Shown: one piece after another, positions 1 to 64,000 of the stretch
Layout: each line of letters opens with the position of its first letter
Position numbering within the stretch: the first letter of the stretch is position 1
Assembly (NCBI GenBank): GCA_015055605.1
Contig: SVHV01000002.1
Location: forward strand, 24,049 to 88,048
DNA from: Clostridiales bacterium
GTDB taxonomy: Bacteria; Bacillota; Clostridia; Christensenellales; UBA1242
Length of the DNA stretch: 64,000 bases
Direction of reading: 5' to 3'
Translations under genes and position numbers: made by a program
The notes under the pieces: generated by a model
Told to the model about the DNA's origin: nothing
Database searches by the model: none
Seen by the model: only the letters and a program-made list of their open reading frames with translations

Positions 1-3000
1 GCTAGTAACAAGGGATCTAATCTCAGATACAACATCATCATAAATTAAAGCAGAAGACTCGCCTTTATTAACAACTCTTTGTACTACGCCTAACTCATTA
101 CCTGTAATAGGTGAAACAATTACAAAATTAACTGTATATGTTTGAACAATGAAGTCTGCCCATATTGTAAGAATGCCATTTTCATCATAAGTGATTGTAT
201 CACCATTTGTGATATATTGTTTTTCTCCACCAACTAGGTAATACCAACCATTAAAGATGTATGAAGAATGACCATAATCAGAATATGTTGGCTCAGGACT
301 AGGCTCGATAAATGTTGTACCATATTTTACTGTACCATAAGTACCACCACCAGCACCTGCTGCACCGTCATACATGGTCATTTCTGAATTGTCATGTCTA
401 GTTACTTTGTACACAATTTTGATAGATCTTTCTTCATAAATTGCATAGAAAGTAAATGTCTTAGATGGCTCGATAAGGTCTGCTGGAATTATAGCGCCAG
501 CACCCTCTGCATCATAAAGTTTAGAACCTGATTTTGTACCCCAACCAGTTAGGATATAGCCCAACTTGTTGAATAATGCATTTGCTTTATATGGACTTAA
601 ATCAAAGTCTTCACCGTAATTTGCATTAACAATAAGTGTGCCATTAGTTTGTTTATCAACAAGTGTAATAGCGATTTGTAATGGTTGCCATACAGCATAT
701 AGTGTAACTACATTCTGTACACCACCCTCTACACTAGCTGTTAGATAACAATCTCTAAGAGTGCCATCTGAATTTAGAACTTTATATTTACCTGTGCCGG
801 TACTTTTAGCAGAACTAAAGTCAAATTGTAATGTAGTTCCTGTCTCGAACACATTATTCATATCAATAGTACCATCACTACCAGCAAGTGCCCAACCTAA
901 TAGGTTAAAGCCTGTTCTTGTTAAGTTTGAACCAGTAAGTGTTACTGACATTGTTAAGTTTGAACTAGATGTATTTGTACTATAGTAAGATGATGTAGGA
1001 ACAGTTCCTCTACCACCATTTGCATTAAATGATACAACATAATCGGTTGTCCAAACAGCATAATAACTAGCATTACCTGTAACTGGAACAGATGTATATC
1101 TAGAACCAGAAACATTTTTGTAAATAGTTTCGTTAGCAGTAATATCGCTAATCTTTGTATCTAAATCATATTTATTCTTTGTCCAACCCTCAAAGATATA
1201 TCCTGGTCTAGCAGGTCCTTGAGGAACAACAATGTTTGTGCCACCACCTACAGAATATGGTGTTTTATTTTCTGTACCATCATTATGGAAGAAGTCAACT
1301 GAGTAAGTATCTTTTACCCAATTTACATATAGAGATAGAGCTCTATCAGACATTTCATACTCATATCCTGCCGCATATTCTTTAGCAGAAGCATAGTTTT
1401 GTCTAGTTGTCCAACCACCAAATGAATTGTATTGTTTAGACCATTTAAGAGTATTAGTTACAACATCTTGTCCAGGAAGAGCAAGTGTTTCACCTGAAAT
1501 AGCCTCAATTCTAACCTTCTTAATACTATTCATAGCATCTAGAAGTGTAAGGTATGTAAGTTGTGACCATTGAGCATATAGTGTTACATCTTCGCTCACT
1601 GTATGAACATAAGTTGTGTCGATATATTTGAATGTTCCGATACCTGTCCATTCATTATCGTTAACTTGAGTTAGATTGATACCATAATTACCAGCATCTT
1701 GTGCCCATGCATTATACCAAACATTCTCCTCAACCTCGTCTGCATCAGCATAAGTTGTCCAACCTGTAAATCTGTAACCCTTCAAGCTATTCTTGAATGT
1801 TTCAGTTGTGATATATGGGTTAGATAAATCAAGTGTGTTGTAATAATTGTTTGTTTTTCTACTATTCTCGTCAAATACAGAAGTTGTATAGTATTTGCCG
1901 TAAATGTCGTCATATTTGTATACATTGATACTAGGAATATATCCACTAGAACCAGAAAGTCTCTTGTTGAAGTTCAACTTGTAAGAATCTCTAGTCCACT
2001 TAGAATATAAACGGAATTTGTAAACGCCATCTTCTGGGTCTACCTGTGAATAAACTGTAATCTCATTACCACTAGCATCTTGCATAGTAAGATATGGGAT
2101 ATCATTATTGTCAACTGCAACAGTCATGTCATATTCTGTAACAGGCATTGTTAAATCATAATCAAGATACCAGCCAGCGAATGTATATTCTTTGTAGCTA
2201 CCATCTTCGTCATTTAGAGTATCTACTGCATCAAGCACTGGAGTAATTCCACCGATTGCAGTTGAAATCTTATTTGTATATCTAACAAGTGGCTGAGTTC
2301 CAGAAGGTCTATTGTTTCTGATAATAAACTCTCCGTTAGCATCTTTAGCTGGAGTAACAGAAACATCAGTTACAGGATCAAGAACAGTTTTGTTATTGAT
2401 ATCTGTGTAACTGCTGAAGTATTCAATACCAGTGTATAGTTGAACAGAATATCTATTAGCCTGGAAGTATGCGTAAACATCTAGGTCACCGTCTGTACCT
2501 AGTCTCTGTCTACTACCTGGACTCCAAACAATAGCTGTAGACTCGTTAGCCTCAGTAATATTAACTGTAGACCAACCAACGAAAGTATGACCCTTGATAG
2601 CAGTAAACTCAGGCAATAATTCTCCACTTGAGTCTCTACCTGTAGGAAGGGTAAAGTAGTCGTTATAGTCTACACGAACAGACTCACAACCAGTAACAGA
2701 TGTACTGTTTATCCACTCTTGTCTTACTTCGTCCCAAACAAGAACATGGAATATGATGTTGTGTGTGTTTACATCATACTGAGCATATAGGTCTAGCTCA
2801 TCTTCAACAAGCTCCCTCTCCGGCTCAATAGAATGCAAACCATCATAGTCATAAGTCCACTCTCTAAAGGTGTAACCTATCTTTGTATAGCCCGCTATAT
2901 TACCCAGCGTACTATGTTTCTTAACCGAGTACTCCTTGAGTAATTGATCACCGTCATACATTGAGATATGTGTCTTTGGGTATGCATACACATAAAGGAT

Positions 3001-3096
3001 TGTTGCAAGCACTGACACCATCATAAGCACAATAATAACAACGGTTTTGATAAGTAAATTTTGTCTCTCTGCACTAACTACTTTTACTTCGTTCAT
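1..3096 (-). CDS. Large cell-surface repeat protein, 5' part only (the gene runs off the left edge). It has an N-terminal membrane anchor followed by many Listeria/Bacteroides-type (Flg_new-like) repeats.
   Basis: It is absent from the ORF track because no stop lies in the window. Hand translation of the minus strand from ATG 3096-3094 (GGGAGA 8 nt upstream) gives MNEVKVVSAERQNLLIKTVVIIVLMMVSVLATILYVYAYPK... In-frame triplets that I checked over 1-480 and 2500-3096 contain no stop. G-Y/H-x-F-x-G-W motifs recur (GYTFREW, GHTFVGW, YIFNGWYY). Confidence 0.7.
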   Translation of the reverse strand, partial: MNEVKVVSAERQNLLIKTVVIIVLMMVSVLATILYVYAYPKTHISMYDGDQLLKEYSVKKHSTLGNIAGYTKIGYTFREWTYDYDGLHSIEPERELVEDELDLYAQYDVNTHNIIFHVLVWDEVRQEWINSTSVTGCESVRVDYNDYFTLPTGRDSSGELLPEFTAIKGHTFVGWSTVNITEANESTAIVWSPGSRQRLGTDGDLDVYAYFQANRYSVQLYTGIEYFSSYTDINNKTVLDPVTDVSVTPAKDANGEFIIRNNRPSGTQPLVRYTNKISTAIGGITPVLDAVDTLNDEDGSYKEYTFAGWYLDYDLTMPVTEYDMTVAVDNNDIPYLTMQDASGNEITVYSQVDPEDGVYKFRLYSKWTRDSYKLNFNKRLSGSSGYIPSINVYKYDDIYGKYYTTSVFDENSRKTNNYYNTLDLSNPYITTETFKNSLKGYRFTGWTTYADADEVEENVWYNAWAQDAGNYGINLTQVNDNEWTGIGTFKYIDTTYVHTVSEDVTLYAQWSQLTYLTLLDAMNSIKKVRIEAISGETLALPGQDVVTNTLKWSKQYNSFGGWTTRQNYASAKEYAAGYEYEMSDRALSLYVNWVKDTYSVDFFHNDGTENKTPYSVGGGTNIVVPQGPARPGYIFEGWTKNKYDLDTKISDITANETIYKNVSGSRYTSVPVTGNASYYAVWTTDYVVSFNANGGRGTVPTSSYYSTNTSSSNLTMSVTLTGSNLTRTGFNLLGWALAGSDGTIDMNNVFETGTTLQFDFSSAKSTGTGKYKVLNSDGTLRDCYLTASVEGGVQNVVTLYAVWQPLQIAITLVDKQTNGTLIVNANYGEDFDLSPYKANALFNKLGYILTGWGTKSGSKLYDAEGAGAIIPADLIEPSKTFTFYAIYEERSIKIVYKVTRHDNSEMTMYDGAAGAGGGTYGTVKYGTTFIEPSPEPTYSDYGHSSYIFNGWYYLVGGEKQYITNGDTITYDENGILTIWADFIVQTYTVNFVIVSPITGNELGVVQRVVNKGESSALIYDDVVSEIRSLVTS

Positions 3097-3420
3097 TTCT
3101 TTTTTCTCCCATTTCTTCACTTGTGTTTTTTTATTTTAAAATTCCATATTTCTAAGGTCTTGTCCACGCCCTAATATTTTAAGTAAAAAGACAAATTCTC
3201 TTATAATATAAAATCTCTAGTAATATTATATATGCGAATGCGTAATTTCGTCAATCTTTTTGATATAAAATCGAAAAGTAAATTAAAAGGAAAATCAATG
3301 TCGAAATTTATCAAAAAACACAAGAAAATCGGGCACTTCTGCCATCACTATTTCTAGTTTATTCAAAAGAAATTTATTTATTTAAAAAGCAGATACTTTG
3401 ATATGTAAAATAAAAAATTT

Positions 3421-3444
3421 TAAGACATAACTTGTTATGTCTTA
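3421..3444. terminator. Perfect 10-bp hairpin between typA and the surface-protein gene
   Basis: TAAGACATAA-CTTG-TTATGTCTTA, flanked by A/T runs. Confidence 0.45.
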
Positions 3445-3473
3445 AAAACCTAGAAATATAGCAATTATATAAA

Positions 3474-3502
3474 GAAAAAGACATGTCAAAACAGACATGC
3501 CT
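3474..3502 (-). terminator. Rho-independent terminator of typA
   Basis: The minus strand reads GGCATGTC-TGTTTT-GACATGTC followed by TTTTTC, directly after the typA stop. Confidence 0.5.
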
Positions 3503-3529
3503 TATTTTAAGTAAAATCTCTAATTTTTA

Positions 3530-5356
3530 TCACTCAATATTGTTCTTTTTTCTGAAGTCCATTCTGCCTCTAGCAACATGGTCAAGAACAATTTTTCTTA
3601 GTCTCAAACTCTTAGGAGTAACCTCTAACAACTCGTCATCATCTAAAAACTCAAGACACTCCTCTAGAGTCATAATCTTATGAGGCTCTAGTCTAAGCGC
3701 ATCATCACTCGCTGCAGACCTCATATTTGTTAATTGTTTTTTCTTACAAACATTGACTACAATATCAACACCCTTAGGGTTAATACCTACAACCATACCA
3801 CCATAAACAGGTGTTCCTGTACCGATAAGCATTCTACCTCTTTCTTGAGAATTATATAAACCATATTGACAAGCCTCACCATTCTCATAAGCAATCAATG
3901 CACCAAAATTTCTTCTATCAATATTACCCTTAAATACATCATATTTTTCAAATACTGCAGACATAATTCCCTCGCCCTTAGTATCTGTTAAAAACTGTGA
4001 TTTATAGCCAAAAAGTCCCCTTGATGGGATAAGGAATTCAAGTCTAGACCTAGTACCATGAGTAGACATTGAAACTAGCTCTCCTTTTCTAGTTCCCAAC
4101 TCACTCATAACACTACCAACAGAGTCCTCTGGAACATCTGCAACAAATCTATCAATAGGCTCACATTTTACACCATCAATCTCTTTGTAAAGAACTTGTG
4201 GCATAGAAACCTGGAACTCATATCCGTCTCTTCTCATATTCTCAATAAGGATAGAGATATGCATCTCGCCCCTACCCAAAACTGTAAAACTATCTGCACT
4301 CTCTGTATCATATACTTTTAAACTTAAGTCCTTAACAGCCTCTTTCATAAGTCTATCTCTTAGATGTCTACTAGTACAGAACTTGCCCTCTTTACCTGCA
4401 AATGGACTATTATTTACAGAGAAAGTCATTTGAACTGATGGCTCACTAATTTTAACAAAAGGAATAGGCTCACAAGCACCCTTTGCACAAACAGTATCAC
4501 CTATAGTAACATCTGGACTACCAGCTAGACAAACAATATCTCCAGCAACAGCCTCTTCGATAGGAACTCTCTTTAGTCCCTCAAACGCAAAAATATTAAC
4601 TACCTTGAATGATTTAGCCTTAGACTCTCCATAATAGTTACAAACATCAACGCTATCGTTAGCTTTAATTACACCCCTCTCAACTTTGCCGATAGAAAGT
4701 TTACCTAAATAATCATTATGCTCACTAGAGCTAACTAACATCTGGAATGGAGCATTCTTATCAATATTTGGTGAAGGAATATAATTAACAATTGTTTCAA
4801 ACAATGGTTTCATATCTGTACCTAATGTATCTGGGTCAGTGCTTGCAATTCCCTGTCTACAAGAAGCAAAGATAAATGGAGACTCTAATTGTTCGTCACT
4901 AGCATTAAGCTCTAAGAACAACTCTAATACCTCATCAATAACCTCTTTTGGTCTAGCCTCAGCTTTATCAATCTTATTAACAACAACAATAACCTTATGA
5001 TTCAACTCTAATGCCTTTTGAAGAACGAATCTTGTTTGAGGCATTGGACCTTCAAAAGCATCTACTACTAAGATAACACCATCAACCATCTTTAGAACTC
5101 TCTCAACCTCACCACCGAAGTCTGCGTGTCCTGGAGTATCTACAACATTGATTTTTATATCATTGTATAGCACTGCTGTATTTTTACTAAGAATGGTAAT
5201 CCCTCTCTCTTTCTCAAGGTCGTTACTATCCATGACTCTATCTTCTACTACTTGATTATCTCTAAAAACACCACCAGACTTAAGTAACTCATTTACAAGG
5301 CTAGTTTTACCATGGTCTACATGGGCGATAATCGCAACATTTCTAATTCCTTTCAT
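3530..5356 (-). CDS. typA: Translational GTPase TypA/BipA
   Basis: [14 protein letters not shown] and [13 protein letters not shown]-motifs with EF-G-like architecture. I placed the start at MKGIRNV (ATG 5356) because AGGAGA lies upstream. Confidence 0.95.
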
Positions 5357-5550
5357 TTTTTGTTTTCTCCTAAAACTTTTAAATATACTCTTAACCAAAT
5401 CTAAGCAATAAAAAATGGACCAGTTAATGTCCTTTGGTTAAAAATTTTTTACTGACTAATTTTAGCACAAGAATTTAATCTTGAAAAGTAGTTTTGTAAA
5501 AAAATTTATTTTTTTATTATTAAAGCCATACAATCAAATCAACTCACAAA

Positions 5551-5577
5551 AACAAAAAAAGAGGGATAACCCTCTTT
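5551..5577 (-). terminator. Terminator after the CorC-family gene
   Basis: The minus strand reads AGAGGG-TTAT-CCCTCT followed by TTTTTTTG. Confidence 0.55.
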
Positions 5578-5578
5578 C

Positions 5579-6964
5579 TTATTCTTCGTTTTCACCATTC
5601 AGCATTTCGTCATTCTTAACATCAACAACCTGAACAGTAATCTCTTTAATTCTATTGTCTTCGACTTTTGAAAGCGTGAAATGTAATTCAACTGGAATAG
5701 AAACATACAATCCATCAACAACTCTCTCATCAGTAGTCTTATATACTATTACCTTGTCTTGTACAGGAAGTTCCTCGCTAAGACCAAATAAGAATCCACC
5801 CACTGAAGTATAGTCAGACTCAGGCAAATGCTCTATCTCAAGCATTTCAAACAAGTCCTCCAATTCCATCTCAGCATCTACAACAAATTCATTATCATTC
5901 TTCTTATCTAGAACATCTTCTGGAGCAACTTCGTCATGCTCATCATAAATCTCTCCAACAACCTCCTCAATTGCGTCTTCCATACAAACTATACCACTAG
6001 TTCCACCATGCTCATCTAAAACAACAGCCATGTGTTTTTTAGTCTTTTGCATTAGTCTAATTACATCATCTGCCTTCATATTTTCATTAATATATAGAGG
6101 CTCAGTCATAATCTTTTTGATATAGATTTTCTCTCCTGAAAGCATGGCTTTGAAGAAATCTTTTTGATTTAAGATTCCTATAATTTTATCAATTGTATCC
6201 TCATAAACAGGTAGTCTACTAAACATAGTTGACATAAACACATCTTGTACTGTTTTGACAGAATCATTATACTTTATGGCAGAAACATCTACTCTAGGTG
6301 TCATTATATCATAAGCAGTTCTCTCTTCTAAATCAAGAACACTTTGCATAATTTCGGCATTCTTTTTATCGAGAACACCCTCTTCTTCCATAGTATCAAT
6401 GATACTCTCAAGCTCACCTTCTGTAACGGTTGGACCAATATTAGACTCTTTTGCTCTTTTAGTTGCAAATAGTTGCAATTTTAGAAACACCCATGAGATA
6501 GGTGTAAGAACCTTCATGATAACAAACATTATAGCACTTGTTCTAAGTGTAAATGTAAGTGGCTCTACTTTTACCATTGACTTTGGTAGAATCTCACCAA
6601 AAATCAAAATAAGAATTGTCATTATCACAGTATTGAGTACATTTGATAATGTTGGGTCTGTAATAAGCACACTAAAGATATATGCACATATTGTTGTAAC
6701 CCCGATATTCACTAGGTTATTACCTATAAGAATTGTTGACAAAGTTTTATCGTAGTGCTCAGTTATATATATAGCTTTTCTAGCACCTCTAACTTTGTTG
6801 TCGGCTAAACTTCTTAGCCTTGTTTGATTAACAGCTGTAAATGCCATCTCACTCGCAGAGAAATATGCAGAACATGCAATTAGTAATGCGGCTACTATGT
6901 ATAACCAGATACTAATTCCTCCTAAGTTTATCGCACACAACTGTCCAGTCGGCACTGTATCCAT
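5579..6964 (-). CDS. CNNM/CorC-HlyC family membrane protein (DUF21 TM domain, CBS pair, CorC_HlyC C-terminal domain)
   Basis: The N-terminal TM segments contain GEILPK, followed by a CBS-pair region (IMTPR...VVLDEHGGTSGIV) and a C-terminal transporter-associated domain. Confidence 0.85.
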   Translation of the reverse strand: MDTVPTGQLCAINLGGISIWLYIVAALLIACSAYFSASEMAFTAVNQTRLRSLADNKVRGARKAIYITEHYDKTLSTILIGNNLVNIGVTTICAYIFSVLITDPTLSNVLNTVIMTILILIFGEILPKSMVKVEPLTFTLRTSAIMFVIMKVLTPISWVFLKLQLFATKRAKESNIGPTVTEGELESIIDTMEEEGVLDKKNAEIMQSVLDLEERTAYDIMTPRVDVSAIKYNDSVKTVQDVFMSTMFSRLPVYEDTIDKIIGILNQKDFFKAMLSGEKIYIKKIMTEPLYINENMKADDVIRLMQKTKKHMAVVLDEHGGTSGIVCMEDAIEEVVGEIYDEHDEVAPEDVLDKKNDNEFVVDAEMELEDLFEMLEIEHLPESDYTSVGGFLFGLSEELPVQDKVIVYKTTDERVVDGLYVSIPVELHFTLSKVEDNRIKEITVQVVDVKNDEMLNGENEE

Positions 6965-7187
6965 TTTTTAAATTTTTCTCTCCTTCTGTATTAAAATAAA
7001 TACAAGTCCATTATATCATATAATGTTATAAAAGTAAAGACTTTTGACTCTGCAGTTTTAATTCTACACCCACACCCCTCTTTCACCTGCAGAAAAATGT
7101 CTAAAAACAAAAAATACATCTTATGCTATTTATAAATATTGCAATCGGTTGTTTGACAATCACTAATATAAATTATATTATAATAAT

Positions 7188-8129
7188 GTGAGTAAAAATA
7201 AGAAAAAGTTATCCAAAAATAAAAAGAAGTTTTTTATAATAGTATCCTGCTACATAGCAGTCTTTTTAGTGACAGCCATTTTGACTGCCTCTACTCTTTC
7301 GTGGTTTACAGGTAGCACATGGAGTACAGAGATGCTCTATATGGGTGGTCCGGTATACATATACTTCTCAGATGATTCAGGAGAAAGAAACACCAGTGGA
7401 GAAAACAATCTAGTTATGACACTACCACCAAACTGGGACAAACTTTATCCTGGAATGAATATAAAATTCGAAGCAAAAGCCGTTCTTCAGGGTGGAAGAT
7501 GGGAAAAAGAGAAGTATAATGGCGAAACTGTTGAGATATACACAACAGGAGCAATACTTAGGGCTAAAGTTTTAGTTCAGGTAACCACCCCGTCGGGAAC
7601 TAAATACCCTAGTGAAGATGCAACTGCTGAAGATATCCATATTGCACAGAGTCTATATGATAATTTGTGGCCACAATTACAAGCCAAAGCACAGAGTTCT
7701 GATGACGGCACAGGCAGATGGGTATTTGACCTACAAAACACAGAAAAACTAGAAGAAAACTACTTCTACTACATTTTATCAGACCAAGCAACTCAGGCTG
7801 ACATCAGCAATTATAAATTAGTCGAAGTAGGTGGAGTCGAAGAAGATGTTGCTGTTGGATTCTTAAATGATGCAGTAGTAACACTATCCGGCCTAGGATT
7901 TATCAATGAACACGCAGATTGCGACATCAAATTTACAATCGTTTTCCATGCACTACAAGCATTCTTGCCTTATGAAGAAGAAGACCTAGACCAACCATAT
8001 CAAGGCGATACAACAGGCAGACCTGACAGAGTAGTATGGGCAGACATAGGTCTAGCAAAACCTCTAACACTAGGTAATAGTCGTAGAGTATTTACAGAGG
8101 CATTCTCAGTTATCTACGAAACAACATAA
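7188..8129 (+). CDS. Secreted or membrane-anchored hypothetical protein, possibly in the TasA/camelysin (SipW-type signal peptide) class
   Basis: 313-aa ORF with a GTG start, a basic N-terminus, a TM helix, then ASTLSWFTGST, which resembles the (A/S)(Y/W)F(T/S)D end of SipW-type signals. No clear RBS. Confidence 0.5.
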   Translation: MSKNKKKLSKNKKKFFIIVSCYIAVFLVTAILTASTLSWFTGSTWSTEMLYMGGPVYIYFSDDSGERNTSGENNLVMTLPPNWDKLYPGMNIKFEAKAVLQGGRWEKEKYNGETVEIYTTGAILRAKVLVQVTTPSGTKYPSEDATAEDIHIAQSLYDNLWPQLQAKAQSSDDGTGRWVFDLQNTEKLEENYFYYILSDQATQADISNYKLVEVGGVEEDVAVGFLNDAVVTLSGLGFINEHADCDIKFTIVFHALQAFLPYEEEDLDQPYQGDTTGRPDRVVWADIGLAKPLTLGNSRRVFTEAFSVIYETT

Positions 8130-8157
8130 AATTCAATACAAAAGCGAGGATAGACAA

Positions 8158-9813
8158 ATGACAGATATAGAAATAGCAAATTCAGTAAAACCAGAAAAAA
8201 TCAAGAATATAGCTAAAAAATTAGGTTTAAAAGCAAGAGATATCTTCCTATATGGCGACACAAAAGCCAAGATTACAAAGCAAGTAAAAAGTGCTAGAGA
8301 AGATAGTAAACTAGTGCTAGTTACAGCCATCAATCCAACTAGTGCTGGTATAGGTAAGACCACTGTTTCTATAGGTATCGCAGACGCACTCAATCATTTA
8401 GGCGAGTCTGTTTGTCTAGCACTCAGAGAGCCATCTTTGGGCCCAGTATTTGGCATCAAAGGAGGAGCCACAGGTGGTGGTCATAGTCAAGTTATACCTA
8501 TGGCAGACATTAACCTACATTTTACAGGCGATTTTCATGCAATCACTTCAGCAAACAATCTACTTTGCTCAATGATAGACAACCATATTTTTCAGGGCAA
8601 CGAATTAGGTATAGACGAAGAAAAAATATTATTCCATAGATGCTTAGACCTAAACGACAGAGCACTAAGGTCAGTAACAGTAGGACAAACAAAAATTGAG
8701 AGTCCTAGACAAGATAGTTTCACTATCACTGCTGCTAGTGAAATAATGGCAATAATGTGTCTGTCAAAGAACTTAGCCGACCTAAAAAATAGACTAGGAA
8801 ATATCCTTGTTGCAGTAAGCAAAAAGGGTAAGCCTATTTATGCAAAAGACCTAAAAGCACAAGACGCTATGGCAATACTACTCGAACAAGCATTACTACC
8901 AAACTTAGTCCAAACACTAGAAGGCACACCTGCACTTGTTCACTTAGGACCATTTGCAAATATCGCACATGGTTGCAATAGTATTACTGCCACAAAACTC
9001 AGCATGAGCCTTGCAAAATACACCATCACAGAGGCAGGTTTTGGTGCTGATTTAGGTGCAGAAAAATTCTTAGACCTTAAGTGTAGAGTTGCAGAACTAA
9101 AACCAAATGCAGTAGTCTTAGTCGCAACTATTCAAGCACTAAAACTTCATGGTGGAGTAGATAAAAACTGTCTAAAAGAAGAGAATATCCCTGCTCTTAT
9201 AGAAGGAATGGGTAATCTAATTAGACATATAAACATTATTAGAAATATTTACAAATTACCACTAGTAGTAACACTCAATAAATACTCTAGTGATAGCCCA
9301 AAAGAAGTAGAAACTGTCCTTAGCAAACTAAAAGAAATGGGGGTTTCTTATGCCATCAATGATGCATGGGCTTTAGGTGGAGAAGGAGCTATAGATTTAG
9401 CTCAGAAAGTTATGTCTGCCTGCGAAGAAGATAGTAGCAAATTTAGTTATAGTTACGCACTTGAAGACTCTGTAGAAAAGAAGATTGAAGATATAGCAAA
9501 GAATGTCTACGGAGCGAAAGGAATTGAACTACTAGAGCCTGCCAAAGAGGCTATTAAAACTATCGAAAAATTAAAAATTTCAGACTACCCTATTGTTATC
9601 GCTAAGACACAATATTCTCTAAGCGACAATGCAAAACTAATAGGTGCACCGACAGATTTCACAATCACCATCAGAGATATAGAAATCAGAAACGGTGCAA
9701 AGTTCTTAGTTGCACTAGCTGGAGACATGATGTTGATGCCAGGACTAAGCAAAAACCCTGCTGCATCTAATATGAAAATCACAAACAACGGAAAAATTAG
9801 TGGACTATTCTAA
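8158..9813 (+). CDS. fhs: Formate--tetrahydrofolate ligase
   Basis: 551 aa. Matches the FTHFS family along the full length (NPTSAGIGKTT P-loop, LVHLGPFANIAHGCNS). Confidence 0.95.
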   Translation: MTDIEIANSVKPEKIKNIAKKLGLKARDIFLYGDTKAKITKQVKSAREDSKLVLVTAINPTSAGIGKTTVSIGIADALNHLGESVCLALREPSLGPVFGIKGGATGGGHSQVIPMADINLHFTGDFHAITSANNLLCSMIDNHIFQGNELGIDEEKILFHRCLDLNDRALRSVTVGQTKIESPRQDSFTITAASEIMAIMCLSKNLADLKNRLGNILVAVSKKGKPIYAKDLKAQDAMAILLEQALLPNLVQTLEGTPALVHLGPFANIAHGCNSITATKLSMSLAKYTITEAGFGADLGAEKFLDLKCRVAELKPNAVVLVATIQALKLHGGVDKNCLKEENIPALIEGMGNLIRHINIIRNIYKLPLVVTLNKYSSDSPKEVETVLSKLKEMGVSYAINDAWALGGEGAIDLAQKVMSACEEDSSKFSYSYALEDSVEKKIEDIAKNVYGAKGIELLEPAKEAIKTIEKLKISDYPIVIAKTQYSLSDNAKLIGAPTDFTITIRDIEIRNGAKFLVALAGDMMLMPGLSKNPAASNMKITNNGKISGLF

Positions 9814-9837
9814 AAGCCCCTAAAAAAGAAGAGTTTT

Positions 9838-10773
9838 ATGGAAGACAAAATTTACGACTTAATAATATTAGGCGGAGGCCCTGCTAGTATGAGTGCAGGA
9901 GTCTACGCAGCACAAATGAAACTAGATACACTTCTTATTGAAAAAGAGACTTTCGGTGGACAAATAGCAACAACCAGTTTAGTTACTAACTACTTAGGAT
10001 TTCCTAGTATTTCGGGCGAGGAATTATCAAACCAGATGCATAAGCATTTAGAAACCACACCAGTCCACATTGTAAAAGAAGAAGTTACAAAAACCGAACT
10101 CAAAAACGACATTAAAAAGGTCTACACACACAGTAACTGCTACCTAGCAAAAGCTGTAATAGTGGGTATAGGTACACAGGTTAGGAAATTAGGTGTACCA
10201 GACGAGCAAAAATACCTAAGACGGGGACTAAGTTATACCACACTAAAAGATAGAGATTCTTTTGAAGGAAAAGTCGTTGCAATCGTTGGTGGAGGTAATT
10301 CTGCTATAGAAGATGCAATGTATCTAGCTGAGAAATGTAAAAAAGTGTATATTGTACACAGAAGACAAGAGTTTAGAGCAGATGCAGGAGTTATTAGCGA
10401 CCTACATAGAACTATGGAAGAGAGAGGAAATATAGAACTCACACTCGATTCTAAGCCTCATGGTATTGTTGGTAACGAAAAGGTTGAAGGCTTTGAGGTA
10501 GAACATATCCCTACCGGCAACATAAATACACTCACTGTAGACGGGATATTTGTTGCAATCGGTAGAGGTGCCGATACAGATATTATTGACGAAGAAATAG
10601 CAAGAGACCCATCTGGATATATCATTACAGATACATATATGAGAACAAACCTCGACATGGTTTATGCTGTAGGAGATATCAGAACCACACCTCTTAGACA
10701 AATCGCAACTGCAGTAGCAGACGGTTCAATCGCCTCAGTTACAGCATTTAACGACATAAAAAACAAAAAATAA
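9838..10773 (+). CDS. Thioredoxin-reductase-like FAD/NAD(P)H flavoprotein lacking the redox CxxC
   Basis: GGGPASMSAG FAD motif, GGGNSAIEDA plus HRRQEFRA NADPH motifs, and GD near the C-terminus. Where TrxB has SACATCDG, this protein has SYTTLKDR. Confidence 0.85.
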   Translation: MEDKIYDLIILGGGPASMSAGVYAAQMKLDTLLIEKETFGGQIATTSLVTNYLGFPSISGEELSNQMHKHLETTPVHIVKEEVTKTELKNDIKKVYTHSNCYLAKAVIVGIGTQVRKLGVPDEQKYLRRGLSYTTLKDRDSFEGKVVAIVGGGNSAIEDAMYLAEKCKKVYIVHRRQEFRADAGVISDLHRTMEERGNIELTLDSKPHGIVGNEKVEGFEVEHIPTGNINTLTVDGIFVAIGRGADTDIIDEEIARDPSGYIITDTYMRTNLDMVYAVGDIRTTPLRQIATAVADGSIASVTAFNDIKNKK

Positions 10774-10792
10774 AGAATAAAGGATGGAGAAT

Positions 10793-11797
10793 ATGAAATT
10801 ATTAGTAACTGGTGGACTAGGATTTATCGGTTCACACACAGTAGTTGAATTAGTAGAGGCAGGACACGAAGTTGTTATCTTAGACAACCTATCCAACTCA
10901 AGAATCGAAGTTTTAGATAATCTAGAAAAAATTATAGGATTTAAGCCTAAATTTTACAAAGCAGACCTTATGAATATAGCCGAAGTACGAGCAATCTTTG
11001 AAGAAAACGAGTTTGACGGCGTTATTCACTTTGCAGGACTAAAGGCAGTTGGCGAGTCTGTAGAAAAACCACTTGAATATTACGAAAATAATATAGGTGG
11101 CTCAATCAACCTACTTTACTGCATGAGAGACCATGGCGTAAAGAAGATTGTATTTAGCAGTTCTGCCTGTGTATACGGTGTTCCAGAGCAAAACCCTATT
11201 ACAGAAGATTCACCTAGTAATCAAGTTACAAATCCTTATGGAAGAACAAAGTTCTTTATTGAGGAAATACTCAAAGACTGTGCAATCGCTGACCCTACTA
11301 TGAAAATAACTATACTTAGATATTTCAATCCAGTTGGTGCTCACCACACAGGACTTATCGGCGAAGACCCAAACGGAATACCTAACAACCTAATGCCATT
11401 TATCCAAAGAGTTGCAGATGGCAGGTCTGACAAATTAAAAATCTTTGGTAATGACTACCCAACTCCAGACGGTACATGTATTAGAGACTTTATACATGTT
11501 GTAGATTTAGCAAAAGGACATGTAAAAGCCATAGAAAAAATCGAAGATAAAACACTTAGAATTGTAAACTTAGGTACAGGTAAAGGAACATCTGTCCTTG
11601 AATTAGTAGACACATTCAACAAAGTCAATGGCGACTTAGTGAAATATGAGTTTGCACCTAAGAGAGCAGGAGATGTTCCAGCAAACTTTGCTAATCCAGA
11701 GAGAGCAAAAACTGAATTAGACTGGGAAGCACACCTCACTATTGAAGATATGTGTAGAGATGCATGGAACTTCACAAAAAATACAGACAAAAAATAA
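10793..11797 (+). CDS. galE: UDP-glucose 4-epimerase
   Basis: VTGGLGFIGSH Rossmann motif, YGRTK catalytic motif, and typical GalE length. The start is taken at MKLLVTGG (a GGAG lies 5 nt upstream); the ORF track start at 10784 is also possible. Confidence 0.9.
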   Translation: MKLLVTGGLGFIGSHTVVELVEAGHEVVILDNLSNSRIEVLDNLEKIIGFKPKFYKADLMNIAEVRAIFEENEFDGVIHFAGLKAVGESVEKPLEYYENNIGGSINLLYCMRDHGVKKIVFSSSACVYGVPEQNPITEDSPSNQVTNPYGRTKFFIEEILKDCAIADPTMKITILRYFNPVGAHHTGLIGEDPNGIPNNLMPFIQRVADGRSDKLKIFGNDYPTPDGTCIRDFIHVVDLAKGHVKAIEKIEDKTLRIVNLGTGKGTSVLELVDTFNKVNGDLVKYEFAPKRAGDVPANFANPERAKTELDWEAHLTIEDMCRDAWNFTKNTDKK

Positions 11798-11807
11798 GGA
11801 AAAAGTA

Positions 11808-12404
11808 ATGAAACACATAATCATTGCATCAAATAACAAACATAAACTAAAAGAAATAAATACAATTCTAGATAATTACAAACTTCTAACACTTAACGAT
11901 ATTGGATTTTATGATGATATAATCGAAGACGGTGAAACCTTTGAAGAAAATGCACTTATAAAAGCAACAACAATCAGAAAATATATTGAAGGTACAGAAT
12001 ATTCACAATACCCAATAATTGCAGACGATAGTGGACTATCGGTAGATGCTCTAAATAGTGCTCCAGGAATCTTTTCTGCTAGATATAGTGGACAAGGAGA
12101 TGAGGGCAATAGACAAAAACTTCTCAAAGAATTAGAGGGTGTAACAGATAGAAAAGCTCACTTCTATTGTTGTATGGCAATATCCCTACCAAATGGAGAA
12201 ACGACAACTAGACTAGGAAAAACCGAAGGAACTATCACTACAGAAAAAATCGGTGACGAGAGCTTTGGATACGACTGTTTATTTATGTCCACACCACTTA
12301 ACAAAACCTTTGGCGAAGCTACTGAAGAAGAAAAGAATTCTGTATCTCACAGATATTATGCATTACTAGAAGTAAAGAAGTTTCTAGCAGAAATAGAATA
12401 TTAA
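11808..12404 (+). CDS. rdgB: dITP/XTP pyrophosphatase (RdgB/HAM1 family)
   Basis: MKHIIIASNNKHKLKEI and the DDSGL, FGYD and SHR motifs. ATG at 11808. Confidence 0.9.
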   Translation: MKHIIIASNNKHKLKEINTILDNYKLLTLNDIGFYDDIIEDGETFEENALIKATTIRKYIEGTEYSQYPIIADDSGLSVDALNSAPGIFSARYSGQGDEGNRQKLLKELEGVTDRKAHFYCCMAISLPNGETTTRLGKTEGTITTEKIGDESFGYDCLFMSTPLNKTFGEATEEEKNSVSHRYYALLEVKKFLAEIEY

Positions 12405-12587
12405 ATAAAAAATAAAACAAAAAATGAGGGTATGAATATACTCTCTTTTTTGTTTTTTAAATGACAAAACCACCAAACAATCAATATTACAAACCACACT
12501 ACAAAACCAGCACTAATACAGCAAAGCACAAAGGTCAACACAAAAATCATAATAATATATAGCACACAAAAAGGAGATATTTAGTAG

Positions 12588-13865
12588 ATGATTTATACTG
12601 TAAAAAGTGGAGACACTTTATTCAAAATAGCCAACCAGTACGGAGTAACAATTAATGATATTGTGGTAGCAAATGGATTATCTGAACCTGACAGTCTATC
12701 TATAGGACAGAACCTATTTATACCAAATATAAGAGAAAACTCATACACAGTAAAAGCAGGAGACACGCTATATAAAATCGCAATGAGATTTGGTATACCA
12801 CTAGAAAAGCTTATCAGTAGCAACCCTCAAATATCTAACCCGAATATTATACAAATAGGTGAAATAATAAATATACCCGACACAAGAAAAACAATAGAAG
12901 TCAATGGTTATGCAATAGCAAATATTGATAACAACACACTTAACAAAACACTACCAAATCTTACATATCTAAGCATATTTAGTTATCAAGTAAATGCTAA
13001 CGGAGAACTCTCAAATCTATACGAAAGCGAACTCATAAACAAAGCAGTCACCAACTTCGTAGCACCGATTATGGTAGTAACAAATATTTCAAGTGAGGGA
13101 GGCTTTGATAGCGATATCGCCCACAAAATCCTAACAGACCAACAAACACAAGAAAAACTACTTAATGACATTATATCTATCGTTGTTGACAAAAACTATT
13201 ATGGTATTAACATAGACTTCGAATATATCTATCCCGAAGACAGAGATGCATACAATCAATTTTTAAGAAATTTAAAGAGCAAAATGAATTCTATAAACAC
13301 CAGCCTTACCCTCCTCGTAGCAGTAGCTCCAAAATACAGAGATAATCAACAAGGAATATTATACGAAGCACACAATTACAAGGCTATAGGAGAAATAGCA
13401 GACAGAGTAATCATTATGACTTATGAATGGGGATATATGTATGGAGAACCTATGGCTGTTAGTCCTAAAAAAGAGATGGCTAGCGTCCTTAGATATGCAG
13501 TCACTAAAATCCCATCTCAAAAGATACTTATGGGGCTACCCAACTATGCTTATGACTGGACACTACCATTTAAAAATGGCGATAGTGCGAGGGCTATTTC
13601 TAACAATACAGCATTATCACTAGCGCTATCTACAGGAGCATCTATTAGATACGATTCAGCAAGTGATACACCTTATTTTGAATATATAGACACATCAGGC
13701 AAGCCGCATATTGTCTGGTTTGATGATGCAAAAAGTATTGATGCCAAACTAAAACTTGTCACAGAATTTAACCTTGCAGGAATTAGCATCTGGACAGTCA
13801 ATAATTTCTTTGCGCCACTATGGTCAACACTCAATGATGAGTTTATCGTCAGAAAACTATTGTAA
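12588..13865 (+). CDS. LysM-LysM-glycoside hydrolase family 18 protein (YaaH/YdhD-like peptidoglycan or spore-cortex hydrolase)
   Basis: Two LysM repeats (YTVKSGDTLFKIA, YTVKAGDTLYKIA) and the GH18 motif GINIDFEY. Confidence 0.85.
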   Translation: MIYTVKSGDTLFKIANQYGVTINDIVVANGLSEPDSLSIGQNLFIPNIRENSYTVKAGDTLYKIAMRFGIPLEKLISSNPQISNPNIIQIGEIINIPDTRKTIEVNGYAIANIDNNTLNKTLPNLTYLSIFSYQVNANGELSNLYESELINKAVTNFVAPIMVVTNISSEGGFDSDIAHKILTDQQTQEKLLNDIISIVVDKNYYGINIDFEYIYPEDRDAYNQFLRNLKSKMNSINTSLTLLVAVAPKYRDNQQGILYEAHNYKAIGEIADRVIIMTYEWGYMYGEPMAVSPKKEMASVLRYAVTKIPSQKILMGLPNYAYDWTLPFKNGDSARAISNNTALSLALSTGASIRYDSASDTPYFEYIDTSGKPHIVWFDDAKSIDAKLKLVTEFNLAGISIWTVNNFFAPLWSTLNDEFIVRKLL

Positions 13866-13998
13866 AGTGCTAAAAAACTTATATTTTAACTAAAAAATAT
13901 ACTTAAACCATTGCATTCTAAAAAAAGTGTGTTATAATCAATGTGAAATTTGCATTAATATACTAGTAAAATTATAAATATATACAGAGGAGAAGGCT

Positions 13999-15378
13999 AT
14001 GGAAAGAAGAATATTTTTTGAAGACGCGAGAAAAAATGTATTGGAATTATTTTCTATAGAATTCCCCACACTACACATTGCAGACATTGATTTATTCATA
14101 AGCAACTTTTACAAATGGGTCAACTACGAAGAAGAAGGACAAAAGATTAGACCAACAATTATCATTACAGGTAATATCAATGTAGTCCTAAAAAATGTCC
14201 CAGGATCAAAGAAGATTATCTTCTACGAGGACGAGGACACATCAAACTTTAAGGCACATATCAAGGCACTCATGGTTTTCTGTAAGCGTTCTTGGAATAT
14301 CTACATGAACTTCTCAGAAGACGGAGTTGAGTATGGTATAATCAAAGGCCTAACTAGTATCAAAGAGAAATCTCTTATACAAACCATTACAGAAAAAGAC
14401 ACACTAGAAGCAATCGCAAAGAAGACAAACTTAGTAATCTTAAGTGTAATCGGTGGTGGTGTTTGTAAACTACAAGGAGCTAGAGGAAATACAGTTTCTA
14501 TTTGCTTCAACCTTAACTCAGCCAGCGAGTACAACTGGGAAAATGAAATATACGACTTCGTTGAAGCATGTGTTTCAAAAATCAAAACAACTCCTAGAAA
14601 ATTACAAGACATCAGAAACCTACTCTTTAACACATTCCAAAGATGCTTAAAAGACTTGCACGGAACTATCTGTTTAGTTGTAGACAAAGAGTTTAAAGAT
14701 AAAAACGGTTTCTTAGCAGACGGAACATGGCTAAAAGAACCTATTGAATTTGCTAAACTATTTATGCGTAGCAACAAGTTTGATGAAAATGTACTCAGAA
14801 GTTATGCTGATGTATTTACAACCATGCTCGACTTTGACGGCATCACTATTATAGACAATGCAGGTAGAATCAGAGCATACAATGTATTTATCGAATCAAA
14901 CAATAATTCTGAAAAAATAGTTGGTGGTGCTCGAAAAAGAGCAGCTTACAGCCTCCTTCAAAGCAAACTAAAGAAGATTATCGGTGTATACTTCCAGTCA
15001 CAAGACGGAGACAACTTCTACAAAGAAAAAAGCGACTTAAGGAAGAAAAAGAAAAAAATCAAAATCGTTGGTGGTCAGATTATCAACGAAACAGACGATA
15101 TGCTACCACTAGAGGTAATCGCTAGTCTTCAACTTCAACAAAAGAAAGAAGAAGAGAAAGAACTAGAAAGACTCGCTAAAGAAAAAGAAAAACTTGCTAA
15201 AGAAAAAGAAAAACTTGCCAAAGAAAAAGAAAAACTCGAGTCTGAAAAAGAAAAACTCGAGATTAAGAAAGAAAATCTAGAGGCAGAGCAAGTGAAAAAC
15301 GAAGAAGAAAAACTCAAAGATGAGATGTTTGAGGAAGTTGACCACCAAGAGAAAAAAGAAACAACCATAGAAAAATAA
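13999..15378 (+). CDS. Hypothetical protein with a divergent DisA_N/diadenylate-cyclase-like core and a C-terminal K/E coiled coil
   Basis: FDGITIIDNAGRIRAYNVFIE...GGARKRAAYS matches the order and spacing of the DAC motifs (hDGAhhh ... GTRHRAA), but with DGI and RKR. The tail has LAKEKEK heptads. Confidence 0.6.
   Translation: MERRIFFEDARKNVLELFSIEFPTLHIADIDLFISNFYKWVNYEEEGQKIRPTIIITGNINVVLKNVPGSKKIIFYEDEDTSNFKAHIKALMVFCKRSWNIYMNFSEDGVEYGIIKGLTSIKEKSLIQTITEKDTLEAIAKKTNLVILSVIGGGVCKLQGARGNTVSICFNLNSASEYNWENEIYDFVEACVSKIKTTPRKLQDIRNLLFNTFQRCLKDLHGTICLVVDKEFKDKNGFLADGTWLKEPIEFAKLFMRSNKFDENVLRSYADVFTTMLDFDGITIIDNAGRIRAYNVFIESNNNSEKIVGGARKRAAYSLLQSKLKKIIGVYFQSQDGDNFYKEKSDLRKKKKKIKIVGGQIINETDDMLPLEVIASLQLQQKKEEEKELERLAKEKEKLAKEKEKLAKEKEKLESEKEKLEIKKENLEAEQVKNEEEKLKDEMFEEVDHQEKKETTIEK
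15172..15276 (+). repeat. Tandem 21-bp (heptad) repeats inside the CDS
   Basis: There are three near-identical units: CTCGCTAAAGAAAAAGAAAAA (15172-15192), CTTGCTAAAGAAAAAGAAAAA (15193-15213) and CTTGCCAAAGAAAAAGAAAAA (15214-15234). Two degenerate units follow. Confidence 0.9.
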
Positions 15379-15387
15379 CCAAATCAA

Positions 15388-15416
15388 AACACCACAGTAT
15401 ATGTGGTGTTTTTTAT
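15388..15416 (+). terminator. Rho-independent terminator
   Basis: AACACCACA-GTATA-TGTGGTGTT followed by TTTTAT. Confidence 0.65.
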
Positions 15417-15564
15417 TTCAACGGCACTACATCATAAAAATTCTAATACTTAATTAATTAAATAATTAATTAAACCTACTTATATGTATTAAAAAAATAT
15501 TTTGCATTCAAAATAAAATAAGATATAATTATATTATGAAGATGTCCCACCAAAGGAGGCAAAT

Positions 15565-17229
15565 ATGAAAAAGTTTTTTAAGAATATATTACTCGCATTA
15601 CTACTCATACCTATCTGTTTAGGTTTTTTTGGCTGTAAAGATGACGAGCCCCCTCCAGGAGAGCCTCCAGCACCAGTACCACCACCAACACTTAGTCTTA
15701 CACTAGACTCAATCACAGAGAATATCGGACTAAACAACCTATCTGCAACAGTTACTGGCAACGCTGACTATACATACACAAAGAAAACTAACAATGTTAC
15801 AGTCAAGAGCGAAGAAAAAGGCATAGATAACTTCGTACTAAAAGCAGACAACGGTGAATTTTATCTAAAAACACCTAATGATAGCGAACATTATTTCTCT
15901 AATAATATCTTATATAGTAGAGACCATATCGCCGACAATGAATATGGCAACTGGACCCTAACATATAACAACGCACTAGAAAATATCTTTGCTAAAGACG
16001 AAGGACTAAATAACCTAGAATCATTTATTGAGCCTATAGTTACATCAATTGTAGAAAATATAGAATTAGTTAACGAAAACTGGGTTTCTACTAGACACTT
16101 AGATAACGGTGGTTACGGACTAGATATTAATATAGACTTAACCAGCATACTAAACAAAACTCAGACAGCAATCAAAAATACATACAGTGCATCAAATGAA
16201 GAAAAAACTCTAGAACATTTTATCAACCTACTACTAGCAGAGAGATACGATAATGTCACTCTAGAGAGTATCATTACAGACCTATTGGGTAATGATACCA
16301 CTGCAAAAGAGCCTTTCATCAAAGACTCTACTAATATAAGACAAGTTCTACAACACTTAGACTCTGAGTATGGATTCAATACATACCCTATTGTAAACAA
16401 CCTACTTAGAACCTACTACCTAATAACATCAGACACAGGCACAACAACATCAGCTAAAATGTCTGCTAGTTTAATACTTGATACCCCTGTGTACACTGCT
16501 ATGGCAACCATCAAAAGTTTACTATCTGATGACAACACCGTAATTGAGAGCCTTACAGAAGAGCAAGTTAAAAACACTGTTAACGAAATTGTAAACAAAT
16601 ATCTAAGAAGTGAAACATATACAGTAGAGTATATTTGCGAAAAACTACAACCTAGTATTAACGAAATCTTAGGTAAAGATATTGACCTATACTCACTAAT
16701 TACAACTGCCCAAATCGGAAAAGTTGCATTCAATCTATCCATTGAAACTAATGCAAATAAGAATAGTATCAGTGCAATATATGGAGATATGGAAATCAGC
16801 TTCGGCAGAGATGTTGTGATAGATACACACCCTGCACACAATGACTACAAGTTAAATGCAGACTTTGATTTAACAATCAGTGACTGGGGTACAACAGTAG
16901 TAAATATGCCAACAGTTACAAACGAAGAAGGCAAAACAATCAAACTAGTTATCATTGCAAATACACTATCTGAAAACTCTTCTTATAACGACACACTAAA
17001 TATTCCATACATTACAGAAGATATAGAAATAGTAGATGGAGAATATACTTTTAGATACAAGGTAGACACACATAAACTATACTTCTCTCCACAAATCACT
17101 AATGCATTATTAGGTATAGAGAATGGTGAATATGTGGACAACAAAGAGACCAAAATCACACTATCTGCAACCATCTCGCCTACACTTACTGTATCTGCAA
17201 CAATCATATATTTACCACTAATTATCTAG
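15565..17229 (+). CDS. Lipoprotein, function unknown
   Basis: Signal peptide with the lipobox LGFFGC, followed by a Pro-rich linker (DDEPPPGEPPAPVPPP). GGAGG RBS. Confidence 0.75.
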   Translation: MKKFFKNILLALLLIPICLGFFGCKDDEPPPGEPPAPVPPPTLSLTLDSITENIGLNNLSATVTGNADYTYTKKTNNVTVKSEEKGIDNFVLKADNGEFYLKTPNDSEHYFSNNILYSRDHIADNEYGNWTLTYNNALENIFAKDEGLNNLESFIEPIVTSIVENIELVNENWVSTRHLDNGGYGLDINIDLTSILNKTQTAIKNTYSASNEEKTLEHFINLLLAERYDNVTLESIITDLLGNDTTAKEPFIKDSTNIRQVLQHLDSEYGFNTYPIVNNLLRTYYLITSDTGTTTSAKMSASLILDTPVYTAMATIKSLLSDDNTVIESLTEEQVKNTVNEIVNKYLRSETYTVEYICEKLQPSINEILGKDIDLYSLITTAQIGKVAFNLSIETNANKNSISAIYGDMEISFGRDVVIDTHPAHNDYKLNADFDLTISDWGTTVVNMPTVTNEEGKTIKLVIIANTLSENSSYNDTLNIPYITEDIEIVDGEYTFRYKVDTHKLYFSPQITNALLGIENGEYVDNKETKITLSATISPTLTVSATIIYLPLII

Positions 17230-17320
17230 TTTAGTGACAAAAACACAAGAATATATAGCAGTTCTGCTACACACAACACAGATATTACCAGCACGACATT
17301 TTGTAAAATTTTAAACACAG

Positions 17321-17356
17321 AAAAAACGATACTATTTTTCAAGTATCGTTTTTTAT
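17321..17356. terminator. Bidirectional terminator between convergent genes
   Basis: ACGATACT-ATTTTTCA-AGTATCGT, flanked by an A-run and a T-run. Confidence 0.6.
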
Positions 17357-17362
17357 TTCACC

Positions 17363-18754
17363 TTAAGCTAGTCTATTAGCAATATCTCTAGCAGCAACTA
17401 AACCAGTAGCAGCAGCTACAACTATATTACCTGATTTACCAGCACCATCTCCGATAAAGTAGATATTTTTTTCTAGTGCTTTAAAGTTATTATCGGTCTC
17501 AACCTCATTACTGAAGAATTTGATTTCTGGACCATAAAGTAATGTTTCGTCATTATTTACTCCAGGCATAATCTTATCTAATTCTTCTAATCCCTCTAGG
17601 ATATTTGTAATGATTCTATATGGCATTACTAATGCTAAGTCTCCAGCAACACAGTCCTTTAATGTTGGCTCGATAAAGCCTTTATTGATTCTATGCCAAT
17701 CACTTCTTCTACCTGTTCTTAGGTCTCTAAGTGTTTGGATAATAGGCTTTTTATCTCCTAATACATTCGCAATTCTAGCAATAGACTCACCAAATTCTCT
17801 AGTATTAGTTACAGGCTCTGTTAGATTAACTTTACTGATAAATGCAAAGTTTGAGTTGTTTGATTTTTCATTCTTTAGAGCATGACCATTTACACAGATA
17901 TATCCATTATAATTTTCTTTGGTTACAAATCCACCTGGGTTAGTACAGAATGTTCTAATCTCATCAGCATAAGTTTTTGTCTTAATAAAGATTGTTGGGT
18001 CATAGATAACATCAGTTATTTGTCTAAGAATTTCTTTTCTAGTCTCAACCCTAACACCGATTTCAATAGACTGCGAATTATATGGAATATGTAGTCTATC
18101 CAAAAGTTCTTGTGCCCAACCAGCACCTGTTCTACCAGGAGCAACTACAGCATACTTCGCCTCAAGAACAGCATCTTTACCTTTGTGTTTATAAATAACT
18201 TTATTATTATCTTCTGTTGCCTCAATATCTAATACATCAGCATCTTCTAATACTTCTACACCATTATCTCTTAGATAATCAGTAAAGTCTTTTATATATC
18301 CAGGCAAGTGGTCTGAACCTAAATGTTTTTGTTTGATTAGTAGTAATCTAGCGCCTTTTAGAGTAACTAACTCTTTTACCCTCTGACTCTCGTCCGTACT
18401 CTTTGGATAAACATCAGCATCCATACCGAATTTGTTGAAAATTTCTTCTGTTTCATCAATTAATTTGTATGCATCACTCTCACCCATATACTTAAACAAG
18501 TCACTCTTGCCTAATTTTGGAATAAAGTTTAGTTTACCATCAGAGAAAGTACCAGCACCACCATATCCAGAAAGTATTTGACAAGGTACACAGTTAGCAC
18601 ACTTACCAGAAGTCTTCATAGGACAACCTCTGTTTTCTGCAAGTTTACCTTTATCCATAAGTACAACTTTTAGTTTTGGATTCTTAGTGATTAGTTCGTA
18701 AGCAGTGAATAGTCCGGCTGGACCTGCACCGATAATTGCTACATCAAAATTCAT
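17363..18754 (-). CDS. FAD-dependent protein (COG2509-type NAD(FAD)-utilising dehydrogenase)
   Basis: The N-terminal FDVAIIGAGPAGLFTA dinucleotide fold, a Cys cluster (CPMKTSGKCANCVPC) and a C-terminal GDGAG. Confidence 0.8.
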   Translation of the reverse strand: MNFDVAIIGAGPAGLFTAYELITKNPKLKVVLMDKGKLAENRGCPMKTSGKCANCVPCQILSGYGGAGTFSDGKLNFIPKLGKSDLFKYMGESDAYKLIDETEEIFNKFGMDADVYPKSTDESQRVKELVTLKGARLLLIKQKHLGSDHLPGYIKDFTDYLRDNGVEVLEDADVLDIEATEDNNKVIYKHKGKDAVLEAKYAVVAPGRTGAGWAQELLDRLHIPYNSQSIEIGVRVETRKEILRQITDVIYDPTIFIKTKTYADEIRTFCTNPGGFVTKENYNGYICVNGHALKNEKSNNSNFAFISKVNLTEPVTNTREFGESIARIANVLGDKKPIIQTLRDLRTGRRSDWHRINKGFIEPTLKDCVAGDLALVMPYRIITNILEGLEELDKIMPGVNNDETLLYGPEIKFFSNEVETDNNFKALEKNIYFIGDGAGKSGNIVVAAATGLVAARDIANRLA

Positions 18755-18953
18755 ATTTCCTCCTATTTATCTTGTTTTACTGAAATTCTGTAAAGCAAAA
18801 TTATTAAACTCTTACCTAGTGAGTATATCATATTATTTTTAAATCTCCTACCAGTTTTCGACTAGATTAAGGCTAAAAACACACTACAAAGGCGATTTTT
18901 TTGAATTATCAAGCCCATAACATTCTCCTTTGGTTGAAAATTATATCAACCCT

Positions 18954-18982
18954 TTGAATTTACAATAGATATGTGCTATAAT
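18954..18982 (+). promoter_or_regulatory. Sigma-70-type promoter for the 19014 gene
   Basis: TTGAAT (18954-18959), a 17-nt spacer, then TGcTATAAT (extended -10, TATAAT at 18977-18982). Confidence 0.5.
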
Positions 18983-19013
18983 AAAAAGAGAGCATTTTAG
19001 GAGGTAAAACCGA

Positions 19014-19622
19014 ATGAAAATAATGGACTATTTCAGAAGCAAATCACCTAAGAATAAAAAGGCTGAGATAGAGAGACAAGCAATATTAGATGCACACAAT
19101 CAAATGATTACAGATATTCAACACTTTGATATGGGCTTTCCTGTCCAAAGACTAGATGATTCCTATAGTATTATATCTCAAGCCATAAGCGAAAACGGCG
19201 AAAGAATCGGTATCACAAAAATCACTAAATATGCTGACCCAGAAAAGAAACCAAAGTATGAATTTCTAATATACGAGGGTTTAGACACAGAAGGCAGAAT
19301 GACAACTCAGTATTATGAGGCAACTCCTTCACACAAAGCATCTAATCCAGACGAATTATCGTCCTTTACACTAAAATACAACTCTTACAATGACGGTCAA
19401 GGCATACCTTGCGAAACAATAATCAGAGCCAATGTTGCCAGAGGTCAAATCATTCCTACCTCCCCTAACGACATCAGTAGTCCGATAGACATAGACACAT
19501 CTTCTTGTATACCGTCAGAGGCAGATATTGCACACATTATCTCAGAATATGCAAGAATTGAACACATTAAAACAAATACCCAAACAACAATTTCTGCATT
19601 CGATAATATTAACGGTAGATAA
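19014..19622 (+). CDS. Hypothetical protein
   Basis: 202-aa ORF with an AGGAGG RBS. No motif recognised. Confidence 0.6.
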   Translation: MKIMDYFRSKSPKNKKAEIERQAILDAHNQMITDIQHFDMGFPVQRLDDSYSIISQAISENGERIGITKITKYADPEKKPKYEFLIYEGLDTEGRMTTQYYEATPSHKASNPDELSSFTLKYNSYNDGQGIPCETIIRANVARGQIIPTSPNDISSPIDIDTSSCIPSEADIAHIISEYARIEHIKTNTQTTISAFDNINGR

Positions 19623-19720
19623 CCTCTTTTTAGATGGCCACTAATGTATGGCTATCTTTTCTATAAAAAAAATCATAAAAACTGTCGTTTCGACAAATTT
19701 AGACAATATTTAAAAATTAG

Positions 19721-19770
19721 TTGACTTTACAACTAGTTGATGCTAATATTGACTTGTTGATTTTACAACA
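19721..19770 (+). promoter_or_regulatory. marR-degV promoter with overlapping palindromic operator candidates
   Basis: TTGACT (19721-19726), a 17-nt spacer, then TAATAT (19744-19749). The perfect palindrome CAACTAGTTG (19730-19739) lies in the spacer. A second inverted repeat, TGTTG-N6-CAACA (19755-19770), lies downstream. The pair TTGACTT and TTACAAC occurs twice. Confidence 0.55.
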
Positions 19771-19783
19771 GGAGAATTTCATA

Positions 19784-20236
19784 ATGATAGAAAGATACAG
19801 AGATTTTACTGTTTTGATAACAACAATCAATAGAAGTATTAAAAAAATCAAAACAGAGGAAATGAGTGAGTTTAATCTAAGAAGCCCTCATGTTACTTGC
19901 CTATATTACCTACAGAAAACTGGTGGCGCTACAGCCAAAGAGATATGCGAAATGGGACAAGAAGATAAGGCTTCTATATCTAGGTCAATAGAGTATCTAG
20001 AAGAGAATAATTATATCGTGTGTAACTCAACACAAAAGAAAAAATACAATACCTTGCTAACCCTCACACAAAAGGGCACAGAGATAGCCCAAAAGGTTAG
20101 TGACAAGATAGATTCTATTCTAAACCTAGCAGGTGGAGAATTAGATGACGAAAAAAGAAACATAATGTACGAATGTTTAAACATAATAAACAACAACCTA
20201 GACAAGTTGTGTAAAAACTACGAAGGAGAAAACTAA
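19784..20236 (+). CDS. MarR-family transcriptional regulator
   Basis: Winged-helix pattern of typical MarR length (...ATAKEICEMGQEDKASISRSIEYLEENNYI...). The ATG at 19784 follows GGAGAA. The TTG start in the ORF track at 19721 falls within the promoter. Confidence 0.85.
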   Translation: MIERYRDFTVLITTINRSIKKIKTEEMSEFNLRSPHVTCLYYLQKTGGATAKEICEMGQEDKASISRSIEYLEENNYIVCNSTQKKKYNTLLTLTQKGTEIAQKVSDKIDSILNLAGGELDDEKRNIMYECLNIINNNLDKLCKNYEGEN

Positions 20237-20237
20237 T

Positions 20238-21086
20238 ATGTCAGTAAAAATTCTAATCGACTCAGGCTCAGACATTACAATCAAACAAGCCGAAGAAATG
20301 GGCATTGTATCACTACCAATCGAAGTAAATTTTAGTGGCGATACATATATGGACGGAGACAACATCATAGCAGAAGAATTTTATAACAAACTAGCCGAAG
20401 CAAAAGAACTACCAAAAACCACACAAATCAATAGTTATAGATTTGAAGAAGAGTTTAAAAAATACACAGAGAATGGTGATGAAGTTATTTACTTAAGTCT
20501 GTCTTCTAAAATTTCTGGAACATACAATAATGCTAGACTCACAGCTGAGCAGTTTGATGGCAAAGTACATGTTGTAGACACAATGACTGCTACATCTGGA
20601 ATGAGAGTCCTTGCTGAATATGCACTAAACCTCATACAAGAAGGTAAAACTGCAAAAGAAATCGCAGAAGCCCTTGAAGCAAAAAAAGATAAAGTTAGAG
20701 TATTTGCTATGATAGACACTCTAAAGTATCTAAAGATGGGTGGAAGAATTTCAGGTGCAGCAGCAGTTATCGGTAATATGATGAGCATCAAACCAGTCAT
20801 CGGAGTTCTAGACGGAGAAGTAAAAGTAGTAGGAAAGAGTGTAGGAGCAAAAAAAGCATTCGTCCTAATCGAGCAATTAATCAAAGACCATGGGGATATA
20901 GATTTAAGCCTACCACACTGCTATGTGTTCTCAGGAACAGACTTAAAAAATTATAATAGTTTCTTAAATACTGCAAGTAATTTCTATGGAGACAACGCAT
21001 CAGAAATTAAAGGATATTCCTTAGGAGCAACTATAGGCTCACATATCGGACCAGGAGCTGTAGGCGTTGCTTACTTTGCAAAATAA
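20238..21086 (+). CDS. DegV-family fatty-acid-binding protein
   Basis: MSVKILIDSGSDI, TTQINS and GSHIGPGAVGVAY are typical of DegV. Confidence 0.9.
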   Translation: MSVKILIDSGSDITIKQAEEMGIVSLPIEVNFSGDTYMDGDNIIAEEFYNKLAEAKELPKTTQINSYRFEEEFKKYTENGDEVIYLSLSSKISGTYNNARLTAEQFDGKVHVVDTMTATSGMRVLAEYALNLIQEGKTAKEIAEALEAKKDKVRVFAMIDTLKYLKMGGRISGAAAVIGNMMSIKPVIGVLDGEVKVVGKSVGAKKAFVLIEQLIKDHGDIDLSLPHCYVFSGTDLKNYNSFLNTASNFYGDNASEIKGYSLGATIGSHIGPGAVGVAYFAK

Positions 21087-21500
21087 AACAAATATTTACA
21101 CAAACAAAAAAACACTCTCTTAGATAAATAAGAGGGTATTTTTTATACCATAAAACACATCTGAAAAAATATATTATATATAATCATTTATATAAATTTT
21201 AAAAAACAAAAATACACTCATTTAAATTTTAAATACAACAATAGCCATATTCACTACGGCTTATTTTTTATACTTTATCTATCTTGCCTCTCCATTTTTA
21301 ATTTTGAGTTATTGCCAACATATAACTATATATTGTCAGCAAATATAACACTATATTACAATAACCCACACTAAACACAAAAAAACACTAACTACAAAAC
21401 CAGTTCATTATTTACTCATCTAAAACCCCAAAAAAACAACATACAATAAACCACAAACAAAACAAAAAACCTAGAGTAATTATACTCTAGGCTATATTTT

Positions 21501-22352
21501 TTATAACGATAATAGCACTGCACCGAAGACTACAATTATAGCGTAAACAATCTTCTTTACAACATTCTTTTCTTTGTAGAATAATACACCAGCAAACACA
21601 GGAACTAACGCTCTCATCTTAGACAACATTGAGATTGTTATCATCTGACTACCAGGAACTCTATATGCAGTAAATAATAAGAAATCTGCTGCTACTAATG
21701 TAATACCTAATAGATACACCCATACATTTTTTACATCTTGTTTTGTGATAGAAAATTCTTTTTTCTTAGCACACTCTATTCCAAAGATTACCCATGAGAA
21801 GAATGCCGTAAACACAACAAACCAAAACTGTACTTGATGAGGAGTCATATATGTTGTAGTATACTTATCTATTACCGAACATGTAGCAGATACTAGAGCA
21901 GTAAATATTAACAGGCATAATTGCAAAGCATTGACACTGCCTTTTTCTTTCTTATTAGAAAGATTGAGCATAGCAATACCACCTACAACGATTATCGATC
22001 CAATAATCTTAGTCCAACCAGCAGTTTCTTTAAATATCACTATTGCAAAAACAAAAGAAAGTACTGCAGACAAAATATTAGTAGTCGTAACTATCGAGAG
22101 GTCAACTTTTTGCAACACCCTTAAAGTAACATACCAACTCACAGCAAGTATCAACCCCTTGAATGCAAATATTAAAACATACTCCCATGACACAGCCACA
22201 CCGAATGGTAAATGTAGTAACATCAGCAACGCAGCAACCGTAGTATACAGAACCAATACTGACGATTCGCTACTTTTCTTTAGTGCAACTTTTTGGAGGG
22301 AACTATGCGTTCCGAATAATAAAATATAAAACGATATATATAAAATTTCCAT
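21501..22352 (-). CDS. EamA/DMT-superfamily transporter
   Basis: About 10 TM helices in two EamA-like halves, 283 aa. Confidence 0.75.
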   Translation of the reverse strand: MEILYISFYILLFGTHSSLQKVALKKSSESSVLVLYTTVAALLMLLHLPFGVAVSWEYVLIFAFKGLILAVSWYVTLRVLQKVDLSIVTTTNILSAVLSFVFAIVIFKETAGWTKIIGSIIVVGGIAMLNLSNKKEKGSVNALQLCLLIFTALVSATCSVIDKYTTTYMTPHQVQFWFVVFTAFFSWVIFGIECAKKKEFSITKQDVKNVWVYLLGITLVAADFLLFTAYRVPGSQMITISMLSKMRALVPVFAGVLFYKEKNVVKKIVYAIIVVFGAVLLSL

Positions 22353-22505
22353 AATATTAATTATAACAAAACCACAGCATATTGTGAAACATAATACTAT
22401 ACTAGATGAAAAATATCTATTCCCCTCTATAGTAGGCTATTTTTATTGACCAAAAAAATCAAAAAAAGTATAATCTAAAAAAATAAATAAAAAAGGATTA
22501 CAATT

Positions 22506-22742
22506 ATGCCTAAAGCAAAAGTAAATCATATACTATCAAGAGAACAAAAAAATTCTATCGGTTGTAAACTTTTAATCGCAGCAGGCTCAATAGTTGGTGC
22601 TGCAGCAACACTAGTTGCACTTCCTGCAACAGCAGCCCCTATCGCAATAGCAGCCGCAGTTGCCATGAGTGCAGGAAATCTTGCAGAAGCTGCTAACGAA
22701 GCTTACGAAGCTAGAAGAATTGCTCAAGGTATGGAGAGATAA
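22506..22742 (+). CDS. Small Ala-rich membrane protein, hypothetical
   Basis: 78 aa, with an AAGGA RBS and a hydrophobic Ala-rich core. Its stop lies 3 nt before the next gene. Confidence 0.5.
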   Translation: MPKAKVNHILSREQKNSIGCKLLIAAGSIVGAAATLVALPATAAPIAIAAAVAMSAGNLAEAANEAYEARRIAQGMER

Positions 22743-22745
22743 ACA

Positions 22746-23009
22746 ATGGAAAGAGTTTTAGCAAAAAATGATATTATTGCACTTGACAATGAGAGAAGCT
22801 ATCTAGTAATACACACACTAGAATTAGACGGCATACATTATGTAATGCTAACAGATATTAAGAGCCAAGAAGAGGGCAACATAAAGATACTTATTGCAAG
22901 AGAAACATTAGAGGACGAGGACTTTGCTCTTGATCTCCTTACTAACGAAGAGGAAATCGAACCAATCTTAAAAATAATGCAAGAGCAACTAAAAGCAGAC
23001 AACGAATAA
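22746..23009 (+). CDS. DUF1292-like small acidic protein
   Basis: The pattern ...YLVIHTLELDGIHYVMLTD...ILIARE..ED....L..EEE matches my recollection of DUF1292. Confidence 0.55.
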   Translation: MERVLAKNDIIALDNERSYLVIHTLELDGIHYVMLTDIKSQEEGNIKILIARETLEDEDFALDLLTNEEEIEPILKIMQEQLKADNE

Positions 23010-23055
23010 TAAAAAACACTTTACTTTTAAAATGTAAAGTGTTTTCTTTTTTATT

Positions 23056-23661
23056 TTACTTAATTACCTTCTTGTGCCAAGATTTTTGATGACAATGTGG
23101 ACACTTTAAACGCCTAGCCCTACTGATATGAGTAGCAAAGAACACCTGTTTATATGTTGGCACATATTTGTAACCGCACTTTCCACACTCATAAAAACCA
23201 GCCACCTGTTCAATCCTAAGAGCAAAAACTCCAGCAATTACGGTTACAACCACACCAAATCCAATTATTACAGACTGTGTCCATTCCGGCATCTGCACTA
23301 CAGAAACAATAACAGTTAGAGCCAACAAATACACTATCGCAACTACACTCAACACAACCTCAGTTGCAAGTAAACGCTTGTCGCCATCTTCTTTGGCCTT
23401 CCTTAGAGATATTAGGTTTTCTTCTGCTTTATTTACATATTCTTCAGCAGTAACCCTCTCGCCATTAAGAAGTTCATTTACACTAAAGTCTAAAACCTCA
23501 CATAGTTTTGGCAAACTATCAGTATCAGGAACACCTTTACCATTTTCCCATTTAGATACCGTTTTCTCACTAACAAAGATTTTCTCAGCTAGTTTAGCCT
23601 GTGTGAGTTTTTTAGCCTTTCTTTCTTCTGCTATGAAATTTCCTATTTTATTATAATCCAC
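23056..23661 (-). CDS. XRE-family HTH regulator with TM segments and a C-terminal zinc ribbon
   Basis: HTH_3 motif (LTQAKLAEKIFVSEKTVSKWENGKGVPD), two TM helices, and CGKCG...CPHCH. Confidence 0.8.
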   Translation of the reverse strand: MDYNKIGNFIAEERKAKKLTQAKLAEKIFVSEKTVSKWENGKGVPDTDSLPKLCEVLDFSVNELLNGERVTAEEYVNKAEENLISLRKAKEDGDKRLLATEVVLSVVAIVYLLALTVIVSVVQMPEWTQSVIIGFGVVVTVIAGVFALRIEQVAGFYECGKCGYKYVPTYKQVFFATHISRARRLKCPHCHQKSWHKKVIK

Positions 23662-23788
23662 TTAAACACCCCATACTGTATTACACATATATTATATCAC
23701 ATTGTTGCCGTCTATTATTTTTTATAATGATAAAAAAGTCTACATTTTTTCGGTTAGTACACAAACAACAAATAATAGTCTTGATATA

Positions 23789-24583
23789 TTACATATTACC
23801 TATTTGCCTATCACTAGTTGCCTCTTCAAACCTAGCAACTACATCTAGCATATCTGGGGGCAATTTTGCAATAGCTTTTTTCTTCAATTCTTCTGGCACA
23901 CCATACATAGCCTCAGCCATACTACCAACAATACAAGCATTAGTATCGGTATCACCACCGAAAGATATGGCAGTTCTAATACTGTCCTCAAAAGATTCTG
24001 AGTTAAATAGTGAATAAAGACATACATCTACAGTATCGCCACAGGTATAGTTAAATTTAGATATCTTTGGCTCTTTAATACTTAAGCCCAAGTCTGCAAT
24101 AATATCTTCTTTTGACATACCTTGCCTAGCCAAAAAAATAATCTTAGCAACCATCTGAGCAGAAGATATAGCCTCATCAGTATTATGAGACGGAATAGTA
24201 CACATTCTAGCATTATTCTCCACCTCTTCTATAGTATCAAATAGATACCCAACCGGAGATACCCTCATCATTGCACCATTACCCACACTAGTCCCGATAT
24301 ATTTATCTTTTGCCCACTTAAGAAAATTAGGCGAAAAAGATGTTTGAAAATACGGCTCATGCTTTGGCTTGTAGTCAGAATATCTATTAGCCCACTCCCT
24401 TAGACACTCGCCATAGTCTCTTTTACTAAGAATTGCATCTGCCACAGCCATAGTAAGGATAGTATCATCACTATAGAAACCATCTTCCTCTATAACATTC
24501 CCCACAGACACAGGAGTTACCCTTTTAATCTGGGAATATTCATATATAGAACCTGCAATATCACCTATAATCGCTCCTAACAT
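23789..24583 (-). CDS. ADP-ribosylglycohydrolase-family protein
   Basis: The N-terminal MLGAIIGDIAGSIYEY, SDDT and GGDTDTNACIVG motifs are typical of the ARH/DraG family. Confidence 0.85.
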   Translation of the reverse strand: MLGAIIGDIAGSIYEYSQIKRVTPVSVGNVIEEDGFYSDDTILTMAVADAILSKRDYGECLREWANRYSDYKPKHEPYFQTSFSPNFLKWAKDKYIGTSVGNGAMMRVSPVGYLFDTIEEVENNARMCTIPSHNTDEAISSAQMVAKIIFLARQGMSKEDIIADLGLSIKEPKISKFNYTCGDTVDVCLYSLFNSESFEDSIRTAISFGGDTDTNACIVGSMAEAMYGVPEELKKKAIAKLPPDMLDVVARFEEATSDRQIGNM

Positions 24584-24661
24584 AATCTTTTACCTCACTT
24601 ACAATCATAATATCACAAAACACCTTATTCGTACAAGACATATACAAAAAAAGGGCTAATA

Positions 24662-25177
24662 TTAATCAAATAGCCCTCTTTTTCCCCTCATATCAAATAC
24701 TGCAGGAATAAAACTCTCTACATAAGGAATTAGTTTATTTTCCTGTCTAAGTTTTACAATGTCATCTTTGGTTGCCCATTTTACCTCAGCAACCTCTTCT
24801 TCTTGAATCACAATCTTATCAATATCTATATCTTTCTCAATAAAATAATAATCATCAAAACCATTCTCAAAATTAATAGTTAGGTGTGGTCTATGCTGAG
24901 AAAAATCATAATCAATACCCAACTCTTCTAGCAATTCTCTATGAGCAGTTTCTTTGCTAGTCTCTCCAGACATGGAATTACCCCCACATGAAAAGTCCCA
25001 TAGCCCTGGATACACTTTCTTATCATCAACCCTTCTCTGAATAAGCATCTCATTCTTTGAATTAAAAACTAGAATATGAACAACTAGCCTATTCTCACCT
25101 TTAGGACACTTCTCACCTCTATTGTAACTATTGCCAGTCCTAATTCTCTCATCATCAAAAGTATCAAATCTCTCCAT
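24662..25177 (-). CDS. NUDIX hydrolase
   Basis: Nudix box GGNSMSGETSKETAHRELLEELGI. Confidence 0.85.
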   Translation of the reverse strand: MERFDTFDDERIRTGNSYNRGEKCPKGENRLVVHILVFNSKNEMLIQRRVDDKKVYPGLWDFSCGGNSMSGETSKETAHRELLEELGIDYDFSQHRPHLTINFENGFDDYYFIEKDIDIDKIVIQEEEVAEVKWATKDDIVKLRQENKLIPYVESFIPAVFDMRGKRGLFD

Positions 25178-25365
25178 TGTAAAACTCCTAAATTTTTATT
25201 TTATTACATAAGCCTTAAAAAATTTAGCACATCACAATCTCATTGTAGTAGATTTGAAAATTTAGGTCAAACAAAAGCACTTAGTACAAAAACTTTAGCC
25301 GTATATATTCCTATCTTTATTTTTTTATTTATGATATACTTATACAGTAAAAACGAGGTGAGAAT

Positions 25366-25833
25366 ATGAGTGATGACTTTTGGAACAAATTAGAAAGAGA
25401 CAGAGAAGACATGGAGTTTATGGAAAACAATCCATCACACAATAATTACAAAAGAAAGAAAACACGAAACGAAAAACTAGCCGACTACGAGAAATCTTTT
25501 GGCGAGATAGATAGCACCTTAACAGGCAAAAGATTACTAATCGTAAATAATTTAGCTATTATATTTGGAATAGCATTTTTTGTTTTAACTCTTTTTAACA
25601 GCATTCAAGAGAATAAGCCCCTCTTAATGATCTTTACAATTTTAGCAACCAGTTTAATTTTTATTACCGTACCAATATTAATAGTTATTAGAATGCACCT
25701 TAATACAAAACTTTTAAAAGCACAAGAAAAACAAGAAAAAGAAACTTCTATCCCAACCAAAATAACAACAAAAATAACCACTCAAGAAACAAAGAATCAA
25801 TCAGATAAAGAAACAAAAAACAGCACTAAATAA
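25366..25833 (+). CDS. Membrane protein, hypothetical
   Basis: 155 aa with two TM helices and a GAGGTGAG RBS. Confidence 0.55.
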   Translation: MSDDFWNKLERDREDMEFMENNPSHNNYKRKKTRNEKLADYEKSFGEIDSTLTGKRLLIVNNLAIIFGIAFFVLTLFNSIQENKPLLMIFTILATSLIFITVPILIVIRMHLNTKLLKAQEKQEKETSIPTKITTKITTQETKNQSDKETKNSTK

Positions 25834-26006
25834 TTAGTGTTGTTTTTTTATTAGATACCCCATAATTTCTAACAACACTATCACAAAACACCATAACACA
25901 AACATATACAAGATTATCTGATCTACCAAACCACTAAAAGCATAAACAATAAACATCAAATAAAAAGCAAATTTTTCATATTTTACAATCTTTAAACAAA
26001 ATTAAT

Positions 26007-26034
26007 TTGACTAAATTATTTTGACTAGTATAAT
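26007..26034 (+). promoter_or_regulatory. Near-consensus sigma-70 promoter upstream of the M49-like gene
   Basis: TTGACT (26007-26012), a 16-nt spacer, then TATAAT (26029-26034). This implies a 5' leader of more than 160 nt. Confidence 0.5.
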
Positions 26035-26285
26035 ATATCGTGTATAGCAAGTAAAAACACCTAATTTTCGGCTATATAAAAGTAAAAAATTGCTAAGACA
26101 ATACAACTAAAACTTGTTTATAATTAGGCAAACAAACTCAACATAAACAAATATGTAAATTTTTATAAGTGGAGTTTTTGACAATAAGGTTTATATTTAT
26201 GTCAAACACACGCCTAAAACAAACAAAAAGTATCATTTTACAACAAATAAAAAATTACCGTGTAGAAAAATTTAAAAGGAAAAAT

Positions 26286-28004
26286 ATGGAGTTTCAATTA
26301 AACCTTAGTTTAACAGAACTAAGAAAAAGAACCAATAGAGAACACTTAAGAACCATTCCATTCCTATCTACAACAGATAGTGTTTTTTCTGCACTAAACG
26401 ATAACGACAAAAAAATACTTGCATTACTTGATAGAGCAGGTAGAGTCTTTGATACCATATCTCTCAAACAAGACAATAAGTACAATATAGACTTCCTGAA
26501 ATTTTTAAATAGCGAAATCAAGAAAGGCAATGAAAAAGCAGAGCTTACAAAAATACTCTTTGATGCGCAAAAAGGAATCTTCTCCCCCGACTACGAAGGT
26601 CAAGAAGTAAGGCTTGCAAAAAACATAATCAAACCACTAGGCTTAAACTTTTATCCTGAAACACTAGACACTGAAACATTCCATATTATGCTAGGTCAAA
26701 TGTTAGACAATGGAGAAGTAGAAGCAGTACAAAATATCCTATCACAAAGAACAATGGTTCGTATCAAGAATGATAAACTTATAGGTATTGACTATGTAGA
26801 TTATTTCAAAAAGGAATTTACACAAGTAGCAGATTATCTACTACAAGCATCTAAACTCTGCGATAGATCTGAAAAACAGTTTGCTAAATTTCTCAAACTT
26901 CAAGCAAAAGCATTACTCAAAGCAAACCCAAAACTAGATGCAAAAGCAGATATACTATGGGCAAAAATAGTAAACTCAAAGTTTGAATTTACTATTACTA
27001 GAGAGTGCTATGATGATAAGATGTCTACAACAATCTTAGAGAACGCCCCACTGCTAAAGAGACTTCAGGAGCATAATATAACCATACATAGCAAAGACTC
27101 TCTAGGCGCTAGAGTTGGCCTTGTAAATATCGAGGGAACAAAGACTCTACACGAATTACAAGGACTAAAGTCTATCGCAGAAGAATTTATGCCATACAAA
27201 GAGCATTACTCTAATGAAAAAAAGAAACCGTCCAGAAAGCAAACTGCACTAGATGTAGACATAGTTAATTTGTACGGTAGCGAAGGAGAATTTAGAGCAG
27301 GAATCGTACTCGCTCAAAACCTACCAAACAACGACAAGCTCGCACTCAAAATGGGTGGTGGTAGAAAAAATATTTATCATAGACAAGTCAGACTCTCAAA
27401 AAGCAGTAGGATAGCAAAAAAACTACTAGATAACGAAATGCTAAAATACTACAACCTTGACTCTCGTCATTTGGGTACAATATGCCACGAAAACACACAT
27501 AGCTTAGGACCAAACCCAAAGACTCTAGGCAAATATTCATCTATCATCGAAGAGTTTAAGGCAGATATGGGAATGTTTGCTTTCTTAAAGGAATTTATAG
27601 AGGCAGGAGTCTTTACCGAAACACAAGCCAAAGAAATTATTGTTTCTGACCTAACAGATTCTTTCCTTAGAGCAAAGCCAAAACTATCTCAGGCTCACAA
27701 AGTTAGAACTGTAATGATTCTAAATAGATTCTTAAGGGAAAAGGCTCTCAAACTCAACTCTGAGCAGAAACTAGAAATCAACTTTGACTTAATAATCTCA
27801 ACATCTAAAAAAATGATGGCAGAGATAATCGCCCTACAACTAAAAGGCTCTATAGAAGAAACTAGACAATACATAAAGAAATACTTTGTATGGACTAGCA
27901 CGATGGAAAAAATAGCCACTATACAAAAGACTCTTACTAGATACCTAAATGGCAAAACAAGTGCCCCTCTTTCAGACAAACTAAATAGAATGAGAATAAA
28001 ATAA
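26286..28004 (+). CDS. Zinc metallopeptidase related to dipeptidyl-peptidase III (M49-like)
   Basis: CHENTHSLGP (HExxH) is followed about 20 aa later by EEFKADMG, which compares with M49 HExxGH ... EExxAE/D. The start is uncertain: ATG 26286 has an AAAGGA RBS, and 26199 or the GTG at 26169 are alternatives. Confidence 0.6.
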   Translation: MEFQLNLSLTELRKRTNREHLRTIPFLSTTDSVFSALNDNDKKILALLDRAGRVFDTISLKQDNKYNIDFLKFLNSEIKKGNEKAELTKILFDAQKGIFSPDYEGQEVRLAKNIIKPLGLNFYPETLDTETFHIMLGQMLDNGEVEAVQNILSQRTMVRIKNDKLIGIDYVDYFKKEFTQVADYLLQASKLCDRSEKQFAKFLKLQAKALLKANPKLDAKADILWAKIVNSKFEFTITRECYDDKMSTTILENAPLLKRLQEHNITIHSKDSLGARVGLVNIEGTKTLHELQGLKSIAEEFMPYKEHYSNEKKKPSRKQTALDVDIVNLYGSEGEFRAGIVLAQNLPNNDKLALKMGGGRKNIYHRQVRLSKSSRIAKKLLDNEMLKYYNLDSRHLGTICHENTHSLGPNPKTLGKYSSIIEEFKADMGMFAFLKEFIEAGVFTETQAKEIIVSDLTDSFLRAKPKLSQAHKVRTVMILNRFLREKALKLNSEQKLEINFDLIISTSKKMMAEIIALQLKGSIEETRQYIKKYFVWTSTMEKIATIQKTLTRYLNGKTSAPLSDKLNRMRIK

Positions 28005-28042
28005 AAATAAGAACTAAAGTTTCGTATCTTTGAAACTAGCAA

Positions 28043-28076
28043 AAACCACAGATAATTTTTATCTGTGGTTTTTTAT
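28043..28076 (+). terminator. Rho-independent terminator
   Basis: AACCACAGAT-AATTTTT-ATCTGTGGTT followed by TTTTAT. Confidence 0.65.
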
Positions 28077-28134
28077 TTATCATTAACATCTTGTGCTAAA
28101 AGCAAAATATCATTTGCATATTGTTTTTTTTCGC

Positions 28135-28212
28135 TTATGTCAGATTATTGTAAAAATAAAAGGTTAAATATTCCAATGCCATTTTTTCAGCATAAATTTT
28201 ATCTGTGTTCAT
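28135..28212 (-). CDS. 25-codon ORF with a strong RBS, possibly the remnant of a longer gene
   Basis: AAGGAGAT, 6 nt, then ATG, giving MNTDKIYAEKMALEYLTFYFYNNLT*. After an A8 run, a further 21 codons are open in the +1 frame. Confidence 0.25.
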   Translation of the reverse strand: MNTDKIYAEKMALEYLTFYFYNNLT

Positions 28213-28305
28213 ATTTAATCTCCTTGTTTTAATTATACAACAAAGAAAAGAAAAAACACTCAACATAAAAACAAAAAAAGTGTCTATTTCAGACACTTAA
28301 TTTGT

Positions 28306-29196
28306 TTAATTTTTATATTCTTTAAGTTGTTTATTTCCTTTAACAATCATTATAACTGCCATAGTTATAGCAAAACCAATAACAGCTGCTCCAGTAAGAG
28401 ATAGCATCAATTGACTAAATAGTGGACTTTCATTTGTTCCAAAAGTTGTTAGCATTGTTGCTTCCAGAGTTAACATAGACACTGCACCTGCTATTAACGA
28501 TATGGTTTTAGCACTAGAATATACAGCACTTTTATATTTTCTATATTTTACAAGATTGATAATAGCAAAAGTGAAAGTAAAGAAAGTATAAGCTGCAAGT
28601 GCAATAGTTGTTATCATGTGATGATAGAAGGTTCTGTTCCAATAAACCATAAAGAACACAATAACTGCAAGTGCTAAATTCATAGCAATTAGTAAATAAC
28701 CACATAAAATAGATTTCTTTACTTCAACTGTTGTTTCTTCATTTGCTTTGTATTTTCTTGTATGTTTAACCAAGAAAAATCTCATAACTCCAAGCATTAC
28801 ATAATAAGCAAACATTGAGTAAAACCAAAAAGATTTGTGATAAAAACCAAGTCCTAATTGAAATATAGCAAATGCAACATTCCAAATAAGAGAACCATAT
28901 AGCGACACATTCATTCGCAAGTGAACATCAGAAAACCACTTTTGCATATACTTATTTTCTTGTTTAAAAGTTTTAAAAAAGGTAATCATTTTTGGCACTC
29001 TAAAACAAATAACAAGTAAAACATAAAATGCCAAAAGATATGAAAGTATAGCAAGTATTGATTCTGTGCCTAAATATATTAGTGAAAGCACTAAAAAAGC
29101 AATGGAAATCGGCAGTAAACAAATGATTACTGCAATATGTGGATATAATAAATTTAATCCTATTTTCTTCCAATCAATTTTCTTTTTTTCTTCCAT
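28306..29196 (-). CDS. Polytopic membrane protein, function unknown
   Basis: About 8 TM helices. The start is taken at MEEKKKIDWKK (ATG 29196, GGAGAA RBS), 11 nt after the cls stop. Confidence 0.7.
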   Translation of the reverse strand: MEEKKKIDWKKIGLNLLYPHIAVIICLLPISIAFLVLSLIYLGTESILAILSYLLAFYVLLVICFRVPKMITFFKTFKQENKYMQKWFSDVHLRMNVSLYGSLIWNVAFAIFQLGLGFYHKSFWFYSMFAYYVMLGVMRFFLVKHTRKYKANEETTVEVKKSILCGYLLIAMNLALAVIVFFMVYWNRTFYHHMITTIALAAYTFFTFTFAIINLVKYRKYKSAVYSSAKTISLIAGAVSMLTLEATMLTTFGTNESPLFSQLMLSLTGAAVIGFAITMAVIMIVKGNKQLKEYKN

Positions 29197-29206
29197 ATTT
29201 TCTCCA

Positions 29207-30772
29207 TCAAAGCATAGGTGCAAATATTCTGACAATTGCTCTAAACAATCTATTAAATAAATTTGTTTTAAGCATTTTAGGTGTTATTTCTATTGATTTA
29301 TTAAGAGTGTTATCAATATCGTTTTTCAAATCTTTTATACAATCACAATTATATAACCATACACCGTTTTCAAAGTGATGAACCAAACTTCTGTAATCAA
29401 GGTTGATTGTTCCTATTATAGCATATTTATCATCTGAAATATATGTTTTTGCGTGAATAAATCCCGGTTCATATTCATATATCTTGACGTTTGCATCTAA
29501 AAATCTCTTATAAAAACTTTTAGTCATATTAAAGACAATTTTCTTGTCAGGAATATGTGGAACTATTATTCTAACATCAACTCCACGAAGTGCAGCATTT
29601 TCGATACTTACACAAAGTTCATTATCAATAATTAGATAAGGTGTTGTGATGTAAACATATTTTGTTGCTGTTGCTAATATATTTTGAATTATAGTTTTTC
29701 CAACTCGCCACTTATATAACGGCTTTGGACCATCACCAAAAGGCACAATATATCCATTTTCTTTTATATCAATATTTGGATATAGATTGTCAGGAAGATT
29801 TAAAGGGGTTTTAAGATTAATACCAAAGTCGATTAAAAATAACTTTGTAAGTTCTTTTACACCCTCGCCTTCAAGTCTAATTCCTACATCTTTCCAGTGT
29901 CCAAATCTTTCAAATTCATTTATATATTCATCTGCAATGTTTATTCCACCAGTATATCCAATAATGCCATCTATGACAGTTATTTTTCTATGGTTTCTAT
30001 TATTAAATTCGTTATCTGCTTGACCTTTCATTCTTGAAAAAGGTGTTGCTTCAATTCCAAATTCTTTAAGTTGTTTTGCATAATTGCCGGGTAGTGTTGA
30101 CATACAACCAATATCATCAAAAGCAACTTTTATATCTAAACCTTGTTTTGCTTTTTCTTTTAGAATTTCTAAAATTGAATTCCAAAATTTACCTTCTTCA
30201 ATAATAAAATATTCTAAATATATAAACTTACAAGCATTTCTTAAATCTTCAAGCAATGCTTTGTGATATTCTTCACCACTAGGATAGTATGTTGTTTTTG
30301 TATTTGTAAATAAATGGGTATCAGCAATATTTATAAGTGTTTTTGCTTGGGTTAAAGCAATAGGACTTTCTTTTTCTAATTGTTCTAATAATTCTGTATC
30401 TTCTTGTTTATAAGATAAACTTTTTAAACTTTCTAATCTTTTAACATATTTCTTCTTTAATTTTCTTGAACCAAAAATAAAATATAGCATAAGACCGGCA
30501 ATGGGAATTATTAAAACAAAAAGCATCCAAGGTATTTTGTAATCTAGATTATCATCAGAAGCTATTATTTTAAGCACAACTGCAAAGGTCGTGATTCCTA
30601 CTGCAATATAAAAATATGGCACAAAGATACATAAAGCCATCGTGATGCCTATTATAGCCAAAACTTCAAATAGTGTGATTGCAAAAGCAATTATGTATCT
30701 AACAGGTATGTAATTTATTTCTCTTTCCTGAATCCTTCCATTTCCAAGGTCAATTTTGATTTTTCTTTTCAT
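29207..30772 (-). CDS. cls: Cardiolipin synthase
   Basis: Two N-terminal TM helices and two PLD HKD motifs (HRKITVIDG, HAKTYISDD). Confidence 0.9.
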   Translation of the reverse strand: MKRKIKIDLGNGRIQEREINYIPVRYIIAFAITLFEVLAIIGITMALCIFVPYFYIAVGITTFAVVLKIIASDDNLDYKIPWMLFVLIIPIAGLMLYFIFGSRKLKKKYVKRLESLKSLSYKQEDTELLEQLEKESPIALTQAKTLINIADTHLFTNTKTTYYPSGEEYHKALLEDLRNACKFIYLEYFIIEEGKFWNSILEILKEKAKQGLDIKVAFDDIGCMSTLPGNYAKQLKEFGIEATPFSRMKGQADNEFNNRNHRKITVIDGIIGYTGGINIADEYINEFERFGHWKDVGIRLEGEGVKELTKLFLIDFGINLKTPLNLPDNLYPNIDIKENGYIVPFGDGPKPLYKWRVGKTIIQNILATATKYVYITTPYLIIDNELCVSIENAALRGVDVRIIVPHIPDKKIVFNMTKSFYKRFLDANVKIYEYEPGFIHAKTYISDDKYAIIGTINLDYRSLVHHFENGVWLYNCDCIKDLKNDIDNTLNKSIEITPKMLKTNLFNRLFRAIVRIFAPML

Positions 30773-30794
30773 TATTTTTTCCTAAATACAACTC

Positions 30795-30821
30795 AAGCGA
30801 AGCAAGTTTTTTGCTTCGCTT
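30795..30821. other. 11-bp perfect intercistronic hairpin between the ABC permease and cls
   Basis: AAGCGAAGCAA-GTTTT-TTGCTTCGCTT. There is no U-tract on the coding (minus) strand, so I do not call it a terminator. Confidence 0.5.
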
Positions 30822-30826
30822 AAATT

Positions 30827-31630
30827 TTATACTAAACTAGATTTTTCAAGAATTGCTTTACTACCAAAGCCAATTCCAATACTAAATAAAGCAGAACCCA
30901 CTAAACAAAGTATTACATTAACTATTGTGCTGTTAAGTGGTGTGATAATTGGTATCATCATAAACATAAGCATTCCAATAGCAAAAGCCATAATTAGTGA
31001 TAGCCATAATTTTTGTTTTGCAAATACACTAGCTAAAACATAAATTGATGAGAAAATCCCAACCAATAATATTTTTGATAGCATACACATTACAACATTT
31101 AGAGCAGTTGCTCCTTCTAATGCAAATGGTAGTCCAGCTATAGCGCCACCAATCATAGAACCTATAAAGAATGCTACTATCATACTAGCACCTGCAATAA
31201 AGCATACTACTGATTTAGATATAACATAATCACTCTTCTTACTTCTTACTGTAAATAAATTTTTTGCATAACCACTACTAAAATCAGCGCCAACAAATAA
31301 GCAAACAAATATTGAGATTATAAAGAACATCATATTTATATTACACATACTGGTAATATCCATACTCATTGTTTGTTCGCCTCCACTTACAGCTCCAATG
31401 ATTTGCCAAACATTTTTAAATCCTTCCATCACAGTCTCTGCACCTGTCTGTGGATTGACTGAAACTGTTACGTCCATCATTGTTGTCATAACCAAAATTA
31501 AGATTGGCATAACAAGCGAAGCACCTATCATAATGTAAAAGAGTGAAGATGTAAACATTCTTCTAAAATCTACACCAAGCATACTTGTCAATCTTTTTTT
31601 GAATGAGTTGTTTTCAAATGTTACAGACAT
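30827..31630 (-). CDS. ABC-2-type permease (copy 2)
   Basis: Six TM helices, and a paralogue of 32550-33371 (FKKRLTSMLGVDFRRMF versus FGKRIKGMLSVDFYRLF). The start is ATG 31630 after GGAGGG. The longer N-terminus in the ORF track is really the tail of the upstream ATPase read in another frame. Confidence 0.8.
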   Translation of the reverse strand: MSVTFENNSFKKRLTSMLGVDFRRMFTSSLFYIMIGASLVMPILILVMTTMMDVTVSVNPQTGAETVMEGFKNVWQIIGAVSGGEQTMSMDITSMCNINMMFFIISIFVCLFVGADFSSGYAKNLFTVRSKKSDYVISKSVVCFIAGASMIVAFFIGSMIGGAIAGLPFALEGATALNVVMCMLSKILLVGIFSSIYVLASVFAKQKLWLSLIMAFAIGMLMFMMIPIITPLNSTIVNVILCLVGSALFSIGIGFGSKAILEKSSLV

Positions 31631-31631
31631 A

Positions 31632-31826
31632 TTATCTTCCCTCCTTGTTTGCCATAAGGTTAATATAATATTCTTCAAGACCGATTTTGTCTGTTTTAAG
31701 TTCATTAACAATTATTTCATTATCATATAAGTATTTTACAACTTCTTCTGGGCTTTCGGCATCATAAACTCTTAAATTTTCTTTTTGTTCATCTTCTAAA
31801 ACTTTTGAATATTTTTTATTTAAGAT
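31632..31826 (-). other. Detached C-terminal domain of the ABC ATPase, in the same frame just after the premature TAA
   Basis: Hand translation gives ILNKKYSKVLEDEQKENLRVYDAESPEEVVKYLYDNEIIVNELKTDKIGLEEYYINLMANKEGR*. This aligns with the tail of the paralogue 33373-34275 (...LLKKKYKNVREEQEYVRVYDEEDVDGIVKYLLDNNIIPSEIKKNKVGLEEYYIELMSNQEVK*). Confidence 0.85.
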
Positions 31827-32537
31827 TTATTTTGCATTTTTCATATCTTTTGTTTGAATTGCTACGAATGTTGGGCAAGTGTTTTCAAGTTCTTCAGATG
31901 TCATTTCTACAATCATTTTTCCACCACGAATAATGCCATAGTGAGTAGCAATTTTTTCAAGTTCTCCAAGTATGTGAGAAGAAACAAGGATTGTTACACC
32001 TGAACTAGCAAGGTCAGTTAGTATTTCTCTCATAATTCTCATACCATCAGCATCAAGTCCATTTATTGGTTCATCTAATACCAAAAGTTTAGGATTTCCA
32101 AGTAGTGCCATAGCAATACCAATTCTTTGTTTCATACCAAGAGAACAATTCTTATATTTATTTCCGGCAGAACCTTCCATTCTAACCATAGTTAAAACTT
32201 TTCTTACAGCATCTTCTTTGTTTACTATACTTAAATTTGTTGCTTGTATCATTAAGTTATTCCAAACCGTTAAATTTGGAAAACAGCCCGGGGCTTCAAT
32301 TAAAACCCCCATACTTGCTCTAACATCAGAGTCGGTATAATCTCTATCATACAACTTTATACTTCCACTTGTAGGGTGAATAAGTCCACAAATAATTTTT
32401 TCAGTTGTAGATTTACCACTTCCGTTTTCTCCAATAAATCCATAAATTGAGCCCATAGGAACGGTCATATTTAGTCCTGCAAGTGCTTGTTTTTCACCAA
32501 AGTTTTTACATAAATTTCTAATTTCTATTGCATTCAT
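31827..32537 (-). CDS. ABC transporter ATP-binding protein (copy 2), truncated by an in-frame TAA
   Basis: Walker A GENGSGKST, signature LGMKQR, Walker B LLVLDEP and the H-loop SSHIL. It is 236 aa against 300 aa for the paralogue. Confidence 0.85.
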   Translation of the reverse strand: MNAIEIRNLCKNFGEKQALAGLNMTVPMGSIYGFIGENGSGKSTTEKIICGLIHPTSGSIKLYDRDYTDSDVRASMGVLIEAPGCFPNLTVWNNLMIQATNLSIVNKEDAVRKVLTMVRMEGSAGNKYKNCSLGMKQRIGIAMALLGNPKLLVLDEPINGLDADGMRIMREILTDLASSGVTILVSSHILGELEKIATHYGIIRGGKMIVEMTSEELENTCPTFVAIQTKDMKNAK

Positions 32538-32549
32538 AAACCATTCCTC

Positions 32550-33371
32550 CTAATACACATCACTCTTATTTAGAATATAAGTGCCAATTAAGTTATAAAT
32601 AACAGCCCAAGCAACAGAACAAATAAAACATATAATCACAGATAGGAAATTGCTAGATAAACAAGCAAAAACAGATGAGCCATACAAGAAAATATTAAGT
32701 ATAGCAGAATTGCCAAGTATTGCAGCTGCTCCTATAATTAAAATACCTGTTCCAAAAAAGAATGAAGAAGCGATTGAAATCCAAAAATATTTTCTAAAAA
32801 TAATGTTTAAGAAAACATAAAGACTAGCCCAACCTAAACTCATCAGTAATTTTCCAAGTAATGCACAAATAAGAGAACCAAAATTTACTGAAAAAGATAG
32901 TCCAACAAGTGCTCCTGCAAGTATTGTTCCTAATAAGTATGTAATACACATTGAGGCCATTGCAAAAGCACAAGTAAGAGATTTACTCATCATATAGTCT
33001 TGCTTTTTAGCGTGAGTTGTGAATAATTGCTTTACATAGCCACTTTTATAGTCGTGACCAATAAAGATAGAAACCATTATTCCACCAAATATAAACACCA
33101 TATTCATATTTGCGTATTGACCAATGTCTTTAACAACATAAAGTGGACTTTCTACTGCAATAGCTTGCCAAACATTAGTAAATAGTGCTCCAGTTTGACT
33201 TCCTTCCATTCCAGTAGTTCCGATAATCATTGCAGGAATAATAGCAGCTATTGCTAAAAATATGTAAAACAAATGAGTATGAAATAATCTATAAAAGTCA
33301 ACCGATAACATTCCTTTAATTCTTTTGCCAAAGCTAGGAGTATCAAATTTTAAATTGTTTGAATTTTGCAT
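32550..33371 (-). CDS. ABC-2-type permease (copy 1)
   Basis: Six TM helices. Its ATG lies 1 nt after the stop of the upstream ATPase. Confidence 0.8.
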   Translation of the reverse strand: MQNSNNLKFDTPSFGKRIKGMLSVDFYRLFHTHLFYIFLAIAAIIPAMIIGTTGMEGSQTGALFTNVWQAIAVESPLYVVKDIGQYANMNMVFIFGGIMVSIFIGHDYKSGYVKQLFTTHAKKQDYMMSKSLTCAFAMASMCITYLLGTILAGALVGLSFSVNFGSLICALLGKLLMSLGWASLYVFLNIIFRKYFWISIASSFFFGTGILIIGAAAILGNSAILNIFLYGSSVFACLSSNFLSVIICFICSVAWAVIYNLIGTYILNKSDVY

Positions 33372-33372
33372 A

Positions 33373-34275
33373 CTATTTTACCTCCTGGTTTGACATAAGT
33401 TCAATATAATATTCTTCAAGACCTACTTTATTTTTCTTAATTTCGCTTGGAATAATGTTGTTATCTAATAAATATTTCACAATTCCATCAACATCTTCTT
33501 CATCATAAACTCTAACATATTCTTGTTCTTCACGAACATTTTTATATTTCTTTTTAAGCAGTGTTATTGCCTTTGCTATTTCATCAACTTTAAAAGACAC
33601 AAAAACCCTTGCTCTTGATTCCATTTCTTTTGCAGTTAGTTCTTGTATCATTTTGCCTTGACGGATAATTCCGTAATGTGTAGCAATTTTTTCAAGTTCG
33701 CCAAGTATATGAGATGAAATTAAAACTGTGCAGTTATAATTTTGCGTAATATCTACTAAAATTTCCCTCATAATTCTCATACCGTCAGTATCTAACCCGT
33801 TTATTGGTTCGTCCAAAATTAGTAGTGCAGGACTTCCAAGAAGCGCCATAGCAATACCAACTCTTTGTTTCATACCAAGTGAACATTTTTTGAATTTAAG
33901 TTCTTTGTTTTGTTCCATTCTAACAATTTTTAGAACTCTATCAATTTCTTCATCAGCATTATCAAGTCCTAAATTTAAGCATTGCATTTTAAGGTTCATA
34001 TAAATACTAGAACCCGGAAAACAGCCAGCATTTTCTATAAGTGCTCCAACTCTTACACGAGTTCCAGCATCTGTGTAATCTTTGCCAAACAACTTAATTG
34101 TTCCACTATCTTTAACCAAATGTCCACAAATAAGTTTTTCGGTTGTAGATTTTCCACTTCCATTTTCACCAATAAAACCATAAATAGAACCAACAGGAAC
34201 TGTCATATTAAGTCCATTAAGTGCATACATACCACGAAATGACTTTTTTAATCCTTTTATTTCTATTGCATTCAT
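33373..34275 (-). CDS. ABC transporter ATP-binding protein (copy 1), full length with a C-terminal accessory domain
   Basis: Walker A GENGSGKST, LGMKQR, LLILDEP and SSHIL, followed by a tail of about 65 aa. Confidence 0.9.
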   Translation of the reverse strand: MNAIEIKGLKKSFRGMYALNGLNMTVPVGSIYGFIGENGSGKSTTEKLICGHLVKDSGTIKLFGKDYTDAGTRVRVGALIENAGCFPGSSIYMNLKMQCLNLGLDNADEEIDRVLKIVRMEQNKELKFKKCSLGMKQRVGIAMALLGSPALLILDEPINGLDTDGMRIMREILVDITQNYNCTVLISSHILGELEKIATHYGIIRQGKMIQELTAKEMESRARVFVSFKVDEIAKAITLLKKKYKNVREEQEYVRVYDEEDVDGIVKYLLDNNIIPSEIKKNKVGLEEYYIELMSNQEVK

Positions 34276-34290
34276 ATATGACTCCTAGAT

Positions 34291-34668
34291 TTATTTTTTC
34301 TTCTTTTCTACTTTTGCTGCCTCGTATCTTTCGTTTGCAAGTTTTATTCTTTCATTTGCTTCTTCAATTTGTTTCTTTTGTTCTTCACGAGTTTTAGCTG
34401 TTCTTTCAGCTGGGCTTATATGGGCATCGTCCCAAGATTGTTTTGCTTGAGCCTTTGCTCTTGCCAATGAATTAGTAAATCTATTTTCTTCAAAGTTAGC
34501 CTTTGCTTCTGCCTTTGCAGCTGCAAAATTTGCTTTGTCTACTTCGTGTTGTGCCTTTGCACTTTCGCCCATATCTTTAAACGCTTTCTTTAAACCTCTT
34601 CCAGCCTTTTTAAAGATGTTGTCTTTTTTTTCTACTTTTTCTTCCACTTCTACTTTTTCGTCTGCCAT
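34291..34668 (-). CDS. Lys/Ala/Glu-rich, probably helical, small protein; first gene of the ABC/cls operon
   Basis: 125 aa with an AAGGAGA RBS. No TM helix and a low-complexity charged sequence. Confidence 0.6.
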   Translation of the reverse strand: MADEKVEVEEKVEKKDNIFKKAGRGLKKAFKDMGESAKAQHEVDKANFAAAKAEAKANFEENRFTNSLARAKAQAKQSWDDAHISPAERTAKTREEQKKQIEEANERIKLANERYEAAKVEKKKK

Positions 34669-34866
34669 AAATTTATTCTCCTTTAATTTCTAAATTTTAG
34701 TCAGGCATTATTCCAACACTTGACTTCCTAATAAAATTATAGTAAATTGTTTTTGGATTTACAACGAATAAAAAAAATGTACACACCACAAAAAAAGACA
34801 CTTTGTTGGGATAATAAAATTAACACAACAAACCGTCAAAATTTGTTGAAATAATAAGGAGTATAT

Positions 34867-35409
34867 ATGAATATAAAAAACAATTTAAGGTATAAAGCGA
34901 GTAGTGAAAAAATTGAAACTGCTTTTTTAACTTTAATTTTAAATCACAAATACGAAGATATAACTACCAGTCAAATTTGTAAACAAGCCGGAGTTAATCG
35001 TAGCACTTTTTATTGTCACTATAATGATATAAACGATTTAATAATAAAAATTGAAGGTAAATTTGCAAAAGGTATGGCAAGTATATTTAACTATGGCGAA
35101 AGACAAACTCATGAAGCATTTGTTGAGATGTTTACTTTTGTTAGAGATAATAAGTATTTTTACAGAGCTTTTTTAAATATTCCTTATGCAACTCTTGCTG
35201 AAACCAACACAAAACTTGAAGTTCTCGAAAATATAGGTAAAAATAGCCAAATTGACAAATCAAAAACTATGGCAATTTATTATCGTGCAAGTTTCTTCGG
35301 TGCAGGAATTAAAGAGATGTGCAGATTATGGCTTGAAAATGATTGCAAAGAAACACCAGAACAAATGGCAAGTTTACTCATTGAAGAATATAAAAATAGA
35401 GAATGCTAA
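34867..35409 (+). CDS. TetR/AcrR-family transcriptional regulator
   Basis: N-terminal HTH ITTSQICKQAGVNRSTFYCHYNDINDL. Transcribed divergently from the ABC operon. Confidence 0.85.
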   Translation: MNIKNNLRYKASSEKIETAFLTLILNHKYEDITTSQICKQAGVNRSTFYCHYNDINDLIIKIEGKFAKGMASIFNYGERQTHEAFVEMFTFVRDNKYFYRAFLNIPYATLAETNTKLEVLENIGKNSQIDKSKTMAIYYRASFFGAGIKEMCRLWLENDCKETPEQMASLLIEEYKNREC

Positions 35410-35505
35410 AATTTCGTTTGGCACTAAGACTTGTGCTTGTCTTGATACAAGTGCTCTCGCTTTGCTCGAGCAGACAAGCACACTCTACAACTAAATAAAT
35501 GAAAT

Positions 35506-35550
35506 CAAAAAGCGAAAGTGTTGGTAAATGTAACACACTTTCGCTTTTTG
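35506..35550. terminator. Bidirectional terminator
   Basis: AGCGAAAGTGT, a 13-nt loop, then ACACTTTCGCT, flanked by AAAA and TTTTT. Confidence 0.6.
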
Positions 35551-35566
35551 TTATTCTTTTATTTTT

Positions 35567-36031
35567 TTAAATTCCCCAGAATTTTCTAGAGCAATTAACC
35601 TGCCCACTAAATACCACACCGTTTGCCCAAGGTATGTATTTATCCAAATCATCTAGTTTGACAAACTTCCTGTCTGATGTTTCCCATTTTTGCTCAAACT
35701 CTAGCACATCTTTTAATCTAGCAGTATAACGAAGTTGATAGTAAATATCGCTATCATTCTCCACAACCTCAACAGCACCTATATAGTGCATATCCCTTAT
35801 TGTCACACAAGCCTCTTCCATAACCTCTCTTTCTAGAGTTTCAGTAAAACTTTCACCCTCTTCTGGGTGACCTCCAGGAACTGTCCACTTGTCACCGATT
35901 TTCACTATTAGTAATTCATTATTTTCATTAAAAATATAGCCAGTCACCTGAGTATATTTTTCTCCAGATAATTCAAACCCCTCACACCATGCAATCTTGC
36001 AGGTTTTAGATAACTTTTCGTACTCTTTCAT
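35567..36031 (-). CDS. NUDIX hydrolase
   Basis: Nudix box GGHPEEGESFTETLEREVMEEACV. ATG 36031 follows AGAGG. Confidence 0.85.
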   Translation of the reverse strand: MKEYEKLSKTCKIAWCEGFELSGEKYTQVTGYIFNENNELLIVKIGDKWTVPGGHPEEGESFTETLEREVMEEACVTIRDMHYIGAVEVVENDSDIYYQLRYTARLKDVLEFEQKWETSDRKFVKLDDLDKYIPWANGVVFSGQVNCSRKFWGI

Positions 36032-36167
36032 AAGCACCTCTCTACCATTATATTACCACACAAGACAAACTTCACAAAACAAACAACACTTTGTTTTTTT
36101 AATAAAACACATTACATTTGACATAGAACAACTAGAGTGATACTGTATTTATAATAGGAGAATATAT

Positions 36168-36638
36168 ATGAATATCGAATATGAATATAGTTTCAAGGTT
36201 AACTCTCTAGAGCCATTCTTTGAATATTGTAAGGATAATGGATTTACCCAAACAGATAGGTTTGAGCAAATCAGAACTATATACAAAAACACAAACAATA
36301 CTATTGCTAGAACTACTATAAAAAAGTATGAAAATACCCAAGAAAAATGGCTAGACTTTAAGCAAGACCACGAAGTAGGTGCTACGGTCCTAAAAGAACT
36401 AAGAGAAAGTTCACCGCTCCAATACTGGGACGAAACAGCAGTAGATTCTATTCTTGAATTTTTGGGCTATCAAAAACATATCACAACACTCAGAACTAGA
36501 ACCGTTTATGAAAAAGACGGTGTCATATTTGAGTTTGACGAGTTTACATCTCCAGAAGTAGCAAAAGTGGTATCAGTTGAGGGAGAAAAAGAACTTGTAG
36601 ACCGTTTATACAACGAAATCAAAGATATTGAGAATTAA
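36168..36638 (+). CDS. Possible CYTH-domain (CyaB/triphosphate tunnel) protein
   Basis: N-terminal IEYEYSFKV (compare the CYTH ExExK motif) and C-terminal VIFEFDEF...VVSVEGE (compare ...lD.v..lG.fvEiE). The match is weak and based on pattern only. Confidence 0.45.
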   Translation: MNIEYEYSFKVNSLEPFFEYCKDNGFTQTDRFEQIRTIYKNTNNTIARTTIKKYENTQEKWLDFKQDHEVGATVLKELRESSPLQYWDETAVDSILEFLGYQKHITTLRTRTVYEKDGVIFEFDEFTSPEVAKVVSVEGEKELVDRLYNEIKDIEN

Positions 36639-36712
36639 ACTCTTCCTTTGATTTACTTGCAACTAGAGTGGATTTTATTTTATATTATAATAAATAATGT
36701 ATGGAGGTTTCT

Positions 36713-37825
36713 ATGGCAAAAGTTAAACCTTATAAAATAATCTTAAGTGTAATTGCTGGTATTTTAGCACTAATTATCCTAGTGGCATCATCTTATCTAA
36801 TATATATTTGTGCACAATACTACAGAATAGAGGATAATCAAGACATACAAATCAAAAACAACCAAACAACTACCGTATCCTTAGAGGAAGAATATAGTAT
36901 CGCTACATATAATATAGGTTTCGGAGCATACACACACGACTTTTCCTTCTTTATGGATAGTGGCGAGAGAAAAAATGGCGAAAAAGTAACAGGTAAAGAT
37001 AGTGTTGCCAAAGACAAAGCAACTGTCGAGACTAATACCACAGGCTCTATTAATACCATCAAAGAAAAGAATGTGGACTTTGCACTTTTTCAAGAGGTGG
37101 ACATAGAGGCTACTAGAAGTCACAAATATAACCAACTAGAGCATATCGAGAGAGAATTTCCAAACCTATCTTCTTCCACCTCTCTAAACTTCCACTCAGC
37201 ATTCCTCTTTTATCCGATATTTGAACCTCACGGCAAAACCACTGCAGGAATAGTAACACTAAGCAAATACAACATCTCAAAGGCAACCAGACGCTCGCTA
37301 CCTATTGACGAGAGTTTTCCAACTAAATTCTTTGACCTAGATAGATGCATACAAGTCACAAGATTACCTATCAGTTCCTGTGAAAAAGAGTTGGTTATAA
37401 TCAATGCTCACCTTAGCGCTTATGACGAGGGCGGAATTATCAGAAAACAACAATTAGAGTTCCTAAACAATATCCTTGCAGAGGAATATTCTGCGGGTAA
37501 TTATGTAGTTGTTGGTGGGGACTTTAATCACGATATTGCAAATAGTAGCGATATTTGGGAGAGCGACTTCAAAAAACCCGAGTGGGTATATTCTCTAGAC
37601 AATAGCAATCTCACTACTGGATATAGATTTGTTTCCTCTACTAACGCACCAACCTGTAGAGCAACAGATATAAATTATATAAAAGGTGAGACCTACACCG
37701 TTGTTATTGATGGCTTTATATGTTCAGACAATGTAGAAACAGTATCTATCGAAAATATCGACACAGACTTTATGTACTCTGACCACAACCCATCTCTACT
37801 AAAATTTAAACTAAAAACAATCTAA
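36713..37825 (+). CDS. Membrane-anchored endonuclease/exonuclease/phosphatase (EEP) family protein
   Basis: An N-terminal TM helix, then the EEP motifs ATYNIG, LFQEVD, GGDFNHD and SDHNP. ATG 36713 follows GGAGG. Confidence 0.8.
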   Translation: MAKVKPYKIILSVIAGILALIILVASSYLIYICAQYYRIEDNQDIQIKNNQTTTVSLEEEYSIATYNIGFGAYTHDFSFFMDSGERKNGEKVTGKDSVAKDKATVETNTTGSINTIKEKNVDFALFQEVDIEATRSHKYNQLEHIEREFPNLSSSTSLNFHSAFLFYPIFEPHGKTTAGIVTLSKYNISKATRRSLPIDESFPTKFFDLDRCIQVTRLPISSCEKELVIINAHLSAYDEGGIIRKQQLEFLNNILAEEYSAGNYVVVGGDFNHDIANSSDIWESDFKKPEWVYSLDNSNLTTGYRFVSSTNAPTCRATDINYIKGETYTVVIDGFICSDNVETVSIENIDTDFMYSDHNPSLLKFKLKTI

Positions 37826-37830
37826 AACAA

Positions 37831-37860
37831 AAAAGACTAAGCAATACTTAGTCTTTTTTA
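37831..37860 (+). terminator. Rho-independent terminator
   Basis: AAGACTAAG-CAATA-CTTAGTCTT followed by TTTTA. Confidence 0.65.
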
Positions 37861-38033
37861 GTGGACTACAGATTTTCGATTACAACAAATATATTGATTA
37901 ACCTATATATACTTATTACAGCAACTGCCCACATCCAACTCAATATCATCTTAAAACATTTAGGTTACATCTTGAAATGAGTATTTCAATATGTTATACT
38001 ACTTGCAGTTTAAACGGGAAGGGGTAAAATATT

Positions 38034-38579
38034 ATGGCAAAAAGAGAAGTTCAAGACTATCTTACAAAGGTAGAAAGAAATAGAGAAAGAGCAGACAGTG
38101 CAGAACTTGCTGCTAAACTATTCACAGGCATTACTGCCGGTGTAACAATGTTTGCCGGTCTTATGGGGGCTACAGGTGAAGTTTCTGCAGAAATAGGCTA
38201 CAATTTCTTAAAAGAAGATGTCGTTATCAATAGCAGTTTTGATGCAGAAGTTGTTGCTAAAAGAAATGCGCTAGTAGACCAACTAACAGCAGGAACTATT
38301 AGCATGGACGAATACAATGCAGGTATGGATAGTTTATATTCTAGAGACGCAGTAGTGGACTTTGCAAAAAGGTCTGGAGATAAAAGACTTGAAAATTTGG
38401 CTAGTTCCTATGAATCTACAAAAGATATGGGAGACACAGTAACAAAAGAAGGTATACCAACAATGCTTGCTTTCACAGGCGCTGGTGCTGCTGCGTGGAC
38501 TGTATCTGAAATAATCAAGAGAAAATACGATAGAAAAATAAGAGAGTACAAGGCTCAACAAGAAAAAGAGTGTATGTAA
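38034..38579 (+). CDS. Hypothetical protein with two hydrophobic Gly/Ala-rich segments
   Basis: 181-aa ORF with a GGAAGGGG RBS. No family recognised. Confidence 0.55.
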   Translation: MAKREVQDYLTKVERNRERADSAELAAKLFTGITAGVTMFAGLMGATGEVSAEIGYNFLKEDVVINSSFDAEVVAKRNALVDQLTAGTISMDEYNAGMDSLYSRDAVVDFAKRSGDKRLENLASSYESTKDMGDTVTKEGIPTMLAFTGAGAAAWTVSEIIKRKYDRKIREYKAQQEKECM

Positions 38580-38581
38580 AG

Positions 38582-38614
38582 AAAAACGACTAGTTGAATC
38601 TAGTCGTTTTTTAT
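38582..38614. terminator. Bidirectional terminator
   Basis: ACGACTAG-TTGAAT-CTAGTCGT, flanked by AAAA and TTTTTT. Confidence 0.6.
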
Positions 38615-38626
38615 TTTTCACACATA

Positions 38627-39178
38627 CTAATCAATAGAGATTTCTTCGTCTAATATAGAATATGTCGCAACATCATATCTAGCATGATAATTGTTTTTTC
38701 CAGCTTTTCTAAGAACTCCCTCAAATGTCATGCCAGCCCTCTTCATAACATTACCACTCTTAATATTCTCAACATCATGCTGAAGAACAATTCTCTTTGC
38801 AATCCCCTGTGACTTAATATATTTAAACATTCCCAGTAGTGCCTCTGTCATATAGCCATAGCCTTGAAATTTAGGATTAAGAACATATCCTATTTGGACC
38901 TCGCCCTCATTAGACTGCTTATATGAAACAATGCCGATAGAACCTATCACCCTACCCATATCTTTATGTTCAATACAGTAGTCATTAAGAACTTCGTTTT
39001 TTAGATAATCTTCTTTTACACAGGCAATTCTAGTTTTTGCTACCTCTAAAGAAGTGTATGTTGGGAACGATAAAAACTTAGTAACATCACTATCACTAGC
39101 ATATTCATATAAATCTATATAATCTTTATCTTCCCATTGACGAACAATTAGTCTATCTGTTTCATAAAGTATTGTCAT
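38627..39178 (-). CDS. GNAT-family N-acetyltransferase (RimJ/RimL-like)
   Basis: N-terminal YETDRLIVRQW and the acetyl-CoA motif QGYGYMTEAL, 183 aa. Confidence 0.8.
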   Translation of the reverse strand: MTILYETDRLIVRQWEDKDYIDLYEYASDSDVTKFLSFPTYTSLEVAKTRIACVKEDYLKNEVLNDYCIEHKDMGRVIGSIGIVSYKQSNEGEVQIGYVLNPKFQGYGYMTEALLGMFKYIKSQGIAKRIVLQHDVENIKSGNVMKRAGMTFEGVLRKAGKNNYHARYDVATYSILDEEISID

Positions 39179-39325
39179 AATATTACCTCTCGGTTGATTG
39201 TATCACACATTACAAACTTTACAAATTAATTGAGCATATAGAACTAAGATATTTTTTCGCAAAACAAAAGAAGGACACTTAATATAAGTGCCCTTCTTTA
39301 AATACTTTAACATTTATGTCAACTA

Positions 39326-40057
39326 TTATTTATCCATAGCAGACTCATTACTCATCATTTGTTCTTTTATCTTGTCTGCAATATTTATTGTTTGCATCTC
39401 ATCGCTGTCCAAAGCATAATGCAATAATGGGGTTCTCAACACTTTACTATCAAACATTGACCTCAAGAACTCTTGCTGTTGAGCCAAATCCATATCCATA
39501 AGAGATATAGAACCATTCTTGCTATCATACTCATAAATAGGCAAATCTACTTGCATCTGCTCTGCAATCATATACTTTGCAAGGAGTGCATAAAGTCTAT
39601 TTCTATCATTACTAGACGAAGAATAGAATAAACCGACAATGTCTTCTGGAGATATAGTGATATTTACTTCATTCATAACCCCAGAGGTGTGCTTTTCTCT
39701 AATATTAGATACTAACTCATCTAAATCTGCCAAACTCTCCCCAAAAGCATAAAAATCACCATTAGCCTTATTTCCACAACTACTAGAGTCTGTCTCAGAA
39801 ATATGCTCAATCTCTGCTGTATCTCCGTTAATCATAAAACCTATTGACTTATATGTAGGCACATCAACTCCTGGCACCAAAAGTGTCGAAGATGCTGATG
39901 TTAGCCCATCTGGACTTTGTGCTAGAGCAATTTCTCCTGCCCATGTAGAAAAATCATAAGCGAAATTAGAACCATCTACCCTAGTAATTCTTGGCCAATC
40001 CATAGCCCTCACTATCAATCTATTTTTCTCATATAATTCATCAATACTGTCTGCCAT
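39326..40057 (-). CDS. Hypothetical protein
   Basis: 243-aa ORF from ATG 40057 after GAAGGAG. No motif recognised. Confidence 0.55.
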   Translation of the reverse strand: MADSIDELYEKNRLIVRAMDWPRITRVDGSNFAYDFSTWAGEIALAQSPDGLTSASSTLLVPGVDVPTYKSIGFMINGDTAEIEHISETDSSSCGNKANGDFYAFGESLADLDELVSNIREKHTSGVMNEVNITISPEDIVGLFYSSSSNDRNRLYALLAKYMIAEQMQVDLPIYEYDSKNGSISLMDMDLAQQQEFLRSMFDSKVLRTPLLHYALDSDEMQTINIADKIKEQMMSNESAMDK

Positions 40058-40187
40058 AAACACTCCTTCTTTACCAGCAAATCACTTTGTTTTTTTATTC
40101 TTATTACCATAATAATAACATACAATAGCTAAGTTACAAATACTTCTACCAAAAAAACATACAAAAAATATGATTTATATAGCAAAA

Positions 40188-40211
40188 AGAACACCCTACT
40201 ATAGGTGTTCT
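40188..40211 (-). terminator. Orphan copy (A) of the AGAACACC...GGTGTTCT hairpin family
   Basis: The minus strand reads AGAACACC-TATAGTAG-GGTGTTCT followed by TTTTTG. No minus-strand gene ends just upstream of it. Confidence 0.45.
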
Positions 40212-40512
40212 CAACCACAAAAAAACAAGCCCGATAAAGGAAACTTGTTTTTTGGGTGCGGGCTGTTGTATCTCAGTTGAACCAATGTTTTATGGCTTGA
40301 ATTAGGGCTTTGTTATTTTAAATAAATTGAAAAATTTTGAATTTTTGTATTTTTATGACATATAAGATATTGATAAATCTGAAAGTCATGATACACTAAG
40401 CAAAACTTAATAAATTAAATAAATTCAAAGGTTGGAGAGAATTGTGTTTTCTTCAACCTTTTGTACTTCAAATACAAAAAATAAATGCATTTTTCAAAAG
40501 GGGGGTGGTATA

Positions 40513-40794
40513 ATGGGAGCAGGTGGAGTAACTAATCATGGAACTTATGATATTGAAGCTAGAAAACTAGAACCTATCTACAAACCAAATTCTAAAGTTA
40601 ATCGTTATGAAAATGGTGAAAAGAAACAAAGTAGATGGTATGGTCCAGACGGAAAAGCTGTAAGAAACAGAGATTATTCACATACAAGTAATGGAAAAGT
40701 ACCATTTCCCCATGACCATGCTTGGAATTGGAACAATCCAATGCCAAGGGGTAAAGAGCATTTAGAACCAGATTATGAAAATTTTAAAGACTAG
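40513..40794 (+). CDS. Small Gly/His/Trp/Asn-rich protein, a possible orphan toxin-like module
   Basis: 93 aa from ATG 40513 (GGGGGTGG RBS): ...NRYENGEKKQSRWYGPDGKAVRNRDYSHTSNGKVPFPHDHAWNW... No signal peptide. The next gene starts 8 nt downstream. Confidence 0.5.
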   Translation: MGAGGVTNHGTYDIEARKLEPIYKPNSKVNRYENGEKKQSRWYGPDGKAVRNRDYSHTSNGKVPFPHDHAWNWNNPMPRGKEHLEPDYENFKD

Positions 40795-40802
40795 GAGTAA
40801 TA

Positions 40803-41342
40803 ATGAAAGAACAAACTCAATTTAAATGGGAAAAACAAAATAAAAATATTTTAGGATTCAATTTGAAAGACTTTAAATATTTTAAGTATGACGACCCGAA
40901 TGAAAAAACAAATATTAAAAAATGTGATGTTTGTGATAACCCTTGCTTAATTGATGAGTTTGGAAATGGTAAATGCAATAATTGTTCTTGGGAACAAGGT
41001 GGTAGTTCTCTAGAATTAAAATATAAAGTTGGATACCCTAATTTAATACCATTATCTAAAGCAAAAAAATTGTATAAATTCAATAAACTTTTTAATCCCG
41101 ATTTTGAAGATTTTATTAATAATTTATTGTTCTATGGAGAAATGGAATTTGAATATAAAAATTTTAAGTATGTAGTAGACAGATATACTGACAAATTCGA
41201 GATACAAATCTGCAAAGTTAATGATTATGAAAATAGACAAAGTTATAAAAGTATTGATGAATTTATATCAAAAGCTAAAATTGATAATAAATTACTTAAA
41301 GATATTTGGGAAGACATAACAAATGTTAATTGGCAATCTTAA
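40803..41342 (+). CDS. CPCC-like zinc-ribbon protein, a possible cognate immunity or antidote partner
   Basis: CDVCDNPCLIDEFGNGKCNNCSWEQGG resembles the Cys-rich CPCC pattern (C-x2-C ... C-x2-C-x-WE). The AGGAG RBS lies inside the end of the upstream gene. Confidence 0.55.
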   Translation: MKEQTQFKWEKQNKNILGFNLKDFKYFKYDDPNEKTNIKKCDVCDNPCLIDEFGNGKCNNCSWEQGGSSLELKYKVGYPNLIPLSKAKKLYKFNKLFNPDFEDFINNLLFYGEMEFEYKNFKYVVDRYTDKFEIQICKVNDYENRQSYKSIDEFISKAKIDNKLLKDIWEDITNVNWQS

Positions 41343-41346
41343 ATAG

Positions 41347-41375
41347 AAAAAGCACTCAAATTTGAGTGCTTTTTC
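41347..41375 (+). terminator. Rho-independent terminator
   Basis: AGCACTCAAA/TTTGAGTGCT is a perfect palindrome, followed by TTTTCTGTTT. Confidence 0.6.
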
Positions 41376-41420
41376 TGTTTAACAATGTTAATATAAATTT
41401 CGGGTTCAACATTGTCCCTG

Positions 41421-41547
41421 TTGGCGCAGAGACCGGGATTCGCATTAACCGACAGCGTCAATTGTCGCAAACATTCTTGCGACTACAAAGGGGCACCCGG
41501 GTTCGTTTTTGTATAAACAAAAAAGAACACCCTACTGTGGGTGTTCT
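41421..41547. repeat. Direct repeat copy B: tRNA-Ser 3' end fragment, a 90-nt arm and a terminator hairpin
   Basis: TTGGCGCAGAGACCGGGATTCGCATTAAC... 41421-41531 matches 42328-42438 at 109 of 111 positions. The hairpin AGAACACCC-TACTGT-GGGTGTTCT lies at 41524-41547. Confidence 0.9.
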
Positions 41548-41552
41548 TAAAA

Positions 41553-42260
41553 TCACCTACGATTACTCATAATATCCCATGGGGTAATAATCCCCAAAAC
41601 CCTTTCTTGTGGTTTTCCGTTTTGGGTTATAAAAACCATAGCCAACCTTTTATTTTCTTCAAATTTTTGTTGAAACAATTCTCTAACATCTTCCAATAAA
41701 CAGTCTTTTTTTACAAACTCAAAACATTCAGATGCACGATTATTAATTTGTGAATATTTAGCAATTAGTTCATCTGAAAATGTTGTCTTATCTTTTTCAT
41801 ATATTAACTCATCTTCTATCAACGCACCAAAAAGAGTATTTTCACTAAAAACCCCTTTTAAAACACCATTTTCTAAAATAGGTACATGTGTATAAACTTT
41901 TTCTTTCATTTTTTTCATATACGGAAATATTAACTCATTGCCAGTCGCAGCACAAACATCTATTATTTTCACACAGGAATCATAAGCTTTAGGTGGATTA
42001 TCAATATAACTAATCACATTGTCCAACAAAATAATTACATCGTTGGATGGTTGAATAGGATATTCCTCACCTGTTTTTTTATGAGACAAAAAATTCCTTA
42101 TTTTACGAATAAATTCAAGTTCCTCTTTTAATTGTCTAAATTGAGGATATCTTGAAATTTGGCTCACAGCACCCTCTCTACCTATCTCGATATTGAATTT
42201 TTCATTTAATAATTTCTCTAATATATTATATTTATTAATTAAAATTTCTGCATTAGTCAT
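41553..42260 (-). CDS. HEPN-like (RNxxxH) N-terminal domain fused to a CBS pair
   Basis: 235 aa from ATG 42260 (AGGTG RBS): MTNAEILINKYNILEKLL...ELEFIRKIRNFLSHKK... (Rx4H), then two CBS-like modules (THVPILENGVLKGVFSE; RVLGIITPWDIM). The extra 39 codons in the ORF track run into the repeat and are unlikely to be real. Confidence 0.65.
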   Translation of the reverse strand: MTNAEILINKYNILEKLLNEKFNIEIGREGAVSQISRYPQFRQLKEELEFIRKIRNFLSHKKTGEEYPIQPSNDVIILLDNVISYIDNPPKAYDSCVKIIDVCAATGNELIFPYMKKMKEKVYTHVPILENGVLKGVFSENTLFGALIEDELIYEKDKTTFSDELIAKYSQINNRASECFEFVKKDCLLEDVRELFQQKFEENKRLAMVFITQNGKPQERVLGIITPWDIMSNRR

Positions 42261-42327
42261 AATTTCACACCTAAAATAATAAAACTGTTTTATATCATAA
42301 AAAAGCCCCATAAAGGGAACTTGTTTT

Positions 42328-42454
42328 TTGGCGCAGAGACCGGGATTCGCATTAAGCGACAGCGTCAATTGTCGCAAACATTCTTGCGACTACAAAGGGG
42401 CACTCGGGTTCGTTTTTGTATAAACAAAAAAGAACACCTAACCTTAGGTGTTCT
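42328..42454. repeat. Direct repeat copy C, immediately 3' of the tRNA
   Basis: Same unit as 41421-41547, with substitutions at 42356 (G versus C) and 42404 (T versus C). The hairpin AGAACACCT-AACCTT-AGGTGTTCT lies at 42431-42454. Confidence 0.9.
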
Positions 42455-42463
42455 AAATTCCGG

Positions 42464-42551
42464 TGGCGCAGAGACCGGGATTCGAACCCGGGGTACATCG
42501 CTGTACACAGCCGTTCCAAGACTGCACGATCGACCACTCTGACATCTCTGC
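42464..42551 (-). tRNA. tRNA-Ser (anticodon GGA), class II, with encoded CCA
   Basis: The minus strand reads GCAGAGATGTCAGAGTGGTCGATCGTGCAGTCTTGGAACGGCTGTGTACAGCGATGTACCCCGGGTTCGAATCCCGGTCTCTGCGCCA. The acceptor stem is 7 bp (GCAGAGA/TCTCTGC). The anticodon arm is CAGTC-TTGGAAC-GGCTG. The long variable arm is GTACA-GCGA-TGTAC. The T arm is CCGGG-TTCGAAT-CCCGG. The D-stem pairs poorly in my hand fold. Confidence 0.85.
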
Positions 42552-42629
42552 AATAATATGTTTGTGCTAGAGATATTCTTTAGCACAAACATAGTTTACA
42601 TTAAATCATTCTATCTTGCAATAGATTTT

Positions 42630-44339
42630 TTATTTTTTGTCTTCGTACATAGAAGATTCTTGATGCTCGTAATGAAGTAGTGAATGAATAAGGTGTTTGT
42701 CACCCTTGAGTAGTTCTTTGTATATTTTAGCCACTGACTCATTGTCTCCACTCTCTCTAAACTTACAATCTCCGTCTGCTTTGTAGATAGAAGAACTTCT
42801 CTTTTTGATAACCTCTTCTACTGGAGTTTTGTTGTAATCAACGAATGGTTGACCACCTCCGTTTACACAACCACCTGGACAAGCCATGATTTCTACGAAA
42901 TGATATGTCTTCTCGCCAGACTTGATAGCATCTAGTACCTTAGGAGTATTAGCAAGGCCATGAACGATTGCTAGATTTAGTTTAGTACCGGCAACATCTA
43001 CAGTTACCTCTTTAACACCTTCACTATATCTAACATCTTCGATAATGTCTTGTTTCTTACCAGTTAGTTTATGAACTGCATATCTAAGAGCAGCCTCTGT
43101 AACACCACCAGTTACACCGAAGATAAGTGCTCCACCAGAATATTCTCCGAATGGGTCATCAAACTTAGACTCAGGAAGTGAATTAAAGTCAATACCTTTT
43201 AGTCTAATAAGTTCGCCTAATTCTCTAGTAGTGATACTTTGGTCGATTACACCATGAGCAATAATCTCTCTCTTCTTTGCAGTACAAGGCATTACAGATA
43301 CTATTTCTACCTTTTTGCCCTTACCCTCAAAGTAGTATTTAACTAGACTACCTAACATCTCATTAGGTGATTTACTGCTAGACATATTGCCTACAAACTC
43401 TGGATAGAATTTTTCACAGTAATTAAACCATGCAGGACAACAACTAGTAAATAATGGTAGACCATCTTTCTTCTCTAATTTTTCTAGAAGTTCGTTAGCC
43501 TCCTCGATTACAGTAAAGTCTGCACCATTGTTAACATCAAATACATAATCAAAGCCTACTGCTCTGAGAGCTGAAACCATCTGACCTTCTGCAAATGTTC
43601 CAACCTCTGCACCAAACTCCTCTGCAATAGCCACTCTAACTGCAGGTGCTACTTGAGCTACTTTGATAACATCTTTTTTGTCTAAAATATCCAGCACTGG
43701 ATTTAAGTCATTCTTTTGTACTAATGCACCAGTAGGACAAACTAGAACACATTGTCCACAACCAACACAGGTTGACTCTTGCATCTCTGCATCAAATGCT
43801 GTACCGATTTTTGTTTCGAAACCTCTATTGATTTTACCAATAGCATAACAACCCTGTCTTTTGCCACAAACTGCTATACATTTGCCACAAAGTACACATT
43901 TGCTATCATCTCTAACAATAGCATGGTTACTATCATCTTTCTTGCCCTCAGTAACCGAACCAGCATATTTATCTGTATCACAACGGAATTGCTCACAAAG
44001 TTTCTGGAAGTCACACTTTAGATTCTTTGGACAACTTAGGCAGTTTTTGTTGTGATTACTTAGTAGTAATTCGATTGCAGTTTTTCTAGCCCTTAGAACT
44101 TTTGTAGTATTAGTCCTAACAATCATACCTTCTCTAACTTTTGTGCTACAAGCAGTAACTAGATTTCTAGCACCCTCAACCTCTACAACACACACTCTAC
44201 AACTAGCAGGTGTATTTACACCTTTTAAGTAGCAAAGTGTTGGTATATCCACACCATTCGCTCTAGCGACCTCAAGGATAGTTGAGTTAGCATCTGCTTT
44301 GACATTTTTTCCATCTATAATTAAATTTATTTCCATCAT
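42630..44339 (-). CDS. hydA: [FeFe] hydrogenase catalytic subunit (HydA/HndD type, with N-terminal 2Fe-2S and 4Fe-4S domains)
   Basis: H-cluster motifs TSCCPAW, MPCTAKK and EIMACPGGCVNGGGQP, with upstream ferredoxin-type Cys clusters. Confidence 0.92.
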   Translation of the reverse strand: MMEINLIIDGKNVKADANSTILEVARANGVDIPTLCYLKGVNTPASCRVCVVEVEGARNLVTACSTKVREGMIVRTNTTKVLRARKTAIELLLSNHNKNCLSCPKNLKCDFQKLCEQFRCDTDKYAGSVTEGKKDDSNHAIVRDDSKCVLCGKCIAVCGKRQGCYAIGKINRGFETKIGTAFDAEMQESTCVGCGQCVLVCPTGALVQKNDLNPVLDILDKKDVIKVAQVAPAVRVAIAEEFGAEVGTFAEGQMVSALRAVGFDYVFDVNNGADFTVIEEANELLEKLEKKDGLPLFTSCCPAWFNYCEKFYPEFVGNMSSSKSPNEMLGSLVKYYFEGKGKKVEIVSVMPCTAKKREIIAHGVIDQSITTRELGELIRLKGIDFNSLPESKFDDPFGEYSGGALIFGVTGGVTEAALRYAVHKLTGKKQDIIEDVRYSEGVKEVTVDVAGTKLNLAIVHGLANTPKVLDAIKSGEKTYHFVEIMACPGGCVNGGGQPFVDYNKTPVEEVIKKRSSSIYKADGDCKFRESGDNESVAKIYKELLKGDKHLIHSLLHYEHQESSMYEDKK

Positions 44340-44360
44340 ATCTCTCCCAAACTATTATCC

Positions 44361-46220
44361 TTATTTTGTAATTGCACCAAATCTACAAGTTTCAAAGCAC
44401 TTGCCACATTTGATACATTTTTCCTGGTCGATAGTAAACTTTTTCTTAATCTCACCAGAGATTGCTCCTACTGGACATTGTCTACTACAAGCAGAACAAC
44501 CGATACACTTGTCTGTAATCTCATATCTAGTTAGGTTCTTACAAACACCTGCTCTACATTTGTGCTCAGTGATATGCTCGATATACTCATCTCTGAAATA
44601 TCTAAGTGTACTCAATACTGGGTTTGGACTACTCTGACCTAAGCCACATAGAGAGTTTTCTTTTACATACTTACATAATTCTTCTAGTTTATCTAAGTCT
44701 TCAAGTGTTGCTTTGCCATCAGTAATTTTTGTTAAAATCTCAAGGATTCTAGTATTACCTATTCTACATGGTGTACACTTACCACAACTCTCGTCTTTTG
44801 TGAATTGTAGGAAGAATTTAGCAAGGTCAACCATACAACTATCTTCGTCTACAACAATCATTCCACCACTACCCATCATAGCACCAAGGTCTGTTAGGGT
44901 CTTGTAGTCAATAGGAGTGTCTAAATGTTGCTCTGGGATACAACCACCACTAGGTCCACCCATCTGAACAGCCTTAAACTTTTTACCATTAGGGATACCA
45001 CCACCGATATCATAGATAATCTCTCTAATAGTTGTACCCATAGGTAACTCAATAAGTCCACTATTATTGATTTTACCTGTTAGAGCAAATACCTTAGTAC
45101 CCTTACTATCTTCTGTACCGATAGCACTGAACCACTCTGCTCCATTTACGATAATCTGCGCAATATTTGCTAGAGTCTCTACATTATTAATAACAGTAGG
45201 ACAACCATACAAACCTTTTTCTGCTGGATATGGAGGCTTAAGTGTTGGCTCTCCTCTATGTCCCTCAATACTTCTCATAAGAGCAGTTTCTTCTCCACAA
45301 ACGAATGCTCCTGCACCGTATTTGATTTGTAAATCAAATGAGAAGTCTGTTCCGAAGATTTTGTCGCCTAATAAACCAGCAGCCTTAGCCTCGTCAATAG
45401 CATTTTGTAATCTTTCACCTGCTAGAGGATACTCTGCTCTTAAGTATACGAAACCCTTGCTAGCACCGATAGCATAACCGCATATTGCCATAGCCTCGAC
45501 AATTGCATGTGGATTACTCTCGATAATACTTCTATCCATAAATGCACCCGGGTCACCCTCGTCAGCATTACAGATAACATACTTCTGAGGTGCTTCAACT
45601 ACTCTAGTAAACTCCCATTTGTTACCAGTTGGGAATCCTGCACCACCTCTACCTCTAAGGCCACTAGCCTTGATAGTAGCAATAACGCTCTCTGGAGTCA
45701 TCTCAGTAATAGCCTTGTGAAGACCCTCATATCCACCTAGAGCGATATAGTCGCCCAAGATATTGTCTAGACTCATATACTCAGCATTGTTTCTAGCGAT
45801 ATATTTTTGTTTTTTACAGAAATCTATTTCTGTCTTTTTCTCAACAACCTTACCGTTCTCATGATGAAGAAGTCTCTCTACTAATTCGTCTTTAGAGAGT
45901 TTCTCAATAATCTCTTCACAATCATCTTTAGAAACTTTTTCGTAAAGAGCATCAACAGGGTAAATAAGAACAATAGGACCATTAACACATAGACCGAAAC
46001 AGCCTACGCCATGTACTTTAATCTCGCCCTCAAGTTTTTTCTCTTTAACTAATCTTTCGAGTTCTTCTTGAACAATCTTACTCTTACAACTTCTACAACC
46101 TGTACCACCACAAACCATGATGTCATATTTGTATGTAACACCAGACTTGTCTGCAGACCTTCTGAACTCGATTTCTTTTATGTATTTTTCTTTAATACTC
46201 TGTAACTCTTGATAATCCAT
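44361..46220 (-). CDS. hydB: NuoF-like NADH-binding flavoprotein subunit of the bifurcating hydrogenase (HydB/HndC)
   Basis: GRGGAGFPTGNKW FMN/NADH motif, an N-terminal thioredoxin-like 2Fe-2S domain, and a C-terminal 2x[4Fe-4S] region (CIGCSACSRQCP, CIKCGKCFETC). Confidence 0.9.
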   Translation of the reverse strand: MDYQELQSIKEKYIKEIEFRRSADKSGVTYKYDIMVCGGTGCRSCKSKIVQEELERLVKEKKLEGEIKVHGVGCFGLCVNGPIVLIYPVDALYEKVSKDDCEEIIEKLSKDELVERLLHHENGKVVEKKTEIDFCKKQKYIARNNAEYMSLDNILGDYIALGGYEGLHKAITEMTPESVIATIKASGLRGRGGAGFPTGNKWEFTRVVEAPQKYVICNADEGDPGAFMDRSIIESNPHAIVEAMAICGYAIGASKGFVYLRAEYPLAGERLQNAIDEAKAAGLLGDKIFGTDFSFDLQIKYGAGAFVCGEETALMRSIEGHRGEPTLKPPYPAEKGLYGCPTVINNVETLANIAQIIVNGAEWFSAIGTEDSKGTKVFALTGKINNSGLIELPMGTTIREIIYDIGGGIPNGKKFKAVQMGGPSGGCIPEQHLDTPIDYKTLTDLGAMMGSGGMIVVDEDSCMVDLAKFFLQFTKDESCGKCTPCRIGNTRILEILTKITDGKATLEDLDKLEELCKYVKENSLCGLGQSSPNPVLSTLRYFRDEYIEHITEHKCRAGVCKNLTRYEITDKCIGCSACSRQCPVGAISGEIKKKFTIDQEKCIKCGKCFETCRFGAITK

Positions 46221-46233
46221 TAATTATGGCCTC

Positions 46234-46725
46234 CTAATCTTCAAAGCTATCGATAATTTTATCAATATCGTCTGCTTTTAATTTTCCATAAACTTCGCCA
46301 TTAATAGTAATAGCAGGTGCTAGACCACAACAACCTAGACATCTACAAGATGTAACTATCCACTTGCCGTCCTCAGTCATTTGTCCTACTCTTACTTTTA
46401 ATTTACTCAAGATTTTCTCGAGAATATCGTTTGCTCCTAGTACAAAGCATGCTGTACCTAAACAAACATCAATATTATATTTAGCCTTTGGCGTAAGTGT
46501 AAACTGGCTATAGAATGTGATTATTCCATAAACCTCACTCTCTGGCACTCCAACCTTGTCAGATATAATCTTTACACTTTCTTTTGGTATATAACCAAAA
46601 ATATTTTGTGTTTTTTGCAAAACTTCCATAATGTTATTTGGGTTATTTAGATTAGCATCTAATACCTTATGGAACTTTTCAACTTGCTCTTCTGTTCCGA
46701 GCCTATTGCAATTACACATAAGCAC
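46234..46725 (-). CDS. hydC: NuoE-like 2Fe-2S subunit (HydC/HndA)
   Basis: The Cys pattern CLGTAC...CRCLGCCGLAP is typical of NuoE and HydC. GTG start 5 nt after AAGGAG. Confidence 0.88.
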   Translation of the reverse strand: MLMCNCNRLGTEEQVEKFHKVLDANLNNPNNIMEVLQKTQNIFGYIPKESVKIISDKVGVPESEVYGIITFYSQFTLTPKAKYNIDVCLGTACFVLGANDILEKILSKLKVRVGQMTEDGKWIVTSCRCLGCCGLAPAITINGEVYGKLKADDIDKIIDSFED

Positions 46726-46888
46726 ATTGTCTCCTTTTTTAAAACATCACTAATAGTATTTTAACAAAAAACTCTCGATTTTACAAAGATATTTCTATAT
46801 TTTTTTGTACTAATAGGTATAATATTTCGTTGGGTATTTGTCTACTTTGTGCTACAATGTAATCTAATAAAGATGGAGAAGAAAAAAT

Positions 46889-47857
46889 ATGTGTACTTAT
46901 TTAATCACTGGTGGCTGTGGATTTATAGGTGCGAACTTCGTTAGATTCCTACTAGACACCGAAAAAAATGCTAAGGTTATTAACCTAGACAAACTCACTT
47001 ATGCGGCTAATCCAGATAACCTAAAAGGTGTGGACGATACTAGATACACCCTCATTGTTGGAGATATTGCTGATGACACTATTGTTAATAAAATCTTTGC
47101 CGAAAACGATATAGACTATGTCGTAAATTTCGCTGCAGAGAGCCATGTAGACAATAGCATACAAGACCCATTACTATTCTTTAGGTCAAATATTTTAGGA
47201 GTATCAAACCTACTCAATGTTGCTAAAGAGCACTGGAAAGAAACAAATAATAAAAGATTCTTACATATCTCAACAGACGAGGTGTACGGACCTATAATGG
47301 ACGGTATGGCTACTGAACAATCTCCACTTAATCCTTCTAGTCCGTATGCATCTAGCAAGGCTTGTGGAGACCTTATCACTCTTAGTTATTTCCAAACATA
47401 CAATTTCCCTGCACTTATTACTAGATGTACAAATAACTATGGTAGATTTCAACACGAAGAAAAATTTATACCTAAGATTATCAAGCAGGTCCAAAATGGC
47501 GAGGATATAACCATACATGATAGTGGTGAACAAACAAGGGACTGGCTATCTGTATACGACCATTGTAGAGCAATATATATGGTATTAAAAGAAGGCAAGC
47601 TCGGGGAAGTATACAATGTAGGAGCCAACCACCCATACTCTATAAATGAGGTGGCAACAATGCTACTAGATTACACAAAAACCAAAATGCAGACCTCTAG
47701 CAAAATCAAGTATGTGAAAGGTAGAAAGGTAGACGACTTTAGATACTCGCTAAATTGCGAAAAATTAAAAACATCACTCGGTTGGGAGCCAACAATATCT
47801 TTTGACCAAGGGTTAAAAGACACTATCGACTGGTACATACAACAACAATCAAAATAA
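46889..47857 (+). CDS. rfbB: dTDP-glucose 4,6-dehydratase
   Basis: ITGGCGFIGANF, ISTDEVYG and YASSKA motifs, 322 aa. Confidence 0.88.
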   Translation: MCTYLITGGCGFIGANFVRFLLDTEKNAKVINLDKLTYAANPDNLKGVDDTRYTLIVGDIADDTIVNKIFAENDIDYVVNFAAESHVDNSIQDPLLFFRSNILGVSNLLNVAKEHWKETNNKRFLHISTDEVYGPIMDGMATEQSPLNPSSPYASSKACGDLITLSYFQTYNFPALITRCTNNYGRFQHEEKFIPKIIKQVQNGEDITIHDSGEQTRDWLSVYDHCRAIYMVLKEGKLGEVYNVGANHPYSINEVATMLLDYTKTKMQTSSKIKYVKGRKVDDFRYSLNCEKLKTSLGWEPTISFDQGLKDTIDWYIQQQSK

Positions 47858-47859
47858 CA

Positions 47860-47900
47860 AAAAAAGAATTGAAACTATAATGAGTTCAATTCTTTTTTTC
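47860..47900. terminator. Bidirectional terminator between convergent genes
   Basis: AAGAATTGAA, an 11-nt loop, then TTCAATTCTT, flanked by an A-run and a T-run. Confidence 0.6.
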
Positions 47901-47908
47901 TTCACATA

Positions 47909-49306
47909 TTAATCATTATGAGGTGCAGGTTTCAAACAATCAAAGTATACAGACCATGGGTGAGAACTCTGATAATCATCTATCAAACTCTCTGGCACAT
48001 AGATAAACAATCTATTGTAAAGTGGACTAGAACTAAATGTTGCAGCACCAGCAAAGACATTATCACAAGCATCTGAGTTCATAGCAGGAGTAGTAACTGC
48101 ATTAGCATTAACCATTTCATTATGTAAGAAGTATACTGCAACTAGACTATTACAGCCCATAAATGCTTTAGTACCAATCTGGATAACATTAGGTAGAGTT
48201 ATAGATACTAGTCCAGTATTTGCAAATGCACCAGACTCGATAGACTCAATCTGTGGTCCGATAACAATATTTTTGAGTTTTTTAGCACCATTAAAGGCAT
48301 TTACACCAACAGAAGTCATTCGACTAGATAGAACAAACTCCTCGATTAGAGTTGCATCAAAAGCATACTCACCAATACTAAGCAGACTATTGCCCAAAGA
48401 CTTGATAGTAGTAAGAGATACACAATCTTTAAATGCACAATTACCTATTCTAAGTAGTCCGTCATTTAAGTAAACAGATTTTAGTGTTCCTTGTACTGAC
48501 TCAAACACGCTGAAGTTTGGATTGTCTGCATCATGAATTTGGTCACTAGAGCCTGTTAGGTAGTCTGCCCTACTAATATCTCTAATATACCTAACATTAT
48601 TCGGAATAATAATATTTCTACAATATCCAACATATTTTTTTAGAGTACCATCATTAGATATAATAAACTTGCTCTCGTCTACATCAAACCATTTACCGTA
48701 CACCTCAATATTCTCAGAAAGTGTGTATGTTTTACCAAAAATAGGGTCTCCTGTACAAGCAGCGTCTTCAAACCAAAGCAACCTCTCGCCATAGTGAGGA
48801 CTATTTTCGTTTTCGTTATAAACTAGAGGTAATTCGTCTGCACTACCAGGTCTGAACCACTCCTCATACTGAGCCTTTAGTTGCTCAGTAGTAAGGTCAT
48901 CGTTTTCTTCGCCATCTGCAAAGTTAAGACTGATAGCAACACCCTCTTCCCATTTAGCATATATGGTAGTATCCCACCAAATCTTTGAGCCAAACGAAAA
49001 AGGCCTTTTCCCCTCTTTATCCTTAGTCCAGCCTGCCAAATAATAACCGACCTTTTTAGGAATATCTTTTGGCCTATGCATCTCTGCCATAAACTCGAGT
49101 TCAATAGACGGAATCTCTGTTCCACCCATTGTATCAAAAGAGAGTGTATACATAAGCAAACTCTTACCATATATAATTGCCGCAATAAATAAAATGGTAA
49201 CAATTATAACAATCGCCCAAACTTTCTTGCCTGTATTTCTTCTGTCATATCTATTAAAGACATTTTTATCTCCCTGTAATTTGGAGATATCTCCTAATTC
49301 TGACAT
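47909..49306 (-). CDS. Surface protein with an N-terminal signal anchor, Flg_new-type repeats and BspA-like leucine-rich repeats
   Basis: TM helix VWAIVIIVTILFIAAIIYG, then GYYLAGWTKD, and C-terminal LRR_5-like repeats (IGNCAFKDCVSLTTI, IGEYAFDAT, VGVNAFNGAKKLKNI, IESGAFANTGLVSI). Confidence 0.75.
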   Translation of the reverse strand: MSELGDISKLQGDKNVFNRYDRRNTGKKVWAIVIIVTILFIAAIIYGKSLLMYTLSFDTMGGTEIPSIELEFMAEMHRPKDIPKKVGYYLAGWTKDKEGKRPFSFGSKIWWDTTIYAKWEEGVAISLNFADGEENDDLTTEQLKAQYEEWFRPGSADELPLVYNENENSPHYGERLLWFEDAACTGDPIFGKTYTLSENIEVYGKWFDVDESKFIISNDGTLKKYVGYCRNIIIPNNVRYIRDISRADYLTGSSDQIHDADNPNFSVFESVQGTLKSVYLNDGLLRIGNCAFKDCVSLTTIKSLGNSLLSIGEYAFDATLIEEFVLSSRMTSVGVNAFNGAKKLKNIVIGPQIESIESGAFANTGLVSITLPNVIQIGTKAFMGCNSLVAVYFLHNEMVNANAVTTPAMNSDACDNVFAGAATFSSSPLYNRLFIYVPESLIDDYQSSHPWSVYFDCLKPAPHND

Positions 49307-49320
49307 TCTGTTATTCCTTT

Positions 49321-50514
49321 TTAGTATTTTCTTCTATTATTATGTGTATGAGTATTTCGTTTATGTTTAGAGTATTTACTACTATTAGACTGATATGTTG
49401 TTCTTAAGTGGGAGAAATTTCTTTCCCTCTTTACTTTAATTACAATGATAGTAATAATTATACCTACAACAAGTAGTAGACCTAATAAATACACATACCA
49501 GATATTTACAAGTGTAATAGTGATACGAACATCTCCTGTGATATTCTCTCTAGAAACATCTGTTTTAACAATCTCAAAAAATGACTTCTTAAGTTCGGTT
49601 GGGAGTTCAGCAGTCTTGCCATGCTCACACGCTACACTAGACCTAGTTCCGTCAGGAAGAATATATGTAACTTTGTATGTTACTAATTCCCACTTAGGAT
49701 AAAGTTCAATAGCGCCTGTAGTACCATCAGCAATAACTGTCGCACTATTAGTTAGAGCCTCGTCCCAGTACCAACCTTTGAATATATGTCCTGCCTTTGA
49801 TGGAGCATAAAGAGTGATGCTACCATCTTCAACATTGTATGAAGTTGGATTTCTGCTATTGTCTGCGTCTGTATGATAATTAATAGGATACTCTACTGGT
49901 GACCATCTAGCATACAAGGTAAAAGAACCCATTGACCCAGCAGGAGTATACATATATAGGTCGGAATCTTTGAGTGTTGGTGCTTTACACCAGTTAACAA
50001 AGTAATAATGCTCACGCTCTGGAATATTGTAGTATGTAAAGTTAATATTGTGCTCCATATCTACGGTATACTGCATAGGTTGGATTTTATTCTTTACAGG
50101 ATACTTTTCACTATCATTATGCTGAAAAGAAATAGTAAATATAATAGGTGTCCACTTAGCCTCAAATCTAGTATTTGCATATATAGGATATGCGTTAGGA
50201 GAAATCTTATACTCTCCCACATACCACTCTAGCGTATAACCAGCTAGAATTGTGCTAAGCTTTTCACTATCTGCAGAACTTAGAGTGTGAGATGCCATTT
50301 CGCCATCTGCTACTATGACAGAATATGTATTAATACTCCTAATCTCTGGACGCAAGTTTTTGGTTAAGTCTTGCATATTGTAGTCAAATACTACAGAGTG
50401 CACTGCTCCAGAATCTGCTCTAACCTCAATGTCATCTTTTGGTATAGACCTAAAAGCCACAATACTCAGTAGCAATAGTATTAAACTAAATAAATAAATT
50501 TTCCATTTTTTCAT
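49321..50514 (-). CDS. Surface protein with a signal peptide, Flg_new-type repeats and a C-terminal TM anchor
   Basis: MKKWKIYLFSLILLLLSIVAF signal, GHIFKGWYWD and YYFVNWC repeat motifs, a C-terminal TM helix and a basic tail. It ends 14 nt upstream of the next gene. Confidence 0.75.
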   Translation of the reverse strand: MKKWKIYLFSLILLLLSIVAFRSIPKDDIEVRADSGAVHSVVFDYNMQDLTKNLRPEIRSINTYSVIVADGEMASHTLSSADSEKLSTILAGYTLEWYVGEYKISPNAYPIYANTRFEAKWTPIIFTISFQHNDSEKYPVKNKIQPMQYTVDMEHNINFTYYNIPEREHYYFVNWCKAPTLKDSDLYMYTPAGSMGSFTLYARWSPVEYPINYHTDADNSRNPTSYNVEDGSITLYAPSKAGHIFKGWYWDEALTNSATVIADGTTGAIELYPKWELVTYKVTYILPDGTRSSVACEHGKTAELPTELKKSFFEIVKTDVSRENITGDVRITITLVNIWYVYLLGLLLVVGIIITIIVIKVKRERNFSHLRTTYQSNSSKYSKHKRNTHTHNNRRKY

Positions 50515-50757
50515 AAGTCTTAGTCTGCATTTCTTCTTTCACACAAGAAAAAAGAAAATAAACCCCTCTTTATTTTCTTAGATTGTAGCAAAAAAAAGTA
50601 ATTATTCCAAATATTTGCTCCTATCTATATAAATTTTATGTAAGATAGATATAATTATATATTTGCAAAATTCGATTTATCGTGGTAATATAGTATTATA
50701 TTTTTGCTGAGGTGGTTTTCCCCCAGTAAATAGACAAGAAAAAAGGTAATAAAGATT

Positions 50758-53169
50758 ATGGATTATGCAGAAATAGAGAAAAAATGGCAAGACAAATGGG
50801 AAGAAGAAAAAAGATTTGAAGTTCCTAACAAAGTGGAAGGAAAAAAGAATGCTTATATCCTGATAGAGTTCCCATATCCTAGTGGTAGAGGTCTACACAT
50901 GGGACACTGCCGTAGTTATACAGCAATAGATGCTTATGCTAGAAAGAAAAGACTAGAGGGATACAATGTAATGTTCCCATTCGGTACTGATGCTTATGGT
51001 CTAGAGGCAGAGAGAACTGCTATTAGAGAAAAGAGAACTCCTCAAGAAATCGTTGAGAGAAATATCAAGGTTTTCCAAAATCAGGTTAGAGCAATCGGTA
51101 TGAGTATCGACTGGTCAAGAACAATCAACACTTGTGACCCAGACTATTACAAATGGACTCAATGGCAATTCATTCAGTTCTTTAAACATGGACTAGCAGA
51201 AAAAAGAGAAATGATGGTTAACTACTGCCCTAACTGTGGCGTTCTTGCTAACGAAGAAGTAGAAGATGGAACATGTTGTCAATGTCATGCTGAGACTACT
51301 CAAAAATCTAAGGCTCAATGGGTACTTAAGATGACAGAGTATGGCGAGAGACTAAGTGACGACCTAAAAGACACAGACTTTATGGAGCACATCAAGACTA
51401 GCCAAATCAACTGGATAGGCAAATCAACTGGTGTTGAGGTAGACTTCGATATCGTTGGTGGTGGCAAGTTCTCAATATTCACTACTTGTATCGAAACTAT
51501 CTATGGTATTACATTTATGGTTGTTGCACCAGAAAGTACACTTGTAGATGAATTGAAACCTAGAATCAAAAACTGGGACGAAGTAGAAGCATACAGAAAA
51601 GCAACTGCTAAGAAGAGTGAGTTTGATAGAAGCGAACTTAACAAAGACAAGTCGGGTGTAAAACTAGAAGGCATATATGCAATTAACCCAGTAAATGGTA
51701 AAGAAGTACCAGTATTTATCGGTGATTTCGTTATCGCTAGTTATGGTACAGGTGCAGTTATGGCTGTTCCTACACATGACCAAAGAGATTTTGAGTTCGC
51801 TCAAAAATATGATATCGATATGATTCAAGTAATTGACGGTGCCGATGTGTCTGAGTGTGCATTTGAAAAAGGCGATTACTTAGGCAAAGGTTGCAAACTA
51901 ATGAACAGTGCCGAATTTACAGGACTTACTGTAGAAGAAGCCAAAGAGGCAATTACAGAAAAACTTGTTAAACAAGGTGTTGGCAAAAAGAAACTCAACT
52001 TTAAAATGAGAGACTGGATATTCTCAAGACAGAGATACTGGGGCGAGCCTATTCCTATGATTTATTGTGAGGACTGTGGCTGGAATCCTGTACCTGATGA
52101 GCAATTACCAGTAGCACTTCCTACTGTTACTAGTTATGAGCCTACAAAAGATGGCGAAAGTCCACTATCTCTTATCCCTGAATGGGTTAACACTACTTGT
52201 CCACATTGTGGAAAACCTGCTAAGAGAGAGACTGACACTATGCCTGGTTGGGCTGGCTCTAGTTGGTACTTTATGAGATACTGTGATGCTAGAAATGACA
52301 AAGAATTTGCTAGTATCGAAGCACTAAAAGACTGGTTACCTATCGACCTATACAATGGTGGTAATGAGCATACAACTAGACACTTGCTATATGCTAGATT
52401 CTGGAACAAATTCTTATATGATATCGGCTTAAGCCCTATCAGCGAGCCATTCAAGAGAAGAATCTCTCAAGGCTTAATCTTAGGCTCTGACGGTAAAAAA
52501 ATGAGTAAAAGTAGTGGTAACGGCGTTGACCCACTAGAGGTTATCAAAGAATATAGCGCTGATGCACTTAGACTATGGATGTCATTTATAGGTGACTACT
52601 TCGAGTCTGCTAGTTGGTCTGATGATGGTGTTAAGGCTTGTAAAAAATTCTTAACAAGAGTTGAAAACTTACAAGACATCTTAGTAGAGGGTGATGAGAT
52701 TTCTGATGAATTATCAGTAGCAATCCACACAGCTATCAAAAAAGTAAGTCAAGACATAGACAATATCAAATTTAATACTGCAATATCTGCTCTTATGATT
52801 CTTTTAAATGAGATTACAAAGGTTGGCAAGGTTAACCACGCAGAGTACAAAGTATTACTTACACTTCTTAACCCATTTGCTCCTCATATCACAGAGGAAA
52901 TCTGGACAAACAATAACTTTGCTCCAAAGATTAGCGAAGTTAAGTGGCCAGAATGGGACGAGAACAAACTAGTTAAGAATGAGATAGAATATGCTATCCA
53001 AATCAACAATAAAATCATTACTAGACTAAATATTCCATCTAATGCAACTCAAGAAGAAATCGAAAAAATCGCTACAAGTGATGAAAAAGTTTCTACTGCC
53101 CTAAATGGAAAAACTGTTAGAAAAGTAATCGTTATCAATGGAAGACTAGTAAATATAATTGCTAATTAA
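50758..53169 (+). CDS. leuS: Leucine--tRNA ligase
   Basis: HMGH (HIGH) and KMSKS motifs, a zinc-binding CPNCG...CCQC insertion, 803 aa. Confidence 0.95.
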   Translation: MDYAEIEKKWQDKWEEEKRFEVPNKVEGKKNAYILIEFPYPSGRGLHMGHCRSYTAIDAYARKKRLEGYNVMFPFGTDAYGLEAERTAIREKRTPQEIVERNIKVFQNQVRAIGMSIDWSRTINTCDPDYYKWTQWQFIQFFKHGLAEKREMMVNYCPNCGVLANEEVEDGTCCQCHAETTQKSKAQWVLKMTEYGERLSDDLKDTDFMEHIKTSQINWIGKSTGVEVDFDIVGGGKFSIFTTCIETIYGITFMVVAPESTLVDELKPRIKNWDEVEAYRKATAKKSEFDRSELNKDKSGVKLEGIYAINPVNGKEVPVFIGDFVIASYGTGAVMAVPTHDQRDFEFAQKYDIDMIQVIDGADVSECAFEKGDYLGKGCKLMNSAEFTGLTVEEAKEAITEKLVKQGVGKKKLNFKMRDWIFSRQRYWGEPIPMIYCEDCGWNPVPDEQLPVALPTVTSYEPTKDGESPLSLIPEWVNTTCPHCGKPAKRETDTMPGWAGSSWYFMRYCDARNDKEFASIEALKDWLPIDLYNGGNEHTTRHLLYARFWNKFLYDIGLSPISEPFKRRISQGLILGSDGKKMSKSSGNGVDPLEVIKEYSADALRLWMSFIGDYFESASWSDDGVKACKKFLTRVENLQDILVEGDEISDELSVAIHTAIKKVSQDIDNIKFNTAISALMILLNEITKVGKVNHAEYKVLLTLLNPFAPHITEEIWTNNNFAPKISEVKWPEWDENKLVKNEIEYAIQINNKIITRLNIPSNATQEEIEKIATSDEKVSTALNGKTVRKVIVINGRLVNIIAN

Positions 53170-53174
53170 CAACA

Positions 53175-53215
53175 AAAAACTCGTACTAGATACTTACTCT
53201 GGTACGAGTTTTTTC
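53175..53215 (+). terminator. Rho-independent terminator of leuS
   Basis: ACTCGTAC, a 15-nt loop, then GTACGAGT followed by TTTTTC. Confidence 0.6.
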
Positions 53216-53302
53216 TATGCCTCCCAATGTTTTTATTAGTTGTAAATATCATTCAGATATGGTATACTATTAGTAGGTAATAACCTCAAAGGAGTACTTA
53301 CT

Positions 53303-53626
53303 ATGGAAGAAAAAAATTCTACGATTTCAGAAGAAATTATTAGTTATATTGGTAGCAAGCAAAAAGCAGGAGAGATTACCCCTCCAACTCCAGAGCCAAT
53401 GCCAGAGCCTGAACCAATGCCTACTCCAGAACCTCCAATGCCAACACCTGATCCTATACCAAGTGGTGATTCTAGTGGGCTTATAAATGATGATAAAATC
53501 AAGATAGATAATTGGTTCGACATTGAAATACCAGGAGCATTACTACACGATCCTAGTTTCAATATAGAAGTTATTGACAAAGACAAAATCGATCCAGGCT
53601 TTTCTATTGACCCTAAAGAATTGTAA
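53303..53626 (+). CDS. Small Pro-rich hypothetical protein
   Basis: 107 aa with an AAAGGAG RBS and a PPTPEPMPEPEPMPTPEPPMPTPDPIP tract. Confidence 0.5.
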   Translation: MEEKNSTISEEIISYIGSKQKAGEITPPTPEPMPEPEPMPTPEPPMPTPDPIPSGDSSGLINDDKIKIDNWFDIEIPGALLHDPSFNIEVIDKDKIDPGFSIDPKEL

Positions 53627-53698
53627 AAAGTAAACCTTATAGGGAGGAACAATTCTTCCCTATTTTTCAAGTAAAAAACTGATAAATGGAAACAAATT

Positions 53699-54337
53699 AT
53701 GGCTAAATTATATTTCAAATACGGCGCAATGGGTAGTAGCAAAACTGCTCAAGCATTAATGTGCAAATTTAATTACGAACAAGTGGGACATACTGTCCTA
53801 TTACTTAAACCAGAGATTGACACAAGGGATAAGAGTGGCAACAAAATAATAGTAAAGAGCAGAATAGGATTGTCTGCCGACTGTATCACTTTTGATAAAA
53901 GCACTAATCTATACAAATTAATATTCTCCCTTAATCAATTCAGAGAAAATAGCGTTGTTATCGTAGACGAGTGTCAGTTCTGTACCAAAGAACAGATTAA
54001 CGAACTAAAAGAAGTATCTATTCATATCCCTGTACTCTGCTACGGACTACTCACAAACTTCAAGACCGAACTTTTCGAAGGCTCAAAGAGATTAGTCGAG
54101 ATTAGCGATAGCATGATGGAAATCAAAATGGTCTGCACTTGTGGTAAAAAGGCAACTATTAATGCTAGATTTGTGGACAATAAACTCGCTACTGACGGAG
54201 ACGAAATCGTAGTCGGTGGCAACGAAACATACAAGGCTATTTGTTACCATTGTTACACTGCTCTCAAGAGAGATTTAGACAATAAAGATACAGAAGAGGA
54301 AGATAAAAAAGAAGATGAAGAAACTACTACTGCATAG
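53699..54337 (+). CDS. tdk: Thymidine kinase
   Basis: GAMGSSKT P-loop, VDECQF, and a C-terminal zinc ribbon (CTCG...CYHC), followed by an acidic tail of about 20 aa. Confidence 0.92.
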   Translation: MAKLYFKYGAMGSSKTAQALMCKFNYEQVGHTVLLLKPEIDTRDKSGNKIIVKSRIGLSADCITFDKSTNLYKLIFSLNQFRENSVVIVDECQFCTKEQINELKEVSIHIPVLCYGLLTNFKTELFEGSKRLVEISDSMMEIKMVCTCGKKATINARFVDNKLATDGDEIVVGGNETYKAICYHCYTALKRDLDNKDTEEEDKKEDEETTTA

Positions 54338-54866
54338 TTGTTGTGCTCCCTGCTCTAGTGGGGTACTGCCTCAACTAGATGATTATGATATCACCCTATT
54401 ATTCTACAACCCAAATCTCGACTGTGAAACTGAGTATCAGAAAAGGCTAGATGCTCTATATCAACTAGTCGAGCAATATTCTAAAGAATATAACAAGGAG
54501 TACAAGATAATCGCTATTCCTTATAACAAAAATGAATTTTCAGACAGAGTTAAAGGAATGGAAGATTTGCCTGAGGGTGGTAAAAGATGTGAGGTATGTA
54601 TAGACATTAGACTTAGTTATACTGCCCAGTATGCCAAAGACAATGGATACGACATATTTGCGAGCACACTATCAGTTAGCCCACATAAGAATCATGAACT
54701 AATAAATAATATAGGTAGTAGACTCTCTGAGAAATTAGATATAGAATATCTGCCTAGCAATTTTAAAAAAAATAATGGCTTCTTATTATCTATCCAAAAC
54801 TCAAAGAAGTATAACCTATACAGACAGAGATATTGTGGCTGTACACCACCCAAAGACGAGCAATAA
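54315..54866 (+). CDS. queH: Epoxyqueuosine reductase QueH (DUF208)
   Basis: LLLHSCCAPCS and the C-terminal YRQRYCGC are characteristic. It overlaps tdk by 23 nt. Confidence 0.85.
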   Translation: MKKLLLHSCCAPCSSGVLPQLDDYDITLLFYNPNLDCETEYQKRLDALYQLVEQYSKEYNKEYKIIAIPYNKNEFSDRVKGMEDLPEGGKRCEVCIDIRLSYTAQYAKDNGYDIFASTLSVSPHKNHELINNIGSRLSEKLDIEYLPSNFKKNNGFLLSIQNSKKYNLYRQRYCGCTPPKDEQ

Positions 54867-54914
54867 AGCAAAAATCAAAACCTAAAATCAGTATAAAAAA
54901 TATTAATTAAAAAT

Positions 54915-54946
54915 AAAAAAAGGCTCTACGAAAGAGCCTTTTTATT
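54915..54946. terminator. Bidirectional terminator
   Basis: AGGCTCT-ACGAA-AGAGCCT, flanked by AAAAAAA and TTTTTATTTTT. Confidence 0.6.
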
Positions 54947-54960
54947 TTTCTTTAGAAATA

Positions 54961-55470
54961 TTATTTCTTTAACGCTGAAAAGCCAGCAACCAATCCACCA
55001 AGACCAGCAAATACACCGCCTAGTATAGCACCGATTCCCAGTGTAGAAGTTTCACAAGCCTTAACCATAGCAGCTGCGGCAGTTAGATTACCGTCAACTG
55101 TAGCAAGAACTACAAATGATGGTAACAAGAATAACATTACTGCACCAGCTAGCATTAGTACTGCACCAACCAGTCTAGCAATTTTATTTTTTACAAAAGT
55201 TAAAACTGCACCAACTAGAGGCAAAACGAATGCAAGTGTTGCTAGTATACTAAAACCTAAGAACTTGCTAGAAACCTCAATTATAGAACCAGTAGTTTCA
55301 GTATATCCAAACATTGTTTGAAATCCAGTAAACTCAAATGCTGTTTCTTTAGTGAGAGCACTAATGTATTTAACACCTGTCAAGAATGACATACAGAAAG
55401 CAGCAACTCCTAATACTAGAACAACAACGCTTAGAATTAAACCTGTGTTTTTACTCTTTTTCTTTGCCAT
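54961..55470 (-). CDS. Membrane protein, hypothetical
   Basis: 169 aa with four or five TM helices and a GGAGG RBS. Confidence 0.6.
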   Translation of the reverse strand: MAKKKSKNTGLILSVVVLVLGVAAFCMSFLTGVKYISALTKETAFEFTGFQTMFGYTETTGSIIEVSSKFLGFSILATLAFVLPLVGAVLTFVKNKIARLVGAVLMLAGAVMLFLLPSFVVLATVDGNLTAAAAMVKACETSTLGIGAILGGVFAGLGGLVAGFSALKK

Positions 55471-55664
55471 TTTCTATAACCTCCATATTAGTATTATATT
55501 AAAATACTAATAAATATCCTACATTTATGTCAAATAAAAAATGACCTAAACACATAACACATTTTAACACATTTTAAAAAAACAACTACATCTCGTTATA
55601 AAATTTGTTATAAATCAATAACAGCAAAAAAACGACCATACAATACAGTATAGTCGTTTTTTTA

Positions 55665-57224
55665 TTACATTGTATTAGTTTTCTCTTCTAGCAGACCAGC
55701 CAACTGAAGAATTGTCATATCTCTATCTTCGCTATATACAAACTCTTTTAGTGCATTATACTCTTGAATTGTCAAACACTCTAAATTATCAATAAATTTA
55801 GTACCAAAGTTTTCTGGTAAGAATATTGTTTCTCCACTCTCTGTATAGATATTGAATCCCTTAGGTTGTCTTACTTTTCTAGGAGTTGAAGGAGCTGATG
55901 GTCTCTCACCTCTTGCTAAGTGCTCCATGTAAGTCTGCCCTCTAGGGTTAGCAGTAACAAACTTAACTTTAGATGGTCTTGGAGGTCCAACAAAGTACAT
56001 AGAATCCATTATCTTGCCTTTGCACTCTTCGTTCATTCGCTCATACTTAGAAACTATTTCTTCAACTCTACTATCGTCAATAACAACACCAGAATCTGCA
56101 ACTGAGCCTTTCTCCCTCATTACTTGTTTAAAGTAAAGAGTCTCAAAGAAATTCTGAAATTTTACACCAAATATCTCTTTGCCTTTATGCTCTCCGTAAG
56201 TCATACCTTGATTAAATGAGTGAGTATCACTACCTGCAGTATAGATAACAGAATCTTCTCTACCATGTCTTCTAACAACACCTCTAATAAGCGCACAATG
56301 TTTACTTTGAGGAGTTTCTGCAGCAATCTCATATCCATCAATACCCTGTGTTTCAAGCGTGGATATTAATCTTTCTTGATAATTAGTTCTCTTCATATTT
56401 ACGCCAGGGTGCGCCATTACAGCTATACCACCACTAGCATGAATAATGTCGATAACATCTCTAGAAGTCAAGTTTAGACGAGAATAATTAGGAGCTTTGC
56501 TATAAAGAGCATGAAGACTTCTATTGGATTTAATAGAGATACCAGCCTCTGATAGTGCCTTCCTAATCTCTGGACCTCTACTTTCTGGAAGTCCAACTTT
56601 TGCCAACATATTTTTATCAATACCATGTAGATACTCAAAGAATTCTACGATTGCATCAAAGCCCAAAGTAGTAAAACCCGGGGTCTCCTCTCTCTTTTGA
56701 ATCATAAATTCTCTGATAAGTCTATCTGGAACTAGCTTATCTAAGCCTTTTTCTTTGAGGATAAAATCTAGTTTGCCGATATCGACAAGTCTGTCGTTTT
56801 CTGATTTGATTGCCATAAGTCTAGAGATTGGACTACCCTCAGACCAATCACAGCCATAGGCTAGTAAGTGTATTTTAGAAGAGTTACCTTTTAAGTTCTC
56901 AACCTCTGGCACCCTACAAGTAACCTCAACACCAGGAATAAAGAAAGTATTCTTTTCTCTAAAATAACAAGAATTTAACGGTTGAGCATTTGCTCTTAGA
57001 TAATCCCTGATACCCATAATAGAATTATGGTCGGTAACAGCTAAAGCACCTAAGTCCTTCCTAATTGCTTCCCACATCATATAAGATATGTCATAACAAC
57101 CATCAAAAGAATATTTGGAGTGAGTATGTGTATCAACTAAAACCTCTTCCAACAAATCAAGTATTGTTCTTTGTTCGACAGCGGCTTTACCCCTTTTTGT
57201 CTTTTTAACCTCTTTCTTTGCCAT
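55665..57224 (-). CDS. PHP-domain phosphoesterase with a C-terminal extension of about 180 aa
   Basis: PHP motifs VDTHTHSKYS, AVTDHNS, MAHPG and GSDTHS. Confidence 0.75.
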   Translation of the reverse strand: MAKKEVKKTKRGKAAVEQRTILDLLEEVLVDTHTHSKYSFDGCYDISYMMWEAIRKDLGALAVTDHNSIMGIRDYLRANAQPLNSCYFREKNTFFIPGVEVTCRVPEVENLKGNSSKIHLLAYGCDWSEGSPISRLMAIKSENDRLVDIGKLDFILKEKGLDKLVPDRLIREFMIQKREETPGFTTLGFDAIVEFFEYLHGIDKNMLAKVGLPESRGPEIRKALSEAGISIKSNRSLHALYSKAPNYSRLNLTSRDVIDIIHASGGIAVMAHPGVNMKRTNYQERLISTLETQGIDGYEIAAETPQSKHCALIRGVVRRHGREDSVIYTAGSDTHSFNQGMTYGEHKGKEIFGVKFQNFFETLYFKQVMREKGSVADSGVVIDDSRVEEIVSKYERMNEECKGKIMDSMYFVGPPRPSKVKFVTANPRGQTYMEHLARGERPSAPSTPRKVRQPKGFNIYTESGETIFLPENFGTKFIDNLECLTIQEYNALKEFVYSEDRDMTILQLAGLLEEKTNTM

Positions 57225-57298
57225 ATTTTATCCCCCAAATTTCTATATTTTTTCTTGTTTGTAAATATTGCTTTCCACTAAAAACAACCGTATTAAAA

Positions 57299-57973
57299 TT
57301 AAATATCTTGAAGAAGATATGCTACTATTTCTTTTTCGTGTGCAGTAAGTCTAGGGTCAAGCATTAATTTTTTAAGTGCCTTTATACCCTGAATCTTCTG
57401 AGTGCTCGAACCGTCACTACATATTCCTGCATACAAGATTTCTGCCTCAACATCGTCAGGGTGAGAAGCAATATAATCTCTTAGGACCTTGAGTCCCTTG
57501 TCATATAATTCCTCTGCAAAAGACTCAAACCTTACATACTGCATATCGTCCTGAAGTTTACCACCATCTTCGGTATCGAAAATATAATCAACCCAGTACA
57601 TTATCTCTGCATAAACCAAATCTGCGGCTTGGAATAAGCACTTAGCCCTATTGCATTGGTCATTAATGCTTTCGTAATATACCTCTGCGAGTAGATAGTC
57701 GCCAATTTTATGAGGTCTAGCCTCTGCTAATTCCTCTAGAATATCCTTCTGTGGCAAACTATATCTCTTTGATTTTACAATATCCTTATTTTCGGTTTTT
57801 GTAATATCAATGCTTGCATATCCACAGTTAGGACATCTCTCCACAAAGAAATGCCAGAGGTCAAAGTATCCTTTAGCCCCTTTATTCTTAGGAGATATAT
57901 GTAGATTTGTTCTTAGTTCGTTATCAAAAGAGAATTGATAACCACACACACAACACCTTTTTGTTACCATCAT
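57299..57973 (-). CDS. Zinc-ribbon plus helical-repeat protein (DUF2225-like)
   Basis: CCVCG...CPNCGYAS, followed by a TPR-like helical region. Confidence 0.5.
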   Translation of the reverse strand: MMVTKRCCVCGYQFSFDNELRTNLHISPKNKGAKGYFDLWHFFVERCPNCGYASIDITKTENKDIVKSKRYSLPQKDILEELAEARPHKIGDYLLAEVYYESINDQCNRAKCLFQAADLVYAEIMYWVDYIFDTEDGGKLQDDMQYVRFESFAEELYDKGLKVLRDYIASHPDDVEAEILYAGICSDGSSTQKIQGIKALKKLMLDPRLTAHEKEIVAYLLQDI

Positions 57974-58209
57974 AGTCCTTTTTTACCACCTTTCATTTAT
58001 ATAATCATTTTAACAAATAATTTTAGCAATTACAATATATATTTTAAAATATATACTATTTTTGGATACAAAAAAGGCACTAATTAATAGTGCCTAATGT
58101 ATTTACACAACTCTCATTTACAAAAAGTTGATTAAGTAGAAATGAGGAAAGACCACCTAATTCCAACCCCACTTCATACTATTCTACTTCTATATAATTT
58201 GTTACAAAT

Positions 58210-58953
58210 TTATGAATAGCTTTTTCCAAATGCTTTTTGCAATGTTTCTCTAATATCCACATCTATCGAATGAGCGAAAATTGAAGAAATTTTGCTAATA
58301 TCACCAGCAGCGATTACAATATCTCCTGCAAGGAGCACAGTATCAGCCATAGGATATATTACCTCACTACCTCTCTTGATAAACACAATTGATATTTTGT
58401 GTTTTTTGTTTACACTAATCTCCTCGATAGTCTTTAGTACCCACGCCTCTGGTACTGGTGCTTCAAAAATCTTAAATTCATCAGTAAGTTCAGCTATCTC
58501 ATTAATCCCTGCCTTAGATAACGCATTACCTAATTTAACACCCACGAACTCCTCTGGATAAACTATTAAGTCTGCACCGATACTAGTTAAAATCTTAGCA
58601 TGTTGAGCATTAGTTGCTTTTGCAATAATATATTTTACACCTAATTCTTTACATATCTGAGTTACTAAAATAGAAGACTCTAAGTCATCACCGATACATA
58701 CAATTGCACAGTCAAAATTTTGTGCACCTAATGAGAATAAGACATCATTATTAGTAGCATCACCTAATACCACTGTGGAGATTTTGTTCTCAATAGCCTT
58801 TACATTATCAGGATCACTATCAATGCCCAAAACTTCTTTTCCTCTAGCAAATAGGGTAGTTGCCACAGCTCTACCAAATCTACCCAAACCTATTACGATA
58901 AAATCGCCCAGTTCAGATATTTTTTCTTCATTATTTTCAAGTATTTTATTCAT
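58210..58953 (-). CDS. ktrA: K+ uptake system, NAD-binding peripheral subunit (TrkA/KtrA family)
   Basis: RCK_N Rossmann motif VIGLGRFGRAV plus an RCK_C domain. It lies 24 nt downstream of the membrane subunit. Confidence 0.85.
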   Translation of the reverse strand: MNKILENNEEKISELGDFIVIGLGRFGRAVATTLFARGKEVLGIDSDPDNVKAIENKISTVVLGDATNNDVLFSLGAQNFDCAIVCIGDDLESSILVTQICKELGVKYIIAKATNAQHAKILTSIGADLIVYPEEFVGVKLGNALSKAGINEIAELTDEFKIFEAPVPEAWVLKTIEEISVNKKHKISIVFIKRGSEVIYPMADTVLLAGDIVIAAGDISKISSIFAHSIDVDIRETLQKAFGKSYS

Positions 58954-58977
58954 TTTTTTCTCCTTAATGTATAAACA

Positions 58978-60327
58978 TTATCCAACTATGATATCTGTAT
59001 TTTGATATTCAAAGTCTGCACTTGATTGTGCTGACGACATAGCTAGTCCTACAGTTAATAATCCAACCCTACCAACAAACATTAGCACACATAATAACAT
59101 TTGACTTATAACAGATAATGATGTAGTGATTCCCATAGTTAGTCCTACTGTACATATTGCCGACACACACTCAAACATAATGGCACTAATACTCAAATCT
59201 GCATCTATAAACGAAATAACAATAGCAAAGACTAACAAAGTAAACAACTGTGCCAAAAATAATTTAATAGACTTCCTGACAACCTTGCCACTAATTCTCC
59301 TATTACCAAATGTAATGTCGCCCTTTTCGTTTGGCTTCTTAAATAAGAACATAAAGATAATGATAAGTGTAGTTGTCTTTAGACCACCAGCAGTAGAGTT
59401 TGGACTACCACCTATAAACATAAGTAACATAGATATAATTTGGCAAGCAGTAGTAAGACCTCCTTGGTCTATTGATGCAAAACCTGCTGTTCTTAGAGTG
59501 GTTGACTGAAAGAACGAATTAATTATCTTTTGAAAAGTTGTCATACCACCTAAGGTTAATGGATTATTCCACTCAAGTATCATAAATGATATTGTTCCAA
59601 CCAAAAGTAAGATAATTGTTGCACAAACCACAACAATAGCATGCTGTTTTCCCTTAAATGATTTAAAGAAATTGAACAATACAACAAATCCCAAACCACC
59701 TAATATAATCAACATAGCAATAGGTAGTAACAACATTACATTATTTGCAAACGGAGTTAAACTAGCAAACTCACCACCAAACATACCAAATACATCAAAT
59801 CCAGCATTACAAAAAGCCGAAACCGACATAAAAATTGCAGCGAATATTCCATAGCCAACAGAATCAGTTATACTAATGGTACTAAACGACAATAAACAAG
59901 CACCAACTAATTCTATAATAAGAGTAACTACAAGAATCTTTTTGAGGGTTTTTACCACACCCTCCATACTATCTTTATTTAAACTTTCCTGCAAAGTTAG
60001 TCTACTAGATAGATTGATTTTTTTACCCATAACAAGAGCGATAAGTGTTGTTATTGCAACAATACCCAAACCACCTACTTGTATGAGTAGCAAGACAACT
60101 ATCTGACCAAACAAAGTAAACTGTACTGCAGTATCAACAACTATCAAACCAGTAACACATACTGCACTGGTACTTGTAAAAAACGCATCACTATAACTAA
60201 GCCAATGACCATCTCTATTAGCAAAAGGTAGGCAGAGTAATAAACTGCCTATAATTATAATGCCTAAGAAACCTATTAATATCTTTAAACTAGGTGATAT
60301 ATTTATTCTTTTTTTAGTTTTTTCCAT
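58978..60327 (-). CDS. ktrB: K+ transporter membrane subunit (TrkH/KtrB family)
   Basis: 449 aa and polytopic, with repeated selectivity-filter-like segments (TSAVCVTGL, FCNAGF, TTLRTAGF, ICTVGL). Confidence 0.85.
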   Translation of the reverse strand: MEKTKKRINISPSLKILIGFLGIIIIGSLLLCLPFANRDGHWLSYSDAFFTSTSAVCVTGLIVVDTAVQFTLFGQIVVLLLIQVGGLGIVAITTLIALVMGKKINLSSRLTLQESLNKDSMEGVVKTLKKILVVTLIIELVGACLLSFSTISITDSVGYGIFAAIFMSVSAFCNAGFDVFGMFGGEFASLTPFANNVMLLLPIAMLIILGGLGFVVLFNFFKSFKGKQHAIVVVCATIILLLVGTISFMILEWNNPLTLGGMTTFQKIINSFFQSTTLRTAGFASIDQGGLTTACQIISMLLMFIGGSPNSTAGGLKTTTLIIIFMFLFKKPNEKGDITFGNRRISGKVVRKSIKLFLAQLFTLLVFAIVISFIDADLSISAIMFECVSAICTVGLTMGITTSLSVISQMLLCVLMFVGRVGLLTVGLAMSSAQSSADFEYQNTDIIVG

Positions 60328-60435
60328 ACCATATATTTTAGCACAAGAGTCTAATTATGGCAAATATATAGCCAAAAATATCAAATAAAGAAAAAGGTAA
60401 AGTATACACCATACTCTACCCCTCTCAATATATTT

Positions 60436-61938
60436 TTATCTAGAAAATCTTGCTCTGATTTTTGAAATAATAGCAGACTTCTTTTGTTTCTTTTTGTTAG
60501 CAGACTTTTTCTCTTTTGCTTTATCCCCTTCTGGTGATGCAAGGTCAAGATGAACAGCGTCCACATTTTTAGATACAGAACCTTGCTCCTTTGCACTAGA
60601 AATCAGCAACTCCTCTTCTCTCAAATGTTCTTCTGGTCTTAGTAACCATTTTTTATTATTAATAATTTTACCATAGACAAAGATTTTGATTACAGACTCT
60701 ATGCCGATTAGTACATACACACCGTATATACTGTATGGTATGACTTGTGCAATAAAATATAAAAGAACATAGTACACAGAAACAACACATTCCCATACTA
60801 GACCAAATCCAGCGTATCTCTCGCACTGTCCGATAATATATGTACATCTACTCCAGCCAACCCATCTAACTAAAGACAACACTAAATACAACACAAGTGG
60901 GAGGAAAGATGTTGCTTGTAGTTCAGAGTTCAATCCTAATCTAATAGGATAGTATAGAGATAGACTGATAATAACATAAGCTAACCATATCACAAAGACT
61001 CCCCACTGACTATATACTGCATGATGATAAGCCCTTGCCCTCTTATGCTCTCCAATACTCCTACAAATTTTGATAGCAATCACATTAACATAAGCAAAGA
61101 ATGCACCGTTTAGAATATCTAGTACATTCTCATAGTAGCAATATTGATTATATAGAATATCACTACTCCTAAGAATGAATAATGACAAGAATATGTATCC
61201 AACCTCAAAGACAATCTCACTAAGTGACCTGGCTATTATAGTTTTAAACTCACCTTTGCCTATTTGTATTTTTTCAAAATGAAGCACATTGATAGGAAAT
61301 TTCTTATTCTTAAGCAAAGTCAAATACGAGAAGACTAAGATTAGAACTGATGCGACAATATATACTAATGCAATTAGTCTAAGCACTAGAGTCGAGGCAA
61401 CTACTAAAAGCAAGAAGCCTAGAATAGTTGTTCCACACTTAATACCTGTACCCAACATCTGCCAGCCAAAGAGTCCGAGTTTTTTGAGAATATCTGATAT
61501 ATACTGAGCCACAGCAGATATAAAGAAAGATACTAACATTATGAAATAAAAAAGTTTATCTACCTCAAACTCCAGTCCCAACCATGTTCTAATTACAAAG
61601 TTTGGTAGTACACATAGTAGCACAGTAAAAAGAAGGTTTACAATAGTTGAGAATGTAAAACCTGCTTTTATAAATTTTCTATATTTGTCTGGATTTTCAA
61701 TATTGAGGTTTGCAAACATACCAAACCCCTCTGAACACCCAAAGCTAATCATCTCCCCTATATAACTAAGAGTGATAACAGCATTGAAATATGTGAGTTC
61801 GTTGAGTTCTAATCTATTAGCTATGATTCCACTAACTATTAAATAGATTCCTACAACTAAGTATCTAATAAGTAGCCACTTGGAATCTCTGAAATTAGCA
61901 AAAAACTCTTTCCAGAACTTTTTCTTAAATAATAACAT
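60436..61938 (-). CDS. Polytopic membrane protein (about 12 TM helices, possibly MOP/MATE-like) with a Lys-rich C-terminal tail
   Basis: 500-aa ORF whose start lies 7 nt after the RNHCP gene stop. The family is not recognised with confidence. Confidence 0.6.
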   Translation of the reverse strand: MLLFKKKFWKEFFANFRDSKWLLIRYLVVGIYLIVSGIIANRLELNELTYFNAVITLSYIGEMISFGCSEGFGMFANLNIENPDKYRKFIKAGFTFSTIVNLLFTVLLCVLPNFVIRTWLGLEFEVDKLFYFIMLVSFFISAVAQYISDILKKLGLFGWQMLGTGIKCGTTILGFLLLVVASTLVLRLIALVYIVASVLILVFSYLTLLKNKKFPINVLHFEKIQIGKGEFKTIIARSLSEIVFEVGYIFLSLFILRSSDILYNQYCYYENVLDILNGAFFAYVNVIAIKICRSIGEHKRARAYHHAVYSQWGVFVIWLAYVIISLSLYYPIRLGLNSELQATSFLPLVLYLVLSLVRWVGWSRCTYIIGQCERYAGFGLVWECVVSVYYVLLYFIAQVIPYSIYGVYVLIGIESVIKIFVYGKIINNKKWLLRPEEHLREEELLISSAKEQGSVSKNVDAVHLDLASPEGDKAKEKKSANKKKQKKSAIISKIRARFSR

Positions 61939-61944
61939 ATATAC

Positions 61945-62256
61945 CTACTTACGATTTTTGGCGTAGTCTTCCACAACCTTGAGTAATACATCAAAGTCAT
62001 CATCATCTGCCGATTTATTTCGCTTAACTTCGCCACACTTAGTACATTTATAAGATATAATATACCCCTTCTTTGTATTAGGCTCTACCATAAAAGGTCT
62101 CATTAGTCCCAGACAAGTATTTGCCCTATCACCGGGGATATTGTCAATATGTATAGAGTAAAGACAAAAAGGACAGTGGTTTCTGCTAGTATACTTCAGT
62201 GGAGGCACTTCTTTGCCACAATTCTGACATATAAAAGAATTATCGTTTTTTATCAT
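61945..62256 (-). CDS. RNHCP-domain zinc-ribbon protein
   Basis: A literal SRNHCPFC motif plus CQNCG and CTKCG. Confidence 0.75.
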   Translation of the reverse strand: MIKNDNSFICQNCGKEVPPLKYTSRNHCPFCLYSIHIDNIPGDRANTCLGLMRPFMVEPNTKKGYIISYKCTKCGEVKRNKSADDDDFDVLLKVVEDYAKNRK

Positions 62257-63010
62257 TTTTTACACCATAGAATGCCTCTGGCTGAGCAACAGTCTTACCC
62301 TCAAGCAGATAGGCAATCTCCCCTTTATATTTATCAATCAATCCGGACTGTCTATAAGAATAGAATTTCTTATTAGACATAATAATATGGTCGATTAGAT
62401 GGCAACCATTTATACTAAGAGTTGTTACTAATGCTTTAGTAAATTTATTATCCTCCTCAGATGGTTTCACATCTCCGTCAGGGTGATTGTGGGCAACGAT
62501 AATATTAGCAACCTTTAGTGAAGACATTAGGTCTGTTATATCTCTAATAGTAACCTTAGCCTCTGTATTTGAACCAGAAGATATTCTCTGAACTTTGAGA
62601 ATCTTTGACTTAGGAGAGAGTGCAACTATATATAGTTCTTCTACTAACTTACCTGTAAATAAACCTCTAAAATAATCATAAGTATCTTGTGGGCTAATAA
62701 GTTGTGTTCTTTTAGCAAGTTTACATCTCTCGTATCTATTATAAATTTTTAGAAAATCAGATATGAATGTAGCAGACACTTCCCCCATACCCTTGACCGT
62801 CATTAGCTCTTTCGCATCTGCCTCAAAAACACCTGCAAGGGAACCAAACTTATCAATCAGCTCGTGAGCAAGGTCATTAGTATCTTTATATGGTATAACA
62901 AAAGAAAGTACATACTCTAGTACCTGATAATCGTGAAAATGCTCAAGACCCTCTTGAGCAACTCTTTCTCTCAGTCTTGACCTATGACCATAATGATTAT
63001 GTTCTGCCAT
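62240..63010 (-). CDS. radC: RadC-family (UPF0758) JAB/MPN-domain protein
   Basis: N-terminal HhH region (GHRSRLRER...) and the JAMM-like motif AHNHPDGDVKPSEED. Confidence 0.85.
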   Translation of the reverse strand: MAEHNHYGHRSRLRERVAQEGLEHFHDYQVLEYVLSFVIPYKDTNDLAHELIDKFGSLAGVFEADAKELMTVKGMGEVSATFISDFLKIYNRYERCKLAKRTQLISPQDTYDYFRGLFTGKLVEELYIVALSPKSKILKVQRISSGSNTEAKVTIRDITDLMSSLKVANIIVAHNHPDGDVKPSEEDNKFTKALVTTLSINGCHLIDHIIMSNKKFYSYRQSGLIDKYKGEIAYLLEGKTVAQPEAFYGVKNDKKR

Positions 63011-63225
63011 TATATCTCCTTATATCTATCTCTAGTAGCATACACTAATTCGGTAATTTTTGCAAGTAAACTATTTACTCTATATCAATACCTAATTTCA
63101 TACAAACCACACCGTTTAGTTGACTACTCAACATTTTTATTTTATACTTTAATCGTAAAATCAATAAAAACTTAATATATAGTATATTAAGAAGCAAAAA
63201 GAGGAGTTTATAAATATGGCTTTTG

Positions 63226-64000
63226 TAATTACTTGTGAGAGTAGCGCAGACTTAAATGCAGACATGTATGAAAAATATAAAATACCTGTTATGCCATTTA
63301 CTATTACTATGGCAGATAAGCAATACAAAGATTTTGATATCACAAACGAAGAACTCTTTAAATTAGTAGAAGAAAATGGAACACTTCCTAAAACTTCAGC
63401 CTTTAATGAGTATGACTATGAGGAATTTTTCAAAGAACACAACAAAGGAGATGGTATTATCCACTTCTGTATCAGTAGCAAGGTTTCTTCTACTATCAAT
63501 AGTGCTAGAGCAGCTGCTGAAAAAATGGAAAATGTACATGTAATAGATAGCCTATCATTATCAACTGGTACTGGTTTGCAAGTTTTATATGCAATTCAAC
63601 TAAGAGATAAAGGAGTTCCTATCGAAGAAGCTGTTGAGCTTATCAATGCTAGAAGGTCAGCAGTACAGATTAGTTTCGTTGTTGACACACTTAAATATCT
63701 ACACAAGGGAGGCAGATGTTCTGCCCTTGCCCTTCTAGGCTCTACTTTGCTCGGAATCAAACCAAGTATTGTTCTAAAAGATGGAAAAATGTTAGTAGGC
63801 AAGAAATACAAAGGTAAAATACATAGAGTTCTAGATAAATACATTGAAGATACCCTTGCCGAATTTAACAATCCAGACCCAGAACTATGTTTCATTACAT
63901 ACAGTTCTGCAACTGACGAAATGAAAGAGGTTACAAAAGAAGCCCTTGCTAAATATAAATTCAAAAATGTCATTGAAACTACTGCTGGTTGTACTGTTGC
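63226..64000 (+). CDS. DegV-family protein, second paralogue, 3' end outside the window
   Basis: Hand translation from ATG 63226 (GAGGAG RBS) gives MAFVITCESSADL...TLPKTSA...VDTLKYLHKGGR..., open to base 64000. Confidence 0.85.

Follow-up and report, generated by a model that had tools for sequence, protein, structure and literature searches.

Small hairpin-rich units arrayed behind a tRNA-Ser(GGA) gene of Clostridia: a possible family of non-autonomous cassettes

Known systems and the tRNA-Ser(GGA) locus

Integron cassettes consist of no more than one gene joined to a recombination site (attC) of ~60–150 nt, which is defined by its structure and has imperfect terminal inverted repeats. They are arranged head-to-tail beside a fixed docking site, and their recombinase is encoded outside the cassette; a folded single-strand attP is also known from CTX phage. 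The pdif modules of Acinetobacter plasmids hold one or two genes, are bounded by Xer sites and are moved by a recombinase encoded elsewhere. Elements of the MITE, REPIN and BIME types and small IS200/IS605 derivatives are ORF-less, 100–200 nt long, rich in hairpins and bounded by inverted repeats. Bacterial islands land most often at tRNA genes, and the partial tRNA copies behind them are normally read as dead scars. Integration at the T-stem of tRNA genes and the resulting tandem arrays are well documented (Islander, 1836 islands with an attP in the T-stem region; PMC4383910), and in the tycheposons of Prochlorococcus newcomers push older elements outward, leaving partial tRNAs (bioRxiv 10.1101/2020.12.28.424599). 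Among streptococcal ICEs and IMEs, CIMEs are att-flanked elements that lack recombination genes, lie in tandem at the 3' end of the target gene and depend on the integrase of another element (PMC5704250).

The locus described here lies in a 64,000-nt stretch of DNA (the window) from an uncultured gut or rumen Clostridia bacterium. The sole tRNA gene of the window is a tRNA-Ser(GGA) at 42464–42551 on the minus strand (ARAGORN; 39.4 bits with the Rfam tRNA model), which is intact, encodes its CCA end, is 98.9–100% identical across sister species and is the docking gene of the array. Its last 21 nt (core copy 0, 42464–42484, minus strand; CGAATCCCGGTCTCTGCGCCA on the sense strand and TGGCGCAGAGACCGGGATTCG on the plus strand) begin within the T-loop and occur exactly three times in the window. 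Recurrences at 42329–42349 and 41422–41442 had been noted in a preliminary description made from the sequence; both (core copies 1 and 2, minus strand) match the tRNA end at 21 of 21 positions, and 100 shuffled sequences gave no match with up to three mismatches permitted. Identity with the tRNA begins at TT/CGAAT within the T-loop (a slash marks the edge), and core copy 2 forms the distal end of a 907-bp gene-bearing module.

As in the tRNA-integrated islands, an intact tRNA gene is accompanied by displaced 3' fragments in direct orientation, with identity from the T-loop to CCA that begins in the canonical crossover region (T-stem/T-loop); the newest material would lie beside the tRNA with more decayed material outward, and the cargo looks defence-like. 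Unlike those islands, which extend over several kb, the modules here are 135–240 bp and mostly ORF-less, contain no Phage_integrase, recombinase or transposase gene and have none nearby; their conserved hairpins and inverted copy of the tRNA end are absent from ordinary island ends. The DNA immediately left of the 21-mers is AT-rich and has no inverted core-binding site, which makes the units unlike a standard attP core. The 907-bp module and a 135-bp unit are each bounded by 21-mers and encode no recombinase, as do CIMEs; however, CIMEs are kb-sized deletion derivatives of recognisable ICEs or IMEs, whereas the units here are about 10 times smaller and form a diversified family in their own right, for which no parent element was found.

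Two copies of one unit type, beta, are present in the 64 kb, both at the tRNA. They lie in a direct repeat of 130 nt (41421–41550 and 42328–42457; 94% identity), whose inner 111 nt (41421–41531 and 42328–42438) are identical at 109 positions and differ, as described before, at 41449/42356 and 41497/42404; the related terminator hairpin said to follow each repeat was also seen (41523–41548 and 42431–42454). The copy adjoining the tRNA (M1, 42350–42463, minus strand) has a 114-nt body without an ORF. On the tRNA strand it opens with an inverted remnant of the tRNA 3' end (CCGGAATT, 42456–42463), followed by hairpin 1, a terminator (42431–42454), hairpin 2 (42413–42430), an inverted half of the T-arm (42403–42412) and hairpin 3 (42371–42390), all on the minus strand. 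The second copy (M2, 41443–41548, minus strand) is the body of the structured segment of the gene-bearing module; its hairpin 1 with terminator (41523–41548), hairpin 2 (41506–41523), inverted T-arm half (CCCGGGTTCG, 41496–41505) and hairpin 3 (41464–41483), likewise on the minus strand, correspond to those of M1. Where M1 has its inverted 5' remnant, in M2 the gene end either replaces this remnant or overlaps it. Hairpin 3 is the 7-bp hairpin GTCGCAA-N6-TTGCGAC that had been pointed out in the arm, and the inverted T-arm piece, also pointed out then, is real and is kept in three unit versions.

Directly after core copy 1 lies an A-type terminator hairpin (42303–42322, minus strand), which is homologous to the terminator behind the tRNA itself in the related contigs L013 and L025 and has a second, degenerate copy at 40227–40255. 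Just past the last core, a palindrome of 40+40 nt (41321–41400, without assigned strand) acts as a two-way terminator and closes the convergent genes at 40432–41342. The first 25 nt past the last core show a weak likeness to the inverted 3' third of the tRNA; with a score of 9.0, which is only the 99th percentile, this candidate was not retained. An older decayed junction (40184–40281, minus strand) comprises TTCAACTGAGATACAACAG, a degenerate tRNA end (CCCGCACCCA), the A-type hairpin copy, and TTGAGAAC with a copy of hairpin 1; the start of contig L007 is homologous to it. On one side the array is bordered by the tRNA and hydABC; its neighbours on the opposite side are small orphan genes. An ORF is carried by only 1 of about 8 units. 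The unit was also considered as a degenerate tRNA-Ser pseudogene, and this was rejected since similarity in alignment is limited to the 21-mer and the inverted pieces.

Variation of the array between sister species

The same three-copy layout, with spacings of 135 and 907 bp in same-species contigs, is present in at least eight contigs from seven JGI/ENA metagenome samples built with different assemblers. All 8 of the 8 same-species assemblies spanning the site share this one layout, and no excised or empty form was seen among them. A search beyond the window with the arm pattern CCTTTGTAGTC-N(8-30)-GACAATTGACG gave a single match among 185,579 species genomes, the orthologous locus L013. The one match in JGI metagenomes (L014) lies inside an apparent long ORF with no tRNA near, and was taken as a chance match. 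The idea that the repeat arose in assembly, or is a generic intergenic repeat with dispersed copies, is thus effectively refuted: contigs L006, L016, L017, L026 and L028 do break inside or beside the repeats, but eight contigs from seven samples and different assemblers read through identically, no further copy of the unit lies in the 64-kb window, and among the species genomes the unit is confined to the orthologous locus.

Three sister lineages have one to three different ORF-less units of 110–220 nt behind tRNA-Ser. The comparison of sister loci that had been proposed reveals an array that varies unit by unit, with different units between the same flanks. Contigs L013 and L029 are 92% identical in DNA and have common flanks, of which one is the tRNA and the other a decayed 21-mer with TTATGGTTGACTT after it; between these flanks, L013 has a terminator and unit alpha, and L029 has units beta, gamma and delta. 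The L025 array consists of delta' and epsilon, and that of the window of beta followed by the gene and beta. Contig L007 is 99.2% identical to the window, with a divergent version of alpha in the place of M1 and a different left flank, and contigs L026 and L028 end at, or no more than 2 nt from, the tRNA 3' end. In the most distant relative, L031, the tRNA-Ser locus is absent and no tRNA-Ser follows hydA; the contig L032 is too short for the comparison of distant relatives.

The differences between the arrays of sister species begin and end at the 21-mer. All internal units terminate in an identical 21-mer, which matches at 21 of 21 positions in the window, L025/L027 and L029/L030, while the intervening DNA is unrelated between unit types. 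The centre of the T-loop, TTC/GAA, is a breakpoint in each of the tRNA-derived pieces: it is the left edge of all 21-mers, the point where the inverted tRNA copy ends (GGGATTC/) and the point where the inverted half of the T-arm inside the unit starts (/GAACCCGGGGTAC). Decay rises with distance from the tRNA, as seen in the degenerate outermost 21-mers of L013 and L029 and in the degenerate relic that the window has at 40.2 kb.

Unit beta adjoins the tRNA in both the window and L029, which under accretion is the place of the newest arrival. M1 and the L029 unit at the same position are identical at 111 of 114 positions (97.4%), with the same size and all loops identical. In the same pair, hydA is 84.2% identical (63.7% at third codon positions) and the spacer between hydA and the tRNA is 75.3% identical. 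From these identities, beta appears either to be younger than the species split or to have been exchanged. The earlier suggestion that one element had been reduced to about 130 nt is not supported, as the 135-bp unit is discrete and recurs at the same size in L029.

These observations are most readily explained if the units are miniature cassettes of a non-autonomous kind, recombined at the T-loop of the tRNA by a recombinase encoded elsewhere; to this explanation we assign a probability of roughly 0.45. Different units at the same spot in sister species make a recombination hot spot likelier than ordinary island debris. Integrase-bearing islands or prophages could have inserted successively at tRNA-Ser and have been deleted almost wholly, leaving neutral attL/attR scars, and the classical geometry is that of islands, with an intact tRNA, direct-orientation 3' fragments and identity from the T-loop (Islander, PMC4383910). 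The greater decay of the outer copies is in line with this, as are the homologues of the cargo that lie in defence islands, beside tRNAs or beside type I restriction genes elsewhere. We nevertheless regard such scars as quite unlikely, since independent random deletions would not yield five small unit types with one architecture, orthologous units change in their loops and never in their stems, and no integrase fragment or island debris lies between the 21-mers. Classical decay of integrase-bearing islands does not explain the regular hairpins, the inverted copies and the mostly gene-less units. Of the view that these are attachment scars, what stands is that the copies of the tRNA 3' end start in the T-loop and that no recombinase is near; the 135-bp unit is not a shrunken island.

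The units might instead be non-mobile local repeats, made by tandem duplication and unequal crossing-over and kept because the hairpin-rich DNA has a local role, for instance as an insulator or a series of terminators downstream of a highly transcribed tRNA, with the gene lying between paralogous copies. Restriction of the units to one locus in one genus, the absence of a recombinase near it, and the terminator scores of beta hairpin 1 and the A-type hairpins are compatible with this account; the inner 111 nt of M1 and M2 agree as after a recent local duplication, and stems are kept between delta and delta'. The account is unlikely for several reasons. The 21-mer is unchanged in all internal copies, while the unit bodies have diverged past alignment, and gene conversion over a 21-nt tract is inefficient. 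Beta is nearly identical, down to its loops, in species with ~64% identity at neutral sites, and sister species have different units between the same flanks. Finally, the inverted copy of the tRNA end and the inverted T-arm half would be left unexplained.

Hairpins and inverted tRNA pieces

The five unit types have a common architecture, with bodies of 110–200 nt, or up to ~220 nt with the hairpin that follows the preceding 21-mer. From end to end, alpha, beta and epsilon are collinear, and the diverged versions of the 135-bp unit in L007, L013 and L025 have kept its length and its three-hairpin architecture. Conservation of the hairpins was judged by an explicit hairpin parse in place of RNAalifold, whose weak covariation over four arm versions arose because MAFFT misplaced a hairpin. 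By this parse, four distinct versions, whose stem sequences are unrelated, have perfect pairing in hairpins 1–3. Hairpin 1 shows a compensatory stem change between M1 and M2. Stems are unchanged and loops changed in orthologous units; the bodies of delta and delta', whose alignment was read by eye, differ in loops and linkers only. A terminator-like hairpin lies 5–10 nt after nearly all 21-mers (36 nt in L025). The exception is the outermost window copy (41422–41442), where the next hairpin is the palindrome at 41321–41400.

At the start of most units, the 3' end of the tRNA recurs as an inverted, degenerate copy. This copy is most significant in gamma, epsilon and the L013 version of alpha (p ~0.001 each), followed by the L007 version of alpha (p ~0.013) and by beta and delta (p ~0.05). 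In three alpha/beta versions, the inverted half of the T-arm inside the unit outscores every background window or all but 0.1% of them. The units thus have terminal inverted repeats, as MITEs do, and resemble MITE-like elements and small IS200/IS605 derivatives in size, hairpin content and lack of ORFs. Unlike these, they are found at one locus and are not dispersed, and their terminal repeat copies the end of the neighbouring tRNA; no target-site duplication is visible in the flanking sequences that were read.

The folding energy of the M2 unit is lower than expected (z = -3.1 as RNA and -3.7 as DNA), and sense and antisense strands of the units fold with equal energy. Pairing is almost purely Watson-Crick, with one G-T pair among the ~130 pairs checked. 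Near-pure Watson-Crick pairing and equal folding of both strands point to DNA rather than RNA as the structured form. This bears on a further interpretation, in which the units encode small tRNA-like RNAs. The inverted copy at the 5' end and the 21-mer at the 3' end would then pair into a helix like that of the acceptor/T-stem, from which GCCA protrudes unpaired, much as in the part of tmRNA that resembles a tRNA, and tRNA-processing enzymes would free the units from read-through transcripts. A closing helix that leaves GCCA unpaired is indeed present in every unit fold, the folding scores and the inverted 5' copies in gamma, alpha and epsilon are as this model expects, all units lie on the tRNA strand, and the hairpin architecture persists through fully changed stems. 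However, a structured RNA that folds equally on both strands with so few G-T pairs would be unusual, and the acceptor part of the closing helix is absent in beta and degenerate in delta and epsilon. A terminator-like hairpin precedes most bodies and in beta lies inside the body, ahead of the arm, and no promoter-like site was found ahead of the units. No Rfam family other than tRNA was matched in the whole window at the gathering threshold, or at the window locus, L025 and L029 with permissive cutoffs (E<=1 to 10), and ARAGORN found no tmRNA in the window. We therefore consider RNA genes distinctly improbable.

The imperfect terminal inverted repeats and a hairpin architecture that is kept while the sequence varies also recall attC sites. 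The array resembles integron cassettes in its modules of zero or one gene with a structured site, placed head-to-tail at a docking site. The locus could represent an integron-like cassette system docked at a tRNA gene, with a folded site of 100–200 nt ending each cassette, although this more specific proposal is a doubtful one. The terminal inverted repeat of the site would rebuild the acceptor/T-arm end of tRNA-Ser as a hairpin duplex. Through a recombinase from elsewhere, cassettes would enter, leave and change order at the palindromic TTCGAA in either orientation, each insertion bringing a fresh tRNA 3' end and terminator. Exchange in either orientation would account for the inverted tRNA pieces. 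In contrast to integrons, no intI, attI or Pc promoter and no tyrosine recombinase was found beside the array; the conserved boxes are derived from the tRNA and not from a GTTRRRY core, and a tRNA gene serves as the docking site, with a copy of its last 21 nt as the shared repeat. Moreover, integron cassettes usually hold one promoterless ORF, whereas about one unit in eight has an ORF here, apparently with its own promoter. A comparison with pdif modules finds the same small gene modules bounded by recombination sites, but the sites here are derived from a tRNA and are in direct orientation with an inverted partner, and the array lies in the chromosome, at one locus only.

Possible mode of movement and the cargo gene

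The absence of an integrase or excisionase from the window, reported previously, was confirmed by a Pfam scan of 40 ORFs of the window, which contain no integrase, excisionase or transposase domain. No such domain is listed in the precomputed Pfam tables of matching contigs (~31.5–52.3 kb covered), and no recombinase gene was found at the related loci examined (five array types and the syntenic contigs L015–L017 and L032). Neither the arm pattern nor the 21-mer has a match in IMG/VR (0 each), and BLAST searches of phages and plasmids with the window unit and the unit arrays of L029 and L025 returned nothing meaningful. An ICE or IME parent, such as CIMEs have, was not found: nothing similar occurs in phages, plasmids, IMG/VR or non-orthologous genomes.

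If the units are mobile cassettes served in trans, the DNA behind tRNA-Ser(GGA) would gather and swap them by site-specific recombination at the T-loop. An integrated cassette would comprise the 21-nt tRNA 3' end, which rebuilds the tRNA when adjacent to it, a terminator hairpin, optional cargo, and a structured segment of 100–190 nt with two to four perfect hairpins, usually opening with the inverted imperfect copy of the tRNA 3' end; the next 21-mer would close it. The terminator hairpin would follow the 21-mer because a cassette that restores a working tRNA gene needs one. The window would then hold an empty 135-bp beta cassette (M1) at the tRNA, a 907-bp cassette with a beta-type structured segment, a promoter and one HEPN-like/CBS-pair gene, and older decayed junctions. 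The recombinase would come from an integrative element or be a host enzyme encoded elsewhere. On this reading the exchange would be site-specific and not homologous, the cassettes would pass through a free form, circular or single-stranded, and the inverted repeat and the hairpins would be the features recognised by the recombinase. Short direct repeats also drive homologous deletion and unequal crossing-over, so that part of the variation may need no dedicated enzyme.

Between what would normally be read as scars lies a family of tiny structured ORF-less units that keep their architecture and turn over between sister species, and one of its units has acquired a gene. If moved by a recombinase in trans, these units would constitute a minimal layer of mobile DNA that targets a tRNA gene and is not autonomous. 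Filters of the Islander type, which require an integrase, would miss such cassettes, which would offer single genes a route into the chromosome; the gene in this case encodes a HEPN-like/CBS protein whose family otherwise occurs next to restriction systems. Should the units be immobile, they would represent a structured element of DNA or RNA, so far unrecognised, that belongs to a single tRNA.

The repeats had been described as bracketing one gene, and this gene (41553–42260, minus strand; 235 aa) is real and conserved. The N-terminal part of its product is a helical domain with an invariant R54-N55-x3-H59, which by its sequence resembles HEPN, and the C-terminal part is a CBS pair; searches of PADLOC, NCBIfam and PDB sequences gave no name for the protein. 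The gene appears to have its own extended -10 promoter (TGATATAAA, 42289–42298, minus strand), a candidate read from the sequence that a consensus promoter scan did not call, followed by a ribosome-binding site, AGGTG. In eight other genomic contexts of homologues (50–61% identity), neither the arm nor a tRNA-end repeat lies beside the gene, and the idea that the arm travels with the cargo gene was therefore rejected. The homologues in other genomes sit in defence islands, and several of their contexts adjoin tRNAs (Arg, Thr) or directly follow type I restriction genes.

Copies of the tRNA-Ser 3′ end and the units between them

The only tRNA gene of the window, tRNA-Ser(GGA) (42464–42551, minus strand), begins 79 nt beyond the end of the electron-bifurcating hydrogenase genes hydABC, a chromosomal setting. 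Its last 21 nt (CGAATCCCGGTCTCTGCGCCA) are present three times on the tRNA strand: within the gene (42484–42464), 135 bp downstream (42349–42329) and a further 907 bp away (41442–41422). The match to the tRNA starts within the T-loop, at TT|CGAAT. Each downstream 21-mer closes a repeat of ~130 nt (94% identity, and 109/111 in the inner 111 nt). The preliminary description had reported both the three copies and the direct repeat, and both are confirmed; the copies are exact, and none of 100 shuffled controls matched the 21-mer with 3 mismatches permitted. Across seven metagenome samples from JGI and ENA, eight contigs read through this layout identically, and it is, therefore, not an assembly artefact, as had been considered. 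An artefact or generic repeat is a most improbable explanation.

On the tRNA strand, the gene is followed by a beta unit (M1), then by a terminator, the cargo gene and a second beta. M1 starts directly after CCA with CCGGAATT (42456–42463, minus strand). It continues with hairpin 1 (AGAACACCT/AGGTGTTCT followed by a T-run; a terminator by its score), hairpin 2 (TTTTTGT/ACAAAAA), an inverted copy of the T-arm 5′ half (CGAACCCGAG), TGCCCCTTTGTA, hairpin 3 (GTCGCAA/TTGCGAC) and AATTGACGCTGTCGCTTAATG, which leads into the 21-mer. An A-type terminator hairpin follows (42322–42303, minus strand), and a likely extended −10 promoter, a candidate picked by eye, separates it from the cargo gene (42260–41553, minus strand; 235 aa). 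Behind this gene, M2 repeats hairpins 1–3 and the 21-mer. A third, decayed junction (40281–40184) combines a degenerate tRNA end (CCCGCACCCA) with copies of the A-type hairpin and hairpin 1.

When 185,579 species genomes were scanned for the pattern of the arm, the repeated structured segment, a single match emerged, the orthologous tRNA-Ser locus of L013, a Clostridia MAG with 85% DNA identity to the window in the hydA region. This all but disposes of the earlier possibility of a generic intergenic repeat. Other relatives were found via HydA homologues. In JGI metagenomes, where the collection searched excludes locus-bearing JGI contigs (e.g. Ga0257091_10008024), the sole match (L014, 1643–1686) is probably due to chance, as it lies inside an apparent long ORF, on an unrelated contig that lacks a tRNA.

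The array of L013 consists of an A-type terminator, alpha, a decayed 21-mer (13 nt left) and the flank TTATGGTTGACTT. A second sister species (L029/L030; 92% DNA identity to L013) has beta, terminator, gamma (200 nt), terminator and delta, then the same decayed 21-mer and flank. Thus, L013 and L029 have both flanks in common and differ in every intervening unit. A third sister species (L025/L027) has an A-type terminator, delta′ and epsilon. In L007, a contig of the window's species (99.2% identical), a divergent alpha replaces M1, preceded by just 10 nt of the tRNA end and unrelated AT-rich DNA; a second contig from that sample has the tRNA followed by window-type beta. The comparison of this locus proposed in the preliminary description, thus, reveals different units behind the same tRNA in sister species. 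Internal 21-mers are identical (21/21) in all of these arrays. A terminator-like hairpin follows the 21-mer, mostly at 5–10 nt (36 nt in L025), except at the window's outermost copy, where the next hairpin is a palindrome (41321–41400).

Several metagenome contigs break off at the tRNA 3′ end or the first unit, or within either of them (L026, end 6864; L028, end 2427; L016, L017 and L006). Those of L026 and L028 end at the tRNA 3′ end or ≤2 nt from it. Both belong to the L025 species, in which solely the 21-nt core is repeated, so strains that differ at the junction may be the cause of their breaks. In addition, L007 (1–165) and the window (40262–40431) share weak similarity and a 22-nt block, ATTGrTTCAACTGAGATACAA. 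It is located in AT-rich DNA to the left of the L007 variant and of the 40.2-kb relic, and abuts a truncated tRNA end in both, which would suit a second type of arm, one with an acceptor-stem crossover.

Beta, epsilon and both alpha versions are collinear: in each, three hairpins with perfect pairing succeed one another in a constant order, which does not fit the earlier view of an element reduced to about 130 nt. From version to version, hairpins 1 and 2 have unrelated stem sequences; for hairpin 3, two stem versions exist. Between delta and delta′, all differences fall in loops and linkers and none in a stem (alignment read by eye). At the start of most units stands the tRNA 3′ end in inverted, imperfect form: GCAGAAGACCGG in gamma, AGAC-GGGATTC in alpha of L013 and GC-GAAAC-GGGATTC in epsilon (background probability ~0.001 each), CCGGAATTC in alpha of L007 (0.013), and GAGAACGG in delta and the M1 start in beta (0.05 each). 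M2 and the 40.2-kb relic have no significant match at their starts. Alpha and beta units also contain GAACCC(G)GGGTAC, the inverted T-arm 5′ half plus the variable-arm end, which outscores all background windows, or all but 0.1% of them; the inverted T-arm piece noted previously is, thus, real. Together, the two inverted pieces indicate that the 5′ part of a unit is the tRNA 3′ third in inverted orientation, interrupted at the T-loop by hairpins 1 and 2. Three kinds of breakpoints coincide with the centre of this loop, TTC|GAA: left edges of 21-mers, ends of inverted copies and starts of inverted T-arm halves. Judged from sequence, the units appear to be a structured family rather than debris.

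Exchange, duplication or small RNAs

The beta body beside the tRNA is identical at 111/114 positions between the window and L029, with every loop the same, whereas identity in this pair is 84.2% for hydA (63.7% over third codon positions) and 75.3% for the spacer from hydA to the tRNA. On these figures, beta is either much younger than the split of the species, having been exchanged, or under constraint at almost all of its bases. In both species, it sits in the slot nearest the tRNA. In accretion, the newest arrival sits next to the tRNA, as described for tycheposons (bioRxiv 10.1101/2020.12.28.424599) and CIMEs (PMC5704250), and the decayed copies here are the outermost ones (L013, L029 and the 40.2-kb relic).

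We tentatively interpret the array (probability roughly 0.45) as miniature, non-autonomous cassettes, which would be swapped by site-specific recombination at the tRNA-Ser T-loop by a recombinase encoded outside the array; the 907-bp module would be one cassette with a gene aboard. The reported absence of a recombinase near the array holds: no recombinase or transposase domain, and hence no enzyme for the cassettes, was found in the 40 window ORFs scanned or in the gene tables of matching contigs (31.5–52.3 kb covered). No autonomous relative was found in IMG/VR, the 185,579 species genomes, or phage and plasmid collections, and no free or empty form among eight same-species contigs across the site.

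Local duplication of functional DNA is an unlikely origin, given the different units between the same flanks in L013 and L029. Perfect 21-mers beside unalignable bodies are also hard to obtain by drift and 21-nt gene conversion, but easy if recombination with the live tRNA gene created each junction. Neutral scars of large islands, somewhat less likely still, would account for the decay of the outermost copies, but not readily for collinear units with perfect hairpins, or for the unchanged stems of delta and delta′. The nearest known systems are tandem tRNA islands and CIMEs; the array resembles them in geometry but not in size, regularity and inverted repeats. By analogy, integron cassettes with attC also come close, in that their sites are defined by structure, they carry one gene or none and their recombinase lies outside the cassette; the integron hallmarks intI/attI and core boxes are absent here.

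Every unit can be folded with its 5′ inverted copy paired to its own 21-mer, leaving GCCA unpaired as in an acceptor end, which would suit tRNA-like small RNAs. This reading is improbable, and a role of the units at the DNA level is favoured, because they match no Rfam model, no promoter-like site precedes any unit, terminator-like hairpins precede most bodies (internal in beta), sense and antisense strands fold equally, only 1 of ~130 stem pairs is G-T, and the closing helix has a missing or degenerate acceptor part in beta, delta and epsilon.

Two further potential structures lie at or beside the tRNA gene. The M1 trailer (42456–42463) can pair, apart from one mismatch, with AATCCCGG of the T-arm 3′ half (42465–42480); a read-through pre-tRNA could, thus, form an alternative hairpin competing with the T-stem. 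A 17-bp hairpin (TATGTTTGTGCTAGAGA/TCTTTAGCACAAACATA; 42557–42593) ends 5 nt ahead of the tRNA 5′ end, downstream of a promoter-like TTGCAA-17-TAgAAT (scan calls in L025 and L029). It also occurs just upstream of the tRNA in L013, L025 and L029, with the outer stem (ATGTTTGTG/CACAAACAT) kept in the four species and a variable inner stem and loop, and could be a pre-tRNA leader structure or the hydA terminator.

Cargo protein and distal flank

The cargo protein belongs to a small family (41 clusters) and has a confident AlphaFold model (pLDDT 90.5). Its C-terminal 145 residues form a CBS pair. In the N-terminal helical domain, R54, N55 and H59 are invariant in 32 homologues and fit the RNxxxH pattern of HEPN nucleases; the best Pfam match of this domain, 'HEPN pEK499 p136', is sub-threshold (E = 0.014). 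PADLOC, NCBIfam and PDB sequence searches gave no name. Homologues lie immediately 3′ of type I restriction hsdR genes in L012 (2384–6696) and L023 (2016–5705), and between tRNA-Arg(CCT) and a tyrosine recombinase and hsdS pair in L008 (5781–9548), at 50–61% identity to the cargo protein, which suggests an accessory role for this HEPN-like/CBS family at restriction or defence loci. Another homologue (L011) is convergent with tRNA-Thr. The arm and tRNA-end repeat are absent from all these contexts, and the arm is, therefore, a feature of the tRNA-Ser locus and not of the gene.

The near-palindrome at 41321–41400 (40+40 nt, 80% complementary) separates the last 21-mer from the convergent 179-aa gene, and over its first 25 nt there is weak resemblance to an inverted tRNA 3′ third (99th percentile only). 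The region from the array to a conserved 181-aa gene (38034–38579; orthologue at L013 2948–3556) is species-specific. In the window (38580–41420), it contains a GNAT acetyltransferase and three small orphan genes (179, 120 and 245 aa), with quite different genes in L013, L025 and L029, and it looks like an older, decayed portion of the tRNA-Ser hot spot.

What the first reader, a model, noticed from the sequence alone, without database searches (positions are those of the whole stretch)
41553..42260. The cassette cargo is a HEPN-like (RNxxxH) domain fused to a CBS pair, a candidate ligand-gated RNase effector
The N-terminal region of about 95 aa ends in ELEFIRKIRNFLSH. This is the Rx4-6H signature, and specifically the hRNxxxH form, which defines HEPN RNase domains such as Abi-type, Swt1-like, Csm6/Csx1 and Cas13 domains. 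The C-terminal region of about 130 aa reads as two CBS modules (THVPILENGVLKGVFSE... and ...RVLGIITPWDIM). CBS pairs are known adenosyl-nucleotide sensors. A HEPN domain joined to a nucleotide-sensing domain is the logic of CARF-HEPN and SAVED-type effectors, but I do not know of a characterised HEPN-CBS architecture. The gene has its own AGGTG RBS and terminator. It is far more AT-rich than the flanking hydrogenase operon. It sits alone between att-like repeats beside a tRNA, which is the typical context of a defence or addiction cargo gene. No partner gene (antitoxin or cyclase) is visible inside the cassette.
Basis: inference. Interest (0 to 1): 0.7.

Follow-up and report, generated by a model that had tools for sequence, protein, structure and literature searches.

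The report
HEPN-like RNase domain fused to CBS pair
This 235-residue protein joins a probable HEPN-type RNA-cutting domain to a nucleotide-sensing CBS pair, so it is most likely a ligand-switched RNase used in phage defence; a protein with the same two domains in the opposite order was recently shown to defend E. coli, which makes this an uncharacterised variant rather than a new kind of system.

Summary
The gene is real: window 41553-42260, minus strand, 235 aa, with an AGGTG ribosome-binding site and an intrinsic terminator.

- **CBS pair.** The C-terminal half is a confident CBS pair (Pfam above cut-off; Foldseek E about 1e-7).
- **HEPN-like domain.** The N-terminal 92 aa model as an all-helical bundle. 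R55 and H60 are invariant in 150 of 150 family representatives, N56 in 145 and E15 in 146. The motif sits at the end of a helix, as in HEPN RNases. No profile or structure search reached significance, so HEPN membership rests on motif and topology.
- **Family.** It is sizeable (at least 309 50%-identity clusters at E<=1e-10) and scattered across gut and rumen Clostridia, Coriobacteriia and other phyla. There is no conserved partner gene.
- **Neighbourhood.** Eight of 10 homologue neighbourhoods looked up carry restriction-modification or other defence genes within 5 kb; five carry Type I R-M. The window copy has none.
- **Flanks.** The 130-nt repeats, each containing the 21-nt 3' end of tRNA-Ser, are confirmed. 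No integrase is nearby.
- **Prior work.** HEPN-CBS fusions were predicted in 2013. The E. coli CBS-HEPN protein DS-11 was validated as an anti-phage system in 2025-26. This family has the reverse domain order and no detectable HEPN sequence homology to DS-11.

The parts
41553..42260 (-). CDS of the 235-aa HEPN-like/CBS-pair protein (stop codon included)
   Evidence: Homologues start at the same MTNAE/MSNAE position, so the 235-aa start is preferred over the 252- and 274-aa calls.
41985..42260 (-). N-terminal helical domain (residues 1-92), HEPN-like
   Evidence: AF2 model with pLDDT 92; helices at 3-22, 31-35, 39-60 and 73-87. Sub-threshold, motif-registered hits to DUF4145, HepT-like, HEPN_Swt1 and HEPN_RiboL-PSP.
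42081..42098 (-). Codons for R55-N56-F-L-S-H60, the Rx4H motif
   Evidence: R55 and H60 are invariant in 150/150 family representatives, and N56 in 145/150. The motif lies at the C-terminal end of helix 39-60.
42202..42218 (-). Codons for E15-K-L-L-N19, at the position of the family's Ex3[K/R] motif
   Evidence: E15 is present in 146/150 (D in the other 4). Position 19 is K or R in 94/150, but N in the window protein.
41556..41975 (-). CBS pair (Bateman module), residues about 96-235
   Evidence: Pfam CBS at 29.2 bits against a cut-off of 24. Foldseek hits to CBS pairs at E about 1e-7, TM(target) 0.69-0.74, including AMP-, ATP- and SAM-bound structures. The PDB profile search found only CBS proteins. 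G223-x-x-T226-x-x-D229 is conserved.
42268..42272 (-). AGGTG ribosome-binding site, 7 nt upstream of the ATG
   Evidence: Read from the sequence.
41523..41548 (-). Intrinsic-terminator-like hairpin after the stop codon, lying inside repeat copy 1
42303..42322 (-). Terminator-like hairpin upstream of the gene, separating it from tRNA-Ser transcription
   Evidence: A similar sequence occurs at 40223-40255.
42328..42457 (-). 130-nt direct repeat, copy 2: terminator hairpin, about 80 nt, then the 21-nt tRNA 3' end
41421..41550 (-). 130-nt direct repeat, copy 1, 94% identical to copy 2
42464..42551 (-). tRNA-Ser(GGA); its last 21 nt are repeated at 42329-42349 and 41422-41442

Best explanation
The gene encodes a stand-alone, single-polypeptide, ligand-gated RNase. 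Residues 1-92 form a minimal HEPN-type domain whose predicted active site is built from E15, R55, N56 and H60. Residues about 96-235 form a CBS pair (Bateman module).

The proposed mechanism, which is inferred, runs as follows. CBS pairs dimerise and bind adenine-nucleotide derivatives in the cleft lined by Y123, T124, H125, P127 and the G-x-x-[ST]-x-x-D strands. HEPN RNases are active only as dimers that bring two Rx4H motifs together. Ligand occupancy of the CBS dimer would therefore set the geometry of the two N-terminal HEPN domains. That would switch on metal-independent RNA cleavage and stop translation and growth.

The most likely biological role is phage defence by abortive infection or growth arrest. 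The protein often travels with restriction-modification systems. This matches the E. coli CBS-HEPN protein DS-11.

Shown here: the domain content, the motif conservation, the predicted fold topology, the absence of a partner gene and the defence-island neighbourhoods of homologues. Inferred: dimerisation, the identity of the ligand, RNase activity and the defence phenotype.
For: **CBS pair.** Pfam scores above cut-off. Foldseek gives E about 1e-7 to many nucleotide-bound Bateman modules. The PDB profile search finds only CBS proteins.

**HEPN features as defined in PMC3710099.**
- Rx4-6H is present, with R55 and H60 in 150/150 representatives.
- The residue after R is polar (N56 in 145/150).
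- An upstream acidic Ex3[KR] motif is present (E15 in 146/150; K/R19 in 94/150).
- The motif sits at the end of a helix and is followed by a loop and a final helix, in a confident all-alpha model with pLDDT 92.

**Weak hits, all in register with the motif.** These are HepT toxin 6m6w, HepT-like at E 1.6e-3, HEPN_RiboL-PSP, HEPN_Swt1 and DUF4145. Among Foldseek hits, the HEPN proteins HepT (TM 0.42) and Csm6' (TM 0.40) are among the best by TM-score.

**Link to DS-11.** The CBS part aligns to the DS-11 CBS pair at 90.8% hhalign probability. That alignment places Y123 opposite DS-11 Y157, whose mutation abolishes defence. The DS-11 mutants R330A and H335A, in its RNxxxH motif, also abolish defence.

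**Neighbourhoods.** Eight of 10 homologue contexts looked up have defence genes within 5 kb:
- Type I R-M in five.
- GmrSD/HNH with a PHP-SMC ATPase.
- Schlafen-type helicases with MazG-like.
- PglZ with an SNF2 helicase.

Collinsella loci sit next to SNF2-DUF4391-methylase or AbiD.

**Distribution.** The family is patchy across phyla: Bacillota, Actinomycetota, Saccharibacteria, Spirochaetales, Anaerolineaceae and Lentimicrobiaceae.
Against: No search gave a statistically significant match of the N-domain to any HEPN family:
- Every Pfam hit to a HEPN-clan family is below its gathering score.
- The best named HEPN hit in the PDB profile search has E=4.
- All Foldseek TM-scores are below 0.5.
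- hhalign against the DS-11 HEPN domain gives P=0.006 over 36 columns. Two of 60 block-shuffled controls reached that score, so the match is carried mostly by the motif.

In the window itself there is no defence gene and no integrase within 16 kb on the left. The hydrogenase operon lies on the right. Two homologue contexts (P0007, P0022) and locus L043 are purely housekeeping. Most neighbours in 32 non-redundant GTDB contexts are ordinary metabolic genes.

The window protein has N rather than K/R at position 19. PADLOC has no model that hits the protein. No homologue is found on viral contigs, which says nothing either way.
Confidence: 0.6

Rival explanations
1. It is a housekeeping or stress-response RNase rather than an immune effector. 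The CBS pair would read the cell's adenylate energy charge, or SAM or c-di-AMP, and tune bulk RNA stability, for example during starvation or sporulation. This is what Anantharaman et al. 2013 proposed for HEPN-CBS fusions.
For: The 2013 prediction appears in PMC3710099. Several homologues sit among housekeeping genes. Examples are the sigF/spoIIA operon with gyrase, AsnA and a 5'-nucleotidase-like HAD protein 9 nt upstream, and amylase with alcohol dehydrogenase. The gene is present, with shared neighbourhoods, in 23 Collinsella-lineage (Coriobacteriia) species genomes, which suggests vertical retention. The window copy lies next to a hydrogenase operon and has no defence neighbours.
Against: Defence genes lie within 5 kb in 8 of 10 sampled contexts, including five independent Type I R-M adjacencies. 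The distribution is patchy and crosses phyla. The Collinsella synteny block is itself an SNF2-DUF4391-methylase or AbiD island. The only characterised protein with this domain pair is a defence system.
Confidence: 0.22
2. It is a non-catalytic regulator. The N-terminal helical bundle would be a dimerisation or nucleic-acid-binding module, and the protein would act as a ligand-responsive transcriptional or translational regulator. JGI's automatic name for two homologues is 'predicted transcriptional regulator'.
For: The JGI names appear for P0019 and P0034. There is no significant HEPN match. Other CBS-pair regulators exist; the CBS pair of the CcpN repressor is among the Foldseek hits.
Against: No HTH or other DNA-binding family is detected in any of 33 members. 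Absolute invariance of R55 and H60 and near-invariance of N56 and E15, against 30-40% overall identity, is the signature of a catalytic site and not of a dimer interface. The JGI name is an automatic label typical for CBS-pair COGs.
Confidence: 0.08
3. It is a toxin of a toxin-antitoxin or addiction module. It would stabilise the repeat-flanked cassette, and its antitoxin would be missed, for example a small RNA or a tiny ORF.
For: HEPN toxins of HEPN-MNT pairs are common, and the weak profile hit is to the HepT toxin. The gene sits alone between 130-nt repeats next to a tRNA.
Against: No MNT or any other conserved neighbour exists in 80 loci (40 distinct neighbourhood groups); adjacent genes differ in strand, size and family. 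Only 40-70 nt of non-repeat DNA flank the gene inside the cassette. The CBS pair provides built-in regulation, which removes the need for an antitoxin.
Confidence: 0.05

Closest known systems
DS-11 (WP_000257686.1, E. coli), a single-protein CBS+HEPN anti-phage system from DefensePredictor (Science 2026, PMC13092281)
   Same: Both are one polypeptide with no partner gene, and both combine a CBS pair with an RNxxxH HEPN-type domain. The CBS parts align at 90.8% hhalign probability, with window Y123 opposite DS-11 Y157, the residue essential for defence. Both have an Ex3R-type helix upstream of the Rx4H motif. The proposed logic is the same: an adenine derivative bound by CBS gates the HEPN RNase.
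   Different: The domain order is reversed. DS-11 has a 130-aa N-terminal extension, then the CBS pair (residues 134-241), then a C-terminal HEPN of about 120 aa with a long insert. The window protein has a 92-aa N-terminal HEPN-like domain followed by the CBS pair, for 235 aa against 365 aa. There is no significant sequence similarity outside the CBS fold and the motif. DS-11 is found in Proteobacteria, while this family is in Gram-positive and other gut anaerobes. The two are most simply explained as independent fusions.
HEPN fused to CBS (with or without HD), Swt1-like/Abi2 group, in Anantharaman et al. 2013 (e.g. alr3009; gi 118580987 from Pelobacter propionicus)
   Same: These are predicted active HEPN domains joined to CBS nucleotide sensors. 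The authors proposed ligand-regulated RNA degradation.
   Different: The proteins were not available here for comparison, so their domain order and relation to this family are untested. Some also carry an HD phosphohydrolase domain, which is absent here.
HepT (DUF86) toxins of HEPN-MNT toxin-antitoxin systems (e.g. PDB 6m6u/6m6w)
   Same: Both are small helical domains with RNxxxH at the end of a helix followed by a terminal helix. HepT is the best named HEPN hit in both the PDB profile search and the Foldseek search.
   Different: The matches are not significant (E=4; TM 0.42). There is no MNT partner and no sign of AMPylation-type regulation. Control would come from a fused CBS pair instead.
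CARF-HEPN effectors (Csm6/Csx1) and other sensor-fused effectors
   Same: The logic is shared: a nucleotide-sensing domain fused to a HEPN RNase that acts as a dimer. Csm6 HEPN domains are among the weak Foldseek hits.
   Different: The sensor fold is different (CBS rather than CARF or SAVED). There is no CRISPR, CBASS or cyclase association in any neighbourhood examined.

Membership tests
HEPN superfamily (as defined in PMC3710099) | Conserved Rx4-6H motif with a polar residue (N, D or H) directly after the R | tested here: met
   R55 150/150, N56 145/150 and H60 150/150 across family representatives. All three are invariant in alignment A2.
HEPN superfamily (as defined in PMC3710099) | [quoted passage not shown] | tested here: met
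   AF2 models have pLDDT 90.7 and 92.2. Helix 39-60 ends with R55..H60 and is followed by loop 61-72 and helix 73-87. This is a prediction and not a solved structure.
HEPN superfamily (as defined in PMC3710099) | Upstream conserved acidic residue, typically Ex3[KR] | tested here: met
   E15 is present in 146/150 (D in 4). Position 19 is K or R in 94/150, but N in the window protein itself.
HEPN superfamily (as defined in PMC3710099) | Statistically significant profile or structural similarity to an established HEPN family | tested here: inconclusive
   All Pfam hits to HEPN-clan families are sub-threshold: HepT-like 1.6e-3, DUF4145 0.06, HEPN_Swt1 0.067 and HEPN_RiboL-PSP 0.029. The PDB profile search gives HepT at E=4. 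Foldseek TM is at most 0.42. hhalign against the DS-11 HEPN gives P=0.006, reached by 2 of 60 block shuffles. No competing fold was found.
HEPN superfamily (as defined in PMC3710099) | Metal-independent endoribonuclease activity dependent on R and H | not testable with these tools
   This needs biochemistry.
CBS pair / Bateman module | Two tandem CBS motifs forming the beta-alpha-beta-beta-alpha pair | tested here: met
   Pfam CBS at 29.2 bits (cut-off 24) with 2 stretches; all 33 members scanned match. Foldseek gives E 1e-7, TM(target) 0.69-0.74 and about 143-145 aligned columns to solved CBS pairs.
CBS pair / Bateman module | Ligand-site signature G-h-h-[ST]-x-x-D and h-x-P strand; actual nucleotide binding | tested here: inconclusive
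   The sequence signatures are present and conserved: P127 149/150, G136 145/150, G223 138/150, T226 133/150 and D229 134/150. Binding itself, and the ligand, cannot be tested here.
DS-11 family (CBS-HEPN defence protein) | Full-length homology and the same domain order (N-extension, CBS pair, C-terminal HEPN) | tested here: not met
   BLASTP finds no significant alignment. The order is reversed. Only the CBS part aligns. The HEPN parts align only around the motif.
DS-11 family (CBS-HEPN defence protein) | Anti-phage activity dependent on the HEPN R/H residues and the CBS tyrosine | not testable with these tools
   The equivalent residues are R55, H60 and Y123 (Y or F in 126/150).
HEPN-MNT type II/VII toxin-antitoxin | Adjacent minimal nucleotidyltransferase antitoxin gene | tested here: not met
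   The window cassette holds no second ORF. No neighbour is conserved across 80 loci.
Defence-island gene (guilt by association) | Recurrent co-location of homologues with known defence systems in unrelated genomes | tested here: met
   Eight of 10 sampled homologue contexts qualify, as do the Collinsella loci. The association is not universal, and it is not met for the window copy itself.
tRNA-integrated mobile cassette | Direct repeats containing the tRNA 3' end that bracket the cargo | tested here: met
   The 21-mer occurs 3 times against 0 expected. The 130-nt repeats are 94% identical.
tRNA-integrated mobile cassette | Cognate integrase, or evidence of presence/absence polymorphism or alternative cargo | tested here: not met
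   No recombinase domain is found in 19 ORFs across 24.6-41.3 kb. Repeat patterns were absent from the metagenome and viral collections. Other contigs end at the tRNA or repeat without giving information.

The most novel reading that the evidence does not exclude
This would be an independently evolved, minimal (235-aa) single-protein abortive-infection system of Gram-positive and other gut anaerobes. A 92-residue HEPN RNase would be gated by a CBS pair that senses a phage-induced nucleotide signal that is not yet known. The system would act as a back-up to Type I restriction-modification. In this genome it would be carried as an integrase-less cassette that is inserted or excised at tRNA-Ser by a recombinase acting in trans on the 130-nt repeats.
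Probability: 0.25. Interest if true: 0.7.

Novelty: new variant of a known kind. Interest (0 to 1): 0.45.

Why it matters
CBS pairs are among the most widespread small-molecule sensors, but their use in immunity has only just been shown, in one E. coli protein (DS-11). This second family is unrelated in sequence and has the domains in the opposite order. It is widespread in human and animal gut anaerobes and repeatedly parked beside Type I R-M systems. That pattern would indicate that 'CBS-gated HEPN RNase' is a convergent, general solution and not a one-off.

At 235 aa, with a 92-residue nuclease domain, the protein is an attractive minimal model. It could be used to study how ligand binding in a Bateman dimer switches a HEPN dimer on, and to identify the nucleotide that signals infection. 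It also fills an annotation gap. At least 309 50%-identity clusters are currently labelled only 'CBS domain-containing protein' or 'predicted transcriptional regulator'.

Tried and rejected
- **Sequence search of PDB with the protein.** No hit.
- **NCBIfam and PADLOC.** Nothing relevant.
- **Foldseek with the full model.** The CBS pair swamped the results. I therefore modelled the N-domain alone. Foldseek against PDB and BFVD then gave no significant hit.
- **Exhaustive HMM search with the N-domain profile.** It found 1602 cluster representatives, but the 150 shown all have the same architecture, about 230 aa for full-length entries. It did not reveal other architectures that could bridge to annotated HEPN families.
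- **hhalign of the N-domain against the DS-11 HEPN family.** The match is weak and carried by the motif. I rejected it as independent evidence.
- **DUF6548.** This is the most frequent sub-threshold Pfam hit (10/33 members; the family consensus gives E 2e-4). It has no literature, so it explains nothing.
- **Search for a conserved partner gene.** All-against-all clustering of neighbours in 80 loci found none.
- **Search for the 130-nt repeat elsewhere.** Two metagenome scans and one viral scan gave 0 matches. Cassette mobility therefore could not be tested.
- **RNA checks on the repeat.** The Rfam scan found only the tRNA. Folding of the roughly 100-nt non-hairpin part of each repeat copy is not better than shuffles, with z of -0.5 to -0.9. 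I rejected the idea that the repeat is a structured sRNA or tRNA-like gene.
- **Viral contigs.** No homologue.
- **Contigs sharing the hydrogenase gene.** They end at the tRNA or repeat with 100% identity, so no empty site is visible.
Full report
**1. Observation.**

The minus-strand ORF 41553-42260 encodes a 235-aa protein. The start is supported in two ways. An AGGTG site lies at 42268-42272, 7 nt upstream of the ATG. Homologues also begin at the same MTNAE/MSNAE position.

A terminator-like hairpin (41548-41523) follows the stop codon. Two more hairpins (42454-42431 and 42322-42303) lie between tRNA-Ser and the gene. The gene must therefore be transcribed from its own promoter in the roughly 40 nt upstream. 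A TGATATAAA extended -10-like sequence is there, but this is my reading only, because the consensus scan found no two-hexamer promoter.

The RNxxxH motif is at residues 55-60. A loop and a further helix follow it, so it is not at the end of the N-terminal region.

Gene GC is 0.288. The neighbouring hydrogenase genes are at 0.38 and the window as a whole at 0.342.

**2. The CBS half.**

Pfam CBS scores above its gathering cut-off with two stretches, and all 33 aligned homologues match it. The AF2 model of the whole protein is confident (pLDDT 90.7, pTM 0.82). Foldseek matches about 143-145 columns to solved CBS pairs at E about 1e-7 and TM(target) 0.69-0.74. Many of those structures are complexed with AMP, ADP, ATP or SAM. 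A profile search of PDB finds only CBS proteins. The strand motifs that line the nucleotide cleft are conserved: P127 149/150, G136 145/150, G223 138/150, T226 133/150 and D229 134/150.

**3. The N-terminal domain.**

Modelled alone with 23 sequences, it has pLDDT 92 and forms helices at 3-22, 31-35, 39-60 and 73-87. Across 150 full-length family sequences (the window protein and the retrieved family members 215-265 aa long), conservation is as follows:
- R55 and H60 are invariant.
- N56 is present in 145 of 150.
- E15 is present in 146 of 150, and D in the other 4.
- Position 19 is K or R in 94 of 150.

Anantharaman et al. 2013 (PMC3710099) define the HEPN active site by four features. [quoted passage not shown] All four are met.

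Statistical homology is not met:
- Pfam gives only sub-threshold hits. Several are to HEPN-clan families and all are in register with the motif: HepT-like 1.6e-3, HEPN_RiboL-PSP 0.029, HEPN_Swt1 0.067 and DUF4145 0.06-0.17. The uncharacterised DUF6548 also appears, in 10 of 33 members and at 2e-4 for the family consensus.
- The PDB profile search lists the HepT toxin 6m6w at E=4.
- Foldseek finds nothing significant in PDB or BFVD. HepT (TM 0.42) and Csm6' (TM 0.40) are among the best by TM-score.

I conclude that this is very probably a divergent minimal HEPN domain. The formal homology test is inconclusive, and no alternative fold emerged.

**4. Family and distribution.**

The word-indexed search found 41 clusters. 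The exhaustive HMM search with the N-domain profile found 1602 representatives at E<=1e-3 and 309 at E<=1e-10. The top 150 all match over the whole N-domain, and the full-length entries are about 230 aa. A scan of one genome per GTDB species found 144 relatives. These include Collinsella and other Coriobacteriia, Lachnospiraceae, Oscillospiraceae, Acutalibacteraceae, Ruminococcus, Christensenellaceae, Saccharibacteria, Spirochaetales, Anaerolineaceae and Lentimicrobiaceae, almost all from gut or rumen. No homologue is on IMG/VR viral contigs. The family is patchy, crosses phyla and is accessory.

**5. Neighbourhoods.**

Clustering the neighbours of 80 loci gave 40 distinct neighbourhood groups and no gene conserved across them. 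There is no antitoxin, cyclase or other obligate partner.

I looked up the annotated contexts of 10 homologues. Eight contain defence genes within 5 kb:

| Homologue | Defence genes nearby |
|---|---|
| P0002 | Type I hsdS plus shufflon-type recombinase |
| P0013 | KAP NTPase plus HsdR directly upstream |
| P0025 | HsdM/HsdS, GIY-YIG/DUF4357, DUF3800 |
| P0023 | HNH plus HsdMSR |
| P0031 | 39 nt downstream of HsdM-S-R |
| P0005 | radical SAM, PHP-SMC ATPase, GmrSD/HNH |
| P0019 | two Schlafen-type helicases, MazG-like |
| P0034 | PglZ plus SNF2 helicase, resolvases |

Collinsella loci lie beside SNF2-DUF4391-methylase or AbiD.

Two looked-up contexts are purely housekeeping, as is locus L043. 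In 32 non-redundant GTDB contexts most of the ±2 neighbours are metabolic genes. A minority are Type I or IIG R-M, DrmD/SNF2, MADS or AbiD.

The window copy has no defence neighbours. To the left are a small AT-rich gene pair, unknown ORFs, GNAT, Exo_endo_phos, NUDIX, TetR, ABC transporters and a PLD enzyme. To the right is the HydABC-type hydrogenase.

**6. The repeats.**

Two 130-nt direct repeats (41421-41550 and 42328-42457; 94% identical) bracket the gene. Read on the gene's strand, each consists of a terminator hairpin, about 80 nt, and a 21-mer identical to the 3' end of tRNA-Ser(GGA). That gives three copies of the 21-mer in the window against none expected. A decayed third junction lies at 40176-40255.

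The repeat is not an Rfam family and does not fold better than shuffles. No recombinase is encoded in the 19 ORFs examined between 24.6 and 41.3 kb. I could not find the repeat in other collections. The att-like architecture is therefore confirmed, but mobility is unproven.

**7. What is known.**

HEPN fused to CBS, with or without HD, was catalogued in 2013 within the Swt1-like/Abi2 group. [quoted passage not shown]

DefensePredictor (PMC13092281) validated DS-11 (WP_000257686.1, 365 aa) as a one-protein CBS+HEPN anti-phage system. The mutations R330A and H335A, in its RNxxxH motif, and Y157A, in its CBS domain, all abolish defence. AlphaFold3 predicts an ATP-bound dimer.

I compared the two families:
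- BLASTP finds nothing significant.
- The CBS parts align at 90.8% hhalign probability, with window Y123 opposite DS-11 Y157.
- The HEPN parts align over only 36 columns around the motif (P=0.006). Two of 60 block-shuffled controls reached that score.
- The domain order is reversed.
- DS-11 relatives are proteobacterial.

The window protein is therefore not a DS-11 family member. It very likely works like DS-11, and the two are most simply explained as independent fusions.

**8. Mechanism and verdict.**

The best-supported model (confidence 0.6) is a CBS-dimer-gated HEPN RNase that acts in phage defence or growth arrest and is frequently allied with Type I R-M. The rivals are:
- an energy or stress-sensing housekeeping RNase (0.22);
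- a non-catalytic regulator (0.08);
- a toxin with an unseen antitoxin (0.05).

Its novelty claim does not. The finding is an uncharacterised variant, with reversed domain order, of a kind that was predicted in 2013 and first validated in 2025-26.

Noticed in passing
window 40432-41342 (+): This is a very AT-rich gene pair (GC 0.24 for the second gene) in the next repeat-bounded unit. One ORF is 120 aa and contains ...RDYSHTSNGKVPFPHDHAWNW.... The other is 179 aa with weak Cys_rich_CPCC and DUF5382_C hits. The pair looks like an orphan toxin C-terminal module with an immunity-like partner.
   Followed up: partly
window 40176-40255: This is a third, decayed junction. Copies of the two terminator-like hairpins (similar to 42299-42331 and 41512-41550) lie adjacent, without the 80-nt segment or the 21-mer. 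It suggests a small array of cassettes accreted at tRNA-Ser.
   Followed up: partly
L099 and L100 (contigs carrying the identical hydrogenase gene): Both assemblies end inside tRNA-Ser or at the start of the 130-nt repeat, with 100% identity up to the break. This is compatible with strain heterogeneity or assembly trouble at this site.
   Followed up: partly
window 24662-40063: The left flank is a mix of accessory-looking genes: two NUDIX proteins, TetR, two ABC-transporter pairs, a PLD/cardiolipin-synthase-like protein, an Exo_endo_phos protein with a weak (sub-threshold) Gp5_C repeat hit, GNAT and several ORFs with no family. No integrase and no recognised defence system are present.
   Followed up: yes
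L001 9203-15175 and the related Collinsella loci: A conserved block of SNF2 helicase, DUF4391 and N6/N4 DNA methylase lies directly downstream of the Collinsella homologues. L051 has an AbiD/Abi_2 (HEPN-family) gene two ORFs upstream.
   Followed up: partly
Pfam DUF6548 (PF20185): This is the most frequent sub-threshold hit of the N-domain (10 of 33 members; the family consensus gives E 2e-4 over profile positions 2-89 of 164). It may itself be an unrecognised HEPN-like family.
   Followed up: no
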